Positions 1 to 64,000 of a DNA stretch of 64,000 bases are shown here, piece after piece. The position numbers were made by a program, and so were the translations under genes. The notes beneath the pieces are model-generated. The model saw only the letters and a program-made list of their open reading frames with translations, did no database searches and was not told the origin of the DNA. Position 1 is the stretch's first letter. Each line of letters starts with the position of its first letter. Origin of the DNA: an uncultured delta proteobacterium (GTDB lineage Bacteria; Desulfobacterota; Syntrophobacteria; BM002); assembly GCA_963712115.1 (NCBI GenBank), contig CAVQGX010000021.1:61465-125464 (forward strand). The letters run 5' to 3'.

Positions 1-127
1 GCAGGAGGTCACCTATTGAAGGATCTTCTGCGAGTGAACTGCCACAGGTTCCGAATAGATTGTGGGCTTGCTCAATCTTTTCCTCTATGGCTCGAGGGTT
101 GGCCTGACCATGGCTTTGTTCACTCAT
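1..127 (-). CDS. N-terminal part of a hypothetical protein running off the left edge
   Basis: Manual translation MSEQSHGQANPRAIEEKIEQAHNLFGTCGSSLAEDPSIGDLL... is open to position 1. Confidence 0.45.
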   Translation of the reverse strand, partial: MSEQSHGQANPRAIEEKIEQAHNLFGTCGSSLAEDPSIGDLL

Positions 128-213
128 GAATCTTCGCTCACTTTTAATGTGGGGCCATAGAACATACCTGAATCGGGCTGCTTTTGGAATGCCAAAGTAT
201 TACCTTCATTGTG

Positions 214-360
214 GGTTCAGGTTTCAGCGCGGATGGAGGTTTCAGTGTTCAGTGTTCAGGTTTCAGCTTCTATGTTTCTCTTTCCTGACACCTGAAACCT
301 GAAACCAGAAACCCAAAGCCCTGAAACCCGACACCTGAAACCTAAAGCCCTGAAACCCTG
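214..360. repeat. 7-bp-periodic inverted-repeat element (GGTTTCA/CTGAAAC family), copy 1
   Basis: GGTTTCA GTGTTCA GTGTTCA GGTTTCA, spacer CTTCTATGTTTCTCTTTC, then CTGACAC CTGAAAC CTGAAAC...; same element inverted at 10059-10129. Confidence 0.85.
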
Positions 361-411
361 AGATTTGGTGCTTGAAGTTTGCGATTTCATTGCTCCATTA
401 CTCTAGAGTGT

Positions 412-1278
412 TTACTTGGCAATCAGAGAACGAAGCACTCTCAGGTTCTTCTTGTCTTCTTTCAGATCTTGTCCCTTAGGCGTTTCCAGCACCATGGGGT
501 GGTCTTGGAAACGTGGATCGTTCAGGAGCAGACGAAAGCCCTTCAAGCCTATTTCCCCTTTGCCAATGTGTTCGTGGCGATCCACCCGCGAACCCAAAGG
601 CCGCTTGGAGTCGTTGAGGTGAAAGAATTTAAGTCGCTGCAAGCCGATTATCTGATCAAAGAGGGAGAAGGTCTCCTTATAGGTTTCAGGGGTGCGAAGG
701 TCATAGCCGGCAGCAAAGGCATGGGAGGTATCGAAGCAGACTCCTAGACGGTCTTTGTATTGAGACTTCCTCAAGATGAAGGCAATCTCGTCGAATTTGG
801 AGCCCAAATTCGTGCCTTGTCCTGCCGTGCTCTCTATGAGTACCGATACAGTGCTGGTTCCCGAGAGACTTATGGCGGAGTCCAGGTTACGGACGAAGCA
901 TTCGAGGCCGGCTTCCACACCTTGACCCCGATGGGACCCAGGGTGAGTGATAAGAAAGGGAATTTTCAGTGCGGCAGCTCGCACCAGTTCATCGGCAAAA
1001 GCAGTTACTGATTTCTCAACTGTTGCTTGGTCTGGGGCGGCCAAATTAATGAGATAAGAATCGTGGGCTGCCACAACCATCCGGTGGTTCTTTTGCCATT
1101 GCAGACGAAAGTCTTCAATCATTTGGGCAGTAAGAGGAGGAGTCTTCCACTGCCTCTGGTTACTGAGAAAGATCTGCAAGGCTTCACCTTTAACCTTTAG
1201 GATTCGGGTGAAAGCCAGATGCAGGCCGCCGGCAATGGACATATGAGCTCCTAGCAAGGGCACCTCAGTATCCTCCAA
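412..1278 (-). CDS. nfo: Endonuclease IV (AP endonuclease)
   Basis: GAHMSIAGG, HDSYLINL, HPGS, ESTAGQG, CFDTSH, HLNDSK, DRHEHIG, LETP motifs. Confidence 0.95.
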   Translation of the reverse strand: MEDTEVPLLGAHMSIAGGLHLAFTRILKVKGEALQIFLSNQRQWKTPPLTAQMIEDFRLQWQKNHRMVVAAHDSYLINLAAPDQATVEKSVTAFADELVRAAALKIPFLITHPGSHRGQGVEAGLECFVRNLDSAISLSGTSTVSVLIESTAGQGTNLGSKFDEIAFILRKSQYKDRLGVCFDTSHAFAAGYDLRTPETYKETFSLFDQIIGLQRLKFFHLNDSKRPLGSRVDRHEHIGKGEIGLKGFRLLLNDPRFQDHPMVLETPKGQDLKEDKKNLRVLRSLIAK

Positions 1279-1281
1279 GAT

Positions 1282-2536
1282 TTAGTCACTCCCGATGTTA
1301 AGACTTTTGTCCTGAAACTCAACTTCTGGAAAGTCACTTCCTAAAAAGGCAAACCCGAAGGTGCCAATTACACCGAATGAGAAAGCGACTAGGAAGTTTG
1401 TCGTGGGGCTTATTAGCCAGAGAAATGCACCGCCGAAGGCGGCAATGGAAACGAACACATCTCGCATAAGATAGTACAGGCCGAACATACCTGCCTTGCA
1501 GTTTTCTGGGGCTAGATCCATAATCAGCGCCTTACGGGTGGGTTCTCCGAACTCTTTGAAACCTCTCAAGATAAAGGCGAGGACCAGCCAGTTGAAAGAA
1601 TGGCAGAAGAGGAGGGTGAGGGGAAATAAGGTGAAAAAAACAAAGGTCATGACCACGAAAGGCTTTTTTGTCAGTCTTATCAGCAAGATATGCGACAGGC
1701 ACATAGACGAGCACGGCCGTGGCCATCTCAATGCTGGTGAGGATGCCAAACTGTAAAGCGGAAACAGGCGAGGAAATGGTCTTCATACACCAGACGACGA
1801 CAAAGGCATAAGGGATCTGTTCGCAGTAGCGCACGAGAATGTCGGATACCAGAAGCCGTCTAAGGTTCGGAGCCATTAAGCGGTAGAGTTTTAACGGATT
1901 CTTCTCCGGTACATATAGGCACTCTTCTCCAGGCTGTTTCGGCGGCTCATCTTCGATGAGCTTCTGCTGCAGGACAATTGCTACGAATGAAAGCAGCAGA
2001 GCAGCAACAAAGGCCGCCCGAACCCCGTCTCGCTCCCCCCAAATTCCAATGCAAACACCCCCCAGCACAGGGCCCAGGGCCATGGGAATTCTTCGCACCA
2101 AAGAATGCATACTGACTCCCATGGTCCTTTTGCTCATAGGCAGCACTTTGGCGATAAGGCTCATGGTGGCGGGAAGAGAGATTGCTGACCAGGAAATAAA
2201 AAGAACGGCCCCAACAAGAACAGCCTGCCAGGCGGGAAATATGATGACAACAAGGAAGCCGCACATGGCGACAATATTGAATATGAGTAGGGCTCGTTTG
2301 GTGCCTAAGCGGTCGGACAGATACCCTCCAGGAAAGGAGTAAAGGGCCGAGAGCAGGTTATCCATTCCGTTTAGAAAACCAATGGACAGGGCGCCGCCCC
2401 CTAGGGCCAGAAGGTAAATGGGTAGAAATCTCTCGGCCAACCGCTCTCCCATACCTACGAGAATCACCATGAACAGCACGCCCACTGTGCTTCTGGTGAG
2501 ACCCAAAAAATCGGAGACACGGTCTACCCGCGCCAT
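1282..2536 (-). pseudogene. MFS transporter interrupted by a +1 frameshift (possibly a sequence error)
   Basis: ORFs 1532..2536 and 1282..1749 join at ...LADKTD/KKPFVVMTF if one base is removed from the T6 run at 1664-1669; GYLSDRLGTKR MFS motif A; span is 3n+1. Confidence 0.8.
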
Positions 2537-2829
2537 AGTGCTATCCTTTCAAAGAAAACAATGGTTTCAGTCCTAATCCTCTGTAAATCTGTGACTTAGC
2601 ATAATTTCAAATTATTTTTCGGTTTTTGGACGTTCCTTTGCAACTTATCCCACTATATCAATTAAACACTTTGCGGGTAAGCAATGTGAGATTAAACTAT
2701 CTAAATCGTCTCCGTCCGGCAACCGCGTTCTTGGGTGTTATTCCGAGGAGACCCGAAAATGGGGGGACAACGAGGAATCTCATGGATGAGAGGGCAGCAG
2801 CGATTGTTCGACTAGAAGGTGGCGGTTAA

Positions 2830-3483
2830 ATGAAAAGAGAATCAAAAATACAGTTATTTCAGCGGGTTGACGTTTATCCGGTAACCTGCGAGCGGTTTTC
2901 CCTAGGGAGGTCGAATCTGCAGGTTCTGGAGGCGGTGATCCAGGGCGGGTCAAAAATAATTCAGCTAAGAGAGAAAGAGTACCCTAAGAAGGATTTTTAT
3001 CACCTGGCCTTGAAGTTCAAGGAGATTACCACCAGAGCCGGGGTTTTGCTCATCATCAACGATCATGTGGATATTGCTCTCGGTGTGGAGGCAGACGGAG
3101 TTCACCTGGGCCAGGAAGATTTGCCCGTGCAGGTAGCGAGAAAGCTGGCGCCGGAGTTGCTTATCGGAGCCTCAACCCACTCTCTGGAACAAGCTCTCCA
3201 GGCTGAAAAGGATGGGGCAGACTACATCAACATTGGTCCAATATTTTCAACCGAAACTAAGGAAGGGGTGGGACGTTCCTTGGGCCCTGAGGCAATCAGC
3301 GAAATAAGCCCGCAGATTAAGATACCCTTTACGGTGATGGGAGGGATAAACGAGGACAATATAGAACAGGTTCTAGCCAAAGGCGCACGAAGGGTGGCAA
3401 TGGTTACGGCCATAACTAAGGCCGCGGACATTGCGGCTAAGGTTGCATCCTTGAAAGAAAAAATCAGACAATTTTCGGGCTAG
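2830..3483 (+). CDS. thiE: Thiamine-phosphate synthase
   Basis: QLREK, INDHVD, GVHLGQEDL, GASTHS, GPIFSTETK, GGI motifs. Confidence 0.93.
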   Translation: MKRESKIQLFQRVDVYPVTCERFSLGRSNLQVLEAVIQGGSKIIQLREKEYPKKDFYHLALKFKEITTRAGVLLIINDHVDIALGVEADGVHLGQEDLPVQVARKLAPELLIGASTHSLEQALQAEKDGADYINIGPIFSTETKEGVGRSLGPEAISEISPQIKIPFTVMGGINEDNIEQVLAKGARRVAMVTAITKAADIAAKVASLKEKIRQFSG

Positions 3484-3512
3484 GAATGATAGTTTAAGCG
3501 CACCTCAGACTA

Positions 3513-4547
3513 TCAGAGATTAATATCAGGCCAACTTGAGATGGGATCGGTTGAACGGACTACATGCATTCCTGCGGCGGCAAATCTCTGAAAAGCCGCG
3601 GTGGCCTGTTGGGTGTAATCTATGACTCCAGGGATAACAACTGGAGAAGAGCAGTCTTCCAGAAGGTAGACTTTCTCAGCAAGCTTTTTATCTGAAAGCT
3701 GAATTTCGCTCAATAGATCGTCTATTGTCCAGGCAACACAGTGACTCTTGGCCTGCCCGGCAATAACAACTGCATCAAAGTCCAAAAGCTTTTTGATAAA
3801 TCCCACATTTTTTTTAGCAATCTGCTCTCCTGCTGCGTCCTCTAACACCTCTGGTTTGAGAACCGAGTAATTCTCGGTGAAGGGATTACCTCCTTTGACT
3901 TGAAAATCCGGCTGGCTATATCGGGCGATACTGTGGAAAAAAATGACTTCCTCAACCGCTGAAACCAGGGCATGGCCAATGCCGCCGAGCATGGCATGAT
4001 ACGGCCAGATGGTGAGGTCATACTTGCCGCCTTCTTTCAGCTGCCGAGTGTAGTGGCGCAAATATTCCTGGCCGTAAGTTTCGTCGATATTCAGACTGGA
4101 GGAAAGTTCAGGGTTGAATTGCCAAACACCTTGCTCAATATCTTCAAGGCTAATGAGTGTATATGGTTCTGGATGGTCTCCCTTGTCATTTACCAGAAAA
4201 ATGGAGTGAAAAATCTGCATGGCCTGATGGGTGTCCATGGTTGGGCATATCTCAGTAATCACACCCAAGTTGCCATAAATGAATTGGCACAACCTGCGAT
4301 TGTCATCTACAGCTCCTGTTCCTGAAGCACCGCCAACAAAAAGCTCAAAATCTGGAATACAGAAGGTGTTCTGCACATCAACCAAGAGCAGGGAAATGCG
4401 GAATTTGTCGCGAGAAGCGGGCTGGAGCAAGTTTTTTTTTGCCCATTTTTCAGCATCTGCCGCCCGTTCCTGATAAGCTACCTTCCACACTTCGCCAACT
4501 TTTCCTGGATTGAAGTGCGGGGGGATAGGAAGTTTTTGCCTTGCCAC
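3513..4547 (-). CDS. Cysteine hydrolase, nicotinamidase/isochorismatase family
   Basis: [26 protein letters not shown] catalytic motifs. Confidence 0.8.
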
Positions 4548-4676
4548 GGTTTCTCTCTTTGTTTACTTCATAGCGTCTTCATACTTGTCATAATACTACC
4601 AGTCATAAATCATCGAGTAAATTGTAGGCTGCCAGTCAGCAGCCCAAATCCGCAATCAGAAATCAGAAATGTGCCC

Positions 4677-5960
4677 CTAATCCCATTTTCGCAGATCTAA
4701 GATACGCTTTTCGGGCTCTCGAAGGTCACTGGCTTGGACAAAAGCCACATCGGCTCTCAATTTTAGTACAGTACGGATTCTTTCCTGGAGCGGAGAGAGC
4801 AATCCCTCTTGAGATGAGGTTTTGTCTAACACTGCACGAAAGGTGAGTTTGTCGCGGTCTTGTTCGCGCTCCACTACTGCCTGAGCCGCTTGAATTTCCG
4901 GAAAAGCAGCCACCACCTCTTCCACCTGGGAGGGATGGATGAACATGCCACGCACTTTGGTGACCTGATCCACCCTCCCTACGAGTTTCATCAGGCGAGG
5001 TGAGGTGCGGCCGCAGGGACAAGGTTCCTCCTCGTAATAGGAAAGATCTCCGGTGCCAAAGCGGATCAAGGGATAGACGGGATTTTCAAGCAAAGTCACC
5101 ACTACCTCACCAACTTGCCCTGCCCCCAGTTGCTTGCCGGTTTCAGGGTCCACCACCTCTATAACTCGGTAGTCAGCAAAGTGCATTCCGTTCTTTTCGC
5201 CGCACTCATAGGCGATTGCCCCTACATCCGCTGTGGCGAGGAACTGGCGAACGAGAATACCATAGTCTTCTTCCAGCCGTCGGCGGCTTGCGTGGGTTAG
5301 CATCTCACCTGCGGTGACCGCTATTTCCAGACTAAAATCCCGGCGGAAATCTTTGCCCTCTTGTTCTGCTCGTTCAATGATGGCCTGGAGAAAACTGGGT
5401 ACTCCTACATAACCGGTGAGCTGGAGCTCCGCCATGAGCTGAACCTGAGTTTCAGTGTTGCCCACACCACCGGGGACTACGGTGCAGCCAATGCCGCTCA
5501 AACCCTCATCGCACATGAGCCCGCCCGGGGTAAGGTGGTAAGAGAAGGTATTCAGCACCCTGTCTCCGGGGCGGAAACCGGTATTAAAGAAAACCCCCTG
5601 CAACCGCCAGTAATCAGCCTGATGCCCCTCAGGGTCAAAAATAGCTCCGGGAGAAGAATAGATTCGGCGAAGTTTGTCCAGCTCCACCGCCAAAAAACCA
5701 CCAAAAGGGGGGGAGGCTTGCTGGAGTTGACGCATTTGGGCTTTAGGGGTAATTTTTAGTGACTGCAGATCTTCCAAGGAGCGAATGTCGGTGGGACCCA
5801 CTCCTGCTGCCTGGAATTTCTCTCGCATAGCGGGGGCTTCTTGGAAAGCTGTCATAACTGCCCGCTGTAATTGATTTTCCAGGATGTGTTTTTTCGCATC
5901 CCACGGAAGTGTTTCCAGCTGTTCATCATAATAGCCACGCAAGCGCTCGTCTTTTTTCAT
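4677..5960 (-). CDS. Phenylacetate-CoA ligase family (PaaK-like) AMP-forming enzyme
   Basis: YECGEKNGMH, GEVVVT, YPLIRFGTGDL, CPCGRTSPR, GRVD, KVRGMFIHPSQVE. Confidence 0.85.
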   Translation of the reverse strand: MKKDERLRGYYDEQLETLPWDAKKHILENQLQRAVMTAFQEAPAMREKFQAAGVGPTDIRSLEDLQSLKITPKAQMRQLQQASPPFGGFLAVELDKLRRIYSSPGAIFDPEGHQADYWRLQGVFFNTGFRPGDRVLNTFSYHLTPGGLMCDEGLSGIGCTVVPGGVGNTETQVQLMAELQLTGYVGVPSFLQAIIERAEQEGKDFRRDFSLEIAVTAGEMLTHASRRRLEEDYGILVRQFLATADVGAIAYECGEKNGMHFADYRVIEVVDPETGKQLGAGQVGEVVVTLLENPVYPLIRFGTGDLSYYEEEPCPCGRTSPRLMKLVGRVDQVTKVRGMFIHPSQVEEVVAAFPEIQAAQAVVEREQDRDKLTFRAVLDKTSSQEGLLSPLQERIRTVLKLRADVAFVQASDLREPEKRILDLRKWD

Positions 5961-6044
5961 GGTGTCATTCCTCGGCGTTTTGGACTCAGGCAGTTGTGGA
6001 TGGAGTATTGTTTAAAAGGCTGAGATAAAAATTATAAGCAGGGA

Positions 6045-7463
6045 TCAACCTGGTCCCAGCTCTTTTTCGCTAATTTCCCGTTTGACTTGATCCTGGAGGG
6101 CTTGGAGCCGGGGGGATATTTTCACAGGGTAGTTTGGGTTTCCCTCTAGGTCCTTGTAAGTTTCCGGGAGCAGTTTGAATTCTTCTCGGAAACGCTCTTG
6201 AATCTTAGGCAGAGGCTCCCGTGGGAGCAGCCTTTTTCCATCTTGCATCACTGTTTCCAGCAGAGATTCTGAATCGGCCACTTCCTCCTCTAGCAAGCCT
6301 ATGAGATCCCCCTTGAAAAAACCATGTTCATCCCGTTGCCGAAACACCTGCTTGGGACCCGCCAGGGAAACCTTGCCGCTACTCAACTTCAATACCGGTC
6401 TGCCGTTATACATGACCATTTTATAGGCCATGTCAAGGTAGGGAGCATCGGCAGATACTCCCATCTTGGTGCCCACCCCGAATGCATCGATGATGGCTCC
6501 GGCAGACAGTATTTTGTGGATCTTGAATTCGTCGAAGCCTCCACTGGCAAAGATCTTAACCTCAGGGAAGCCAGACTCATCGAAGATTTTTCTCACCTGC
6601 TGGCTGAGTCGAACCATATCGCCACTATCCAAGCGTACGGCTCTAAGAGTCTGTCCGGCCTGTCGCATCTCGCCAGCCACGGTCACCGCCTTTCGTGCCC
6701 CGGCCAGGGTGTCGTAGGTGTCAATAAGCAGGACGGTATTGTCGGGAAATGATTTGGCAAAGGCGCGGAATGACTCGATTTCTCGGTCGAAACTTTCAAC
6801 GTAAGAATGCGCCATGGTGCCGTGGATGGGCAGACCATAAATCTTACCTGCCTGCACATTGCTGGTGCCGATGAAGCCACCGATAAAACTGGACCTGGCT
6901 ACCATTAGGCCCGCATCCATCCCGTGAGTGCGGCGCAAGGAAAAATCCACCAGTCGTCGCTCGCCAGCGGCGTAGTGACAACGAGAGGCCTTGGTCGCAA
7001 CTAATGTAGGGAGATTTATGGAATTGATGACGAAGGTCTCTACCAGCTGAGCTTGCATAACAGGGGCGGTAATTTCAACTAGTGGCTCATCACAGAAGGC
7101 GATGCGCCCTTCGGGAACTGCTCGCAACTCGCCAGTAAAGCGGAGCGTTTCCAAAAACTGGAGGAATTTGTCGGGGAAAAGGGAAGTCTGTTCCAGGTAT
7201 TCGAGATCGTCGGGACGGAAGTGGAAAGACTCCAAATAATCTAAGAGAGGATCCAGCCCAGCGCAGACCAAGTACGAGCGTTTGGGGGGGTATTCTCGTA
7301 CCATGAGACTGAAGGTGGCTGGAGCGAACATGTCTTGCTCGAAATAACTGGCGGCCATGGTGAGCTCATACAGATCAGTCATGATTTCTCTGCTCAGTGG
7401 CTGATCTGTACCCATTGGCAATATCCTCTCGGGTGGAGTGCTACTGATTTCCAGTATGGACAA
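6045..7463 (-). CDS. pncB: Nicotinate phosphoribosyltransferase
   Basis: TDLYELTM, DFSLRRTHG, GTMAHSY, LIDTYDT, VRLDSGD, FGVGT, YKMV, KLSSGK. Confidence 0.93.
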   Translation of the reverse strand: MSILEISSTPPERILPMGTDQPLSREIMTDLYELTMAASYFEQDMFAPATFSLMVREYPPKRSYLVCAGLDPLLDYLESFHFRPDDLEYLEQTSLFPDKFLQFLETLRFTGELRAVPEGRIAFCDEPLVEITAPVMQAQLVETFVINSINLPTLVATKASRCHYAAGERRLVDFSLRRTHGMDAGLMVARSSFIGGFIGTSNVQAGKIYGLPIHGTMAHSYVESFDREIESFRAFAKSFPDNTVLLIDTYDTLAGARKAVTVAGEMRQAGQTLRAVRLDSGDMVRLSQQVRKIFDESGFPEVKIFASGGFDEFKIHKILSAGAIIDAFGVGTKMGVSADAPYLDMAYKMVMYNGRPVLKLSSGKVSLAGPKQVFRQRDEHGFFKGDLIGLLEEEVADSESLLETVMQDGKRLLPREPLPKIQERFREEFKLLPETYKDLEGNPNYPVKISPRLQALQDQVKREISEKELGPG

Positions 7464-7565
7464 AGTATTCTCTCTTTAGCAGAAAGGGGAAAAGGGTTCA
7501 AGATATTATAAAAAACAAGAGTTTCACCATGTGGCTATGGGGGTTTTTGGCGAATGTAAGTGGTG

Positions 7566-7768
7566 AGCGGCTGCAGGTGTCTTTCCTTTCGTTCCGAGTC
7601 TCCCGGGCCTGGTCACTTCTGGCGCAGCTGCGTTGCGGGGGAAGGCGGCCCCCCTCCCTGTTCCCGCCTTTGCAAAGCTTCGGCGGGCCAGGGGCTCCCC
7701 CACCCGCAGCTGCGGAAGTGAGCACAGGCCTCCCGCCAGTCACTCCAGAAAAGACACCTGCAGCCGCT
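7566..7768. mobile_element. MITE/REP-like palindromic element (family M3) with 19-bp terminal inverted repeat
   Basis: AGCGGCTGCAGGTGTCTTT (7566-7584) vs AAAGACACCTGCAGCCGCT (7750-7768); internal parts shared with 20396-20582 and 48287-48485. Confidence 0.75.
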
Positions 7769-7981
7769 ATGACCCTGGTAAGCCAATTTAAAGTTACGGG
7801 GGGAACCCCACATTAAGATACATTTATTGGCAATGTCACAAATATAGGATATGTATTATTTATTGTGGGCAAAGATGTGATCAGGGGTTCTGTTTGTCTT
7901 GGAGAGTAATAACTCAATTCATTCGCTGGGGTGACAGATTGTGGGTTTTTCGCCATTGGACGGTAATCTTGGTGCTCGCCG

Positions 7982-7997
7982 TGGCACAAAGAGTGCA
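7982..7997 (+). promoter_or_regulatory. Putative sigma-54 (-24/-12) promoter upstream of the ARMT1-like gene
   Basis: TGGCACAAAGAGTGCA: GG at 7983-84 and GC at 7995-96 with canonical spacing. Confidence 0.35.
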
Positions 7998-8241
7998 TCA
8001 ATTTAGTTGCGATCATTGCTGCTCAAGTTCTTGGGAGAAAATATAATAGCCAATGGTCGGACTTTCCACTGGACAACAGTAGGTTACATTCTCTATTAGA
8101 ATGAATGGAAAGCAATAAGCACAGGTGGAAACTCTGTTAAAATTAATGTGTAAGATAAAGACCTACTCTTGCCTGAGTTGCTTAGACTATTTTTAATAAC
8201 TAACACCTTGTAGATTATGCAAAATAACGGAGTGAGTAGAA

Positions 8242-10056
8242 ATGGGTTCAAAGACCACTACACAACCGCATCCTGTGGGTGATCTAATTCCCAAATACCG
8301 GGGGGACCCTAAAGATGATGCCTGGCTGACAAATTTTTTTACCGAGAATCACCTGGATTTTGAAACCCAACCCGATGAGGTGGCTTCACCTGAACAGGTC
8401 CGTTTCGTTGTCCATTTACCTGAAAATGTGGTCTACTATCCTTGCTCCACTGAAGTGTTCGAGGCCATCTTGAACAGGCAGTCAAAGACGTACCTCCATG
8501 ACCGTTATCAAATGGTTTGGAAGGTTGTAGAACGGTTGGTTCAAGAGCTGATCCCCGATAAGTCTAAAAGGACCTTTCTAACAGAATTACTGAGGATTAA
8601 ATTCGAACACGATACCCACGACGGCATCCTCCTCCCAACTCGTCTTGAAAAAAGGCTCTTTAAGATATTTATTGATAAAAGCAAAATCGACACCCCATAT
8701 TTTCCTGCCAAAGTAGAGCGGAATAAGATGGTGTACGAATTGGTTGCAGGACCAAACTTCTGGAACACCTTCAACTGGATTGACCAGCAAACGGTCCTGA
8801 GCTTTGAAAGCCTAGAAGATCTAAAGTCTGAGGCGGCTAAGCTGCAACTGCAAAGACTTCTCAAGCTGGGTGTTGCTCGTGAGCTCTGGGAAGATGGCGT
8901 CGCGAGATCTGATCCGCCCAAGATAGATTTTCATAGAATTCTCCATCGACCTCTGAGGGGGAAGGGAGTTGAGACTTTGCTCAAGCTTTTACAGCGTCCC
9001 CAAGAGGCGCCTGGTACTTGTACCGAGCCTCCCAAGAAAATCCTTTGGCTATGCAATGAGGCGGGTGAAATTGTCCTTGACTTGAAGATCATACGGTTTC
9101 TTTTAGGCTGGGGACACAAGGTAATACTGGTGGTCAAGGATGGTTTCTATCTTAACAAGGTGACAAGATACGATGTGGAAAATGACCCGGTACTGGTGGA
9201 AGAACTTGATGGGGCCTCCTTTATTAAAGACCCAGGTATTTCGAAGAGAGAACTACTGGAAAAACTCAAGACAGACACGCAGCTTTTCATCATCTCCGAC
9301 GGCACTCAGGAGCGTCTAAATTTTCTCCTAACTTCTACGACCTTCGCCAGAATGTTCAAGGAAGCCGATGTGGTTATCTCTAAAGGAGAGGGGCAATGGA
9401 GACGACTGTTTGCCAACCCTTTCCAATTTACCCGGGATGTTTTTAACGTGCGGCTGGGGAAGGACGGAGAAGAGGTTATAGTGAGCTACAAACCCAGACA
9501 TCCCGAAGCAGTGAAGTTCTCAGAACAGGATCTCAAAGAAAAGGCGCAAGCACTCATTCGGGAAATGACCGCCGCAAAGAGTCGAGGTGAAAAGGTCATC
9601 TTTTACAGTGCCATTATCGGCAGCATTCCAGGACAGATGGAGACCGCGATCCTAATTCTAACATCTTTTGTGAGTGACCTTCGCCAAACCTACAAGAAAA
9701 GTTTCATCATCAACCCATCCGAGCATTTCGTTCCGGGTATGGATGCTGACGATCTCATGTATATGTGGGAAGTAGTGCAGCGGAGCGGTCTAATCGACAT
9801 ATGGAGGTTTCAAACCGTAGAAGATATTGAGACTAGCTTCAGGCTGCTCAATAGGGAAGTTCCACCGGAATGGCTCGGCAAGGACGCCACCTACAGCACA
9901 GGTTGTACTAAAGAGATGAAGATTGCCCTGGACGTACAGCTGGCGCATCCAGAAATGCAGATTATAGGACCCGCCAAAGAACGTTTCCTGCGCCGTTCTG
10001 ACTATGGGATCGGGAAACTCTACGATCGACGGTTGAGCGATATCAGCTTACCTTAA
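8242..10056 (+). CDS. ARMT1/DUF89-like metal-dependent phosphatase domain protein with N- and C-terminal extensions
   Basis: ILWLCNEAGEIVLDL (variant of DNAGEIVFD) and ADVVISKG motifs; 604 aa; RBS GGAG. Confidence 0.65.
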   Translation: MGSKTTTQPHPVGDLIPKYRGDPKDDAWLTNFFTENHLDFETQPDEVASPEQVRFVVHLPENVVYYPCSTEVFEAILNRQSKTYLHDRYQMVWKVVERLVQELIPDKSKRTFLTELLRIKFEHDTHDGILLPTRLEKRLFKIFIDKSKIDTPYFPAKVERNKMVYELVAGPNFWNTFNWIDQQTVLSFESLEDLKSEAAKLQLQRLLKLGVARELWEDGVARSDPPKIDFHRILHRPLRGKGVETLLKLLQRPQEAPGTCTEPPKKILWLCNEAGEIVLDLKIIRFLLGWGHKVILVVKDGFYLNKVTRYDVENDPVLVEELDGASFIKDPGISKRELLEKLKTDTQLFIISDGTQERLNFLLTSTTFARMFKEADVVISKGEGQWRRLFANPFQFTRDVFNVRLGKDGEEVIVSYKPRHPEAVKFSEQDLKEKAQALIREMTAAKSRGEKVIFYSAIIGSIPGQMETAILILTSFVSDLRQTYKKSFIINPSEHFVPGMDADDLMYMWEVVQRSGLIDIWRFQTVEDIETSFRLLNREVPPEWLGKDATYSTGCTKEMKIALDVQLAHPEMQIIGPAKERFLRRSDYGIGKLYDRRLSDISLP

Positions 10057-10058
10057 AG

Positions 10059-10129
10059 AGGTTTCAGGTGTCAGGGTTCAGGTGTCAGGGAGGAGAAACA
10101 TAAAAGCTGAAACCTGAACACTGAAACCT
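10059..10129. repeat. 7-bp-periodic inverted-repeat element (GGTTTCA/CTGAAAC family), copy 2, inverted
   Basis: Reverse complement matches 237-305 including the spacer CTTYTATGTTTCTCYTYC. Confidence 0.85.
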
Positions 10130-10283
10130 TAGCAATTGTTATTTGTGATTTGGAATTTTTAGTCACTCTATTACTCCAACACATTATTACTCCAAGAAAA
10201 TTTGAGATTGTGAGAGCGGCTTTCCCCGCCCGCCTCGCCTGAGTCCTCCTCAGGCGGACGATGGCGGGCAGGTAGCCGAGATA

Positions 10284-10550
10284 GTGACGGCCATGCCCTA
10301 TGAACGGATAGAGGTTGAATGCTACAGCGGCTATCGTGCCAATGAGCGTCCTTTAGCATTCATCTTTGAAGATCGCCGTTGGCAGGTGGAGGAAATCCTT
10401 GAACGCTGGTATGAGGGTGGCCTTCAGCCAAGTAAGCCGGCTTTGGACTACTTTAAAGTGAGGACTAGTGAGGGTAGGGTATTTCTACTCCGCTACAATT
10501 CGCTCTTCGATGCCTGGGCCATCCGAGTCCCCCCGAAATCAACCCATTGA
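10284..10550 (+). CDS. Small conserved hypothetical protein (DUF6504-like)
   Basis: VECYSGYRANERPLAF...WQVEEILERW...YFKVRT...LLRY...W pattern. Confidence 0.6.
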   Translation: MTAMPYERIEVECYSGYRANERPLAFIFEDRRWQVEEILERWYEGGLQPSKPALDYFKVRTSEGRVFLLRYNSLFDAWAIRVPPKSTH

Positions 10551-10575
10551 CTTGCGTGCCGATCCCAACCGACTA

Positions 10576-10721
10576 ACCGCAGAGAACCCAAAGGGATATT
10601 TGAGATTTTAGATTTAAGATTGCAGATTGAGAAAATATGCTACTTGAAGATTTCGCAATCTACGATCTACAATCAACAATCTTAAATTGCATCTCTCTGC
10701 GTTCTCAGCGATCTCCGCGGT
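10576..10721. repeat. Nested inverted repeat: 9-bp-periodic outer arms, GATTTTA-type heptamer inner arms
   Basis: ACCGCAGAGAACCCAAAGGGA ... GATTTTA GATTTAA GATTGCA GATTG ... CAATCTA CGATCTA CAATCAA CAATCTT ... CTCTGCGTT CTCAGCGAT CTCCGCGGT. Confidence 0.8.
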
Positions 10722-10754
10722 GTAAGTTTTTGTTTTTGGTTAGAGCTTTGTTTG

Positions 10755-11990
10755 TTAGGGAGATATTTTGTTGCGGATGCGCTGGACTGCTTCTTCGGTT
10801 TTTTCCCTACTACCAAAAGCACTCAGGCGAAAATAACCCTCACCAGACGGCCCGAACCCTGAGCCTGGAGTTCCCACCACGTGGGCCTCGGCCAGCAAAA
10901 GATCGAAGAATTCCCACGAGCTCATACCGTTGGCAGTCTTCATCCAAATATAAGGTGCATTTCTACCGCCGTACACCGTAAAGCCAGCAGCACTGAGGGT
11001 CTTTCGAATTATCCGGGCGTTTTCCATATAATAATCAATGAGGTTTCGTACCTGAGCCTTACCTTCATCTGAGTACACAGCAGCGGCAGCGACCTGGACG
11101 GGATAGGATACGCCGTTGAATTTGGTTGTATGGCGACGGTTCCAGAGTTTGTTAAGACTTACTGCTTCGCCCGATGTGCTACTGGCCACTACACCCTTAG
11201 GCACTACAGTGTAAGCGCACCTGGTGCCGGTAAACCCAGCTGTTTTGGAGAAGCTTCTAAACTCGATGGCGCATTCTTTGGCGCCCTGTATCTCATATAT
11301 GGAATGGGGAATGTGCTTCTCGGTTATATAGGCCTCGTAGGCACCATCGAAGAGGATTACCGCCTGATTTTCTCGGGCATAGTCAACCCATGTTTGCAGT
11401 ACCTGCCTATCCGCCACCACCCCTGTGGGGTTATTGGGAAAGCATAGATAAATGATATCTACTTTACGGGTGGGCAACTCAGGCAAGAAGCCATTGGCCT
11501 CGGTGCATGGCATATAATAGAGCCCATGGTAACGTCCTTTATCATCAGCCTTCCCCGTTCTACCTGCCATAACGTTGGTGTCCACGTAAACCGGATATGC
11601 GGGATCAGCCACAGCGATAAGGTTATCCACCGCAAAGATTTCCTGAATGTTGCCACTATCACATTTGGAGCCATCGCTGACGAATATCTCATCAGATTCC
11701 AGGGTAACACCTCTGGCCTCATAGTCATTGGCTATGATGAGATCCAAGAGAAATTGATAGCCCTGCTCAGGGCCATAGCCTCTGAATGTCTCTGGACGGC
11801 CCATATCATCCGCTGCCTGGTGCAAGGACTTGATGACCGCGGGTGGCAGGGGTTGAGTGACGTCACCGATGCCTAATCGAATTATTTCAGCTTTCGGATT
11901 TGCCTTTGTAAATGCCTGAACTCGACGGGCTATTTCTGGGAAAAGGTAGCCAGCTTTTAACTTCAGGTAGTGTTCATTTACCAACGCCAT
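10755..11990 (-). CDS. dapL: LL-diaminopimelate aminotransferase
   Basis: [43 protein letters not shown] (PLP Lys); start reassigned to the ATG at 11990. Confidence 0.95.
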
Positions 11991-12110
11991 ACCAGTATCC
12001 TCCCTACATTGATCTTGGTGTCGAAGGGTAATGATACAAAGTTTGACCCTATAAAGAAAGGACAAATAAGCATCTAGCTAACTCAGCCAAAAGACTTTCA
12101 CAGCTTTCTA

Positions 12111-12126
12111 TGTTTCACGTGAAACA
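12111..12126. promoter_or_regulatory. parS centromere site
   Basis: Perfect palindrome TGTTTCACGTGAAACA matches the bacterial parS consensus; about 280 bp upstream of parA. Confidence 0.92.
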
Positions 12127-12408
12127 CTTGGACAGTCATTGGCAGAAAATAGTCAGGGATTTCAAGCTGATCTTCACCAAATTAGACGATAATACATTGG
12201 TATTATTGCGCATTGTCAAATCAAGCTCTAAGCTGCTGTTGGGCTTCCATTTCACTTTAAAAATTGAAGTTGGTGTGCTATTGTGTGCCAGCAGTATTCA
12301 CCAGCGGGGAGCAGTTAGTTAAAGAATCGGGTAGAGTGCTTTCCAAATCAACTGGTCATGGCTACTACCTCTGAGCCAATTAAATTAATCTGAGATCAGG
12401 TAAGAGTT

Positions 12409-13188
12409 ATGGGCAAAATCATTGCCATCGCCAATCAAAAGGGAGGAGTGGGAAAAACCACTACTTCTGTGAATTTGGCCTCGTCGCTGGCCGTGGCTGA
12501 GAGGCGCACTCTTCTGGTTGACTGTGATCCTCAAGGGAATGCTACTAGCGGCTTAGGTATCCAGCGAGATCAGATTGAGAAAGACCTCTATCAGTTGCTC
12601 ATTAATGAGACTCAGCCAGCAGAGACCTTGACTAATACAGCCTTGAAATACTTGCAGATCATCCCTGCAACTCGAGAACTCATAGGTGCTGAGATTGAAC
12701 TTCAGGTTTTGCAGGCAAGAGAGAAGACGCTGCTGCGTTCCCTCAGTAGCTTGGTCTCTCAGTATGACTACATCATCATGGATTGCCCGCCATCGCTCGG
12801 CTTGTTGACGGTCAATGCCCTTACGGCTGCCAAGACGGTGATAATTCCCTTGCAGTGTGAGTACTATGCGATGGAGGGACTGAGCCAACTGCTCAGAACC
12901 ATCCAGTTGGTAAAAAGAACTCTAAACCCTGGCCTGGGAGTTGAGGGTATCTTGCTTACCATGTTCGACAGCCGTAACAATCTCTGCCATCAGGTGGCAA
13001 GCGAAGTCAGAACTCACTTCAAGGGGAGGGTGTTCAAAACGGTGGTACCCCGGAATGTTCGCTTAAGTGAGAGTCCTAGTCACGGCAAGCCTGCCTTACT
13101 ATACGACGTGAATTCCACAGGGGCGAGAGCATATTTGGAACTTGCCAAAGAAGTAATCAGGCGCGAAACAAGTAACAACAATAGCTAA
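12409..13188 (+). CDS. parA: Chromosome partitioning ATPase ParA/Soj
   Basis: NQKGGVGKTTT, DCDPQGNATSGLG, DCPPSLG, PRNVRLSESPSHG. Confidence 0.95.
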   Translation: MGKIIAIANQKGGVGKTTTSVNLASSLAVAERRTLLVDCDPQGNATSGLGIQRDQIEKDLYQLLINETQPAETLTNTALKYLQIIPATRELIGAEIELQVLQAREKTLLRSLSSLVSQYDYIIMDCPPSLGLLTVNALTAAKTVIIPLQCEYYAMEGLSQLLRTIQLVKRTLNPGLGVEGILLTMFDSRNNLCHQVASEVRTHFKGRVFKTVVPRNVRLSESPSHGKPALLYDVNSTGARAYLELAKEVIRRETSNNNS

Positions 13189-13346
13189 TCAAGCTCTCGG
13201 TCTCAACTAGCACAAAGGCTAAACAGGGTCAGCTATAGAGATAAAGACTGGACAACCGACCAGGGTGGCGAATAAGAGCTCAAAATTTTGAGTTTATCGC
13301 TAGGGGAAGATCACCGATAACACCTAGAAGATAGGCATGTGAGTTT

Positions 13347-14225
13347 ATGGAGAGCAACATTAAGAAAAAGGGATTAGGTAAAGGTTTGGGGGCGCTAATT
13401 CCCGACGCCGATCTCCTGGCACGAACCAGTGACAAGTTCTTTTTTTGCGGCATTGAGGAAATCACCCCCAATCCATACCAGCCTAGGCAAAACGTGCGCG
13501 ACAAAGCCTTTGAAGAACTGGTTGAGTCCATACGGGAAAGGGGCATACTCCAGCCTCTTCTGGTGCGGAGCAAGGACGAAGGGTACCAGCTAATTGCCGG
13601 AGAAAGGCGGTGGCGGGCGGCACAACTCGCCGGTCTGCAGAGAGTACCCGTAATTGTCAAAGAAAGCGCTGAGCCCGAGTCCTTCGAGCTTGCCCTGATT
13701 GAGAACATCCAGAGGAAGGACCTAAATCCCATTGAAGAAGGAGAGGCCTACAATAGGCTTCAACAGGAATTTAATCTGAGTCAGGAGAATATTGCCAAGA
13801 AGATTGGCAAAGACCGCTCCACCGTGACCAATATGATTCGTCTTCTCAAGTTGCCGGAGAAGATTCGCGTCGACCTGGTAGATGGTCTTTTGAGCATGGG
13901 GCACGCTCGGGCACTTCTGGCCTTGTCTAGTTCAGGTCTCCAGTTGCAGGCACGGGATGCAATTCTAAAAAGAGGCCTTTCAGTGCGAGAGACAGAGAAG
14001 CTGGTCCGAGATCTGCAGGCTAGAAAGAAGAAGTCAAAAGCTGTTCCGCAGCTGGATAGCCATATGCGGGCAATTCTTGATCGACTAATTCGTTACTTCG
14101 GTACCAAGGTAAGCATCACTCGCCGCGGCAAAAGAGGTATAATAGAGATCGATTTTTATTCTGACGATGACCTCCAACGCATTCTGGATTTATTTTGGCG
14201 AGGCTCTTCAACTTCAAAGGGTTAG
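13347..14225 (+). CDS. parB: Chromosome partitioning protein ParB/Spo0J
   Basis: GLGKGLGALI, PNPYQPR, IAGERRWRAA, ENIQRKDLNPIEE, HTH GKDRSTVTN. Confidence 0.95.
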   Translation: MESNIKKKGLGKGLGALIPDADLLARTSDKFFFCGIEEITPNPYQPRQNVRDKAFEELVESIRERGILQPLLVRSKDEGYQLIAGERRWRAAQLAGLQRVPVIVKESAEPESFELALIENIQRKDLNPIEEGEAYNRLQQEFNLSQENIAKKIGKDRSTVTNMIRLLKLPEKIRVDLVDGLLSMGHARALLALSSSGLQLQARDAILKRGLSVRETEKLVRDLQARKKKSKAVPQLDSHMRAILDRLIRYFGTKVSITRRGKRGIIEIDFYSDDDLQRILDLFWRGSSTSKG

Positions 14226-14370
14226 TTTGTCTGAATCTATCCTTTCCAAGCCAAGACAACATTAGGCCAGAATTTCCTATAAGATTTGGCTTGCCACATA
14301 TCCGCTCCTTTAGTCCGTCCAAGAGCAGTATTGTCATAAGAAGAGATTCCGCAAAAAAAGCGAAGACTTT

Positions 14371-14453
14371 TGAGATGTTGGATATGAGATATGGGATGTG
14401 AGATGCTAAGCAAGAATCTCTATTGAACATCTCACATCTTACATCCCATATCT
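14371..14453. repeat. 7-bp-periodic inverted repeat (GAGATGT/ACATCTC family)
   Basis: GAGATGT TGGATAT GAGATAT GGGATGT GAGATGC, spacer, ACATCTC ACATCTT ACATCCC ATATCT. Confidence 0.85.
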
Positions 14454-14538
14454 GCTTTATACTTATCTTCTGCTAAAAGTTGTGCACCTGCAATTTTGCC
14501 TTAGAAGATTCGAGTATAGTCTGGCTAGAAGAGGTATA

Positions 14539-15072
14539 ATGATGGCTATGCATGTGCTCATTGATGGATACAATTTAATTCGCCGGTCCGCGACGCTAAG
14601 AGCTGAGGAGGAATTGTCCCTTGAACACGGAAGGAAGGCATTAGTTGAGAAGTTGCGACAATACAAACGGATCAAAAGGCACCGAATTACCATTGTTTTC
14701 GACGGTGCTGACAAGGTGACTCTAGCTGAAGAAAAGACACAGCAAAAGGGCATCAAAATCATTTACTCCGGACAAGGCAGAACTGCAGACTCGGTAATTA
14801 GAAGGATCTGCCGGGATCAAGGCGAAAATGTTGTTGTAGTGACCTCAGATGGAGAGTTAGGAAGCTATGCTGAATCGTGTGGATCTGTGGTCATGGTTGC
14901 AGAAGAATTTGAGGCAAAAGTAGAAATGTCATCCTATGCTAATTTAAAGGGGTTGGAGGGCGAGGATGAAGGGGAAGGCTGGAGCCCTGCTAAAGGTACA
15001 GGCAAGAGGGGACCGGCCAGAAGACCATCCAAGAAGGAGAGAAAAAGACGCCAAAAAAGGAAAAAGTTATAA
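14539..15072 (+). CDS. NYN domain (YacP/Rae1-like) ribonuclease
   Basis: LIDGYNLI, IVFDG, TADSVI, VVTSD motifs; basic C-terminal tail. Confidence 0.85.
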   Translation: MMAMHVLIDGYNLIRRSATLRAEEELSLEHGRKALVEKLRQYKRIKRHRITIVFDGADKVTLAEEKTQQKGIKIIYSGQGRTADSVIRRICRDQGENVVVVTSDGELGSYAESCGSVVMVAEEFEAKVEMSSYANLKGLEGEDEGEGWSPAKGTGKRGPARRPSKKERKRRQKRKKL

Positions 15073-15160
15073 AGATTGCAGATTTGAGATTTAAGATTGT
15101 AGATTTTAAAACTGTATATGACTTGAAATCATAACTCTACAATCTACAATCTTAAATCTT
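15072..15160. repeat. 7-bp-periodic inverted repeat (GATTTTA/CAATCTA family)
   Basis: GATTGCA GATTTGA GATTTAA GATTGTA GATTTTA ... AACTCTA CAATCTA CAATCTT AAATCTT. Confidence 0.85.
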
Positions 15161-15250
15161 CATTACTCCACTACTCCAGATATAAACCGTTGAAGGGAAG
15201 GGGGCTTTACTCAAACACGGAACTATCGCAATGACTAGGGAGTTAGACAT

Positions 15251-15673
15251 ATGTACAAATCCATTCTGGTACCCCTTGATGGGTCCAAGCTGGCGGAAGC
15301 GATCCTTCCTGAAATAGAGAAAGTAGCATCCTGCATGCAGGCAAGGATCATACTGCTGCGGGTGTGCCGTGCTCATGTGTTTCCAGGAAAGGACCCCACT
15401 GAAGCAGAAGTCGAGGTAGTTAGGAATGCCGAAAAGTATTTGGTAACCATTGCTGCCGATCTAAATGCCAAGGGTTTTGACGCCGAGCTGCACGTGCGTT
15501 ACGGCGATGTGGCCGAAGAGATCCTAAGCCACAGCAAGCGCAATGAGATTGATCTGATCTCCATGTCTACCCACGGGAGAAGTGGTCTCGGTCGCTGGCT
15601 GCTAGGAAGTGTTGCAGAGAAAATCGTGCGTCACTGTGAAAAGCCAGTTTTACTTCTCAGACCGAAAGAGTAG
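15251..15673 (+). CDS. Universal stress protein (UspA family)
   Basis: MYKSILVPLDGS, MSTHGRSGLGRWLLGSVAEKIVR. Confidence 0.92.
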   Translation: MYKSILVPLDGSKLAEAILPEIEKVASCMQARIILLRVCRAHVFPGKDPTEAEVEVVRNAEKYLVTIAADLNAKGFDAELHVRYGDVAEEILSHSKRNEIDLISMSTHGRSGLGRWLLGSVAEKIVRHCEKPVLLLRPKE

Positions 15674-15771
15674 CGAATCAGCGGAAACTGCTTTGCGGAG
15701 TAATGGCTTATTAGAGAATAGCAATCATTCTCTTGAAATTTGCGCCAAGCAGACAGCTGGCAGCCGTTTCA

Positions 15772-15908
15772 ACTAGGCATTAGGCACTAAGCACTAGGCA
15801 CCAAACAGAAGTAGTCAGTAGCAAGTAGTTGAGAGGAACTCAATTTTGATTGCTTTTCTCCTGAATTCTGGATTCTGACTCCTGGCTCCTTTATCTATGC
15901 TCTATGCG
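15772..15908. repeat. Cluster of heptamer half-arms (ACTAGGC; GAATTCT/GACTCCT; CTATGCT)
   Basis: ACTAGGC ATTAGGC ACTAAGC ACTAGGC; CCTGAATTCTGGATTCTGACTCCTGGCTCCT, similar to 19377-19404; ACTAGGC type also at 23273-23306. Confidence 0.7.
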
Positions 15909-15924
15909 GCGGGCTAAAGCCCGC

Positions 15925-16527
15925 CTATATCCTCCGCTCTTTTCCTTGCAGCAGAGCACGTATGTTGCTGCGATGCCGGATTACAACGAAGAGGGCAAAT
16001 ACAGAGGTAAGGCCCACATATACAAAATTATAACCTGTAAGTGCGGCCCAGGCTGGCAAGGTTAAAAGGGCGGTAAGAGAACCTAGAGATACGTATCGCC
16101 AAATCCAGGTGACAACAAGAAAAATGACAAATGAAGCAAGTGCTGCCTTGGGAATGAGAACGAGTGAGATGCCAAAGGCAATAGCCACTCCCTTGCCGCC
16201 ACGGAAGTGGAGAAAAACTGAGGAAAGGTGACCAAAAAAGGCGGCCAGGGCCACCAATGCAACAATAAGTAGATTTCTCTCCGTGCCAGCAGACCAGATG
16301 CTCAGTGCCACAACAACCGGTAGCGCTCCTTTGGCCATATCCATAACAAGAACCAAAAGGCCCCAACTCAATCCAAGGCTACGGGCAACATTTGTGGCGC
16401 CGATGTTCTTGCTCCCAACGGTGCGCACATCAATATTGGCCACCCAACGACAGATCAAATAACCGTTGGGCAGTGAACCCAAGAGGTAAGCGGTCAAAAG
16501 GAAGGTGGCTATGCCTAGCAGTGCCAT
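15925..16527 (-). CDS. plsY: Glycerol-3-phosphate acyltransferase PlsY
   Basis: AYLLGSLP, GSKNIGATNVAR, DMAKG, GH, FRGGKGVA, RHRSNI. Confidence 0.93.
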   Translation of the reverse strand: MALLGIATFLLTAYLLGSLPNGYLICRWVANIDVRTVGSKNIGATNVARSLGLSWGLLVLVMDMAKGALPVVVALSIWSAGTERNLLIVALVALAAFFGHLSSVFLHFRGGKGVAIAFGISLVLIPKAALASFVIFLVVTWIWRYVSLGSLTALLTLPAWAALTGYNFVYVGLTSVFALFVVIRHRSNIRALLQGKERRI

Positions 16528-16643
16528 ACGTTCTTCTCTAGAGGTAAGATCCGTTCAAGATTACAGGTGGTCGCTACCGTATGACAAGCAATTTTTATTG
16601 GATCATGATCATTAAGCAGGGAAGGAACACCTAGATTACATTT

Positions 16644-16725
16644 CAGATTGAAGATTTTAGATTTTAGATTCGACCAAGTCGAGATTACAACAATCTACAA
16701 TCTTCAATCTGCAATCTAAAATCTT
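16644..16725. repeat. 7-bp-periodic inverted repeat (GATTTTA/CAATCTA family)
   Basis: CAGATTG AAGATTT TAGATTT TAGATTC ... CAATCTA CAATCTT CAATCTG CAATCTA AAATCTT. Confidence 0.85.
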
Positions 16726-16856
16726 AGAGACGCTGGAACGCCTATTTTTTCTTGCTCTGTTTTATAGCAATGTAGTATATCGAGGTTGTTAGCGCTGATC
16801 CTACGAATTTGCAGCAAGAGAGAAAGAATACCGCCCGTCGAGTAAGAGTTGATCAT

Positions 16857-17291
16857 ATGAAGGTTTGCGTCATAGATGGTATGGGTGGAGGCATCGGCAA
16901 CGCCCTTATCAAAAAGATCAAGGCAGCATTTCAGGAACAAGTTGAGATCATTGCTCTGGGCACCAACGCCATTGCCACAGCACAGATGATGAAGGCCGGT
17001 GCCAACAAAGGTGCCAGTGGGGAAAATGCAGTTATTGTGACCGTGCGCAAGGTTGACGTTATTATAGGCTCCATATCAATATTGCTTGCTGATTCGATGA
17101 TGGGGGAAATGACCGCCGGGATGGCCGCAGCTGTGGCAAGCAGTCCAGCGCTCAAATTTATTTTGCCACTTACCCAGGAAGCAGTGGAAGTAATAGGGGT
17201 GTCTGCTGAGCCCTTGCCCCACCTGGTGGATCACCTGGTGGAAAAGAGACTGCGCCCGCTGGTAGAAAGCAACCTGTATGGCCAGAAGTGA
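16857..17291 (+). CDS. DUF3842 family protein
   Basis: MKVCVIDGMGGGIG, ALGTNAIATAQMMKAGA, GASGENA. Confidence 0.85.
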   Translation: MKVCVIDGMGGGIGNALIKKIKAAFQEQVEIIALGTNAIATAQMMKAGANKGASGENAVIVTVRKVDVIIGSISILLADSMMGEMTAGMAAAVASSPALKFILPLTQEAVEVIGVSAEPLPHLVDHLVEKRLRPLVESNLYGQK

Positions 17292-17378
17292 GGTCTACCT
17301 TCGAAGAGCTTTCCCAGTGCCTTCCCGCTGGAAGCTCTAATTCATATTCCCCTCTTTCGACCTTTTGCACTCACAAAG

Positions 17379-17394
17379 TGTTTCACGTGGAACA
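17379..17394. promoter_or_regulatory. Second parS site
   Basis: TGTTTCACGTGGAACA, one mismatch from the perfect palindrome; 4 bp before the likely birA ATG. Confidence 0.85.
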
Positions 17395-17398
17395 TTCC

Positions 17399-18205
17399 AT
17401 GGAAGCCAGCAGTTCCCTCCTCTCAGAACAGATTAGAGATGGCCTTACCACTAAATGGCTGGGAAGGACCATTCATTTCTACGATGCAGTGGAGTCAACT
17501 AATTTGATTGCAATAGACCTGGCGCAACAGGGTGCGCCCGAAGGTACTGTTGTCCTGGCGGATCAGCAGCTCAGCGGGCGTGGTCGTGGTAGCCGATCCT
17601 GGCACTCACCTGCAGGAGTCGGAATTTATTGTTCGATTGTCTTGCGGCCCAAAATGGCGGTTGCAAAAGCACAGCTCATAAACCTCATGGCAGGTGTGTC
17701 CATAGTCAAAGCTATAGCCCTGCGGACTGGACTTTCGCCTCGATTAAAGTGGCCCAATGACATTCTGATCAATGACAAGAAGGTGGCGGGGATTCTTTTG
17801 GAAAGCAAGGTTAGTGGAGTACAAATAGGGTACTCAGTGATAGGATTCGGTATCAATGTCAACAATAGTTCAGCAGATATTCCTGAAGATATTAGGGTAA
17901 GCGCCAGTTCTCTATTAATGGAGCAAAAAAAACCAGTGGATCGCAGTACATTGGTTATGGCGATTTTTTCGGAACTTGAAAGACTCTATCATAGGTTTCA
18001 GCGTGAGGATTTTCCGGTGATCCTCAAACAATGGCGTCACTACTCATCCACCCTGGGGCAACGGGTACGTATATGGCAAGAAGATAAAGCCACAGATGGA
18101 ATTGCTGTTGACCTTACTGAAGACGGCGGTCTTCTTGTGAAGGTAGAAGGAGGGAAACAAATAGTTATTCACGCCGGAGATGTAGAACACCTGAGGATTT
18201 TATAA
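17399..18205 (+). CDS. birA: Biotin-[acetyl-CoA-carboxylase] ligase (no clear N-terminal HTH)
   Basis: STN, QLSGRGRGSRSW, KWPNDIL, KKVAGILLE, GFGINVN. Confidence 0.92.
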   Translation: MEASSSLLSEQIRDGLTTKWLGRTIHFYDAVESTNLIAIDLAQQGAPEGTVVLADQQLSGRGRGSRSWHSPAGVGIYCSIVLRPKMAVAKAQLINLMAGVSIVKAIALRTGLSPRLKWPNDILINDKKVAGILLESKVSGVQIGYSVIGFGINVNNSSADIPEDIRVSASSLLMEQKKPVDRSTLVMAIFSELERLYHRFQREDFPVILKQWRHYSSTLGQRVRIWQEDKATDGIAVDLTEDGGLLVKVEGGKQIVIHAGDVEHLRIL

Positions 18206-18311
18206 GAAGTCAGCTAAGGGTGAAACTGATCGGCTAGCTAGGAGCTTTGAGACGCCTGAGGGGTGGGCAGGTTGGAGGTGGTGCTAGGTGGGCAAATATA
18301 CCATCTGGGAT

Positions 18312-18680
18312 TTACTGACCACGGGCCTTCTCCATAGCCTCTTGCTTTTTCTTACACGAGATACAGAGTGTTGTAACCGGCCGAGCCTTTAGTCTTTCCT
18401 CCCCGATATCGTCGCCGCAAGCCTCACAGATTCCGAATTCTCCCGAATCAATTCGTTCCAAGGCGCTTCTAATCTTTGAAAGGAGTTTGCGCTCACGATC
18501 CCGAATTCGAAGCATAAAGTTGCGGTCCGACTCTAGAGAAGCCCGATCAGTAGGATCCGGAAAAGTCTCGTTTGCCGTGGTCATACCGGAGACGGTCTTT
18601 TCCGCTTCCGCTAGTATTTCTTCAAACCTTTCTTTCAAGATCTCGCGGAAATACTCAATTCTCTCCTTATCCATTATCAA
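18312..18680 (-). CDS. dksA: RNA polymerase-binding factor DksA
   Basis: PDPTDRAS coiled-coil tip; CEAC...RLKARPVTTLCISCK zinc finger. Confidence 0.95.
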   Translation of the reverse strand: MIMDKERIEYFREILKERFEEILAEAEKTVSGMTTANETFPDPTDRASLESDRNFMLRIRDRERKLLSKIRSALERIDSGEFGICEACGDDIGEERLKARPVTTLCISCKKKQEAMEKARGQ

Positions 18681-18750
18681 ACTCTCCTATGCCCGATACA
18701 GAAGAAAAATTTCTTAACATAGGATTCCACATATGTAAAGGATAAAATAC

Positions 18751-19242
18751 CTATGTGGTTGAAAAGTTTGGATCTCGGTAGAGGCCGCTTTTGCCACCGC
18801 TTTTCTCTAGCAGACGTATGTCATCGATGGTCATACCCCGGTCATAAGATTTACACATGTCATAGATTGTTAACGCCGCAGTCGTAACCGCGACCAAAGC
18901 CTCCATCTCAACACCAGTTCGATCCCTGGCGTTAACCTTAGCGAGGATGACAATCTCAGCCTTATCAGTGTCCGGAGTGAAATCTATTGTCACGCTGGTC
19001 AACCTCAGGGGATGGCAGAGAGGGATAAGCTCACTAGTTCGTTTTGCCGCCATAATTCCGCTCAATCTGGCGACTCCGAGAACATCACCTTTTTTTACAC
19101 CTCCCGCGACAATGAGCTGTAGGGTTTCCGGTTGCATACGAATCCTTCCCCTGGCAACCGCCCTGCGATCAGTAGAGGGTTTCTCTCCTACATCCACCAT
19201 TCGTGCCTGACCAGATTCATCAAAATGAGTGAACTGTGACAT
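18751..19242 (-). CDS. moaC: Cyclic pyranopterin monophosphate synthase
   Basis: [48 protein letters not shown]. Confidence 0.96.
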
Positions 19243-19260
19243 GGTTATCCCCTTTATCGC

Positions 19261-19404
19261 AAAGCGCATAGAGCAGAGCGCATAGCGTTTGGCAAAGGGT
19301 AAGCAGTGAGCGGTAAACGGTTAAGGAAACGCGAAAATAACGTTTACCGACTACCATTTACTTTTGACCATCTACTGAATTCTGACTTCTAACTCCTGGC
19401 TCCT
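19261..19404. repeat. Compound heptamer array (GCATAGA; AAGCAGT/TTTACCG; GAATTCT families)
   Basis: AAAGCGC ATAGAGC AGAGCGC ATAGCG; AAGCAGT GAGCGGT AAACGGT ... GTTTACC GACTACC ATTTACT; GAATTCT GACTTCT AACTCCT GGCTCCT. Confidence 0.75.
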
Positions 19405-19427
19405 CAGGTCTTACGCTATACCGTGTT

Positions 19428-20195
19428 TCATTTTACCTGAATAAGCACATAGAGATCGCCTGGTTGACCATTTTCACCACTGTCACCTTGACCCGAGATC
19501 TTCAAGCGACTGTTATTCTCCACTCCGGCGGGGATATCCACCAATAAATCCTTTGTGATCTCCAGTCTCCCTTGCCCCTTGCAAGAAAGGCAGGGGAGCA
19601 TACGGACCTTTCCTTTACCCTTGCACTTGGGACATGTGCCAATCGCTGAGAAGATACCGGACGATTCAGTGCACCTGCCACTGCCCTTACACCAAGGACA
19701 GGTCTGCAAATCGGAAGTCGAAATTGCACCATTCCCCCGACAAGCACCACAAGTTTCCATGGTATTGACTCGGATTTGCTTCATACCACCTTTGGCGGCC
19801 TCCTCTGAGGATACCTCTAGTTGGTAGCTGAGATCAGCGCCTCTAGACGGATGTGCTTGAGGGCGGAGTCCAGACATACCGAGAAAATCGAAAAATTCAG
19901 TAGCAAAGGTTCGCAGTACGTCCTCTGTACGCTCGAAGCCTTGGTAACCTTGCTCTCTCAGCCCGTCATAGCCTTTTTGGTCGTACAGACGCCGCTTCTT
20001 TCCATTACTTAAGACATGGTAGGCTTCCGCTACGAGCTTGAAATGCTCCTCGGAGATCAGATCTCCAGGATTGCGGTCGGGATGGTATTGGAGAGCAAGT
20101 TGCCGAAATCGCTTCTTGATCCTTTTTAGAGAGGCTCCCTTTCTTAGCCCAAGGATTTCGTAATAGTTCCGACTGCTCACAATACTAACACCCAT
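19428..20195 (-). CDS. Short DnaJ-like protein (J domain, four CxxCxGxG repeats, CTD-I; no CTD-II)
   Basis: NYYEILG, YHPDRNPG, four CxxCxGxG motifs; ends at PGDLYVLIQVK. Confidence 0.85.
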   Translation of the reverse strand: MGVSIVSSRNYYEILGLRKGASLKRIKKRFRQLALQYHPDRNPGDLISEEHFKLVAEAYHVLSNGKKRRLYDQKGYDGLREQGYQGFERTEDVLRTFATEFFDFLGMSGLRPQAHPSRGADLSYQLEVSSEEAAKGGMKQIRVNTMETCGACRGNGAISTSDLQTCPWCKGSGRCTESSGIFSAIGTCPKCKGKGKVRMLPCLSCKGQGRLEITKDLLVDIPAGVENNSRLKISGQGDSGENGQPGDLYVLIQVK

Positions 20196-20395
20196 TGGTG
20201 CAATATACAGCTAGTCACGTGCTACCTCTTCCAAGGGGTAATCCCAAGGGAAAGTTTTTTCATTGGAAGAAAAATAATGATACTGTTTTATCAACCTGAA
20301 TACAATTGGAGAATCCGCCAGGAGTTTCTCCAGAAATGAGTGGATAATTCTTCTTGTGTTCAAGAGCCAGTTTATATCGGTGTGCAAATGAAAGT

Positions 20396-20582
20396 GCCTT
20401 TGCCGATGTCTCTTCTGTCGTTCCAGGGGCTCCCCCACCCACAGCCGGGGAAGTGGCACAGACCTTCCGCAGTCACTCAGAAGAAACATCAGCAAAGGCC
20501 AAAAGGGGAAGCTGCGAAACAACCATGAAGATGTGGTGCTTCCTGAAGAGGAACTCTGCCAATAAATGAAGCGAAAATGCAT
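20396..20582. mobile_element. MITE/REP-like element family M3, copy 2
   Basis: IR GCCTTTGCCGATGTCTCTTCTG / CAGAAGAAACATCAGCAAAGGC; core CCAGGGGCTCCCCCACCC shared with about 7690-7750; tail matches the reverse complement of 48287-48420. Confidence 0.7.
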
Positions 20583-20842
20583 CAGCGAGCACCAACCCAG
20601 TCCCGCCTTGGCGGGACTGGGGACTGCGAGCGAACTACAATAAGATCCGACATATTCCTTACATTTCGAATCCTGCTTTAGCGGGATTCAATTGATCGTT
20701 GTGGAGTAGCTTTCCCGTGGCCTATCTCACAAAAATATTTTTGGGTAAACTCCTGGAGAATCCTCAGACAGCCTTCCCACCTCTTCTGGTAAAAGGGGGA
20801 AAGGCGCGGGCCCTGATCTTAGTTCGATATGGGAGGGATGCT

Positions 20843-21208
20843 ATGAAAATAGATGGAGCAAGAAAGAATATCTTAGGCTTTATGTATGCTGAACGGCTAA
20901 AATCGGCTCTTATCATTACAGGGCAACTCTTGGATGCGCTGGGGGATCTTAAAGAGGGAGAAAGGGTAGGTGGACTGAAAATGTTTAGTTTCTTTATCAA
21001 AGGTGTGACTGGCGAAATGCGACTGGCTGCAAATGTGATGGAAGATTCGGATTGGGATGGCCTGAGTGGACAGCTCAATCTTATGGAGGGTTACGCTCGT
21101 TTGGGGCAAATGGAGGCTGCAAGACAGGAATTAAGTCACACCTTGAGCCGGGCAACGACGCTTGGTGGTCGGGCCATGACCTACTTGAAGGAGGCCGACT
21201 TGCTTTGA
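20843..21208 (+). CDS. Hypothetical alpha-helical protein
   Basis: 121-aa ORF from ATG 20843 with RBS GGAGG; no recognisable motif. Confidence 0.6.
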   Translation: MKIDGARKNILGFMYAERLKSALIITGQLLDALGDLKEGERVGGLKMFSFFIKGVTGEMRLAANVMEDSDWDGLSGQLNLMEGYARLGQMEAARQELSHTLSRATTLGGRAMTYLKEADLL

Positions 21209-21219
21209 CCTATCTCTCT

Positions 21220-23157
21220 TTATTGTTCTTCTGCAGCTAGTTCGAATACTCGCAACACATCGCGAGCGCGATAGATATCCCTAAGAAAGAAGGGTTGCCA
21301 GAAGTTCTCTCCCGGAGGAAACAAAGCCAGGAAAGGTATGCTGCGGCTTCCCATATTCTCGAGCAATCGCTTGGCGGGTGGGTTTTCTCGGGTAAGATCA
21401 GCTTTTAGGAGCAAAGCATTATGTTTTCGGAAGGTTTCAACAACATGTTGGTTTCTTAGAGCGGTTCTTTCAACTAGGATACAATTGGGGCACCAGTCTG
21501 CAGTAAAATCCACTACTACCCAGCGGTTTCCCTTGGCAGCTTCGAGGAGCTTTATATCCGTGTAGGGCTGCCATTTCTCGGATTCCTCTGTCTTTGTCAG
21601 GGGCTCCTCGTTCCAACCCATGGAGGGAAATGTCTTAAGACTTAGCCATCCCCCTAGGACCATTATGATCACTGCCAACAGACGCACAGTTATTCGGCGG
21701 CGAGAGGAATCGCTGAGGCTGGTCATCTGGCCCCAGACATAGAAACCTATAGCGAGAAAGAGGCAGAAAAGAACAATCCAGACTCTCATGTTCTCTCGAA
21801 GAATTGTGAGTAAGTAAACGACCGTTGCCAAGAGGGCAAACCCCATAAAGCGCTCGAAGTGAATGAGCCAGTTGCCCGGCCGGGGAAGCCATCTCAGAGC
21901 GGCAGGATAGATTGACATAACCACATAGGGGAAGGCCATTCCCACGCCCAGGCATGAAAAGACCATAAAGATCTGAACAGGAGGTTGCCGAAGGGTCCAT
22001 GCCATGGCGCCTCCGAGGAGAGGACCGCTGCAAGGTGTGGCCAGGAATGTGGCCAATGTACCTTTATAAAATGATTCAAAGTATCCCTGGCGCTGTATGC
22101 TGACACTTTCTCCACTGCTGGAGAAGTGTGGGATTGGTAGCTGGAAAAGGCCGAATAGACAAAGGGCCATAGTGAAGATCAAGCCAATCATGGCTACAAG
22201 AAAACCCTGTTTCTGAAATAGCTCTCCCCATCCGTATCCGGCAAAACTGGCCAGGGCAGCAAGTACGAGGAAAACTGCAAAAATGCCAGCGGCGAAACTC
22301 AAACCGAGAAGTGCCACACGACGTCCACTCTCCTGTGCTTGCTGGACGAAGCCCAGAACCTTGAGGCTAACGACGGGTAAAACGCAAGGCATGAAGTTAA
22401 GAATGAAGCCGGCTAGGAGGGCAAACAGGGCTGCTTTGACCAAGCCTCCAACCTCGAGGCCAGGCATGACGGGCCTGGGCTTCACTGCAGGAATCTCACC
22501 AAGTTGGGAAATCTCTTTCTGGCCCGGCTCTGAAGGAGTTGTTTCAAGAAGTGCTGGTTGTGATTTAGATTTGCTCTCTCCTACATGGGAGAGTTCGATT
22601 TCTTTGCTTACCCATTGGGGAATTGATGTTTCTGCCGACAAGCTGCTCACCACATTGAGCGGTGCAATTAAGTTAGTCTTATAAGGCATACACACACCCT
22701 CACGGCAAAGGGCCAATTGAAGGTGCAGCTGAACTTGGTGATTTTGAAATGGTAAGTTGGAAGGTGTAGATAGCCGTAAATAGATAGTTGTCTTTTTCTG
22801 ATAAATCCAAACCCACTCATCAGGCCCAAGATCAGGCTCAACTAGTTTTTCGGCCGGGAGAAACCTGGCGGGATCAGCATTAACCCCTTCCGGAAGGGAA
22901 CGGACTTCGAGTATGGTGGGTAACCCGGGTCCCGGACCTTTAGGATTGCCGTAGATATGCCATTCGGGATCCAGAATAATTTGTACGGCAATCCAAGCAT
23001 GGTGGCCAGCAGACACCTTATCAGGATATGTCTGCACTTGGATCCTTAAGGGAGGCTTGGTATCAACCTGAAACTGATCTTTTGCTGAAACAGGGACGTC
23101 CAGCTTCAGGAAAAATAGAGCAAGGCAAACTATTAGGGTGAGTTTAAGGCGGGTCAT
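21220..23157 (-). CDS. Three-domain DsbD/ScsB-like thiol:disulfide interchange membrane protein
   Basis: N-domain WHIY...CREGVC; TM domain LNFMPCVLP...LATPCSGP; thioredoxin domain DFTADWCPNC. Confidence 0.88.
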   Translation of the reverse strand: MTRLKLTLIVCLALFFLKLDVPVSAKDQFQVDTKPPLRIQVQTYPDKVSAGHHAWIAVQIILDPEWHIYGNPKGPGPGLPTILEVRSLPEGVNADPARFLPAEKLVEPDLGPDEWVWIYQKKTTIYLRLSTPSNLPFQNHQVQLHLQLALCREGVCMPYKTNLIAPLNVVSSLSAETSIPQWVSKEIELSHVGESKSKSQPALLETTPSEPGQKEISQLGEIPAVKPRPVMPGLEVGGLVKAALFALLAGFILNFMPCVLPVVSLKVLGFVQQAQESGRRVALLGLSFAAGIFAVFLVLAALASFAGYGWGELFQKQGFLVAMIGLIFTMALCLFGLFQLPIPHFSSSGESVSIQRQGYFESFYKGTLATFLATPCSGPLLGGAMAWTLRQPPVQIFMVFSCLGVGMAFPYVVMSIYPAALRWLPRPGNWLIHFERFMGFALLATVVYLLTILRENMRVWIVLFCLFLAIGFYVWGQMTSLSDSSRRRITVRLLAVIIMVLGGWLSLKTFPSMGWNEEPLTKTEESEKWQPYTDIKLLEAAKGNRWVVVDFTADWCPNCILVERTALRNQHVVETFRKHNALLLKADLTRENPPAKRLLENMGSRSIPFLALFPPGENFWQPFFLRDIYRARDVLRVFELAAEEQ

Positions 23158-23410
23158 ATAATCTGATTCCGGGATATAGCCTGATTCTCCAATCCAGCAG
23201 ATCATAAACAACAACGGAGCGGATGGCAAGCGGCTTTGCGTTTCAGCTGGAAGGAGGCAGCGGGCAGGAAAGACTAAGCACTAGGCAGTAGGCGCTAAGC
23301 ACCAAGTAATTTCTTCTGAGATTATCAAATCTTTCTGGCCCCTGGTTTATGGTTTAGCTAAATTGCACGATTGAAGACGAGGATTACACGGTGCCTAATA
23401 GATAGGGTGC

Positions 23411-23776
23411 TTAGCGACAGATTAGATGAGAAACCAAAATACCCCAAAATTCCCTGGGCCCCTCGAATGTCGAAACCGCTTCATAGTGCCATCCAAGGTG
23501 TTGACCGCATTGCCGGCAGAAGACCATGCGCCACCGGTAGCCCGGAAACCAGGTGTGGGCCGCGGTGGCGCCTCCATGAGCTACCGCACCAGGACAGTCC
23601 GAAAAGGTGCGAAAATCACATTCCACACCCGCTGGGTTGACGAATAGATGTCGATCGGAAGTGCCTACACGCAGCAGTCGATCCGAATAGGTGACAAGAC
23701 CTCTACAGCCAAAGCACTGGTAGACTTTGGCACCATTGCCACCGATTCCTTTCAGGGGAAAAGCAAAGCCGAGCAT
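23411..23776 (-). CDS. Cereblon-family (CULT domain) zinc protein
   Basis: CxxC...NPAG...HTWFPGYRW...CRQCGQHLGWHY...FWGI aromatic-cage signature. Confidence 0.85.
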   Translation of the reverse strand: MLGFAFPLKGIGGNGAKVYQCFGCRGLVTYSDRLLRVGTSDRHLFVNPAGVECDFRTFSDCPGAVAHGGATAAHTWFPGYRWRMVFCRQCGQHLGWHYEAVSTFEGPREFWGILVSHLICR

Positions 23777-23843
23777 TCTGGATTCCAGAGTGAGGAAGGT
23801 TTACTGGCAGGAAAAATACCAAATTGGCGAGAAAAGTCAATCT

Positions 23844-24073
23844 AGCCCGGACGTTTCATGAATCGCTTGTGCGACCACGAAACTGGGAACCCGCTTGCGG
23901 GACTGAGCGGAGCGCAGCGAGCGCGAATAATATGGCCGTCCTTCTTGGCGTCCTCGGGTATCGGCTCCTGCGACGTACCATTTAGGTACGCCTCGGAACC
24001 AATACCCTGCGGTTACCCAGTGGCACGCCCATCTTCATGGTCTCACGACATCAATTCATGAAACATCCGGGCT
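23844..24073. mobile_element. MITE family M1, copy 1 (about 20-bp TIRs)
   Basis: AGCCCGGACGTTTCATGAAT ... ATTCATGAAACATCCGGGCT; aligns to the reverse complement of 28369-28550 with an about 49-bp extra insert. Confidence 0.85.
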
Positions 24074-24267
24074 TGCCCTGCTGCCTAGTGGTTAGTTAAG
24101 GAATCTAACCCTTTGTACTTGCGACAGGGGTTTTGATCTGCTATATCTGGTGCATTCTTTGGCAGAGACTAATCTGCCTGCATAAAAGGGGCACGGGCGC
24201 ACACCCGCCCAAGGTAATTCCACCTGATTTAGTCCAAGAGGCGCAACTTGCCCCCGTATTGTCAGAA

Positions 24268-24388
24268 GTCCGTGGTCAGTCGTAAAGGACGCATAGAGCA
24301 TAGCGCAGAGCATATTATTTGATGGTAACAGCACGCTATGCGCTCTGCGGCGAACGGAGTGAGCCAAAACGGACAACTGACCACGGAC
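24268..24388. repeat. Nested heptamer inverted repeats directly upstream of comM
   Basis: Outer perfect 13-bp IR GTCCGTGGTCAGT/ACTGACCACGGAC; inner GCATAGAGCATAGCGCAGAGC/CGCTATGCGCTCTGCG. Confidence 0.8.
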
Positions 24389-24395
24389 CGTCATA

Positions 24396-25922
24396 ATGCT
24401 TGCAAAAGTGCTATCCAGCGCCGTGTTGGGTGTTGATGCCTACGTAGTAGAGGTTGAGGTAGATATCACCATGGGTCTGCCTGCCTTTGCCACAGTTGGC
24501 CTTCCTGATGGCGCGGTGCGAGAGAGCAAGGACCGAGTGAAATCGGCGATAAAGAACACGGGCTACCGTTTTCCACCCCACCGAATTACGGTTAACCTAG
24601 CTCCAGCCGACGTTAAAAAGGAAGGAGCTGGATTTGACCTACCCATGGCCGTTGGTATCCTGGCTGCAACTGGCCTGGTGAATCGAGACAAGCTTCAGCG
24701 GTATCTGATAATTGGTGAACTCTCATTGGATGGAAAAGTGAAGCCCACTAAAGGTGCTTTGCCGGTGGCCTTGGCCGCCCGTAACAACGGGCTTGCAGGA
24801 ATAATCGTGCCGGAGGCCAATAGCAAAGAGTCGGCGGTGGTGCAGGGGGTTAAGGTGTTTGCGGCAACCCATCTTTCGCAAGTAGTAGATTTTTTTAATG
24901 AAAGCTGCGACATGTCACCCACGAGCATAGACGTAGAGGATCTATTTTCCAAGCATTCACCCTATGAGGTGGATTTCAATGAGGTGAAGGGTCAGGAGCA
25001 TGTGAAGCGTGCCTTAGAAATAGCAGCTGCCGGTGGTCACAACGTGTTGATGGTGGGGCCGCCCGGGTCGGGCAAGACAATGCTGGCCCAGAGACTTCCC
25101 ACCATTCTTCCTGATCTGACCTTTGAGGAAGCTCTAGAGACCACCAAGGTGTATAGCATCATGGGGTTAATGGATAAACGTGCCCTTGTTACTACCCGCC
25201 CTTTCAGATCTCCCCACCACAGCATTTCTGATGCTGGCTTGATCGGAGGAGGACAGATTCCCAAGCCCGGCGAAGTGAGTCTGGCGCACAACGGAGTATT
25301 ATTTTTAGACGAGATGCCGGAGTTTAGAAAAAATGTTTTAGAGGTTCTACGTCAGCCCATGGAAGACGGCAAGGTAACCATTGCCCGGGCTGCGACCTCA
25401 ATTACTTACCCGGCCCGCTTCATGGCGGTTGCTGCAATGAATCCTTGTCCTTGCGGCTTCTATGGTGATTACAAACGGCAGTGCCAATGCACTCATTTGC
25501 AGATCCAGCGGTATCGGACCAAGATTTCGGGACCACTCTTGGATCGACTGGACATACATGTGGAAGTACCGGCGGTGCAATATGAGGATTTGGCTCAAGA
25601 AAGTGGGGGTAAATCCTCCGACACCATAAGAGATCGGGTGAATGCGGCGAGGACTGTTCAGCAGAAGCGCTTTAAGAGCCACAGGGTATATTGCAATGCC
25701 CAAATGGTTCCGAGGTTGCTAAAGCGCTTCTGCCGGCTGGATGAGGACTGCCATCGTCTGTTGGAAGCTGCCATCGATCGATTGGGATTGAGTGCCAGGG
25801 CTCACAACAGAATTCTAAAAATAGCCCGGACCATAGCGGATCTTGAAGGGCTGGAAGAGATCAGTGCAACTCACATTGCCGAGGCCATTCAATACCGCAG
25901 TCTGGACCGGGGCCTAGCTTAG
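24396..25922 (+). CDS. comM: YifB/ComM Mg-chelatase-like AAA+ ATPase
   Basis: VGLPDGAVRESKDRV, NLAPAD, GPPGSGKTMLA, RPFRSPHH, AHNGVLFLDE, ISGPLLDRLD. Confidence 0.95.
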   Translation: MLAKVLSSAVLGVDAYVVEVEVDITMGLPAFATVGLPDGAVRESKDRVKSAIKNTGYRFPPHRITVNLAPADVKKEGAGFDLPMAVGILAATGLVNRDKLQRYLIIGELSLDGKVKPTKGALPVALAARNNGLAGIIVPEANSKESAVVQGVKVFAATHLSQVVDFFNESCDMSPTSIDVEDLFSKHSPYEVDFNEVKGQEHVKRALEIAAAGGHNVLMVGPPGSGKTMLAQRLPTILPDLTFEEALETTKVYSIMGLMDKRALVTTRPFRSPHHSISDAGLIGGGQIPKPGEVSLAHNGVLFLDEMPEFRKNVLEVLRQPMEDGKVTIARAATSITYPARFMAVAAMNPCPCGFYGDYKRQCQCTHLQIQRYRTKISGPLLDRLDIHVEVPAVQYEDLAQESGGKSSDTIRDRVNAARTVQQKRFKSHRVYCNAQMVPRLLKRFCRLDEDCHRLLEAAIDRLGLSARAHNRILKIARTIADLEGLEEISATHIAEAIQYRSLDRGLA

Positions 25923-26819
25923 TGGCAGCACTGATTCTCCGAATAATATGTTGAGGAAAGAACTTTTGTATGAGGCTAGTGTTTTATCCTTCCTCATGAC
26001 TGCGGCGATATAATCTGGTTTGAATAGTTGGTCCATTGGGAGGAACTCCAGCTTTCTTTCCTTCAGTGCCGGTAAATCCATTACCACTGTGGCAAAAGAT
26101 ACGCCGAGGCCCATCTCCACATAGCGAGAGGTTAGCTCAACATTTGAAGATTCCATGACGATCTGGTAGTCGAGTCCGAGCTTCTGAAATCGCTCTTCCA
26201 GCATCCTGCGACAGGTGAATCTAAGGTCCTTCGGAGGCAATATAAGGGGATATTTGGCAAGTTTTTTCAGGGTAAGCCGGTTTGCCTCGGCCAAAGGGTG
26301 GCCGGGAGGTATCATCAACACAGTTTCTACCCTTTTCCATCTGATTAAGGTCAGATCACCCGGAACTTCGGACTCGAGGGTCAAACCGAAGTCGATGTCC
26401 CCACTCTTGACAAGTTCGATAACAGTTTGCTGTGACCGATCTAGTATGGTCAGTTCCACCTGGGGAAAACGTTCAGTATATTCTTTGAGTATTTCCGGAA
26501 ATAGGTGATAAAGAGTTGTAAAGGGCGCTGCTATTCTGAGTCTACCTTTTTTAAAACCTTTCAGTTCGTTCAAATCCTCTCTTAAACTATCGTAGCTCTC
26601 CAGGATAGACTCTGCAAATCTGAGAAATCTTTCTCCAGCAGAAGTGAGCCTCAGCTTCCGCTTGCCGATTCTCTCAAAGAGATGGCAATCCAATTCTCTT
26701 TCCAAAGCTTTTATCTGCTGACTCAAGGCCGACTGCGTTCGAAAGGTGGCTTCAGCGGCTTTGGTAAAGCTCCCGAGCTTGGCTGTCTGATAGAAACCTA
26801 TGACCTGCTGCCACTCCAT
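25914..26819 (-). CDS. LysR-family transcriptional regulator
   Basis: GSFTKAAEATFRTQSALSQQIKALE HTH; divergent from the thioesterase. Confidence 0.95.
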   Translation of the reverse strand: MEWQQVIGFYQTAKLGSFTKAAEATFRTQSALSQQIKALERELDCHLFERIGKRKLRLTSAGERFLRFAESILESYDSLREDLNELKGFKKGRLRIAAPFTTLYHLFPEILKEYTERFPQVELTILDRSQQTVIELVKSGDIDFGLTLESEVPGDLTLIRWKRVETVLMIPPGHPLAEANRLTLKKLAKYPLILPPKDLRFTCRRMLEERFQKLGLDYQIVMESSNVELTSRYVEMGLGVSFATVVMDLPALKERKLEFLPMDQLFKPDYIAAVMRKDKTLASYKSSFLNILFGESVLPLS

Positions 26820-26824
26820 GAGAA

Positions 26825-26839
26825 ATAAGTCTCACTAAT
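26825..26839. promoter_or_regulatory. Putative LysR T-N11-A binding site
   Basis: ATAAGTCTCACTAAT imperfect dyad in the AT-rich divergent intergenic region. Confidence 0.4.
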
Positions 26840-26928
26840 CAATATAATGAAAATTATTAATTTGATTTATAACAAATTATCAGAGATCTTGAGAATAGGC
26901 AAAGGAAAAAACTACAGGGAGGTGAGCC

Positions 26929-27357
26929 ATGAAAGATTCTCTAAAACCAGGCTTGACTTTTGAGTTCCAATTCAAGGTACCTGAAAGCAAAACCGTACCT
27001 CACCTTTACCCGGAATCTGCCGAGTTCCAGGTTATGCCGAAAGTCTTGGCCACGGGGTTCATGGTGGGATTGTTTGAATGGGCCTGCATCCAGGCGATAA
27101 ATCCTCACATTGATTGGCCTGATGAGCAGACGGTTGGAATCCAGGTGAATTTGAGTCATTTGGCTGCTACCCCTCCAGGCTTGACGGTAACGGTAAAAGG
27201 AAAACTGGAAGAAGTGGAAGGGCGGAAACTAAGCTTCTCTATAGTCGCAGATGATGGAGTAGATAAGATATCTGAGGGTACGCACCACAGGTTCGTGATC
27301 AATCCGGCCAAGTTCAACGCCAAAATGGCTGATAAAGCGGGCAAGCACTCTAAATGA
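26929..27357 (+). CDS. Fluoroacetyl-CoA thioesterase (FlK)-like hot-dog protein
   Basis: VLATGFMVGLFE (Thr/Glu) and HLAATPPG (His) triad; RBS GGAGGT. Confidence 0.88.
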   Translation: MKDSLKPGLTFEFQFKVPESKTVPHLYPESAEFQVMPKVLATGFMVGLFEWACIQAINPHIDWPDEQTVGIQVNLSHLAATPPGLTVTVKGKLEEVEGRKLSFSIVADDGVDKISEGTHHRFVINPAKFNAKMADKAGKHSK

Positions 27358-27518
27358 GAAGTTTTAACGAAGGGTTTGCGTTCAATCACTGAAAGTAAAA
27401 CGTCATCTTCCCTCAGGGCTGCTGCTCAAAGTGCTTAATCATTTCTTAAAGATGTGTTATCGGTAAAGCACTAATCTCGTCTTTATTGTGGCGAAAATAC
27501 AAAGGGAAAGACAGGGTA

Positions 27519-28370
27519 ATGAGCGGAGCCAAAGAGCAGCCAAAGAACGAACCTTTGGAAGGCTACGATCCAAAGGATTATGCCAAGTTTCCAATATTTC
27601 TATTAGGAACCGGCAGGTGCGGTAGCACTCTTCTGCAAAAAATACTGAATAGTGTCGATAACGTCATGATCTATGGGGAGCATGGCGGTTTTTTGAGACA
27701 AATAGCGGAAGCTTATTTTCTAAATCTAGAAGACAAGAAAATCGAAAAATACATAATGAGTCAAAATGTTGCAGGAGAAGATCCGACCCTTGTGTTTGAC
27801 AGGTTAAAGGATCCGCAGCTGTGGAGTGCCTGGATGAACTGGTACAACCGAGAAACTGTAAAAAAGAATTTTCGAGACTTCACTGAGTCCTTTTTCAACC
27901 CTATTGCCTTAGAACGAAAGGTGCACTGGGGGTTCAAAGAGATCAGGTATGGGTTAAATGACCGGGTTTTAGAAATGCTGGCTGACCTTTACCCGAAGGG
28001 GCGATTTATCTTTATGGTTCGTAATCCTGTAGACGTTGTTGCAAGTAAAATGTCAGCCCGGATGAGTGACGGCTTAGAAACTGATGTCCAGAGCTGGGTA
28101 GAACAGAACAGTTATTTTGTCGACTTTTACAGGCGAAACAAAGAAAGGAGCAAAATTGTTCGTTACGAGGATCTGATTGGTAGCAATAGCCCCCAACTTA
28201 AGCAGCTTTTTGACTGGCTGGGATTTTCTCTGACGGATAAACAGACAAATATAATGGAGCTAACAAAACCAAGTTATCACGGACGACCTAGGCCAGTGAG
28301 ATTAGCTGATGATCAGATAGATGAGATCAATAAAATAACCAAAGAGCTGAGAGAAGAGCTGGGTTACTAG
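27519..28370 (+). CDS. Sulfotransferase family protein
   Basis: PIFLLGTGRCGSTLL PAPS loop, WGFKE, MVRNPVDVVAS, VRYEDL. Confidence 0.85.
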   Translation: MSGAKEQPKNEPLEGYDPKDYAKFPIFLLGTGRCGSTLLQKILNSVDNVMIYGEHGGFLRQIAEAYFLNLEDKKIEKYIMSQNVAGEDPTLVFDRLKDPQLWSAWMNWYNRETVKKNFRDFTESFFNPIALERKVHWGFKEIRYGLNDRVLEMLADLYPKGRFIFMVRNPVDVVASKMSARMSDGLETDVQSWVEQNSYFVDFYRRNKERSKIVRYEDLIGSNSPQLKQLFDWLGFSLTDKQTNIMELTKPSYHGRPRPVRLADDQIDEINKITKELREELGY

Positions 28371-28550
28371 CCCGGATGTTTCATGAATTGATGTAGCGAG
28401 ACCATGAAGATGGGCGTGCCACTGGGTAACCGCAGGGTATTGGGTCCGAGGCGTACCTGAACGGTACGCCGCAGGAGCCGATATCCGAGGACGCCCAGAA
28501 GGATGCCCATATCCAGGGTCGCAGCAAGCCATTCATGAGACATCCGGGCT
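28369..28550. mobile_element. MITE family M1, copy 2
   Basis: T-AGCCCGGATGTTTCATGAAT ... ATTCATGAGACATCCGGGCT-A; ends overlap the TAG stops of both convergent genes. Confidence 0.85.
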
Positions 28551-28917
28551 AAACCTCGCGATCGTTGAAGAGAGTGTAATAGACTTGGTCGCCCTTTTTG
28601 AAGCCCCGGGCCAATTCCATGTGCCTCAAGGTAGCGAAATTCCGCTGCAATTCATTGCTATTTATGGATAGCTCGGTGCAGATTTCCTCTGCAGTAAGAG
28701 GGCCGCTTTTCTTGATCAGATCAAGAATTTCCTGCTGCTCTGCAGTTAAACTATCGCTTATTAGTGAAGTGTTTTTCGCAGAATGAACTGCCCAAGGGTC
28801 GCAAGTTTTGGGTATAGTGACGATGTCCAAGTAGCAATCTTCACAAAGGGTATGTCCTGAGTGTTCAAATTTCTCCTCAGCTGAGATCTCTACTGCGCAT
28901 TTTTCACATTCCATCAT
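28549..28917 (-). CDS. Hypothetical zinc-finger plus winged-HTH protein
   Basis: CEKC...LCEDC...CDPWAV, then HTH-like LTAEEICTELSI...FATLRHMEL; RBS GGAGGT. Confidence 0.75.
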   Translation of the reverse strand: MMECEKCAVEISAEEKFEHSGHTLCEDCYLDIVTIPKTCDPWAVHSAKNTSLISDSLTAEQQEILDLIKKSGPLTAEEICTELSINSNELQRNFATLRHMELARGFKKGDQVYYTLFNDREV

Positions 28918-29050
28918 CACACCTCCTAAAATAAACAATAACAGTTCTACTTTAACCCCAAGAAACTGTATTTGAACTAAAAAGAAATCACCCATGGATG
29001 ATGATGGCATTTCTTATTGGGGAGATGTTTTCTCGAACTGATAGGAATTG

Positions 29051-29700
29051 TCATTTAATCATGAGAACGATATTGCTATGCATAACACCACTACCAGGAA
29101 GATATCTTCTGATATGTTCACAAGTCTGCCGAAATCCGTTCACCGAGAAACTTGACAATATCTCAAATGGACCTCTATATCTCAGGTATACCTTAAATTT
29201 CCGGAATCCCACCTTCTTTCCAGCCTTTATAATCAATGCGGGTGGCATATCCCTTTCAGTCAGCCCAAACTTTTCAATAGCATTTCTCGATTGAACTGAT
29301 CTTGAGTGACCAACTCCTGGTTCAACTGTCAGACAAATTCCTCCGAATTTTAAGGCGTTATAGGCCTGATAAATAGCCTTTTGCTCATCAATTGAATGGT
29401 GCAATGAATCATAAAAAATGGCATAGTCAAAAACTTCATTTGGATTCTATAGATTCTCATAATGCAGCTGTAAGGAAGTTTAGATTTTCTAACGCTTTAG
29501 CGGCGTTTATTCATTCGGCCAGCGCAATCAAATGGCTCAGAAACATCGTTGCGCAGCAACTTCAGATCTCCTCTTCGGCGCGAAAAAAACACTTGTCCAT
29601 CCAGTTCCGGCTCCAATATCCAGCAGACTTTCCAGGGGGTGGGGGAAGAAGAGAAGGTAATGAGCCGATATCATTCAGAAACTGAAATCGGGAAATAATT
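29051..29700 (-). pseudogene. Decayed class I SAM methyltransferase
   Basis: Fragments LLDIGAGTGWTSVFFA (about 29580-29630) and FDYAIFYDSLHHSIDEQKAI...LKFGG...EPG lie in different frames with stops between. Confidence 0.7.
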
Positions 29701-30181
29701 CTTGTTATATATGAGAATGGTTATGATTGGCTCGGGTAACCAATCAAAGCATGGTTGAGTTCCTTTTCGAACTGTGCAACTAAGTTTTAGTAATAAGGGA
29801 GATCAACGCATGTGGATTACGCCTAATAAATGTTTTGACATCTCAAAATACTCCAATGCTTGAATGACATTTGTTGAACAGACAGGGTTATTCTGTCTAA
29901 CTCTCGTACATATCATGTTTGGTTCACTTTCTGTTAGGAGAACTACAACGTGGAATCAAGCAATAAGCGCCAGTTGCCGGTCCTGCGCCCCAAACCTTCT
30001 CTATTGGTCCGATGCTTGCGAAAGTTCAGATTACACCGAGGAAATCGATCAGGGATGACGAGTTACCTCAGATGGCTTGATTGGTTGGAAGGAAATGAGC
30101 GTTTCATCTGGAAATGCTCAGTTTTATCATGGGCTCTGGTGTCTCTCGACTGAAATCTAAATGCCCTTGAATCTCTCAAGC

Positions 30182-30551
30182 TTACCTGTCGATAGTCACC
30201 AGAATGGTGGTGCTTTTGCTCTCGGAGGCTGTGGCCGTTATCTGCAGTCTCTTGTCTTCTTTGGAGAAAATGAGGGTTGTACCTCTTTTCAGCTCCATTC
30301 CCGTCAGAATACTCCAGCCTCTATAGGTCATGGATTTACGGTAGAAAACAATTACCGCGTCAGGGTCGTCCTCGCTTTCCATTATGACCTGTGAGCTACT
30401 TTTCCTTTCTTTGGCAGAAAATAACTTTCGCCTCGGGGTAATGTGGGACAACACCCTCCAACCCCTTCGGCAAAGTGATCTGACTCCACGCCACCGCAGT
30501 GAGCCAACCAGTGAGCAGCACACCGAGAGCCGCTACCTTCAAAGCTTTCAT
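30182..30551 (-). pseudogene. Exported hypothetical protein with a +1 frameshift
   Basis: Signal peptide MKALKVAALGVLLTGWLTAVAWSQ from ATG 30551 (RBS GAGGAG) joins the frame of ORF 30182..30523 if one base at 30418-30421 is removed. Confidence 0.6.
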
Positions 30552-30647
30552 GGACTTTCTCCTCAAAAGCGCTTTATGGGGAAAACTCTTACATCATTAA
30601 AGTTAACTGTTTAGTTACCGCGACAGGCACGGTCAATTGCCAAACAA

Positions 30648-31400
30648 CTATGAATGGATCTTGATTTTTTTTAGTTTTTTCCTGGTAGTTTCCGAGTACC
30701 AGATATCCGCAAATTCCAGGATATAATCTTTTTCGTGTTTGACCATCTCCTCGGCCACCGCCTTTCGGAGGAGCTTTTTAATGATTGTGAAGGCCGAACT
30801 ATCTTTTTCAGCTAACTCCTGAGCGACTTTTACGGCATCATCTAACAGAGTATCCTCAGATGACACCTGATCAACCAATCCCAGTCCGAAAGCTTCTTCG
30901 GCAGAATACATGGCCCCGCTATAAAGTATTGACTGAGCATTTCTTGGACCCACGCAAAATCTCAGCATTTCCGCACTTCCGGCAAAGACCGGTGCTCCAA
31001 AGGTTATCTCGTTCAAGGCTATCTTCCCTTTTCCTGACGCCATAAGGCGGAAATCGCACGCTGTGGCCAGCATACAACCGCCAGCTATGGTGTGACCGTT
31101 TAGGGCAGCAACAATAGGTTTGGGAAATTGAAACAGATAGGTGTACAGGTTTGTGAACATCTCAATAAACCTTATGAAATCTTTCTTGGGATATCTCAAG
31201 AATTCGGGAACATCAAATCCGAAGGAGAAAAACTTTCCAGAACCGGTAAAGATAATCGATTTCACTTCAGTATCTGTTGCTAAATTTTTAAAGGAATCAA
31301 CTATTTCCTCTACCATAGGCTCATTTAACGCATTAACCTTTCCCCTTTGCAAGGTTACTGTTGCAATGCCATTTCTTTTTGATGAAAGAATAAAGTTCAT
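30648..31400 (-). CDS. Enoyl-CoA hydratase/isomerase family protein
   Basis: KVNALN, FFSFGFD, PKPIVAALNGHTIAGG, ALNEI, GLVD. Confidence 0.92.
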   Translation of the reverse strand: MNFILSSKRNGIATVTLQRGKVNALNEPMVEEIVDSFKNLATDTEVKSIIFTGSGKFFSFGFDVPEFLRYPKKDFIRFIEMFTNLYTYLFQFPKPIVAALNGHTIAGGCMLATACDFRLMASGKGKIALNEITFGAPVFAGSAEMLRFCVGPRNAQSILYSGAMYSAEEAFGLGLVDQVSSEDTLLDDAVKVAQELAEKDSSAFTIIKKLLRKAVAEEMVKHEKDYILEFADIWYSETTRKKLKKIKIHS

Positions 31401-31456
31401 GGCGGTCTCCCCTGTCTTTCAACCATTAACCCAAGAAACTGCATAACCTCTTCTGA

Positions 31457-32101
31457 TTATCTAATTTTAGCTTTCATCTGAGGGGTCTGATCGCCGGCGA
31501 GCCGACTTTCTCTTGTCTGCTTATAGCGAATCAGGCTTGAGCCAAGCAATACTATTGTCAATGGCAGCCATATCCAGAAAAGCTCGCTTTTTAAAGTCCT
31601 AAGTCCCCATTTACTAAGAAACCCCGCAAGACCAATGGGAGAAACCAGAATGGGTCTCCAGGGAAAAAAGTATCTTGTGGCATCAAAGGGAGATAGTAGG
31701 GCAATACCCAAGCCACCGTTGGTGAAACCGTCAAGAATTCCATGACTTGCTGATAGGAGTGAGAAATAAATGAGGTAAAACCACCACCCTTTCGAGAATG
31801 TCTTCTCAGTACGAAAAAAAACGCTCACTAGAAGCACCCCTAACAATAGACCGAAAAAGGGCGAGTGGAAAAACCCTCTGTGTCCAAAAAAATTGCCGTA
31901 GGGAATACCAAGGGAAAAGGCGAGGACGTCTGCATCGGGAATGACTGAGCAGAAGATTGATAACAACCAGAAGCGCTTGGGCACCTCTTCTGGTCCAAAA
32001 ACTTTTGCTGAAGCAGCTGCCACAGCAGAATGAGTGATAACCGTGGGCAGGGTTTTTCCCTCTTTATTTGATAACGATCTCCACGGACGAAGTCCGGCCA
32101 A
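31457..32101 (-). CDS. YbcI/YdjM-type membrane metal-dependent hydrolase (true start probably near PTVITH)
   Basis: PTVITH, IPDADV, GHRGFFHS, SHGILD, FTNGGLG. Confidence 0.85.
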   Translation of the reverse strand: MAGLRPWRSLSNKEGKTLPTVITHSAVAAASAKVFGPEEVPKRFWLLSIFCSVIPDADVLAFSLGIPYGNFFGHRGFFHSPFFGLLLGVLLVSVFFRTEKTFSKGWWFYLIYFSLLSASHGILDGFTNGGLGIALLSPFDATRYFFPWRPILVSPIGLAGFLSKWGLRTLKSELFWIWLPLTIVLLGSSLIRYKQTRESRLAGDQTPQMKAKIR

Positions 32102-32143
32102 AGTCTGTCTGTTCAGATACTTTCGTCACTAGGATCTTTTCTT

Positions 32144-33088
32144 TCAGCTGTTCAAAATCTTAGACATCAAATCCCCATCAATATTACCTCCACTGATAAT
32201 GACACCCACTCTGCCTGCGGTAGATACCTGGCTACTAAGTAGTGCCGCTACCCCCAGTGCACCCGAGGGCTCCACCACCATTTTCATGCGATAAAATAGG
32301 AATTGGACAGCTTCGACGATGGCGGTTTCGGTGACGGTTCTCATATCTTCAACGTATTCCAAGATTAATGGAAAAGTAAGCTTGCCCAGAGAAGGAGTGC
32401 GGGTTCCATCAGCAATGGTAGGGGGGTTCTTGACTGTCTGCAGTGTCTTGGTGTGAAATGATCTGGTGGCATCATCTGCTAGTTCGGGTTCTATCCCAAT
32501 AACCCGGCAGGTCGGTTCGATGGATTTTGCGGCGATAGCTGAACCACTCAGCAAACCACCTCCCCCACAAGGTACCAGCAGCATATCTAAGTTTTTGACT
32601 TCCTCGAACAATTCCAATGCTGCCGTTCCCTGTCCGGCGACAACCTCAAGGTGATCGAATGGAGGTATGATGGTATAGCCATGCTCGGCTTTAAGAATGT
32701 TTGCTATCTCTTCACGAGTGGTTTTCTCGGGATCATAGTCAATAACTGTTGCACCATACGCCTCAGTGGCGGCGCGCTTGACCATGGGCGCATTGTCGGG
32801 CATGACCACCGTGGTCCGTACTCTCAGCAAGCGACCCACCAGGGCTACTGCCTGTGCATGGTTTCCGGAGGAGTAGGTGATGATACCGCGATCCTTTTGT
32901 TCGTCAGTAAGTTGAGATATGGTATTAAAGGCTCCACGAAACTTGAATGCGCCGACCCTCTGAAAATTTTCACACTTCAAAAAAACTTCCGCTCCCACCG
33001 ATTCGTTGAGAGTTCGGGAAGTCATAACAGGGGTGACATTGGCGTAGCCTCGCAATCTTTCTCTGGCTTTTTTGATGCGCTCAAACAT
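32144..33088 (-). CDS. PLP-dependent serine/threonine dehydratase (threo-3-hydroxyaspartate ammonia-lyase-like)
   Basis: LKCENFQRVGAFKFRGA, SSGNHAQ, GGGGLLSG, EPSGA, SGGN. Confidence 0.92.
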   Translation of the reverse strand: MFERIKKARERLRGYANVTPVMTSRTLNESVGAEVFLKCENFQRVGAFKFRGAFNTISQLTDEQKDRGIITYSSGNHAQAVALVGRLLRVRTTVVMPDNAPMVKRAATEAYGATVIDYDPEKTTREEIANILKAEHGYTIIPPFDHLEVVAGQGTAALELFEEVKNLDMLLVPCGGGGLLSGSAIAAKSIEPTCRVIGIEPELADDATRSFHTKTLQTVKNPPTIADGTRTPSLGKLTFPLILEYVEDMRTVTETAIVEAVQFLFYRMKMVVEPSGALGVAALLSSQVSTAGRVGVIISGGNIDGDLMSKILNS

Positions 33089-33161
33089 TCCTGCCCCACT
33101 CGAAAGGTACAGTTTGTCTATTCATTTTTTATAATTAACGGTTAATCGGAAAATTTCGCCT

Positions 33162-33635
33162 CTATTCCTTGAGGGCATATTCAGGCTGCAATACTTTAAA
33201 CATTCTGATTAAGGTTACCTCGCGGCTATATTCTCGAAAGCCGCATTTGGAATAGCACTTTCTGGCTCTAGGGTTATAGGTTCTTGTGACCAAAACCAGT
33301 TTCTTGGCAGACAATTGCTCCTTGGCGTATTGTTCCAAGAGACTCACCATCTTTTCGCCTAATCCTCTTGAACGCATCTGAGGCAGGAGGTACAGGTAGT
33401 TTAGAGAATAAACCCCTGGTTCTTCCGTTTTGCGAAGGGCAGCATGACCAATAAGTTCACTCCCTTGGTAAACCAAGAAAGGTTTATTCCCTTCTTCAGG
33501 GTCAAGCACCTTTTGCCACTGCAAATGATCAAAGGGCCACTTGGCTTTCGGCCACACCAAGTGCAGGTCATGGCAGTCGGTTATCAGATCAGCAATTATA
33601 CTGGTATCCAGCGGGATGTTCTCGACTAACCTCAT
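33162..33635 (-). CDS. GNAT acetyltransferase
   Basis: RSRGLG motif A; NPRARKCYSKCGF. Confidence 0.85.
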   Translation of the reverse strand: MRLVENIPLDTSIIADLITDCHDLHLVWPKAKWPFDHLQWQKVLDPEEGNKPFLVYQGSELIGHAALRKTEEPGVYSLNYLYLLPQMRSRGLGEKMVSLLEQYAKEQLSAKKLVLVTRTYNPRARKCYSKCGFREYSREVTLIRMFKVLQPEYALKE

Positions 33636-33646
33636 ATTTTCCCAGC

Positions 33647-34111
33647 CTAAAGGGTTAATTCCATGAAGGATGCACCCTCCACCGGGTTGAATCTGTAAGG
33701 CTCTATCTCCCTGAATCCGAGGGAGCCATAGAGACCTTTTGCCTCTTCCATTGAGGGAAGAGTGTCCAAGCGCATTCGTTCATAGCCGAGGCGGCGAGCC
33801 CAGCCGATTACCTCTTCACACAGTGCCCTGCCGATGCCTAAACCTCTGAATTGAGGCTTGGTATACAACCTTTTCATCTCGCAGATACCAGGACTAAACT
33901 TCCTGAGAGCCACGCAACCAGCCACTTGCCCTTTCCATAGGGCAAGGAGAAGGCAGCCGTCAGGTGAACCATATTCGCCTGGAAGTTCAGCCAGTTCCTC
34001 GTCGAAACCTTGAAAATCCAGATCTATTCCCAAAGAGTCGGCGTATTCCTCAAAGAGGTTCCGGACTTCAAAGAGATCTCCCTTTGTTCTTATTTCTAGG
34101 ATCCGAAGCAC
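33647..34111 (-). CDS. GNAT acetyltransferase
   Basis: GCVALR, CEMKRLY, FRGLGIG, MRLDTL, LYGSLGF. Confidence 0.9.
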
Positions 34112-34221
34112 ATTGCTCCTCGACTAAGAGGTGTCAGTAGCACATTCATATTCGATGGGGAATAAGACTACTGATAGGCATAACCTTTTTTCAAAATGCC
34201 ATTATTGAAGCAGGTAATAAC

Positions 34222-35292
34222 TCAAGCTATGCGAAGTCGCCAGCCGAAAGGATCTTCCCTACGGCCATACTGGATGCCGGTAATTTCGTCGTAGAGTTTT
34301 TTGGACAGTTCTCCTGTGCGACCGTCTGCTACCTGGAAATCCTCTCCTTTGAAGCAGATTATACCTACGGGAGAAATCACTGCAGCTGTACCGGAGGCAA
34401 ACATTTCCATCAAGGACCCACTCCTGCAACCCTCAACGACCTCTTCAATAGAGATTGGACGTTCTACAGCATTCATTCCCCAGTGGCTGGCGAGCTGAAG
34501 CACTGAGTCTCTGGTGACACCTGGTAGGATAGTGCCGCCAAGAGGTGGAGTGACAAGCTCATCATTTATAAAGAAGAAGATATTACTGGTGCCAACCTCC
34601 TCTACATACTTACGCTCTATGGCATCCAGCCACAGTACCTGGGTGTAGCCCTTTTGGCTGGCTTCGCGGGAAACATATAGGGTAGCCCCATAATTGCCGG
34701 AGGTCTTAGCTTGTCCCACACCTCCCCTGACAGCGCGCACATAGTGATCAGATACATAAATTTTGGTGGGATTGAATCCCTCGGGGTAGTAGGCTCCCAC
34801 CGGGCCCAGGACGATAAAAAAGAGATACGCCTTCGCAGGCCTCACTCCCAGGGCCGGTTCGCTAGCTATCATGGTAGGTCTTATGTAGAGTGATGTACCC
34901 ACTGATTTTGGGATCCATGCTCGGTCCAGCAGAATTAATTCCCTCATGGCCTGGAGAAAAAGGTCCGGGTCCAGTTCAGGCATTACCATTCTTCTGGCAG
35001 AAGCGTTCATGCGCTCAATATTCTTCTCTGGCCGAAAGAGCCCGATGCCTCCGTCCTCCAAGTGGTAGGCCTTGAGACCTTCAAAAACCTCTTGATTGTA
35101 GTGCAAGACCATGGCCGTAGGATCGAGCTTCAGGTCACCATAAGGTTCAATTCGCGCATTGTGCCATCCTTTTCCCTCTGAATAGTCCATGAGAAACATG
35201 TGGTCGGTGGTGTATTTGCCAAAACCAAGTTGAGAATCTTGCGGACGGGGCTTCTGGCCGACAGTGGTGGATTTAGTTACTCTGATTTCCAT
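34222..35292 (-). CDS. ilvE: Branched-chain amino acid aminotransferase
   Basis: FGKYTTDHM, FEGLKAY, LYIRP, AKTSGNYG, EVGTSN, ILPGVTR, GTAAVISP. Confidence 0.95.
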   Translation of the reverse strand: MEIRVTKSTTVGQKPRPQDSQLGFGKYTTDHMFLMDYSEGKGWHNARIEPYGDLKLDPTAMVLHYNQEVFEGLKAYHLEDGGIGLFRPEKNIERMNASARRMVMPELDPDLFLQAMRELILLDRAWIPKSVGTSLYIRPTMIASEPALGVRPAKAYLFFIVLGPVGAYYPEGFNPTKIYVSDHYVRAVRGGVGQAKTSGNYGATLYVSREASQKGYTQVLWLDAIERKYVEEVGTSNIFFFINDELVTPPLGGTILPGVTRDSVLQLASHWGMNAVERPISIEEVVEGCRSGSLMEMFASGTAAVISPVGIICFKGEDFQVADGRTGELSKKLYDEITGIQYGRREDPFGWRLRIA

Positions 35293-35410
35293 GGTAAAAG
35301 CCTTTCTCTATGTGAACTGAGATAACTTTTCGCTGCTATGTATAGCACACTTTCTCAATTACTTATTTGTCTCTTAGTAACTCAGTTGAAAAACACGACT
35401 AAATGCAGCT

Positions 35411-35932
35411 TCACTTTACTTCTATCCGCTTTTTGACAACTCGAAGCATTTCTTTGCGAGTCAGCCCACTGAATTTGCCGATCAAAGTCCAGTAAAGCTT
35501 GAAGTGTGACCTGCTATGGTCGTCTGTGCAGAGAATTCGCGTCTCAGTAGACAACCTAACAGCTCCAGGAGGGTGCTCCTGGATTGCGAAGTTCCAGGCC
35601 AGTTTTGCATATCCCTTTTGGTTGAATTCACCGTATTGGACAGCGTCCAGTTTGAGAATCTGGGCCCGGTAAGTCCAAAACTTTCCTACAAGACCGAGAA
35701 CGAATTCCTCAGGGGGAATTTCATCCACCAGCAAGAAACCCACCTGGAGGAGACCATCAAGATTGGTTGATGCGGGAGGAAGTCCCCGCAGACGGAATAA
35801 AGTGCGAATGATAAGTGAATCGGAGAAATCGATGGATCGAGCGGTTTGGTAAACTTCCTTTCGATCACCTCTTATGTCAATCTGATGATATTCCCGTTCG
35901 TCGTATTTCGGAAGTACTTGGTCTATAAGCAT
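35411..35932 (-). CDS. Conserved hypothetical protein (DUF2867/SRPBCC-like)
   Basis: LFRLRGL, EFVLGLVGKFW, KLAWNF, LSTETRI, FKLYWTLI. Confidence 0.7.
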   Translation of the reverse strand: MLIDQVLPKYDEREYHQIDIRGDRKEVYQTARSIDFSDSLIIRTLFRLRGLPPASTNLDGLLQVGFLLVDEIPPEEFVLGLVGKFWTYRAQILKLDAVQYGEFNQKGYAKLAWNFAIQEHPPGAVRLSTETRILCTDDHSRSHFKLYWTLIGKFSGLTRKEMLRVVKKRIEVK

Positions 35933-35957
35933 GGCTCTAAATAGGTTTAATCACACT

Positions 35958-36404
35958 TTAACCCTGCTTTTTGCGAACGTAGAGTTTCTTGTTAACCGCA
36001 GCTATAACTTCGCCCGATTCGTTGACAATGTCTACTGAAAACTCAGGGAAACAAGGGTCACCCTTGGCTGTTTTGTTTTTGATCTCTGCTATTTGGTCAT
36101 GCTTCAAGGTAAAATGAGCTGTCACAGTTCCTCTGCCGGGAGCTATGTAATTAATTGTGCTGGTTTTATCCCATACGGTGTATTCACTACCCAATATGTG
36201 AATCAACATGAGCATATAGAAGGGGTCAGTCATGGCAGCAAGGCTGCCACCAAAGTGGGTACCCACGTAGTTACGATTGTACCAGCGCAATTTCATTGAT
36301 ACGACTACTTCTCTGTAGTCAGGTGCAATGTGTTTAACTCTTATTCCCGCACCGAGAAAAGGCGGCCAAAGATTGATCCCGAATTTCAACATTTTCAGTT
36401 TCAT
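35958..36404 (-). CDS. DUF4442/YiiD-C-like hot-dog thioesterase (in frame with the upstream CMD gene)
   Basis: NLWPPFLGAGIRV, NRNYVGTHFGGSL, DPFYM, VWDK. Confidence 0.8.
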   Translation of the reverse strand: MKLKMLKFGINLWPPFLGAGIRVKHIAPDYREVVVSMKLRWYNRNYVGTHFGGSLAAMTDPFYMLMLIHILGSEYTVWDKTSTINYIAPGRGTVTAHFTLKHDQIAEIKNKTAKGDPCFPEFSVDIVNESGEVIAAVNKKLYVRKKQG

Positions 36405-36818
36405 AACATTAAACGCCAGAGTTTTTCGCAGGGGTGATTGTACGTGAAGCCGCAGGGAAAACCCCGCTGAAGGCCTTTGCAGATGTCGGTGCAAGGGAAA
36501 ATCTAGAAGATTATCTCTAACAGCAACAAAAGATGGTCCCCCACCAAATTCCACCCCAATAGCGGCCGCATCTATTATTTCTTCCCTTGTAGCTCCGTGA
36601 GTAACAGCATTGTTTGCATGATTGGCCAAACAGGGAATACACCTTGTGGCGACGGCCGCGCCCACAGCTATGAGTTCCTTCTGTTTTAAATCCAAGGCAC
36701 TTTCTTTGTAATAGTGCTTCATTAGTTCATTGAATCCATTGAAAAGATCAGGGGCTTCCCTTTCTAACCGGTCTCTGTTTTTCTTTCTCTTCACCAAGAT
36801 GTCCTCCAGATTTCCCAT
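36405..36818 (-). CDS. Carboxymuconolactone decarboxylase/AhpD family protein reading through into the downstream gene
   Basis: KQKELIAVG, RCIPCLANH, GATREEI, GGGPS; RBS GGAGGT; no stop before the DUF4442 part. Confidence 0.75.
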
Positions 36819-37180
36819 CTGATTTACCTCCCTTTGGTGTCTCCAGGACTAATTTCAATCTAATTGTGTTCGAACCATGGAATCAGACAGTCCCCACTAT
36901 ATCTCAAAAAGACCGAGCCAAGTAAGAATATCATGAGTATTACTAATACAGTTTTTTCTCTAGGCGAGACGATAAAACAGACGGAGCAGAATCACCCACT
37001 GCTCCGGAGTGATATCCACCAGCAAGCACTATTTTAAAAGGAACCCCATTCCCCTTGGATTCCCTAATGCACCGAGATTGGACTCGAGGGAGGGGTCATT
37101 AGCTCCTCGGACAGTGTTAGACCTATTGTGATTTAAGCTAAGTCAGAGTCCTATCGGTGGAAAGCTAGAACCTCTTTTGC

Positions 37181-37372
37181 TTATTCGGTTGTTTCTTTCT
37201 CTTGGTTTTGGGGCCAAGATGATTTCGGCATCATCTTCTTCATCATCTCGATGCAACCGCAGCCGCAAAGTTCCTCTTTCTGACTCATCATCGCCTCCAT
37301 CATCCCGGCAAAGTCCATGCCCTCGCAGCAGTTCTGGAATTGTTCCTTGTTACTTTTTTGCTCGTCAGTCAT
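37181..37372 (-). CDS. Small Cys/Met-rich protein, possibly metal-binding
   Basis: 63 aa with CC, CGCGC and many Met; RBS GGAGGA; ECF-type promoter upstream. Confidence 0.6.
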   Translation of the reverse strand: MTDEQKSNKEQFQNCCEGMDFAGMMEAMMSQKEELCGCGCIEMMKKMMPKSSWPQNQEKETTE

Positions 37373-37445
37373 TTTGATTCCTCCTCTTTACTGACTGGTT
37401 TGGTGATTTTCGGGTCAGGTAAATTAGCCCTTAGTTTGTCTATAA

Positions 37446-37471
37446 GACGAATTGCAAACAAAAAAGGTTAC
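37446..37471 (-). promoter_or_regulatory. ECF-sigma promoter GTAACC-N16-CGTC
   Basis: Minus strand GTAACC TTTTTTGTTTGCAATT CGTC; same architecture at 38978-39003. Confidence 0.7.
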
Positions 37472-37558
37472 TAGGTAGCAATCCGAAATGAAAGTAAGAT
37501 GGAGCCAACTGGAAGTGCGGAACCTCTTAGAGGGGATTCGAGTGCGGTTGTGACAAAA

Positions 37559-38083
37559 CTATAGATCGAAGATGAATTGCTCGAGATATTTCTCTAACCC
37601 TTCTTTGTTTTCCTCAACCAGGGGTGGGCAATCTTCAGGTCCTTTCACTCCCTGGGCTACCAATGAGGCAAAGACCGTGCAGGTTGGTTGATCGCATTCG
37701 CCGCAGTTGGTCTTGGGCAAGAGTTTTAGGATGTCGAAAATGCGCGGTTGAGCAGGTGTCTCAAAGCTAGGCGCTATGGCGTCTCGCTTTTGCCAGGTTT
37801 CGTTGATCTCCTGTTTGAGCCATTCTAAAATCTTGTCGGCTTCTGAATCATCTTTCAAAGCATTGACGGCTATCTCCCGGGGGTGAAGGGTGATTAGCTT
37901 GCCGTGGACCTTGAGTGTCAAGGAGGGAGGCTCTTTCAAATACTGGTGGCCTCCCAGAACCGCGTTCAAATAAGGGAGCACCTCGGTGATGTCCTCATCC
38001 AGGTGAGCGATACAGTGGAGGGACTGGAATTGGGGGTTACACTCCGGTCGAAATATCTCTTTGCGGTACCTTTTTAACAACAC
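37559..38083 (-). CDS. Fe-S cluster domain protein
   Basis: PECNP...HC...LPYLNA N-domain; LPKTNCGECDQPTC...CPPL four-Cys motif. Confidence 0.85.
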   Translation of the reverse strand: MLLKRYRKEIFRPECNPQFQSLHCIAHLDEDITEVLPYLNAVLGGHQYLKEPPSLTLKVHGKLITLHPREIAVNALKDDSEADKILEWLKQEINETWQKRDAIAPSFETPAQPRIFDILKLLPKTNCGECDQPTCTVFASLVAQGVKGPEDCPPLVEENKEGLEKYLEQFIFDL

Positions 38084-38113
38084 GGAACACCTTCTGGTGT
38101 TCTTCTTACCACC

Positions 38114-38665
38114 TTAATTTTCATGTTCCTTGGGATCGCACACGAGCACGCTTCGCTCGTCTAGGCCAAGAGAGCAATGCTCTTCTAGAATTGCTCGCAT
38201 TTTTTTCCGGGCCCGATGGACCTTCACCTTGACGTTGGCGACGCTGATAGACAATATTTCGGCTATCTCTTTTTGGCTGAAGGCCATTATGTCGGATAAG
38301 ATCAGGACCGTGCGGTAGTCTTTTGGCAAAAGGTCCATCTTGTCTTGGACACATAGTCCCATCTGGTTCTGCTCCAATTCTTTCTGGACCATAGCTTCTT
38401 TAAAAGTGGGTATTTCTGCCTGGATTAGACGATTGTTCACAGATGACCTCTTAGATTGGCGAAAATGGTCGTGGCAGAGGTTGTAGGCTATGCGAAATAC
38501 CCAGGAAGAAATTTTGTCTGAGTCTCTCACGCTGTCCAGATTTTTCTGCACTCGCAGGAAAGTATCCTGGATCAAATCATCCGCTACCCACTCATCCCGC
38601 ACATAGGTCAGAATAAATTTTCTCACAGGACCATAATATTCGTCGTAAATTTTCCAAAAATCCAT
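38114..38665 (-). CDS. ECF sigma-70 factor, SigZ-like, with a Cys-containing C-terminal tail
   Basis: ADDLIQDTFL, WVFRIAYN, EIAEIL...VKVKVHRARK, HCSL..D....VC. Confidence 0.9.
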   Translation of the reverse strand: MDFWKIYDEYYGPVRKFILTYVRDEWVADDLIQDTFLRVQKNLDSVRDSDKISSWVFRIAYNLCHDHFRQSKRSSVNNRLIQAEIPTFKEAMVQKELEQNQMGLCVQDKMDLLPKDYRTVLILSDIMAFSQKEIAEILSISVANVKVKVHRARKKMRAILEEHCSLGLDERSVLVCDPKEHEN

Positions 38666-38681
38666 TTACGCTCCGATCAGG

Positions 38682-38942
38682 TCAGCCGCAGGATGAACCG
38701 TTTGCTTGACTGGAACAAGGTAGATCATGCTTCTCTTCTAGGCCCATAATATCATGGATGCTGTTTTTCAAGGCCACATGGGCTCCTTGCTTGACCTTGG
38801 TGGCAAGGGCCACTACCTCTTGGATTTCCTCTTGGGTTAGACCGGCTACCCCTGCCTCGCAGTAGAGATACTCAAAGCAGGGAATACAGTTCGCAGCTGT
38901 TGCTGCCCCCAATGCGACTAAAAGCTTCGTCCTTTCCTCCAT
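38682..38942 (-). CDS. Small CMD/AhpD-family protein
   Basis: LVALGAATAANCIPCFEY, GLTQEEI; Cys-containing tail; RBS GGAGG. Confidence 0.82.
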   Translation of the reverse strand: MEERTKLLVALGAATAANCIPCFEYLYCEAGVAGLTQEEIQEVVALATKVKQGAHVALKNSIHDIMGLEEKHDLPCSSQANGSSCG

Positions 38943-38977
38943 TTTTAGATCCTCCCAGGTTAATGTTTTGTTCGTAT

Positions 38978-39003
38978 GACGAAAAGGACTTCAAAAAGGT
39001 TAC
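38978..39003 (-). promoter_or_regulatory. ECF-sigma promoter GTAACC-N16-CGTC, likely autoregulatory
   Basis: Minus strand GTAACC TTTTTGAAGTCCTTTT CGTC, 36 bp before the CMD-sigma-FeS operon. Confidence 0.7.
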
Positions 39004-39108
39004 ACCCCTTTTTTACCCAAAACTTACCGTGTATAAAGTGGGTAAATTTACCCATTTAATACCCGGTAAAAAATGGGTAAATTTGGAGTTGCGATCATAG
39101 AGGGCCGT

Positions 39109-39910
39109 TTATGCTGGAGGTTTTGTGGCTTCGATGGTGGCTGAGACGACGTAGTCCTCGAGGTTGAGATTTGGGAACCAGTCCTTGATGAACATGCGGC
39201 TTTTATCCAGAGGACAAATTCGTATGTCTGTGAAACCCACTTCTTGGAGCATGTTATTGAGTTCGTCTATGGTGGCTGCGCCTGCGATGCAGCCGGACAA
39301 AAGGGTTGAATCGTTCTGAAATTCTGCAGGTAATGGCGCGGATGCCACCACATCGGTAATGGCAAGGCGGCCTCCAGGTTTCAAGATTCGAAATGCCTCC
39401 CGAAAAACATGAATCTTTTCAGGAGAAAGGTTAATAACGCAATTAGAGATGATCACGTCCGCAATGCCATCTGCCACTGGAAGGTGTTCTATCTCACCCA
39501 GACGAAACTCTACATTCGAGTATCCTCCTTTTGTAGCGTTGTCGCGAGCCTTGCTAACCATCTCTGCGGTCATATCCACCCCTATGACCCTTCCGCGTTT
39601 CCCCTACCTGCTTGGCTGCCAGAAAACAGTCGAAACCACCCCCACTGCCGAGGTCAACAATTGTCTCACCCTTTTTTAAAGAAGCAATTGCCAGAGGGTT
39701 GCCGCATCCCAGCCCCATATTGGCACCATGTGGAACACTGGCTAACTGCTCTTGGGAATAGCCAATGGCGGTGGTCAGACTGTCCAAAGGAACAAGGGGT
39801 TCACCGCAGCAGGACACCGGTATAGCAGATTCGCTGGAATCACCCTTAGCAATTTCACTGTATTTCTTCCTCACAACACCTCGAGTTTTGTCCGGATGTT
39901 TCTTTGCCAT
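39109..39910 (-). pseudogene. arsM: Arsenite methyltransferase with a +1 frameshift
   Basis: [46 protein letters not shown]; extra base near 39595 breaks [12 protein letters not shown]. Confidence 0.85.
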
Positions 39911-39935
39911 TGGGTCCTCCAATTATCTCGATAAC

Positions 39936-39951
39936 TTCGATATATATCGAA
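39936..39951. promoter_or_regulatory. Perfect 16-bp palindrome upstream of arsM, probable ArsR-type operator
   Basis: TTCGATATATATCGAA, 25 bp before the arsM ATG. Confidence 0.6.
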
Positions 39952-40010
39952 ATATAGTACAAGGCTAGAAATATGTCAAGGGGAATTTAGAGGGATTTTC
40001 ACACTTCCAT

Positions 40011-40052
40011 AAAAAGAGTGGAGGCGGTCAGGGGATGTCCCTGACCACCTCC
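40011..40052 (-). terminator. Intrinsic terminator after the DsbA-like gene
   Basis: Minus strand GGAGGTGGTCAGGG-ACATC-CCCTGACCGCCTCC followed by ACTCTTTTT. Confidence 0.75.
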
Positions 40053-40118
40053 GGTTGGGGAGAGGTTGGCTCGCAGCCACCCCGTCGTCGGGGTGGATCA
40101 TTTATTGCTTATTGCCTA

Positions 40119-40970
40119 TTATTGCTGGACCGGCTTTTTCAGAGCTTTTTCGATCAGTTCCTGGAACCCGGCCATGCTTCGGTCTCGCAGAAGCCTGCCG
40201 TTGATAAACACCGTTGGGGTTCCTCGCACCCCCGCTTGGTTTCCCTCCAGGACGTCACGCCTTATTAACTCTATGATCTGGGGGTCTTTCCGGTCCCTTT
40301 CGAACTTTTCCATGTCCAGCTTGAGCTGCTGGGCAATCTCTTTTACCTTCTGTTCGTTCAAGCGGTTGTAGTCTTTGAAGAGCAGATCGTGGAACTCCCA
40401 GAACTTGCCTTGTTTTTCCGCCGCAAGGGCGGCGATGGCAGCCGGCATGGCAAACTTGTGGTTTCTAATTGGGAAGTTCTTGAACACCAGTTTCACCTGG
40501 TTGGGGTTTTTCTCGAGCACCTGCTCGAGTACAGGCACCAGCCTGGCGCAGTACGGTCACTCGAAATCGTTGAAGGTGGCGACCGCCACCGGTGCGTCAA
40601 CCTTGCCCTTGAAGGGGGATCCGGAAACGTTGATCTCCTGGATGAAATCCAGGGTGATGATCTGAACGGTCTTGTCTTTGCCGCTGGTGAGGAGCAGCAC
40701 GTCCTCTCTCGGGCCCACCTTGATTCCCTCAACACTCTTACCCACAGAAATAGTGTCTTCCAGCTTGCCGTCCGAGGAGTAGATGAGGATCTCGCCCTTT
40801 TCGGTGAGAACGAATATCCACTTGCCATTGAGCGCCATGGCCGCATCGCGGGGCTTCTCCTTTAAGTTGAGGGTGCCGGCCACATCCCATTCCACCGTGG
40901 CAGAACTGGAGGCAAACCAGGTAAACAGTAGGAACAGTGTCACGAGGAAAACCGCAAACCTGCTCTTCAT
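40119..40970 (-). CDS. Exported DsbA-like thioredoxin-fold selenoprotein (UxxC)
   Basis: ORFs 40557..40991 and 40119..40538 are in frame across TGA 40557-40559, giving FNDFE-U-PYC; KNFP, GKFWEFHD, GVRGTPT; signal peptide; SECIS-like hairpin after the UGA. Confidence 0.88.
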
Positions 40971-41272
40971 GCGCTTTTCTCCTTTCTCCACAAAAGCATC
41001 AGAGAAATCCGTTTAACCGGTTTTCGACCTTCTGGAGCCCCAGCTTACCTGTTATCTCCTGGTTTGCCAATAACTTAGTAGTTTCAAAACCCACCTGCTG
41101 TGCCGTTGAGATAGTTTGGCTTTGCTTGTTAAAAGATCATTAAGGGCTTGCCATTAACAGAGAAAGGAATTCCACGTTCCGCGTTCCGACTTCCGCGTTT
41201 AAATCCTCGTCTCGCGCGACCTCCCGTCTAGCTCGTTCTGATTCTACCAACCTCCCCAAGACTGGTAAATTA

Positions 41273-41302
41273 TTGACAAGTGAGAGCGAGAGGGTGTAAA
41301 GA
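41273..41302 (+). promoter_or_regulatory. Sigma-70 promoter for the riboswitch operon
   Basis: TTGACA at 41273-41278; TG-TAAAGA at a plausible -10 distance. Confidence 0.5.
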
Positions 41303-41318
41303 TTAGTCGAAAACTTGA

Positions 41319-41482
41319 GCTCCTTTCGCTACGGAATCCTGTGAAAGTCAGGAGCGGTCCCGCCGCTGTGAACTCGGCCCTACCGGGCAGAAACTCACGG
41401 CCACTAAGGGCCACTGTCCCGCTTAAGCGGGATGGGAAGGCCGGTCGTTGAACCGAGTGAGCCAGAAGACGGGTGAGGGGGG
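41319..41482 (+). ncRNA. Cobalamin (B12) riboswitch
   Basis: GGAA-TCCTG-TGAAAGT-CAGGA-GCGG-TCCCG-CCGC-TGT core; GCCACTG...GGGAAGGC; B12 box GAGCCAGAAGAC. Confidence 0.9.
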
Positions 41483-41513
41483 TTTAGGGTTTAAGGCTTT
41501 GTCGATGGTAAAG

Positions 41514-41548
41514 AAGGCCTTCGTCTGCTGGATGACGAAGGCTTTTTT
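41514..41548 (+). terminator. Attenuator terminator (riboswitch expression platform)
   Basis: AAGGCCTTCGTC-TGCTGGAT-GACGAAGGCTT followed by a T run; 20 bp before the ATG. Confidence 0.85.
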
Positions 41549-41568
41549 CATTTTGCGAGGTGAATTTC

Positions 41569-42633
41569 ATGAAAGCTGCTGTCCTTGAAAAACCAGGCCA
41601 CTTGGTAACAAGAGAGCTCTCTGACCCCAGCTGTCCGCCCGGGGGGGTGGTGGTGAAGGTTTTGGCCTCCCAGGTGTGTTCAACGGACCTGCACATGTGG
41701 CAAAGGGGCCATCCGGCACTGCATTGTCCCAGGATACTGGGCCATGAAATTGGAGGTGTGGTGGCTGAGGTGGCAAAAGAGGTGGAAGGTGTGAAAATAG
41801 GAGACAAAGTTCAAGTCTACCCTGGGATTTCATGTGGAGCCTGTAGATTTTGCCGACAGGGTAGAGAAAACCTTTGTCCCTCAATCAAAATACTGGGTTT
41901 CAGTGTGGACGGCGGTTTTGGCCAATACCTCACGTTGCCTAAAAAAGCTATTAAAAACCGTTGCTTAAATCTTGTACCCCATCCAGTGTCCACGGCCGAG
42001 GCCGCCATGGCCGAGCCCCTGGCCTGCTGCCTGAATGGCCTCGAAAAGGTAGCCTTGAAGGAGGATGAAACCGTTCTCATCCTGGGGGCAGGTCCCCTGG
42101 GATGTCTGTTCGCCATGATGGCAAAGCATCGAGGCTCCGGCAAAGTGATTCTTTTGGAGAAGGACTCCGGTCGTATTAGTCAGGCGCGCCAAGGATTGGA
42201 AGTTGATTTTCTCGATCCCAACAAGGTGGAAGTGGTGGAAGCGGTGATGGAACTTACCGGAGGTGAGGGGGCAGATGTAGTGGTGACCTGCTTCAGGGAA
42301 GCTGCCCTGGAGTACCCGCTTTTGGATTTAGCGGCCCCAGGAGGTCGAGTGCTGATGTTTTCTGGGATTTCCGCAGACAAAGGATTGGTGCCAACTGATT
42401 TAAATGCGGTCCATTACCGGGAACTAGCATTGATAGGTGCTTATGGTTGTACATCCGCTCAGTGTCAGCGGGCCCTTGACCTCATGGCCAACGGTCTGGA
42501 TGTAAATTGGCTCATATCGGAGAGGGTAACTCTCCATGACCTTGAGGAATCTTTTTCTGACCTTGCATCGAAAAATGTGATGAAGATATGTGTGGAACCT
42601 TGGGAGGATAATGATGAATTGGTTTGGCAGTAG
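41569..42633 (+). CDS. Zn-dependent medium-chain dehydrogenase (L-threonine/sorbitol dehydrogenase family)
   Basis: VCSTDLH, GHE, CGACRFC...NLC structural Zn site, AEPLAC, GAGPLG. Confidence 0.9.
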   Translation: MKAAVLEKPGHLVTRELSDPSCPPGGVVVKVLASQVCSTDLHMWQRGHPALHCPRILGHEIGGVVAEVAKEVEGVKIGDKVQVYPGISCGACRFCRQGRENLCPSIKILGFSVDGGFGQYLTLPKKAIKNRCLNLVPHPVSTAEAAMAEPLACCLNGLEKVALKEDETVLILGAGPLGCLFAMMAKHRGSGKVILLEKDSGRISQARQGLEVDFLDPNKVEVVEAVMELTGGEGADVVVTCFREAALEYPLLDLAAPGGRVLMFSGISADKGLVPTDLNAVHYRELALIGAYGCTSAQCQRALDLMANGLDVNWLISERVTLHDLEESFSDLASKNVMKICVEPWEDNDELVWQ

Positions 42634-43714
42634 GATACAGCGGTTAATAAACAAAGAGGACCTGGACAGGGATACCATTAGAAAAATGTTCACCCAGGTT
42701 TTGCGAGGGGAACAGCCAGATCTTCAGCAGGGCGCTTTTCTAGCGGCCCTAGTGGCCAAGGGTGAGACTGCCGCAGAGATAGCAGGGGCTTGGGAGGCAA
42801 TCCGGGAGGTGGATACGGTCAAGGTGGAACCCAAGGTGGACGGGCCAATCTTGGATAACTGCGGCACGGGAATGGATCCATTTAAAACCTTCAACATTTC
42901 TACCGCGGCTTCCGTCATTGCAGCGGCAGAAGGTGTGGTGTTAGCCCGGCACGGGGCAAGATCCATTACCTCCAGGTGCGGCACGGTGGATGTGGCCGAG
43001 GCCTTGGGGGTTGAGGTGGAGGCTGAGATAGAGGTGGCAAAGAAATCGGTGGAGCAATGTGGACTGGGGCTTTTCAATGGCATGAGTCCCTCGGTCCATC
43101 CAAAAGGGTTGTTTCGCATACTTTCAAAGATAAGGTTCGGTACCACCTTGAATATTGCGGGCTCTCTGGCCAGTCCGGTTCTGCCGCAATTAGGGGTGAG
43201 GGGAGTTTTTAGCCCGGGAATGGTAGACAAAGTAGCTGAGGTGATGGGTGAGATAGGCTACAAGGAAGCCTATGTTTTCCATGGTCTCAGGGAGAATGGC
43301 GAGCCGGGAATGGACGAGATTTCCAACCTGGGGCCAACCGTTTTCTGTCGATTGAAACGAAACGGCAATCTGGAAAGGTTCACGCTCGAGCCAGAGGAAT
43401 TGGGGCTAAAAAGAGCCAAGGCCGAAGAACTGGCTCCGGCCGAAAGTCCACAGGAAGAAGCAGTCAGGTTGGTGCGGCTGCTGTCGGGTCGGGACAATGG
43501 GGCCAGGCTCGAGGCAGTCTGTGTCAATACAGCCCCGATGTTCCTCCTAGTTGGGAAAGTGGGGGATTTTAAAGCAGGGGTCGAGCTCGCCCGGGAAATT
43601 GTCTTCACCGGTAAAGGGTTGGCCAAGCTCAGAGAGTGGGTCAAGTGTCAGAATAGTGATCCAGATAAGGGACTTGCGAGACTAAAGAAGGTGCTTGTTG
43701 AAGCTGGGGTATAA
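42611..43714 (+). CDS. Anthranilate phosphoribosyltransferase (TrpD)-fold protein with altered active-site motifs
   Basis: KGETAAEIAG, DNCGTGMD, TFNISTAA, RHGARS, GMDEIS; overlaps the dehydrogenase stop; RBS GGAGG; no trp genes nearby. Confidence 0.85.
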   Translation: MMNWFGSRIQRLINKEDLDRDTIRKMFTQVLRGEQPDLQQGAFLAALVAKGETAAEIAGAWEAIREVDTVKVEPKVDGPILDNCGTGMDPFKTFNISTAASVIAAAEGVVLARHGARSITSRCGTVDVAEALGVEVEAEIEVAKKSVEQCGLGLFNGMSPSVHPKGLFRILSKIRFGTTLNIAGSLASPVLPQLGVRGVFSPGMVDKVAEVMGEIGYKEAYVFHGLRENGEPGMDEISNLGPTVFCRLKRNGNLERFTLEPEELGLKRAKAEELAPAESPQEEAVRLVRLLSGRDNGARLEAVCVNTAPMFLLVGKVGDFKAGVELAREIVFTGKGLAKLREWVKCQNSDPDKGLARLKKVLVEAGV

Positions 43715-43720
43715 TTATCT

Positions 43721-43769
43721 CGCGCAGCGCAGAGCGCATGGCGTTGAGCATAGAGCATGGAGCATAGGG
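43721..43769. repeat. Heptamer tandem array (GCATAGA family)
   Basis: CGCAGCG CAGAGCG CATGGCG TTGAGCA TAGAGCA TGGAGCA TAGGG. Confidence 0.75.
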
Positions 43770-43809
43770 TCAAGTTCAAAGTCTAAAGTTCTCTTTGGGC
43801 TAGGCGATC

Positions 43810-45759
43810 TCACGTCTTTAATTCAGGCAGATCCACATAGCAGTCCAGGGCATCAGGATTTGCCAGGGCATCCTTGTTTTTTACTTCCCGCCCATGGACA
43901 ACATTTTGAACTGCCAATTCCACTTTCTTGCCACTGATGGTGTACGGAATATCGGCGACCTCGATGCATTTGGCAGGGACGTGCCTTGGTGTACAATTTT
44001 TGCGAATGGTTGTTTTGATTTTGTCAACTAGCTCATCAGTAAGCTTAATGTGTTCACGGAGTTTGACGAAAAGAACAATTCTCACATCATCTTCCCAGTC
44101 CTGTCCAACTACCAGACTGTCCACGATCTCGGGAATGCTTTCCACCTGGCGGTATATTTCGGCGGTGCCAATGCGCACACCGCCCGGATTGAGGGTGGCA
44201 TCCGACCTGCCGTAGATGATAACGCCGCCATGCTCGGTTATCTCTATATAATCCCCATGCAGCCAGACTCCGGGATACACATCAAAGTAAGCCTCACCAT
44301 ACTTAATATTGTTGGGATCGTTCCAGAAGTAAATGGGCATACTTGGCGCCGACATGGTGCAGACAAGCTCTCCTTTGTGTCCAATAACAGGATTACCCTG
44401 TTCATCGTAGGCCTCCACCTTCATGCCCAGGCCACGGCACTGGAGTTCAGAAGCATAAACGGGCCCCATGGGATTTCCCAGGGCAAAGCAAGAGATGATA
44501 TCCGTGCCCCCTGAGATGGAAGAGAGGCAGAGGTCATCCTTGATGTCCCTGTAGACGAATTCGAAGCTCTCGGCAGAAAGGGGAGAACCTGTGGAGAGAA
44601 TGGCCTTGAGCGAGGTCAGGTCGTAGGATACCTTTGGTTTCACTCCCGCTTTTTCCAGAGCGGCTAAATACTTGGCGCTAGTGCCGAAAATGGTGATTTT
44701 CTCGTCTTGGGTCATCTGCCACATTGCACCTGGATCTGGATAAAAGGGAGAACCGTCGTAGAGAAAAACCCTGGTGCCAAGGGCCAAGGAACTCACCAGC
44801 CAATTCCACATCATCCAGCCGCAAGTGGTGAAGTAGAAAATGGTATCTTCCCTCTCAACATCTGAGTGGAGCTTTAGTTCCTTGATGTGCTGCAAGAGAG
44901 TCCCTACCGCCCCATGAACAATACACTTTGGCACTCCAGTGGTACCGGAAGAATACAAGATGTAAAGGGGATGATTGGCGGGAACTTGTTCAAATGTTAG
45001 GTCCTTGGCCTCCTGGGCGAGAAAGTCCTCAAAGAGAACGGTGTTGGCCATGGCGGCAATATCAGGTTTCGTGTCTTTGTATGGAACAACGACAATTTTT
45101 TCTATGCTTGGCAGTTTCTTGATAATTTCCGAAATTCTATCCAAAGAATCGAACTCTTTACCGTTGTAGAAGTAGCCATCGGCGGTAAAAAGGATGCGAG
45201 GTTCAATTTGGCCAAAGCGATCAAGAACTCCTTTGATGCCAAAATCAGGAGAACAAGAGGACCAGATGGCCCCGATGCTGGTGGCGGCAAGCATGGCCAC
45301 CACCGTTTCGATCATATTGGGCATAAAGGCGGCAATACGATCTCCCGGTTCGATTCCCATGTGTCGCAGAGACTTAGCAAGGCGAGCAACCTGTTGATAT
45401 AGTTCATTGTATGTAATGCTCATGGTAGGGCGGGTCTCGCCCTTGAAGCTAAGGGCGATGCGGTCATCCCGGTACCGGAGCAGGTTTTCAGCGAAGTTGA
45501 GCCGAGCCCCTGCGAACCATCTAGCTCCCGGCATTTTGTTTATCTCATCTACCACCAGATCATAGGATCGACTGTGGATAACCTCAGCGTAATCCCAAAG
45601 GGTCGCCCAAAAAACAGGACTCTCCTCAATAGACCACTTGTAAAGATCCTCGTAATTGGCGAAAATTTTTCCATGGCGTGAGTTAACGTAATTCATGAAA
45701 TGATAAATATTAGTATTTCTGATACGCTCTGCCGATGGTTGCCAGAGAAGTTTGTTCAT
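43810..45759 (-). CDS. Acetoacetate-CoA ligase
   Basis: [61 protein letters not shown]. Confidence 0.93.
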
Positions 45760-46045
45760 GATCTCTGCTTCCTATTCATCTCTCTTTTGATGGTGTGCGT
45801 TTTCGTTTTACAGGTGAAGCATAATTTAAGGCCCGTCCTTGCTTGAGGGTAAGAGATTCAGCCCCGCTTTACAAGATACTAATTTATTGTATTGGCAATA
45901 TTCGTCAATAAAAGACTGTGCCAAACCGGGCTAGAATTTCCAGCTTGAAACTGGCGCAACAAAGGGCGACAAGAATGGTTGAGTGGCCAAATAGGTAGTT
46001 CTTTCGAAGAGGGCCTTGGAGTTAGCATAAGAGGGAGATTTGCCC

Positions 46046-46735
46046 ATGAAGGTTATCGGACTAATAGGCGGCATGAGTTGGGAATCCACCGCAGAGTACT
46101 ACAGGATAATAAATGAAACGGTCAAAGAGCGGTTGGGGGGACACCACTCAGCGAAGATTCTGCTCTACAGTGTTAATTTCGGCGAGCTAGTAAAATTGCA
46201 GCGAGAGGGACGATGGCAGGAAGCAACTGAGTTTATGTGCGAGGCGGCCAGGCGAGTCGAGCTAGGTGGTGCCGACTGTATTCTCATCTGCACAAACACC
46301 ATGCACAAAATGGCTACAGAGGTCCAGAGGGCTGTAATTATTCCTCTTCTACACATTGCTGACGCCACTGCCATGGAGATCAAAAAGAAGGGAATTGGAC
46401 GAGTTGCACTGCTAGGAACCAAGTACACCATGGAAGAGGAGTTCTATAAAGGGCGGTTGAGGACGAAGTACGGTTTCGAGGTACTCATTCCCCCCGAAGA
46501 GGATCGGAACATAATAAATCAAATCATATATGATGAACTTTGTCTGGGAAAAGTAGAAGACGAATCAAAGAAGCGATTTGTCCAAATCATTGGTGGATTG
46601 AAGAATCAGGGGGCCGAAGGAGTTATCCTGGGATGCACGGAAATATCGCTCTTGATCAAGCAGGAAGATTCGCCGCTGGAGCTTTTTGATACCACGGCAA
46701 TCCACGCCCGAGCTGCGGTGGATTTTGCCTTGTAA
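46046..46735 (+). CDS. Aspartate/glutamate racemase family protein
   Basis: IGLIGGMSWEST, CTNTMH, ILGCTEI. Confidence 0.93.
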   Translation: MKVIGLIGGMSWESTAEYYRIINETVKERLGGHHSAKILLYSVNFGELVKLQREGRWQEATEFMCEAARRVELGGADCILICTNTMHKMATEVQRAVIIPLLHIADATAMEIKKKGIGRVALLGTKYTMEEEFYKGRLRTKYGFEVLIPPEEDRNIINQIIYDELCLGKVEDESKKRFVQIIGGLKNQGAEGVILGCTEISLLIKQEDSPLELFDTTAIHARAAVDFAL

Positions 46736-46751
46736 AGTAAGGAATATAAAA

Positions 46752-47627
46752 ATGAAAGTTGCTCTCATTGGAACTGGTCGCATGGGTCGTCCTATGGCGG
46801 AAAGAGCCATGGCTTTGGGTCATCAATTGGTGGTCTTTAACCGCAGCCGTAATAAGGCGGAGCCACTTCGGTCCTCGGGGGCCTTGATTGCCGTATCGGC
46901 GGCGGAAGCCATTGACTCAGCCGAGTGCCTGATCCTGATGCTCGCCGATGGGGCAGCAATACGGGAAGTACTCTTCAACAGCGAGCCGACAGCCGATTTG
47001 CACGACCGGACTGTGATCCAAATGGGTACCATCTCGCCGGCGGATAGCGTTGCTTTCGAGAAGAAAGTGCTGGGCCTGGGCGGCGAATATCTTGAAGCGC
47101 CGGTCCTGGGAAGCATCCCCGAGGCAACAGCGGGCAAGCTTCTAATCATGGTGGGGGCTTCTAAGCAACAGTTTGACAAATGGTCAACCTTGCTTGAGTG
47201 TTTTGGCTCGGAACCCGTGTTGATCGGTGAGGTGGGCAAGGCTGCCGCGGTGAAACTTGCTCTTAATCAGCTAATCGCTTCTTTGACAGTGGGCTTTGCC
47301 TCCAGTCTAGGGTTAGTGAAGAGCCTAGGGGTTGAGGCGGAATTATTCATGAAGATCTTGCGCCGAAGCGCTCTGTATGCTCCGATTTTCGACAAAAAAC
47401 TTAAGCTTATGCTGGATCGCGACTACGGTATTGGCAATTTCCCCACCAAGCATCTGTTCAAAGATGTGGCATTGTTCCATAGTGCAGCACAAAGTGTAAA
47501 CTTAGAAACCCTAGGTATAGAAGCTATTCGCCGTCTCCTAGAGATTACCCTTGAAAAAGGATATGCTGAAGGCGATTATTCGGCTTTGTTTGAAGCAGTG
47601 AGCCCCCTTGACACTAGGCAAAGGTAA
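46752..47627 (+). CDS. 3-hydroxyisobutyrate/beta-hydroxyacid dehydrogenase family protein
   Basis: IGTGRMGRPMA, FNRS, GTISP, EAPVLGS, VKLALN, KD. Confidence 0.9.
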   Translation: MKVALIGTGRMGRPMAERAMALGHQLVVFNRSRNKAEPLRSSGALIAVSAAEAIDSAECLILMLADGAAIREVLFNSEPTADLHDRTVIQMGTISPADSVAFEKKVLGLGGEYLEAPVLGSIPEATAGKLLIMVGASKQQFDKWSTLLECFGSEPVLIGEVGKAAAVKLALNQLIASLTVGFASSLGLVKSLGVEAELFMKILRRSALYAPIFDKKLKLMLDRDYGIGNFPTKHLFKDVALFHSAAQSVNLETLGIEAIRRLLEITLEKGYAEGDYSALFEAVSPLDTRQR

Positions 47628-47768
47628 CTGCGAGACTGAGCGAGACGTGTTAGACTTTGATCAGGAGACTTCCTTGTATTCCCGACCTCTCGTCTCGCCC
47701 GACCTCCCTTCTCGCTTCTTTCTCCATGCTCTATACATGCCCTATGCCCAAAGGAAGGAGGATTATGA

Positions 47769-48140
47769 ATGACTGAACCTAGAGCAAAAGTCTGTCACTA
47801 CAGCGAAGTGGAGGCCGAAGTCTTCGGGGATGAAGCACCTGGTGTTACCATCCGTTGGGTCATAGATGAGGAAAGAGACGGTGCCCCTAATTATGCATTA
47901 CGGGTGATCGAAGTGGCTCCGGGGGGCAATACTCCCAACCATACCCATCCTTTTGAACACGAAAACTATATTATGGAGGGAAAAGGGAGAGTACAGATCG
48001 ACGGTGAGTGGTTCGAGGTAGCCCCGGGCGATGTAGTCTTCGTTCCCCCCAATAGCCAGCACACCTACGTGAACGCTGGGGATGAGGTTTTCAAATTCCT
48101 CTGTGGAATCCCGGTGTCTAGACTGAGGTCACAAGGTTAG
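47769..48140 (+). CDS. Cupin domain protein
   Basis: PGGNTPNHTHPFEHE...PGDVVFVPPNSQH. Confidence 0.9.
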   Translation: MTEPRAKVCHYSEVEAEVFGDEAPGVTIRWVIDEERDGAPNYALRVIEVAPGGNTPNHTHPFEHENYIMEGKGRVQIDGEWFEVAPGDVVFVPPNSQHTYVNAGDEVFKFLCGIPVSRLRSQG

Positions 48141-48286
48141 GATGGGGTGCAAAATATTCCTCCAGATAACGATGACTTGGGCCTGACGAATACCAACGAA
48201 GAGACGACAATCTGCTGTGGGATGAACAAAAGTTTCCCCCAAAATATATTTGTGATATAGGCCACGGGGAAGCTACTCCACAACGA

Positions 48287-48485
48287 GCATATTCGCGCCA
48301 TTTATTGGCAGAGTTCCTGTTGAGGATGCACCACATCTTCATGCAACCCCTTTCGGGGCTGAGATTGGCAAAGACAGGTTGCTCAGATACTCGTTGTTTT
48401 GCAGCCTCCCCTTTTGGCCTTCCCCTCGCCACAGATGCGGAAATACCTCCCGCCAGTCACTTCAGAAGAGACACCTGCAGCCACC
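48287..48485. mobile_element. MITE/REP-like element family M3, copy 3 (mosaic)
   Basis: 5' half matches the reverse complement of 20500-20582 with an about 48-bp insert; 3' half CCTCCCGCCAGTCACTTCAGAAGAGACACCTGCAGCC matches 7729-7765. Confidence 0.75.
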
Positions 48486-48660
48486 ACGAATATTCGGCAA
48501 TACTACCCATTGTCAAGAACTCTGTCATGTTCTGGCCATACCCCGCGGTCACTAAAGTGATTAGATAAATTCCAAAGGATAAAAATGGAAAAACTCCTGT
48601 GGCCCAAATCCACCGTCTAGTTTAGTTATCAGGACTGAAATCAGCGGCTTATAGAGTATT

Positions 48661-48826
48661 CCTGATCACCATCAAGGTATTAGATGCAAGGCGCCGAGGA
48701 GCGACGACTGAGGCGTATGGGGCAATACGCCGCAAGGAGGAGGGATCGAAGGGAACGCCGCCCTTCGACTTTGCTCAGGGCCGTGAGCCTGTCGAACGGC
48801 AGATGATGCCTTGATGGGGGATCAGG
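48661..48826. mobile_element. MITE-like element (GAGGCGTA..TACGCCGCA core) carrying a nested REP-like hairpin
   Basis: TIRs CCTGATCACCATCAAGGTAT / ATGCCTTGATGGGGGATCAGG; insert CCCTTCGACTTTGCTCAGGGCCGTGAGCCTGTCGAACGG at 48761-48799. Confidence 0.75.
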
Positions 48827-49094
48827 GGTGGGATGAAGGCTTGACAAGGTCTCTGCAAAGAGACAATAATGTAATATTGTTGCAAGAACTGTGACCGCGA
48901 CTGTCTCTAGCTTCCTGCGGGGAATCAAATCTTCTACTCTGCATTATGGTATAGCGCTAATTAATTACATTGATAAGATCTAGCAGCGGTGAGGGTCCTG
49001 TCTGGATAGTTCTCTTACAGCGCTTGACGGCAGTGGGCAACTGTTTATCTTTTGTAATAAAGGGTAAATGGCAGCGTCAGCAGGGGGTGGACAG

Positions 49095-50258
49095 ATGAGC
49101 ACTGTAAAGATTGGTGTTGTTGGAATCGGAAATTGCGCCAGCTCTTTGATTCAGGGAATTAATTATTACAGAAGCAAAGACAGAGAAAACGCTATCGGTT
49201 TGATGCACTGGGATATAGGTGGATATAGACCATATGATATCGAGGTGGTAGCGGCTTTTGACATTGACCAAAGGAAGGTCGGCAAGGATGTGGCCGAGGC
49301 GATCTTCGCTCCACCCAATTGCACCACAGTCTTTTACAAAGACATTCCCAAGACTGGCGCCACGGTTCAGATGGGTCGAATCCTGGACGGACTTGCGGAG
49401 CACATGCAGAATTATGCTGACAAATACACCTTTGTACCTGCAAAGGAGAAGGAAGCTGAATTAGAGGATGTAGTGCGAATCCTCAAGGAGTCGGGAGCGG
49501 AGATTCTTTTAAACTACCTGCCTGTAGGCTCGGAAGAGGCTACCCGTTTTTACGCTGAATGTGCTCTGGAAGCTGGGATGGGCTTCATCAATAACATGCC
49601 TGTTTTTATCGCCAGTAATCCTTCCTGGGCCAACCGGTTCAAGGAGAGAAATCTTCCCATCATAGGCGATGACATCAAGAGCCAGCTTGGTGCTACCATT
49701 GTTCACCGGATGCTGACCGATCTTTTCAAGAAGCGAGGGGTGAAACTAGAACGCACTTACCAGCTAAATACTGGTGGGAACACCGATTTTCTCAACATGC
49801 TAAACCGTAGTCGTCTCCTTTCCAAGAAGAAATCCAAGACAGAAGCAGTCCAATCGGTGGCGGAAAAGCGTTTGGATGACGAAAACATCCACATTGGACC
49901 GAGCGACTACGTAGCGTGGCAGAAAGATAACAAGATCTGTTTCATTCGCATGGAAGGCAAGCTTTTTGGCAATGTGCCAATGGACTTGGAGTTGCGCCTT
50001 TCAGTGGAGGATTCGCCCAATTCTGCTGGCGTTGGCATTGATGCCATCCGATGCTGCAAACTAGCCCTCAATCGGAATGAAGGCGGCATCCTCTACGGTC
50101 CATCTGCCTACTTCATGAAACACCCGCCGAGACAATACACGGACGAGGAAGCCTATAGAATGACCGAGGCCTTTATTCAAGGAACTTGGGTAAAGAAAAC
50201 CGATGAAACAGTGGATCATCTATCCCGCCAAAGACAGCAGGTGGTGGGAAAAGGTTAA
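49095..50258 (+). CDS. ino1: Myo-inositol-1-phosphate synthase
   Basis: GIGNCASSLIQG, NYLPVGS, GDDIKSQLGAT, QLNTGGNTDFLNM, SKT, EDSPNSAG, YFMKHPP. Confidence 0.95.
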   Translation: MSTVKIGVVGIGNCASSLIQGINYYRSKDRENAIGLMHWDIGGYRPYDIEVVAAFDIDQRKVGKDVAEAIFAPPNCTTVFYKDIPKTGATVQMGRILDGLAEHMQNYADKYTFVPAKEKEAELEDVVRILKESGAEILLNYLPVGSEEATRFYAECALEAGMGFINNMPVFIASNPSWANRFKERNLPIIGDDIKSQLGATIVHRMLTDLFKKRGVKLERTYQLNTGGNTDFLNMLNRSRLLSKKKSKTEAVQSVAEKRLDDENIHIGPSDYVAWQKDNKICFIRMEGKLFGNVPMDLELRLSVEDSPNSAGVGIDAIRCCKLALNRNEGGILYGPSAYFMKHPPRQYTDEEAYRMTEAFIQGTWVKKTDETVDHLSRQRQQVVGKG

Positions 50259-50277
50259 ATTAACTTAATAATGGAGG

Positions 50278-51108
50278 CTAAGCTTTAGCCTTTCCACGGC
50301 TGGTAAGGACCGAGGCGAGCACCTGAGGAAAATCAGTGAAAATGCCGCTTACACCTGCCCGAACCAGTCTCTCCATGGTTTTTCGGTCGTTTATTGTTCG
50401 AACGTTCACCCCGAAGCCCTGCCGCTTTAACTCAGCAATATCAGCCAAACGAATAAAAGTCCTGCGGGGGTGGTAGGTGCGAGCCCCGAGGCGACGGAGT
50501 AATGAGGCTGGTCGCAAGTGAGGTTTAGTGTCTAAAACACCTGTAACTACGTGTGGATAGGAGGCTGCAATTTGGGCTAGATAGTTATGATTGAAGGATG
50601 AAACAAGGACCGTATCTGCCATGTTCAGTTCTTCCACCTGAGCAATTACTCTGTCGACGATTAGATTGTTGCCAGGCCTCATGCCGAGATCTTTTATTTC
50701 GAGGTTGACGAGCCAGTTGTGCTTGCGGGTAAATGAGAGTGCTTGTTCTAGTGTTGGAGCAGGTTCACCCACATAGCCCTCAACATCCTTCTCCGTGACG
50801 ACCCCCGCGGCGATCTGGCCAAAGGGATCTTGTTCCATGAACCAAGAGCCAAAATCAAGTTTGCGGATCTCATCAAGGGTGAACTCATGAACCTGCCAGG
50901 GTCTCCGGTGGGGGAATAGGTCCTCAACATTTGAGGTTCGTTTTAGAGTTGAATCATGAATGATGATAAGTTCATCGTCAGCGGTCAATTGAACGTCCAA
51001 CTCCCACATGTCAGCGCCTACTTCCAAACCCTTACGGGCCGCAGACAGAGTGTTCTCCGGAGCAAGGGAACTGGCGCCACGGTGGGCAATATTGAGGACC
51101 CTATTCAT
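50278..51108 (-). CDS. Glycerophosphodiester phosphodiesterase
   Basis: IAHRGAS..APENT, ELDV, IIHD, NLEIK, SSF, IFTDFP. Confidence 0.92.
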
Positions 51109-51432
51109 GATAATGGTTGAGCCCACTGGGTTTGAACTTCTACGAAAGTAAACTGTAAAATTGAATTTTACCAATTATCATCAAAACCGTTGCCTAATTC
51201 TAGCGGAAAAGGAGTCTCTATGCAGCTTTTATAAGCGGTGTTTTTTAGTATTGCTTTAAAAGATGGCATTATCTTTCTTGGGGCTCGGCATGGTTTCTGC
51301 ACAGATTTTAAAGATATGGGGCAGCACCTATATAGAGATCTTCAGATAAATGCTTTTGACATCAGTTGCCTAGTGTTTTAAAATCCACTTTTTTAACAAA
51401 CTAGAATGGAAGTCTTAATAGAGGTATAAATC

Positions 51433-53833
51433 TTGATAACTTTCAGAGACCATTTTAGACGACCACAACTACCGAGAAGGCGCAAGAGGGGGAAAGTTCG
51501 ATTTATTGTATGGACCTCTTTGATACTTATATCTGTCCTTCTGTTGAGTGGTGCCTACGGGTTCTACCGCATTACTCGTAATCTTCCCCAGATTACTTCT
51601 CTGAGAGACTATCAACCGTCTATAGTCACCACAGTTTATGCTGATGACGACAGCCTCATCGCAGAGTTTTATCTGGAGCGGAGAATAGTTATTCCCCTGG
51701 AGCAGATTCCACAAATATTAATTGAAGCTTTTGTCTCAGCAGAAGATTCCCGGTTTTTTGAACACGAAGGGATTGATTTCCTCGGTATAACTTCGTGCCC
51801 TGTGGAAAAACATCAAGGCACGTGGCATTGTCCAGGGCGGGAGCACCATAACCCAGCAAGTCACTAAATCCTTGCTGTTGAGCCCTGAGAGAAGTTTTAC
51901 TCGTAAACTCAGAGAGGCAATCCTTGCCTATCGCATCGAAAAATACCTGTCTAAACAAGAAATCCTTTTCTTATACCTGAATCAAATCTATCTTGGCCAC
52001 GGTGCTTACGGCGTGCAAGCTGCGGCGCAGAATTACTTCGGGAAAAACGTGGAGGAGCTCAATCTTGCCGAATGTGCCACCCTCGCAGGATTGCCTCAAG
52101 CGCCTAGTCGATATTCACCTTACAGTCACCCGGAGAGGGCAAAAGAGAGGCAGGTATATGTCTTAAACAGGATGGTGGCGGATGGCTATATTACTACCAA
52201 CCAGGCCGCCGAAGCCCTGGCCTATGAGTTGGATATCAAGAAGCGAACAGACTGGGATATCAGCAGTGTCCCCAGTTTTTCCGAGCATATCCGGCGTTAC
52301 CTAGAGGAAAAATACGGAGAAGAGGCTCTCTATCGTCAGGGTTTAAGGGTTTACACCACTGTTAATGTACCCTTTCAAGAAGCGGCGCAAAAAGCCGTTG
52401 AAAAAGGTCTCTACGAATTGGACAAACGGCAGGGTTACAGAGGACCCCTTAAGCAGCTAGCACCAGAGGAGATCGAGTCATTCTTCAAGGACTTGCAAGA
52501 GTCGGGTGAAGAGAGGCAACTTGAAAAAGGGGCTGTGGTCAAGGGAGTGGTAATTGCAGTCTCCAGAGAAGAAAAAACCGTGTCAGTGCGGCTGAATGGC
52601 ACTTTGGGAACTCTGCCGCTGGCAAACATGGAGTGGGCTCGCAAGCCCGATCCAGAGATAGCCTACGGCACCGTGAAGGTTAGCGACCCCGCAAAGGTGC
52701 TCAGGGTAGGAGATGTCATCCTGGTACGCTTGCTGGAGGAGGACAGCAAGACCAAGGGCTGGATTCTTGCTCTAGAGCAGGAACCGGAGGTCCAGGGTGC
52801 CTTGCTCTGTATGGAAAACTCTACGGGACACGTTAAAGCAATGGTGGGCGGACTGGATTACAAGTTAAGCCAGTTCAATCGTGCTATTCAATCTCGACGT
52901 CAGCCCGGTTCGGCTTTTAAACCCTTTACTTATGCGGCGGCACTGGATAAGGGCTACACTCCAGCTACCATCATCATCGATTCGCCGATTATTTACACTG
53001 ACGAGGAGATGGACTTTAAGTGGAAGCCTAAGAATTATAAAGAAAAATTCTATGGGCCCACCCTGCTCCGCACTGCTTTGATCTTCTCCCGGAACGTGGT
53101 GACCATCAAGATCCTGCGAGATATTGGCATCGATTATGTCATTGACTATGCAAGACGTTTTGGCATCACCTCACCTCTATCTCGGGACTTATCACTGGCT
53201 CTGGGCTCTTCAGGGGTCTCTCTCCTGGAACTTACCAATGCCTATTCAGTGTTCGCTAATCTGGGTGAGTTGGTGAGTCCTATCTTTATCACCAGGGTTT
53301 TGGACCGCCATGGCAATATCTTAGAGGAGCACACAACTCAAAGGGAGCGAGTTCTCGAAAAAGACACAGCCTACGTCATGACCCATTTGCTTCAAGAGGT
53401 GGTCAAGTACGGCACCGGCTGGCGGGCTCGGGCCCTCAAGCGCCCGGCAGCAGGCAAGACTGGAACGACCAATAAACTTCAAGATGCCTGGTACATCGGT
53501 TTTACCCCCGATTACGTTACTGGAGTCTGGGTAGGATTTGACGACGATAGGACCCTGGGCAAGTTTGAGACCGGATCCAGATCAGCCAGTCCCATTTGGG
53601 TGACTTTCACTACGGATATCCTTAAGAACAAGCCGGTGAACGTCTTCACAGTGCCGGAGAATGTTGTGTTCGCAAAAATAGACCCGAAAACAGGACTGCT
53701 AGCCAAACCTGGCGACGAAAACGCGGTTTTTGAAGCGTTTAAGGAAGGAACAGCCCCTACCGAAACCACTGAAGGATCCGCACCTACCGAGGATGATTTT
53801 TTCAAGGGTGACCTGGATGCGGAACCCATGTAG
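51433..53833 (+). CDS. mrcA: Penicillin-binding protein 1A with a +1 frameshift at 51789-51790 (probable sequence error)
   Basis: EDSRFFEHEGID; GGSTITQQ and RKLRE after removing one A; transpeptidase motifs GSAFKP, SRN, KTG. Confidence 0.88.
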
Positions 53834-53885
53834 GGTTTAGCCCTATATATCTCCCTCCTTTAAGATCACAAATCTGAGTCTTAGC

Positions 53886-53925
53886 CACAGTGACGCGGAG
53901 ACAAGGCGATGCGGGGACGCGGTGA
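53886..53925. repeat. 8-bp-periodic tandem array
   Basis: CACAGTGA CGCGGAGA CAAGGCGA TGCGGGGA CGCGGTGA. Confidence 0.6.
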
Positions 53926-53972
53926 TTACTACTCATGCTGATTATTCCCACATTGTCGATTTCGGAATAAAT

Positions 53973-55871
53973 ATGAAGGAAATCTTCGGTAAAGATGGTC
54001 TGTTGAGTCGGGTTCTTGAAGACTACGAATATCGTCCCGTGCAGGAGACCATGGCTCTGGAGGTGAAGGGGGCCATTGGCGAAGGGCGAGCCAGCATAAT
54101 AGAGGCTGGCACGGGCACAGGGAAAACCCTCGCCTATCTCATTCCAGCTGTGCTGAGCCAGAAAAAAACGATCATCTCCACAGGGACAAAAACACTTCAA
54201 GATCAATTGTTAGACCAGGATATTCCTTTCCTCAAAAAACACATACCACAACCATTTAGGGCGGTATGTATGAAGGGTAGGGCAAATTACCTCTGCCTTT
54301 ACCGTTTTCATCGTTCTATCGAGCAGCCAGAGCTACTTCCGGATGATGGCAAGTGGTTGACTAAAGCGTTAATTGACTGGGCTCAAAAGACTACCAGTGG
54401 AGATCGAGCGGAAATCCATTGGCTTCCTGATGATTTTGCTGGATGGGAGCCAGTGAGCGCTCGAGGGGATCGGTGTTTGGGGCAGAAATGTCCAATGTTT
54501 GAGCAATGCTTCCTGACCAATTTGCGGCAGCAGGCAGCTAGTGCAGAGATCGTCGTGGTCAATCATCACCTATTTTTCGCGGATCTGGCTGTAAGATCCG
54601 GTGGATACGGGCAGGTGATTCCCCCCTATGAGGTGGTGATATTTGACGAGGCGCACCTTCTGGAAGAGACGGCAAACAGCTATTTCAGCATCCAAGTGAG
54701 CAGCTATCGTTTGCTTGAGCTTCTCCGTGATATCTCAGGAGAGATGGCCGCAGCAAAAAGCCAGAATAGGTCCCTTTCCCGTTCACTGCAGAATCTTGGC
54801 AGGTTGGCCGTGCAGTTTTTTGAGGGGTTCCCTGCAAGCGACAAGAGACTGCGTCTACAACCCGAAACTTTTCCGCAAGAAGTTAACCAACGGTGGTCGG
54901 AGCTGAGTCTGAGTTTGGATCAGCTAATCGCCGAACTCTTTGGCCAAAAAGACCTGAGTGAGGGGCTGTCTTCCTGCCATGGGCGAGCCTTGGAAATCAA
55001 GCAGGCCCTTGAACTGATAATTGACCAAAGCGATCCAAATTACGTCTACTGGTACGAAACCAGAGGTAGGGGCAAGTTTCTCTGGGCCTCGCCAGTACAA
55101 GTGGCACCGATTCTAGAGGAACTCCTCTTCCACCGAGCCAAGCCATACATTTTTACCTCCGCCACCCTTGCTGTAGGGAAGAGTCTCGAATTTTTCAAAA
55201 AGAGGCTCGGGCTGCCGCCAGAAACCAAGGGTTTGATCCTGGATACTCCCTTTTACTATCGTGAACAAGCGTTGATTTACCTGCCCAAGCACTTACCGTT
55301 GCCGGATTCGCCCAATTTTGTTCCAGCTCTAACTAATGAATTAGCAGCTATCTTGGCAGAGACCGGAGGGCGAGCATTCATTCTTTTTACCAGCCATCGC
55401 AATCTGCGGGAGGTATATTCTCGGCTGAGCCAGATGAATCGTTTCACTTTGCTGGTTCAGGGAGAACAGCCAAAGGCCACCTTGCTCAAACGCTTCCGCG
55501 ACGATACCTCCTCGGTGCTTCTCGGTACAGCCTCCTTCTGGCAGGGGGTTGACATGCCTGGAGAGACTCTGAGCTGTGTGATCATCGACAAATTGCCTTT
55601 CGCACCTCCCGATGACCCACTGGTGGCTGCCCGTCTGGAGAAGATTGTTGAAGCAGGGGGGAATCCATTCTGGGACTACCAGGTGCCCAGTGCTGTGCTC
55701 ACTCTCAGGCAGGGGCTAGGTAGGCTGATTCGCAGGGCCACTGACACAGGAGTTCTAGCCGTTCTGGACAGCCGTCTGTTCAAGAGATCCTACGGGAAGA
55801 TATTTCTCGATAGCCTACCGGAAAGTACTATCACCCACCAGCGCGAAGATATTGGCAAATTCCTATCCTAA
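53973..55871 (+). CDS. DinG/YoaA-family Fe-S ATP-dependent DNA helicase
   Basis: EAGTGTGKTLAY, KGRANYLC, VVNHHL, FDEAH, TSATL, FWQGVD, KLPF, QGLGRLIR. Confidence 0.93.
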   Translation: MKEIFGKDGLLSRVLEDYEYRPVQETMALEVKGAIGEGRASIIEAGTGTGKTLAYLIPAVLSQKKTIISTGTKTLQDQLLDQDIPFLKKHIPQPFRAVCMKGRANYLCLYRFHRSIEQPELLPDDGKWLTKALIDWAQKTTSGDRAEIHWLPDDFAGWEPVSARGDRCLGQKCPMFEQCFLTNLRQQAASAEIVVVNHHLFFADLAVRSGGYGQVIPPYEVVIFDEAHLLEETANSYFSIQVSSYRLLELLRDISGEMAAAKSQNRSLSRSLQNLGRLAVQFFEGFPASDKRLRLQPETFPQEVNQRWSELSLSLDQLIAELFGQKDLSEGLSSCHGRALEIKQALELIIDQSDPNYVYWYETRGRGKFLWASPVQVAPILEELLFHRAKPYIFTSATLAVGKSLEFFKKRLGLPPETKGLILDTPFYYREQALIYLPKHLPLPDSPNFVPALTNELAAILAETGGRAFILFTSHRNLREVYSRLSQMNRFTLLVQGEQPKATLLKRFRDDTSSVLLGTASFWQGVDMPGETLSCVIIDKLPFAPPDDPLVAARLEKIVEAGGNPFWDYQVPSAVLTLRQGLGRLIRRATDTGVLAVLDSRLFKRSYGKIFLDSLPESTITHQREDIGKFLS

Positions 55872-57304
55872 CAGCATCCCTTTTGTCGGCTTTCGGGAAG
55901 ATAGATGCGAACCACGGTCCCCTTGCCTAACTCGGAGTCAACCACAACCAAGCCATTGTGGTTCTTTACTATGCCATACACCGCGGCCATACCCAGGCCG
56001 CGCCCCTGAAATTTCGTGGTGAAAAAGGGCTCGAACACTCTAATTCGGGTTTCCTCGCTCATGCCACAGCCGTTGTCCTCGACTGTAAGAGATATATAGG
56101 AACCCGGTTTGAGATCGGGGTGGCCTTTGGCAAACTCTCCGTCGATCTGCTCCCGTCTAATGGTAAGTCGAATACAACCTGCATCTTCTATGGCCTCTAC
56201 CGCATTCACCATAACGGCCAGGAGGACCATCTGCATCTGGGTGAGATCGGCCTCCACATAGTAAGAATCCTCAGCGAGATCGGTCTCCACCACGATACCA
56301 GCTTTAATGACATGCTTCATAAAAGGGAGGGTGTCCTGCACAAGCTTATTCAAGGATATTTGCTGGGGTCTATATTTCCCCCCTCGGGCATAGGCCAGCA
56401 ATTGACTGGTCAAGTGAGCCATTCGTTGAGCGGAGGTGTGAATCGGCTGTGTGTGCTTGTTTATCTCCTCGTTGTCGGGAAGCTTGCTCTTGAGCAGGTC
56501 AATATTTGGAATAACCGCACATAAGGCGTTGTTGAACTCGTGGGCAATCCCACCGGCCAGGGTGGCGATAGCCTCCATCTTTTGGGCTTCTTGCAGCCGG
56601 GCTTGAATATTCTTGCGCTCAGTAGTGGTTTTCTTTTCTCTAAACAAAGTAATGCTGATTACAGACAAAAGAGCAAAGGCTAGTCCAAACAAAACCATGG
56701 AAGAACGAGATAAAAGAGAGTCAAGTTCAGCTTTTTTGGCCGTGATGTCGTAGTAGATTTCAAAGGCACCCAGAAAGTCTTTATCCTTCATCAATGGCAC
56801 GTAGGTTTCTACCACATCCGCCGGCATCTTCTGCCCTTCAAGGGATTCACTATCCTTTTGTATGACCTCTGCATGAATCTTCCCCTTAGCCACGATCTCG
56901 TGAAAGTATCTTTTGTCGTTTATATCTCCAATATCTTTAGAATCAGAGGAAAATATTACCTCTCCCGATTTTGAAAAGAATTTCAATTTAATCAGGTCAA
57001 AATCATCTCTCACTTTTCTTAGTTGCTCTATCTCGTCTGATAGATGAGCCTGTAACATATTTTTTGTTAGTTCAGTCTCTTTGGAAACGAGAATAGACGA
57101 CAGATGTCTTGCTATTCGGATGGCGTCATCTCTTTTATCTCTAGTGAGCAATCTGTTAAACGCAGGATAGATGAAAAGAATATCGTAAAGGGGTAGGACT
57201 ATTACAATCACCAAAGAGACGAACAAGATGTTTCTTAAGAAAGGTACCTTGAGAATATTGTTTTCAGATATTGTTCTGAGTAATTTCTTCACATTAAAAC
57301 ACAT
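55868..57304 (-). CDS. Membrane sensor histidine kinase (no receiver domain)
   Basis: Two TM segments; AGGIAHEFNN H-box, N-box, EDNGCGM, FEPFFTTK, GRGLG, GKGT. Confidence 0.92.
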   Translation of the reverse strand: MCFNVKKLLRTISENNILKVPFLRNILFVSLVIVIVLPLYDILFIYPAFNRLLTRDKRDDAIRIARHLSSILVSKETELTKNMLQAHLSDEIEQLRKVRDDFDLIKLKFFSKSGEVIFSSDSKDIGDINDKRYFHEIVAKGKIHAEVIQKDSESLEGQKMPADVVETYVPLMKDKDFLGAFEIYYDITAKKAELDSLLSRSSMVLFGLAFALLSVISITLFREKKTTTERKNIQARLQEAQKMEAIATLAGGIAHEFNNALCAVIPNIDLLKSKLPDNEEINKHTQPIHTSAQRMAHLTSQLLAYARGGKYRPQQISLNKLVQDTLPFMKHVIKAGIVVETDLAEDSYYVEADLTQMQMVLLAVMVNAVEAIEDAGCIRLTIRREQIDGEFAKGHPDLKPGSYISLTVEDNGCGMSEETRIRVFEPFFTTKFQGRGLGMAAVYGIVKNHNGLVVVDSELGKGTVVRIYLPESRQKGCC

Positions 57305-57430
57305 GCCCCCTAATTTCTCATTCCAGCTTTCCAGCGAAAAAACTTATTCAAGAATCTTGCCAATCTTGAGGAAATTGGTAGGAAAAGTAACTTTTGGATT
57401 ATTGGAGTAGTGGAGATGGAGGAAGGCAAA

Positions 57431-59842
57431 TTAAAATCGGTAGGTAACCCTCAGGTAGACAATATTGACCTCGTAGTCTTCCGGAAGGGTGCCCATGAGA
57501 TAAGCACCATTAGAATCGCCACCTGAGTCAGTGGGGACATTGGTAAAATCATCCTTGTTGTAGTCGTCATAGTCGAACTTTTCATACATATAGCCTAGGG
57601 TAAACACCAGAGGTTTCCAGGCAGTGTAATTTAATTTCGTCTCCAGGATATGGATTGTTGTCTCATCCACGGTGTTGAAATCATCAGTATCCGCAGCGGG
57701 GGTGTAAAAATCGATCTTGCCGTCAACCTCTGAAAAGGAATAGGAGATGTCAAGGTCGAGCTTCTCGGGAATGAGGACAGCCTGCACCCCCGCGCCCACG
57801 GTGTTGACAATATCTTCGCTTCTGGAAAACCAGTCACCGTCCACTACCGGCGAGCTTGGTACTTCGCCAAAATCCTTCTGCCGGTTCTTGTAGTATTCAT
57901 AGCTGTAAAAACCATGGAGATTCAATCTGTCCGAGACATTGTAATCTGCCTCCAAGGTGAGGATGTAGTGTTTGTCTTCGAGGAGCCCGTAGGGCGAGTC
58001 ATCGAAGTCATCCTCTCCGTAGGTAAAAGAGGTGCTCAAGGCGACGGGTTCCCAGGGGTAGACCGTGGCCTGGAACCGAAACCTGTCCCTGGTCATGTCT
58101 GCCTGGTCATATTTCCTCAGCCCAGGCAACTGCTCGAGATCTTGGCCACTTTCGAGATATAGGTCAAAATCATAATCACCAATGTCTCTTTCGGTCCTCT
58201 GGTAGGAAGCCCTGAGGTCCAGCCAGGAGAAAGGGCTGCTGTCAAGTGAACCAGCGAATATTTGATCGTCCTGTTTGTCTACCTCCCTGTTTGTTCTCTC
58301 GGTCTGCTCAAAGGTGTACCCCAGGGTGAGCCTGGTTTTTTTGAACAGATCGAAGCCCAAGTCTCCCCCTGCAGTGGTTTTCTTGTAACTCGTGGGGAGG
58401 TTTACAATACTGCTGGCACCAGGGGCGTCTGGAGTAACGAAAAAATCATCAGCGGGCACAAAACCGGGAAAATTTATCTGGTCTGTGTTGTTGTCGTATT
58501 CAAAGTAGCGGAACTTACCCTTTAGATGGACAAATTTTACTGGACTCGAGGTGAGCAGGACGTGGTAAAGGGAGGTGTTCACCTCGGCATCGGCGCTTTT
58601 TTCGGGAAGACTGTTGGGGTCCGAAGCATCTCCGCCGGTAGGTGTGGTGAGGGCGGTATTGGTGGTGTAGGGTACCAGATCATCATCCTGGATCATCCAG
58701 CCCCACGAGGCAGTGGCAGAGACCCGGGTCTTTAGGGGAATATTCATGTATGAACCAGAAACCGACAGGTTGTGATAGTGGTTGTCCGGAGCGAGGTCTA
58801 TCAAGCCCTGGGCTGCTGCTCCCACGGTGTCGGTTGCCCTGAAAGGGTTATCCCATGTCAGGGTATCGGTATTGTTTTCGAAGAGGGAAAAATAATAGCT
58901 AAGATTAAAAAAGAATGGTTTTTTGGCGTACTCACCAATGAATTTCACCTCAGTTGTGTCGTAATCTATGGGCTCGGGTATCTCCACGGCATCATCGAGG
59001 CCGAATGAACCAAAAAACGGCCTGGTGCCATCTTTGTGTTCCCTGCCAAACTCAACCCGGAAGTTAAGTGGATCATAGGCCGCAACCTCAGCACTCACCT
59101 CTACTTTTTTTCTCTCGAGCTCGATATCCACGGACTTTGCATTGGCTGAGAGTGCGTTTAACCGATTCGCCCGGTCCGGGAAAAGGACATCTTGTTTGGT
59201 TCCCCTCAAGGTCAGGTCGCCACTGCCGGTTCCGGAATAAATCGTCTCGGCATCATCTGCGAACCGGTGGGTAAGCTCATCATAGCTGGCTTCTATTTTG
59301 AACTTTCCGTACCTGCCACCAGCAGCCGTGTAGTGCTGGTCGTCCCTGCCTATATTATTGCCGGTGACCTCCAAGAAGTACTCATCTTTCTTGTCGTATT
59401 TGACCTTGAGATCTCCGTAGACAGGTGTATCCAGATCCCTGTATTCTTGAGCCTTTGCCGAGTCATCCTCGCCGTCAGTGATTCTACCGGCAACTCCTAC
59501 TTCACCCGAAAAAGTACCAGGAACTCTCTGCCTGGCAACCCCGGTAACACCCACAGCATCGAGAGCGGCCGAAACATCCCTGCCGGTACCCAAGATAAAG
59601 CCACCTCCCAGTTCTTTAGGTAACTCTATGAGAACGATGTGGTTTAAAGCTCCCGCAGGAGGGTATTTAATCACAAAGATACCCGGCTGTTTTTTAAGCA
59701 TCTCCATCTGTTCGGAGCTGATTTCCACCTTTTTACCCGAGGGCAACCTCACTGGAGCTGCCAGTGCAGGCCCGGTCAGAAACAGGACGAGCAAGAAGCT
59801 CACGAACTTCAAGAGCACCGCTTGATTTCGACCCCCAAACAT
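57431..59842 (-). CDS. mtrB: MtrB/PioB-family decaheme-associated outer-membrane beta-barrel
   Basis: SAKAQEYRD, EPIDYDT, SLFEN, WDNPF, APDNHYH, LRKYDQAD; C-terminal YRF; follows the decaheme gene. Confidence 0.88.
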   Translation of the reverse strand: MFGGRNQAVLLKFVSFLLVLFLTGPALAAPVRLPSGKKVEISSEQMEMLKKQPGIFVIKYPPAGALNHIVLIELPKELGGGFILGTGRDVSAALDAVGVTGVARQRVPGTFSGEVGVAGRITDGEDDSAKAQEYRDLDTPVYGDLKVKYDKKDEYFLEVTGNNIGRDDQHYTAAGGRYGKFKIEASYDELTHRFADDAETIYSGTGSGDLTLRGTKQDVLFPDRANRLNALSANAKSVDIELERKKVEVSAEVAAYDPLNFRVEFGREHKDGTRPFFGSFGLDDAVEIPEPIDYDTTEVKFIGEYAKKPFFFNLSYYFSLFENNTDTLTWDNPFRATDTVGAAAQGLIDLAPDNHYHNLSVSGSYMNIPLKTRVSATASWGWMIQDDDLVPYTTNTALTTPTGGDASDPNSLPEKSADAEVNTSLYHVLLTSSPVKFVHLKGKFRYFEYDNNTDQINFPGFVPADDFFVTPDAPGASSIVNLPTSYKKTTAGGDLGFDLFKKTRLTLGYTFEQTERTNREVDKQDDQIFAGSLDSSPFSWLDLRASYQRTERDIGDYDFDLYLESGQDLEQLPGLRKYDQADMTRDRFRFQATVYPWEPVALSTSFTYGEDDFDDSPYGLLEDKHYILTLEADYNVSDRLNLHGFYSYEYYKNRQKDFGEVPSSPVVDGDWFSRSEDIVNTVGAGVQAVLIPEKLDLDISYSFSEVDGKIDFYTPAADTDDFNTVDETTIHILETKLNYTAWKPLVFTLGYMYEKFDYDDYNKDDFTNVPTDSGGDSNGAYLMGTLPEDYEVNIVYLRVTYRF

Positions 59843-59863
59843 ACCTGAACTCCTCGACGCAGT

Positions 59864-59891
59864 AAGTTATCCGTTATTGGTTATTCGTTAT
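59864..59891. repeat. Heptamer tandem array (NNGTTAT)
   Basis: AAGTTAT CCGTTAT TGGTTAT TCGTTAT. Confidence 0.7.
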
Positions 59892-60137
59892 ACGGGTTGA
59901 ATCGTTTCTGCGACTTCCCAGCAAGTTATGAACTTTGTTTTCCATTCCTGTAGGAGCAAGCTCTGCTTGCGACGAACTATTTTCTTTTGGCACGGGTTCC
60001 GCTGCGCGGAACGCACAGATTACACGGCAAAATGCCTTAATAGATGGGTCTTTCAAGCGATCCCCAAAACCACTCATAAAAGCTTATTCAAAACCGTGAC
60101 ATCCGTGTGTCGCCACAGGCGACCCGTGCCTAAAGAT

Positions 60138-61055
60138 TTATCTCAACAAACTCTTCCCCGAAGGATGGTTGCTGCCATGTATCTGCACGTGGCAGTTGAG
60201 ACAGGCGCGGTAAAACCCCCTGTTGTTTAGTACACGATATACCGATTGACCTGCCTCGCTTGCGCTCCTCGCTTGAAGCTGGCTCGGGTGCCCCACATTG
60301 GAATGGCAACTCTGGCAGAGGTAGGGCATCTTTGCTTTTAGAAGAGGCGTGCGGGGAGAGCCGTGAGGTACATGACAGGTGAGGCAGTCCTCCACAACGG
60401 AAGGGTGCTCCCACAGGTAGGGCCCGCGCACATTGGCATGGCACTCAAAGCACTTAAAGTTGACGTATTGTGCGCTTACCAGTCTATCCGCCATCGTCCC
60501 GTGGGAATTGTGGCAATCCGAACAGTTCATTTTCCCTTCCCGTATGGGATGATGGGACTGCCTCAAGAGCTCGGCTTTTATCTGCTTATGACACTGGGTG
60601 CACACCTCGGTCTCAGTGGGCTTTGAGAACCCTTTCGGGTATTCCTGGTGAGGGTTGTGACAGTTCGAGCAGGCGAGCCCTCTCTGTTCATGGGTGCTAC
60701 CGTGCCATAAAGCCACCTTGCCCTTATTGTGACAGCCGAGGCATGGCCTATTCTTTTCCCCCACCGGGGTGGCTGATTTTGGATTCAAGACGAGGATAGT
60801 GCCCTCTTCGCCTTCGGATTCCACATGGGCAGCCCCCGGGCCATGACAGGACTCGCAACCATGTTTTGCCCCCGGGGTCCTCGGGTCCCCCTTGATGGCA
60901 TGGTAGTTTTTCATGTAGCTTTGATACCACTCCTCATGACACTCCATGCAGGTTTCGGAGCCCACATAGATCTCATCCCCCATGGCTTTTTGTGAGGCGA
61001 TAATCACTACAGCAGCAAGAATGATTGTTGAAAAGATGGGCAACTTCTTGGTCAT
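60138..61055 (-). CDS. mtrA: MtrA/DmsE-family decaheme c-type cytochrome
   Basis: Ten CxxCH motifs counted; GCESCHGPG..H, GPYLWEH, HGSNHPSG; signal peptide; ATG overlaps the upstream TGA (ATGA). Confidence 0.93.
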   Translation of the reverse strand: MTKKLPIFSTIILAAVVIIASQKAMGDEIYVGSETCMECHEEWYQSYMKNYHAIKGDPRTPGAKHGCESCHGPGAAHVESEGEEGTILVLNPKSATPVGEKNRPCLGCHNKGKVALWHGSTHEQRGLACSNCHNPHQEYPKGFSKPTETEVCTQCHKQIKAELLRQSHHPIREGKMNCSDCHNSHGTMADRLVSAQYVNFKCFECHANVRGPYLWEHPSVVEDCLTCHVPHGSPRTPLLKAKMPYLCQSCHSNVGHPSQLQARSASEAGQSVYRVLNNRGFYRACLNCHVQIHGSNHPSGKSLLR

Positions 61056-64000
61056 CCGCACAGCCTCCTGAACTTAGCCCTCCTTCGTCTAATCGATCCG
61101 AGGGAAATCACCAAAGTTAGACCAATCGTCACAAGCAATGAGAGGGTGAACTTAAGAGTCGCTGGGGGGCCGGAGCTCGGGTCAACCCGGCTCAAACCAC
61201 CAGGGGAAAAAGCCTCCACCATGTTCCTGTCCTTTACAGCCGACGCCATAACTGAGCTGTAAGCTGAGGCGGCGATAAAACAGCCACCGCCACCCCAATC
61301 GCTTGAAGTTGTGGTGATGGAGCTAGAACCGCTGGAGGAAGCAGTCCCGAGGCCGGAAGGATCTACTATGACGCCGTTGACCACACGATCATCGTCGCCT
61401 GTGCCTCCATCTTCCAGGATAAGGGTGACCTGATCCCTGGCAGCATTGAAGGCAGCGTTGCCATTGTAGTCGGTCCAACCGGCAGCATCATTGTACTTGT
61501 ACCATCCATATCCATCCGGTGCCGGGGATGGCAGGAAAATTGTAACTGTGGTTGTGGCGCCAGGAGCGGAAACCCTGATTTCCATCTCCACCAGACCGTA
61601 AAGCAAGTTGTCCGGCTTACCAAAGGTGGCGGGCACGGTAGCTGGATCGACAAAACTGAGGCGGGTGAAGGAGCCGCCATTGTCTTCTCTGATGCCGAAG
61701 GGCTCGTCGGCAAGCGTTCTGGTGGTAAGCACGTCGGCAGGAAATCCGGTTATGCCGTTGTCGCTTACAGTAACCGAAACTTGATCACTGGCCTGAAGCC
61801 CTCCGGTGTCTGCCGCCGTGAGCCTGAAGGTCAAGGTTGTCCCGCTAAGATCTACTATGGGGGTAACAAAGGTCGGCTGAACTGCACTGGCATTAGACAG
61901 GGTTACCGGGGGGCCGGCGGTCTGGGTCCAGAGGTAAGAGGCGATACCGTCGTCGGGGTCGGTGGAATTGGAGCCATCCAGAGTAACCGTCGCACCCTCC
62001 TCTACCGATTGATCAGGGCCAGCATCAGCCCAGGGTGCAGCGTTTACCCAGCTTACATTGACGATGGAAGTAGCGGTAGACTTCAAGCCCCCACCGTCGG
62101 TAACCGTCAACTGGAAGGTCAGCGACACCCCGCTCATGCCAACATCGGGAGCAGTGAAAGTAGGTGTAGCCACCGAGGGGTTAGAAAGGGTAACCTGGCT
62201 TCCACCCAACTGCTTCCACTGATAAGAACTGATGCCGTCATCCGGGTCGGTTGAATTTGAACCGTCCAGGGTGACAGTCACGCCTTCAGCAACTGTTTGG
62301 TCGGGACCGGCGTTGGCCGTGGGTGGCAGGTTGATCCACGAGACATTCACTATACAGGTGTCGGTGGATTGCAGCCCACCGCTGTCGGTAACTGTCACTT
62401 GGAAAGTGAGGGGTTCACCACTTGGTCCCACATCCGGGGCGGTGAAGGTTGGCCTGAACACGCTGGTGCTCGAGAGGGTGACCGGACTTCCACCAGTCTG
62501 CGCCCACGAATAGGAAGCGATACCATCATCCGGGTCGGTGGAATTGGAGCCATCCAGAATGACCGTAGCACCTTCATCTGCTGTTTGATCAGGACCGGCG
62601 TTGGCCGTGGGTGGCAGGTTGACCCAGGAGACGGTGACAATACAGGTGTCGGTGGATTGCAGTCCACCGCTGTCGGTAACTGTCACTTGGAAAGTCAGGG
62701 ATCTACCACTTGGTCCCACATCCGGCGCGGTGAAGGTGGGCTGAACCGCGGTGGTGCTAGATAGAGTAACGACCGTACCACCTATCTGTTCCCATAGATA
62801 AGAGGCTATGCCATCGTCCGGGTCGGTGGAATTGGAACCGTCGAGAGTGACAGCGTCTCCCTCATTTACCGTTTGGTCAGGACCGGCGTCCGCCGTGGGC
62901 GGCAGGTTACCATTTGTTATGTTCACAATGCAGGTGTCGGTGGCTTCTAAACCAAAGCCGTCCGTAACCCTCAGCCTGAAGGTCAAGGACGCCCCACCAG
63001 ATCCCACCACCGGAGCTGTGAATGTGGTTTGAGCAGCCGATGGAGCAGACAGGGTGACAGCGGGACCAGCCGTTTGGGTCCAGAGATAGGAGGCTATGGA
63101 GTCATCCGGATCGCTAGAATTGGAGCCGTCCAGGGTGACAGTGTCTCCCTCATTCACTATTTGGTCAGGACCGGCGTCCGCCGTGGGCGGAAGGTTTACC
63201 GAGGAAATGTTAACTGTGCAGACATCGGTGGATTGCAGGCCACCGCTGTCGGTAACTGTCAACTGGAAAGTGAGGGATGCCCCACTTGGCCCCACATTCG
63301 GGGCGGTTAAAGTAGGCTGAACCGCAGTAGTGCTGGACAGGGTTACAGGGGTACCGGCTGTCTGTTTCCACAGGTAAGAAGCTATGCCATCGTCCGGATC
63401 GCTAGAATTGGAGCCGTCCAGGGTGACCGTATCTCCCTCATTTACTGTTTGGTCAGGCCCAGCATCCGCCGTGGGTGGTAGGTTGACCCAGGAGACGTTG
63501 ACAATACAGGTGTCGGTGGACTGCAGGCCGCCGCTGTCGGTAACTGTCAACTGGAAAGTGAGGGATGCCCCACTTGGCCCCACATTGGGGGCGGTGAAGG
63601 TGGGCCTGGCCGCCGAGGTGTTGGACAAAGTCACCGAGAGGCCGCCGGTCTGGTTCCACTGGTAGGAGGAAATGTCATTGTCCGGATCGCTCGAATTGGA
63701 GCCATCCAGGGTGACAGTCACACCTTCATCCACTGTTTGATCTGGACCACCATCCGCCGTGGGCGGTAGGTTGACCCAGGAGACGTTGACAATACAGGTG
63801 TCGGTGGACTGCAGGCCGCCGCTGTCGGTAACTGTCAACTGGAAAGTGAGGGATGCCCCACTTGGCCCCACATTGGGGGTGGTGAAAGTGGGCCTGGCCG
63901 CCGAGGTGTTGGACAAAGTTACCGTGAGGCCGCCAGTCTGGTTCCACTGGTAGGAGGAAATGTCATTGTCCGGATCGCTCGAATTGGAGCCGTCCAGGGT
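61052..64000 (-). CDS. Large surface protein with at least 8 tandem 96-aa PKD/Ig-like repeats, a choice-of-anchor-like domain and a GGGGCFIA C-terminal sorting motif; 5' end outside the window
   Basis: Frame open to position 64000; repeat NLPPTADAGPDQTV.EG..VTLDGSNS.DPD; DGGTGDDD...GVIVDPSG; GGGGCFIAASAY, then a TM helix and basic tail. Confidence 0.88.
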   Translation of the reverse strand, partial: TLDGSNSSDPDNDISSYQWNQTGGLTVTLSNTSAARPTFTTPNVGPSGASLTFQLTVTDSGGLQSTDTCIVNVSWVNLPPTADGGPDQTVDEGVTVTLDGSNSSDPDNDISSYQWNQTGGLSVTLSNTSAARPTFTAPNVGPSGASLTFQLTVTDSGGLQSTDTCIVNVSWVNLPPTADAGPDQTVNEGDTVTLDGSNSSDPDDGIASYLWKQTAGTPVTLSSTTAVQPTLTAPNVGPSGASLTFQLTVTDSGGLQSTDVCTVNISSVNLPPTADAGPDQIVNEGDTVTLDGSNSSDPDDSIASYLWTQTAGPAVTLSAPSAAQTTFTAPVVGSGGASLTFRLRVTDGFGLEATDTCIVNITNGNLPPTADAGPDQTVNEGDAVTLDGSNSTDPDDGIASYLWEQIGGTVVTLSSTTAVQPTFTAPDVGPSGRSLTFQVTVTDSGGLQSTDTCIVTVSWVNLPPTANAGPDQTADEGATVILDGSNSTDPDDGIASYSWAQTGGSPVTLSSTSVFRPTFTAPDVGPSGEPLTFQVTVTDSGGLQSTDTCIVNVSWINLPPTANAGPDQTVAEGVTVTLDGSNSTDPDDGISSYQWKQLGGSQVTLSNPSVATPTFTAPDVGMSGVSLTFQLTVTDGGGLKSTATSIVNVSWVNAAPWADAGPDQSVEEGATVTLDGSNSTDPDDGIASYLWTQTAGPPVTLSNASAVQPTFVTPIVDLSGTTLTFRLTAADTGGLQASDQVSVTVSDNGITGFPADVLTTRTLADEPFGIREDNGGSFTRLSFVDPATVPATFGKPDNLLYGLVEMEIRVSAPGATTTVTIFLPSPAPDGYGWYKYNDAAGWTDYNGNAAFNAARDQVTLILEDGGTGDDDRVVNGVIVDPSGLGTASSSGSSSITTTSSDWGGGGCFIAASAYSSVMASAVKDRNMVEAFSPGGLSRVDPSSGPPATLKFTLSLLVTIGLTLVISLGSIRRRRAKFRRLCG

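What the first reader, a model, noticed from the sequence alone, without database searches (positions are those of the whole stretch)
41273..43714. Cobalamin-riboswitch operon of a Zn-dehydrogenase and a TrpD-like phosphoribosyltransferase: candidate new cobamide lower-ligand/linker module
Seen: a promoter, a B12 riboswitch and an intrinsic terminator precede two overlapping genes, a threonine/sorbitol-DH-family Zn dehydrogenase and a TrpD-fold PRTase. There are no trp, cob or btu genes in the window. Known: B12 riboswitches regulate cobamide synthesis, salvage and uptake genes or B12-independent isozymes. Lower bases are normally activated by NaMN-dependent CobT/ArsAB, and the aminopropanol linker comes from threonine via PduX/CobD. 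To my knowledge, the routes to some lower ligands of sulfate reducers (e.g. 5-methylbenzimidazole) are not fully defined. Inference: the pair is a PRPP-dependent module. It may phosphoribosylate an aromatic amine or base and oxidise the product toward a benzimidazole-type ligand, or the dehydrogenase may supply aminopropanol via aminoacetone. I do not recognise this pair as a described pathway.
Basis: partly seen in the sequence, partly recalled or inferred. Interest (0 to 1): 0.88.

Follow-up and report, generated by a model that had tools for sequence, protein, structure and literature searches.

The report
B12-switched enzyme pair partnering CobT
A vitamin-B12-sensing RNA switch controls two overlapping genes, a zinc dehydrogenase and a divergent relative of the tryptophan enzyme TrpD, and this pair recurs across bacteria and archaea beside, or fused to, the enzyme that attaches B12's lower base, so it looks like an undescribed step of B12-type cofactor assembly.

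Summary
A full-length cobalamin riboswitch (RF00174, 63.8 bits against a threshold of 31.5) lies at 41309-41492. It is followed by a terminator hairpin, a Zn-dehydrogenase gene (41569-42633) and a TrpD-family gene (42611-43714) that overlaps it by 23 nt.

The TrpD-like protein is not the tryptophan enzyme. The genome has a canonical trpE-G-D-C operon elsewhere. This copy forms a separate clade and keeps the PRPP/Mg motifs, but it has lost the residues I recall as binding anthranilate's carboxylate.

The pair is conserved. The dehydrogenase is adjacent in 75 of 80 related loci, and the other 5 are cut by contig ends. These loci span Desulfobacterota, Dehalococcoidia (including Dehalococcoides), Bacillota, Aquificota, Methanothrix, Methanomassiliicoccales, ANME-1 and Syntrophoarchaeum. 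A B12 riboswitch sits directly upstream in 24 of 35 bacterial loci scanned first, and in 9 of 13 fetched later.

A CobT gene lies within the flank in 36 of 80 loci. In two genomes the dehydrogenase is fused to CobT, and one metagenome protein fuses it to the TrpD-like enzyme.

The best reading is a CobT-coupled accessory module of cobamide lower-ligand metabolism. Its exact chemistry is unknown. None of my 10 literature searches found a paper that describes it.

The parts
41273..41278 (+). TTGACA, a possible -35 box, with a weak -10 region around 41297-41303
   Evidence: Read from the sequence. The consensus scanner found no plus-strand promoter here. Weak.
41309..41492 (+). Cobalamin riboswitch aptamer (RF00174)
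   Evidence: 63.8 bits against a gathering score of 31.5, E 1.9e-13, full model 1-189. It is one of 3 RF00174 hits in the genome.
41516..41554 (+). Intrinsic terminator (expression platform): GC-rich hairpin plus a U-run, 15 nt before the ADH start
   Evidence: Fold of 41470-41575: 14-bp stem, z-score -2.24. The hairpin core 41517-41542 was also listed by the scanner.
41569..42633 (+). Zn-dependent medium-chain dehydrogenase of a distinct subfamily (354 aa, P0001)
   Evidence: Pfam ADH_N and ADH_zinc_N. It scores below every NCBIfam equivalog cut-off; the best is L-threonine 3-dehydrogenase at 173 bits against 380. Subfamily invariants include CxTDxKM, PR(I/V)LGHE, four structural Cys and E197.
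42611..43714 (+). Divergent TrpD-family phosphoribosyltransferase (367 aa from ATG 42611; the ORF opens at GTG 42590, P0002)
   Evidence: Pfam PF00591 and PF02885. TIGR01245 scores 255.5 bits, against 430-432 for the genome's canonical TrpD. Motifs are GTGMD, NIST, RHGAR and DE. It forms a separate clade. The SD sequence GGGAGG precedes ATG 42611.

Best explanation
The two genes form a cobamide-repressed operon. When corrinoid is plentiful, the riboswitch aptamer binds it and the downstream hairpin terminates transcription. When corrinoid is scarce, both enzymes are made from one translationally coupled message.

The pair is an accessory module of cobamide nucleotide-loop, or lower-ligand, metabolism that works together with CobT, the enzyme that converts the lower base into its alpha-ribotide.

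Inferred mechanism, not shown:
1. The TrpD-like enzyme still uses PRPP and Mg.
2. It transfers phosphoribosyl to a nitrogen nucleophile that lacks anthranilate's carboxylate. The acceptor may be a lower-ligand base or an aromatic or heterocyclic amine precursor of one.
3. The NAD-dependent Zn dehydrogenase then oxidises or reduces that phosphorylated, probably labile, intermediate.
4. The product, either a free base released by the oxidation or a ribotide, is passed to CobT and then to CobS.

What is shown: the regulation element, the conserved pairing, the linkage and fusion to CobT, and non-membership in TrpD proper. What is inferred: the substrates and the order of the steps.
For: Regulation. 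The window has RF00174 plus a terminator. RF00174 lies directly upstream, on the same strand, in 24 of the 35 bacterial loci scanned. Of the other 11, 6 have no upstream DNA. The riboswitch is also present in 2 of 2 Dehalococcoides loci and in 7 of 11 further Desulfobacterota loci.

Pairing. tblastn finds the ADH next to the TrpD-like gene in 75 of 80 loci, and the other 5 are cut by contig ends. It is adjacent in 9 of 11 further loci.

Link to CobT.
- A CobT-family ORF lies in the flank of 36 of 80 loci: 25 of the archaeal type and 11 of the bacterial type. One representative of each type was confirmed: TIGR00303 at 309 bits against 240, and TIGR03160 at 461 against 319.
- There are three different arrangements: cobT-ADH-TrpDl, ADH-TrpDl-cobT and cobT-TrpDl-ADH.
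- In Dehalococcoidales the riboswitch sits between cobD and the ADH and heads ADH-TrpDl-cobT-cobS-cobC-x-cobU.
- L140 reads riboswitch-ADH-TrpDl-cobT-cobS-cobD-cbiB, and L136 reads riboswitch-ADH-TrpDl-cobT-cobS.

Fusions. ADH::CobT proteins of 705 and 716 aa lie directly after the TrpD-like gene in two genomes from different families. They carry ADH_N, ADH_zinc_N and DBI_PRT, and they show the subfamily signature. An ADH::TrpD-like protein of 732 aa also exists.

Enzyme features. GTGxD, NxST and DE are kept. Relative to S. solfataricus TrpD, Asn109 becomes Ala and Arg164 becomes Gln or Lys. Both enzymes gain invariant basic residues.

Genome background. The organism makes corrin de novo and has cobA-U-T-S-D and cbiB. 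It has no ThiC/Bza-family gene and no BluB above the cut-off, at 94.4% completeness.
Against: No biochemistry exists, so the substrate, the order of steps and even the direction of the PRT reaction are guesses.

The module is not needed by most CobT users. In 81 sampled Dehalococcoidales genomes, 38 of the 72 without the pair still have CobT. Only 12 of 401 Desulfobacterota genomes hold the pair.

Dehalococcoides carries the pair, yet from recall it cannot grow without an added benzimidazole. That argues against de novo base synthesis from central metabolites.

There is no clean anticorrelation with bza genes. Desulfosporosinus lacus has BzaB and the pair.

One Desulfobacterota genome (L131) has the TrpD-like gene without the ADH within 8 kb.

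Fusions between non-consecutive enzymes of one pathway do occur, so the fusions do not fix the order of steps.

Only one representative of each neighbour cluster was checked against curated models.
Confidence: 0.6

Rival explanations
1. Linker supply. The dehydrogenase acts as an L-threonine or (R)-1-amino-2-propanol dehydrogenase and feeds aminopropanol, via aminoacetone, to CbiB. This would replace the L-threonine kinase that most producers lack. The TrpD-like enzyme would play an auxiliary role.
For: The best curated match of the ADH is L-threonine 3-dehydrogenase (173 bits), and the closest characterised PDB relatives include TDHs. No pduX-like gene lies in the genome's cobA-U-T-S-D-cbiB cluster. 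The passage I read in Shelton et al. (PMC6461909) says pduX is absent from most verified producers. cbiB and cobD are neighbours in some loci.
Against: The TDH score is far below the cut-offs of 380 and 458 bits, and it is equalled by scyllo-inosose dehydrogenase at 170 bits. This reading gives no role to a PRPP-type transferase. The riboswitch separates cbiB-cobD from ADH-TrpDl-cobT in L028, L035 and L056. The fusions are to CobT, not to CbiB or CobD. From recall, archaea that have only CobY cannot use free aminopropanol.
Confidence: 0.12
2. Alternative phosphoribosyl donor. The TrpD-like enzyme and the ADH build a beta-N-ribotide from PRPP, and CobT uses it in place of nicotinate mononucleotide.
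For: Stereochemistry fits, from established knowledge of both families. TrpD-type enzymes make beta-N-ribotides from alpha-PRPP, and CobT consumes a beta-N-ribotide to give an alpha-ribotide. The fusions place the ADH between the TrpD-like enzyme and CobT.
Against: NadC scores above its cut-off in 5 of 5 pair-holding genomes tested, so NaMN is available. The flux needed for cobamide is tiny. No leaving group comparable to a pyridinium is evident.
Confidence: 0.1
3. Salvage or remodelling. The pair traps or releases lower bases, or dismantles the nucleotide of imported cobamides so that a preferred base can be installed.
For: The pair is present in corrinoid salvagers. In Dehalococcoides it forms a riboswitch-led operon on its own. 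In L141 it is followed by cbiZ, a TonB-dependent receptor fragment and btuFCD. In Aquificota it lies inside a btuF-...-btuFCD-cbiB-cobT cluster. PRPP-dependent phosphoribosylation is the classic way to trap a free base (established knowledge).
Against: The pair is also present in de novo producers such as this genome and Methanothrix. A beta-ribotide is not a direct precursor of the alpha-linked loop. No hydrolase or phosphodiesterase is conserved with the pair.
Confidence: 0.13
4. Ordinary metabolism. The pair is a second tryptophan-pathway TrpD with an unrelated dehydrogenase, or a B12-independent bypass of some B12-dependent reaction.
For: P0002 passes the TIGR01245 cut-off (255.5 against 199), and databases name its relatives anthranilate phosphoribosyltransferase. 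B12 riboswitches do control B12-independent isozymes (established knowledge). In L136 the module lies just downstream of a trp operon.
Against: A canonical trpE-G-D-C operon exists on C7, with TrpD at 432 bits. The subfamily is split from canonical TrpDs by a long branch with SH-aLRT 100. Scores against the subfamily profile are bimodal: 513-652 bits against 210-265. The anthranilate-carboxylate residues are replaced. The pair is embedded in cobT-cobS operons and fused to CobT.
Confidence: 0.04

Closest known systems
bza operon (anaerobic benzimidazole biosynthesis: bzaAB or bzaF, cobT, bzaC-E; recalled from Hazra et al. 2015, not read here)
   Same: Same architecture: a cobalamin riboswitch leads an operon in which lower-ligand enzymes are interleaved with cobT. 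Distribution is patchy, consistent with horizontal transfer, among strict anaerobes.
   Different: The enzymes are unrelated. There is no ThiC-like radical SAM protein: the genome has no PF01964 hit. The module consists of a PRPP-type transferase and a Zn dehydrogenase. Its product is unknown.
TrpD, anthranilate phosphoribosyltransferase (TIGR01245; nucleoside phosphorylase/PRT class II fold)
   Same: Same fold and domains (PF02885 and PF00591). The PRPP and Mg motifs GTGxD, NxST and DE are retained. It scores above the model's cut-off.
   Different: It forms a separate clade. GTGGD becomes GTGMD, KHGNR becomes (K/R)HGAR, and Arg164 is lost. It has an FNG insertion and a conserved C-terminal extension (W..QN..PE.GL). 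It lies outside the trp operon, under a B12 riboswitch, and is always paired with a dehydrogenase.
CobT / ArsAB (NaMN-dependent lower-ligand activation)
   Same: Same pathway neighbourhood. Both chemistries transfer a phosphoribosyl group to a base.
   Different: There is no homology. CobT uses NaMN, not PRPP, and makes the alpha-anomer. The pair accompanies CobT rather than replacing it: 8 of 9 pair-holding Dehalococcoidales also have CobT.
PduX/CobD route to aminopropanol phosphate, and MDR-type L-threonine 3-dehydrogenase
   Same: The ADH belongs to the same Zn-MDR branch as TDH. The threonine kinase step lacks a known gene in most producers.
   Different: It scores far below the TDH cut-offs. 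It carries subfamily-specific basic residues near the catalytic site (K42, R55). It is fused to CobT, not to linker enzymes.
CblT/CblS and CbiZ/CbiR salvage and remodelling systems
   Same: These are also corrinoid-regulated accessory functions around the nucleotide loop, found patchily in salvagers.
   Different: The protein families are different, and no transporter, kinase or hydrolase is part of the conserved pair.

Membership tests
Cobalamin riboswitch (RF00174) | Covariance-model score at or above the curated gathering score, over the full model | tested here: met
   63.8 bits against 31.5, model positions 1-189 of 189.
Cobalamin riboswitch (RF00174) | 5' leader position on the coding strand, with an expression platform | tested here: met
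   The aptamer ends 77 nt before ATG 41569. A terminator hairpin and U-run lie between them.
Cobalamin riboswitch (RF00174) | Binds a corrinoid and represses expression | not testable with these tools
   Needs a reporter or in-line probing assay.
TrpD (anthranilate phosphoribosyltransferase, TIGR01245) | Profile score above the curated cut-off | tested here: met
   255.5 bits against 199.05. The genome's canonical TrpD scores 430-432.
TrpD (anthranilate phosphoribosyltransferase, TIGR01245) | Residues that bind anthranilate's carboxylate (S. solfataricus Asn109 and Arg164; their roles are recalled from the literature) | tested here: not met
   Asn109 aligns with Ala123. Arg164 aligns with Lys180, which is Gln in the family consensus, or with Leu178, depending on the alignment.
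TrpD (anthranilate phosphoribosyltransferase, TIGR01245) | PRPP/Mg motifs GTGGD, NxST and DE | tested here: inconclusive
   NIST and DE are kept. GTGGD is GTGMD in 10 of 11 aligned family members.
TrpD (anthranilate phosphoribosyltransferase, TIGR01245) | Orthology: same clade as trp-operon TrpDs, and the tryptophan-pathway copy of the genome | tested here: not met
   82 subfamily rows split from 4 canonical TrpDs with SH-aLRT 100 and a branch of 1.88. The quick tree itself warns of long branches. trpE-G-D-C lies on C7. Profile scores are bimodal.
L-threonine 3-dehydrogenase (TIGR00692 / NF003808) | Score above the equivalog cut-off | tested here: not met
   170-173 bits against cut-offs of 458 and 380.
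Zn-dependent medium-chain dehydrogenase/reductase superfamily | ADH_N and ADH_zinc_N domains, catalytic Cys/His/Glu, structural Cys4, GxGxxG | tested here: met
   Pfam hits. C37, H59, E60, C89/92/95/103 and G173xGxxG178 are invariant or nearly so in 14 sequences.
bza-type anaerobic benzimidazole pathway | ThiC-like radical SAM BzaF or BzaA/B | tested here: not met
   No PF01964 match in the genome at 94.4% completeness. Of the ThiC-like hits typed in 4 other pair-holding genomes, only D. lacus has BzaB.

The most novel reading that the evidence does not exclude
Together with CobT, the pair is a radical-SAM-independent and oxygen-independent route that makes or finishes a benzimidazole-type lower ligand.

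In this reading the TrpD-like enzyme N-ribosylates a carboxylate-free aromatic ortho-diamine or a similar amine with PRPP. The Zn dehydrogenase then oxidises the ring-closed adduct, so that ribose C1' becomes C2 of the base and a four-carbon sugar phosphate leaves. This would be an anaerobic counterpart of BluB chemistry.

It would explain benzimidazole cobamides, such as 5-methylbenzimidazolyl-cobamide, that I recall being reported for Methanothrix and some sulfate reducers, in organisms without bza or bluB genes.
Probability: 0.15. Interest if true: 0.95.

Novelty: new variant of a known kind. Interest (0 to 1): 0.8.

Why it matters
Which lower ligand a microbe attaches decides who can share its cobamide. 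For many anaerobes, including methanogens, methane and alkane oxidisers, organohalide respirers and syntrophs, the genes behind that choice are unknown.

This module is currently annotated as 'anthranilate phosphoribosyltransferase' plus 'alcohol dehydrogenase'. Yet it is regulated by corrinoid, travels with cobT across the two domains of life, and is fused to CobT in some genomes. It is therefore a concrete two-enzyme candidate for a missing step, and it can be tested directly with purified proteins.

The result would also correct a widespread misannotation. It may matter for bioremediation consortia, because Dehalococcoides carries the pair, and for methanogenic digesters, because Methanothrix does too.

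Tried and rejected
NaMN supply. I asked whether the TrpD-like enzyme is a dedicated nicotinate PRTase. NadC scores above its cut-off in 5 of 5 pair-holding genomes tested, so NaMN is not missing. I kept this only as a weak rival.

Substitute for CobT. PF02277 hits occur in 36 of 50 pair-holding genomes. The archaeal type is poorly detected by this model, and the 7 bacterial genomes without a hit are all MAGs. TIGR03160 is found in 8 of 9 pair-holding Dehalococcoidales. All complete genomes examined have CobT. Rejected as a general replacement.

Anticorrelation with bza genes. ThiC-family counts in six holders were 0, 0, 1, 1, 2 and 3. Only D. lacus has a BzaB-scoring protein. There is no clean pattern, and bza genes are rare anyway.

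MiaB-like neighbour (22 loci). In Methanotrichaceae it is the archaeal MtaB type. In L014 it is a bacterial MiaB followed by MiaA. I treat this as coincidence or lineage synteny.

Acetoacetate-CoA ligase, Asp/Glu racemase and HIBADH-like genes after the pair. These are conserved only among close Syntrophobacterales relatives, so they count as lineage synteny.

Binding of the two proteins. Complex prediction returned 'no answer' (score 0.00 in both runs, controls not run). This is not evidence either way.

Solved structures. No PDB entry belongs to this subfamily. The best matches are ordinary TrpDs at up to 180 bits and an uncharacterised Zn dehydrogenase.

ESM Atlas. It returned only generic names.

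Riboswitch in archaeal loci. There were 0 Rfam hits in 8 archaeal loci, as expected.

Literature. None returned a paper that describes the pair.
- In PMC8620254 I saw only passages. A figure legend lists trpD and 'DH' among the genes of a variable region that holds cobalamin genes, without interpretation.
- In PMC4285132 I saw passages only, and the pair is not mentioned.
- In PMC6461909 I saw passages only.
- Choudhary et al. 2013 (PMC3811592) and Men et al. 2012 (PMC3260503) are not held.
- Johnson et al. 2009 was not available.
Subscription journals are largely outside the library.

Threonine-kinase profile. I could not test presence or absence of PduX or BluE across genomes because I had no verified family accession.


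Full report
WHAT IS THERE

The window is G000:C21:61465-125464 of a 4.9-Mb, 70-contig genome estimated at 94.4% complete. The nearest relatives of the locus are Syntrophobacterales/Desulfobacterota MAGs.

Rfam finds a single family in the 64 kb. It is a full-length cobalamin riboswitch at 41309-41492 on the plus strand, scoring 63.8 bits against a gathering score of 31.5. Downstream, a 14-bp hairpin (GC core 41516-41542) followed by TTTTTTCATTTT forms an intrinsic terminator. Its z-score is -2.24. The hairpin was also picked up by the pattern scan.

A TTGACA lies at 41273-41278, but the -10 region is weak and the scanner called no plus-strand promoter.

Two genes follow.
- A Zn dehydrogenase starts at ATG 41569, after GAGGTG, and ends at 42633.
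- A TrpD-family gene has its probable start at ATG 42611. This ATG follows GGGAGG and matches the N-termini of homologues.
The genes overlap by 23 nt, which suggests translational coupling.

None of the 29 window ORFs I annotated, out of 56 of at least 150 aa, is a trp, cob or btu gene.

THE TWO PROTEINS

P0001 has ADH_N and ADH_zinc_N domains. It falls far below every curated equivalog cut-off. Its best matches are L-threonine 3-dehydrogenase at 173 bits (cut-off 380) and scyllo-inosose 3-dehydrogenase at 170 bits.

An alignment of 14 orthologues from six phyla shows these features:
- the catalytic Cys/His/Glu residues;
- four structural cysteines;
- GxGxxG;
- a nearly invariant Glu at the end of the second beta-strand, which from general knowledge suggests a preference for NAD;
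- subfamily-specific basic residues in CxTDxKM and PR(I/V)LGHE.

P0002 has both TrpD domains and passes TIGR01245 at 255.5 bits against a cut-off of 199. This is why databases call its relatives anthranilate phosphoribosyltransferase.

The genome, however, has a canonical TrpD that scores 430-432 bits, lies inside a trpE-trpG-trpD-trpC operon on contig C7, and is only 35% identical to P0002.

Compared with canonical TrpDs and the S. solfataricus structure sequence, the family differs as follows:
- it keeps NxST and DE;
- GTGGD becomes GTGMD;
- KHGNR becomes (K/R)HGAR, so Asn109 is lost;
- Arg164 is replaced;
- it inserts FNG and adds a conserved C-terminal extension.
The roles of Asn109 and Arg164 in holding anthranilate's carboxylate are recalled from the literature, not tested here.

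A quick maximum-likelihood tree separates 82 subfamily sequences from 4 canonical TrpDs with SH-aLRT 100. The tree's own warning about long branches applies. Scores against the subfamily profile in 81 Dehalococcoidales genomes are bimodal: 513-652 bits in 9 genomes, against 210-265 bits for canonical copies.

I therefore do not file P0002 as TrpD. It most likely still uses PRPP, on a different acceptor.

CONSERVATION OF THE PAIR

A scan of one genome per species with subfamily-specific peptide patterns gave 400 confirmed relatives. I examined the best 80 loci.

These come from Syntrophobacterales and other Desulfobacterota, Dehalococcoidales, Desulfitobacteriaceae and Peptococcaceae (including Desulfosporosinus and Ca. 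Formimonas), Aquificota, Calditrichales and Actinomycetota. Among archaea they come from Methanotrichaceae, Methanomassiliicoccales, ANME-1/Methanophagales and Syntrophoarchaeum.

tblastn finds the dehydrogenase directly beside the TrpD-like gene in 75 of 80 loci. In the other five the contig ends where the gene would be. In 11 further Desulfobacterota loci it is adjacent in 9. One of the other two is cut by a contig end, and one (L131) lacks it within 8 kb.

The module is rare and patchy. It occurs in 12 of 401 sampled genomes of the window's phylum, including the window's own, and it was not found in the one same-genus genome. It occurs in 9 of 81 Dehalococcoidales.

In the tree, ANME-1 and Syntrophoarchaeum sequences nest among Chloroflexota and Aquificota. 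This is compatible with transfer between the two domains of life.

LINK TO B12 SENSING

Of 35 bacterial loci scanned with Rfam, 24 have RF00174 immediately upstream of the dehydrogenase gene on the same strand. For the other 11:
- 6 have no upstream DNA on the contig;
- L016 and L032 begin with cobD-cbiB;
- L037 and L079 are Aquificota;
- L078 has a Methanothrix-like context and tree position.

Two complete Dehalococcoides-type genomes also have riboswitch-ADH-TrpD-like as a stand-alone operon. I recognised them by 97.9% and 99.5% identity to proteins named D. mccartyi. So do 7 of 11 further Desulfobacterota loci. Eight archaeal loci have no riboswitch.

LINK TO CobT AND THE NUCLEOTIDE LOOP

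Clustering the ORFs of the 80 loci shows a CobT-family gene in 36 of them. One representative per cluster was confirmed with curated models:
- archaeal CobT, TIGR00303, at 309 bits against 240;
- bacterial CobT, TIGR03160, at 461 bits against 319;
- CbiB.

The arrangements differ between lineages:
- cobT-ADH-TrpDl in Methanotrichaceae;
- ADH-TrpDl-cobT in Dehalococcoidales and Desulfobacteraceae;
- cobT-TrpDl-ADH in ANME-1 and Syntrophoarchaeum, where the cobT is of the bacterial type.

In Dehalococcoidales locus L035 the riboswitch lies between cobD and the dehydrogenase. It heads ADH-TrpDl-cobT-cobS-cobC-(Dph6-like)-cobU, with btuFCD-x-cbiB-cobD upstream.

Three further loci read:
- L140: riboswitch-ADH-TrpDl-cobT-cobS-cobD-cbiB;
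- L136: riboswitch-ADH-TrpDl-cobT-cobS;
- L141: riboswitch-ADH-TrpDl-cbiZ-(TonB receptor)-btuFCD.

The fusions are the most telling evidence. In two Desulfobacterota genomes of different families, the gene after the TrpD-like gene encodes one protein of 705 or 716 aa with ADH_N, ADH_zinc_N and a full CobT (DBI_PRT) domain. Its dehydrogenase half carries the subfamily signature and is 33% identical to P0001. The two fusions are 47% identical to each other. A single metagenome protein of 732 aa fuses the dehydrogenase to the TrpD-like enzyme. It rests on one contig, so it is weak evidence on its own.

GENOME BACKGROUND

The organism makes corrin de novo. A second riboswitch heads cbiK-btuCDF-cbiL-x-cobQ, and a cluster without a riboswitch encodes cobA, cobU, cobT, cobS, cobD and cbiB. 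The genome has NadC. It has no ThiC/Bza-family gene and no BluB above the cut-off, so no known route to a benzimidazole. Incompleteness (94.4%) limits this statement.

INTERPRETATION

The shown facts are the corrinoid-sensing leader, an obligate gene pair, repeated independent juxtaposition with cobT, and fusion of the dehydrogenase to CobT. Together they place the pair in cobamide nucleotide-loop metabolism, at the CobT step.

It is not a general requirement. 38 of the 72 Dehalococcoidales genomes without the pair still have CobT. It is not a substitute for CobT either, because 8 of 9 genomes with the pair have CobT. It is best seen as an accessory, as the bza genes are.

My preferred mechanism is inferred from family chemistry. 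First, a PRPP-dependent N-phosphoribosylation of an acceptor that has no carboxylate. Then NAD-linked oxidoreduction of that phosphorylated intermediate. Extra invariant basic residues in both enzymes fit an anionic substrate. Finally, hand-over of a base or a ribotide to CobT.

I cannot say what the acceptor is. De novo synthesis of a benzimidazole from central metabolites is hard to reconcile with Dehalococcoides, which carries the pair but, from recall, needs an added benzimidazole. A precursor-dependent or salvage version remains open.

The linker (aminopropanol) reading explains the threonine-dehydrogenase resemblance, but it does not explain the PRPP-type enzyme or the CobT fusions. An alternative ribosyl donor is stereochemically neat but seems unnecessary, since NadC is present in 5 of 5 genomes tested. 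A plain tryptophan role is excluded as far as sequence can exclude it.

NOVELTY AND LIMITS

Ten full-text searches found no paper that describes the pair. One metagenome paper lists 'trpD' and 'DH' in a figure legend for a variable region that holds cobalamin genes, without comment.

Key older papers on Dehalococcoides and Desulfitobacterium riboswitches were not held, and supplements were closed. Prior mention of these genes as B12-responsive is therefore possible.

No experiment or structure bears on the substrates. The complex prediction gave no answer.

Noticed in passing
G000:C31:344899-345087 (locus L086 about 1900-4109), outside the window: This is the strongest of the genome's three cobalamin riboswitches (107 bits). 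It precedes two small ORFs (127 and 118 aa) with no NCBIfam match, then a 266-aa protein that resembles sulfite reductase and ferredoxin. This looks like another unexplained B12-regulated unit.
   Followed up: partly
window 57431-63916 (-): An MtrB/PioB-type outer-membrane porin (803 aa) lies beside a multihaem cytochrome (307 aa, paired CXXCH motifs) and a 954-aa protein with many PKD domains. Together they resemble an extracellular electron-transfer conduit.
   Followed up: no
L035:11691-12377 (Dehalococcoidales); cluster c34 occurs in 3 loci: A Dph6-like ATP pyrophosphatase (diphthine-ammonia ligase family) sits between cobC and cobU in a nucleotide-loop operon. Its role there is unknown.
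   Followed up: no
L037:2671-3390 and L079 (Aquificota): A small radical SAM protein (239 aa) directly follows TrpD-like and ADH, inside a btuF...btuFCD-cbiB-cobT cluster.
   Followed up: no
L131:8380-10099 (Desulfobacterota G333): Here a TrpD-like subfamily gene stands without the dehydrogenase, next to a shikimate-kinase-family P-loop kinase and an enoyl-CoA hydratase. This is the one exception to the pairing.
   Followed up: partly
L136:6220-12743 (Desulfobacterota G358): The riboswitch-ADH-TrpDl-cobT-cobS operon lies immediately downstream of what looks like a complete trp operon containing the canonical trpD. This may be a trace of the duplication that gave rise to the subfamily, or it may be chance.
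   Followed up: no
L078 (titled uncultured Actinomycetota): Its gene context and its TrpD-like tree position are those of Methanotrichaceae, so the contig is probably misbinned.
   Followed up: no
window 46040-47627 (+) and 43810-45759 (-): An Asp/Glu racemase, a 3-hydroxyisobutyrate-dehydrogenase-like gene and a convergent acetoacetate-CoA ligase follow the pair. They are syntenic in close Syntrophobacterales relatives only.
   Followed up: partly
L052:4220-6105 (Ca. Formimonas warabiya): A group II intron (RF02005 and RF00029) lies just upstream of the riboswitch-led pair.
   Followed up: no
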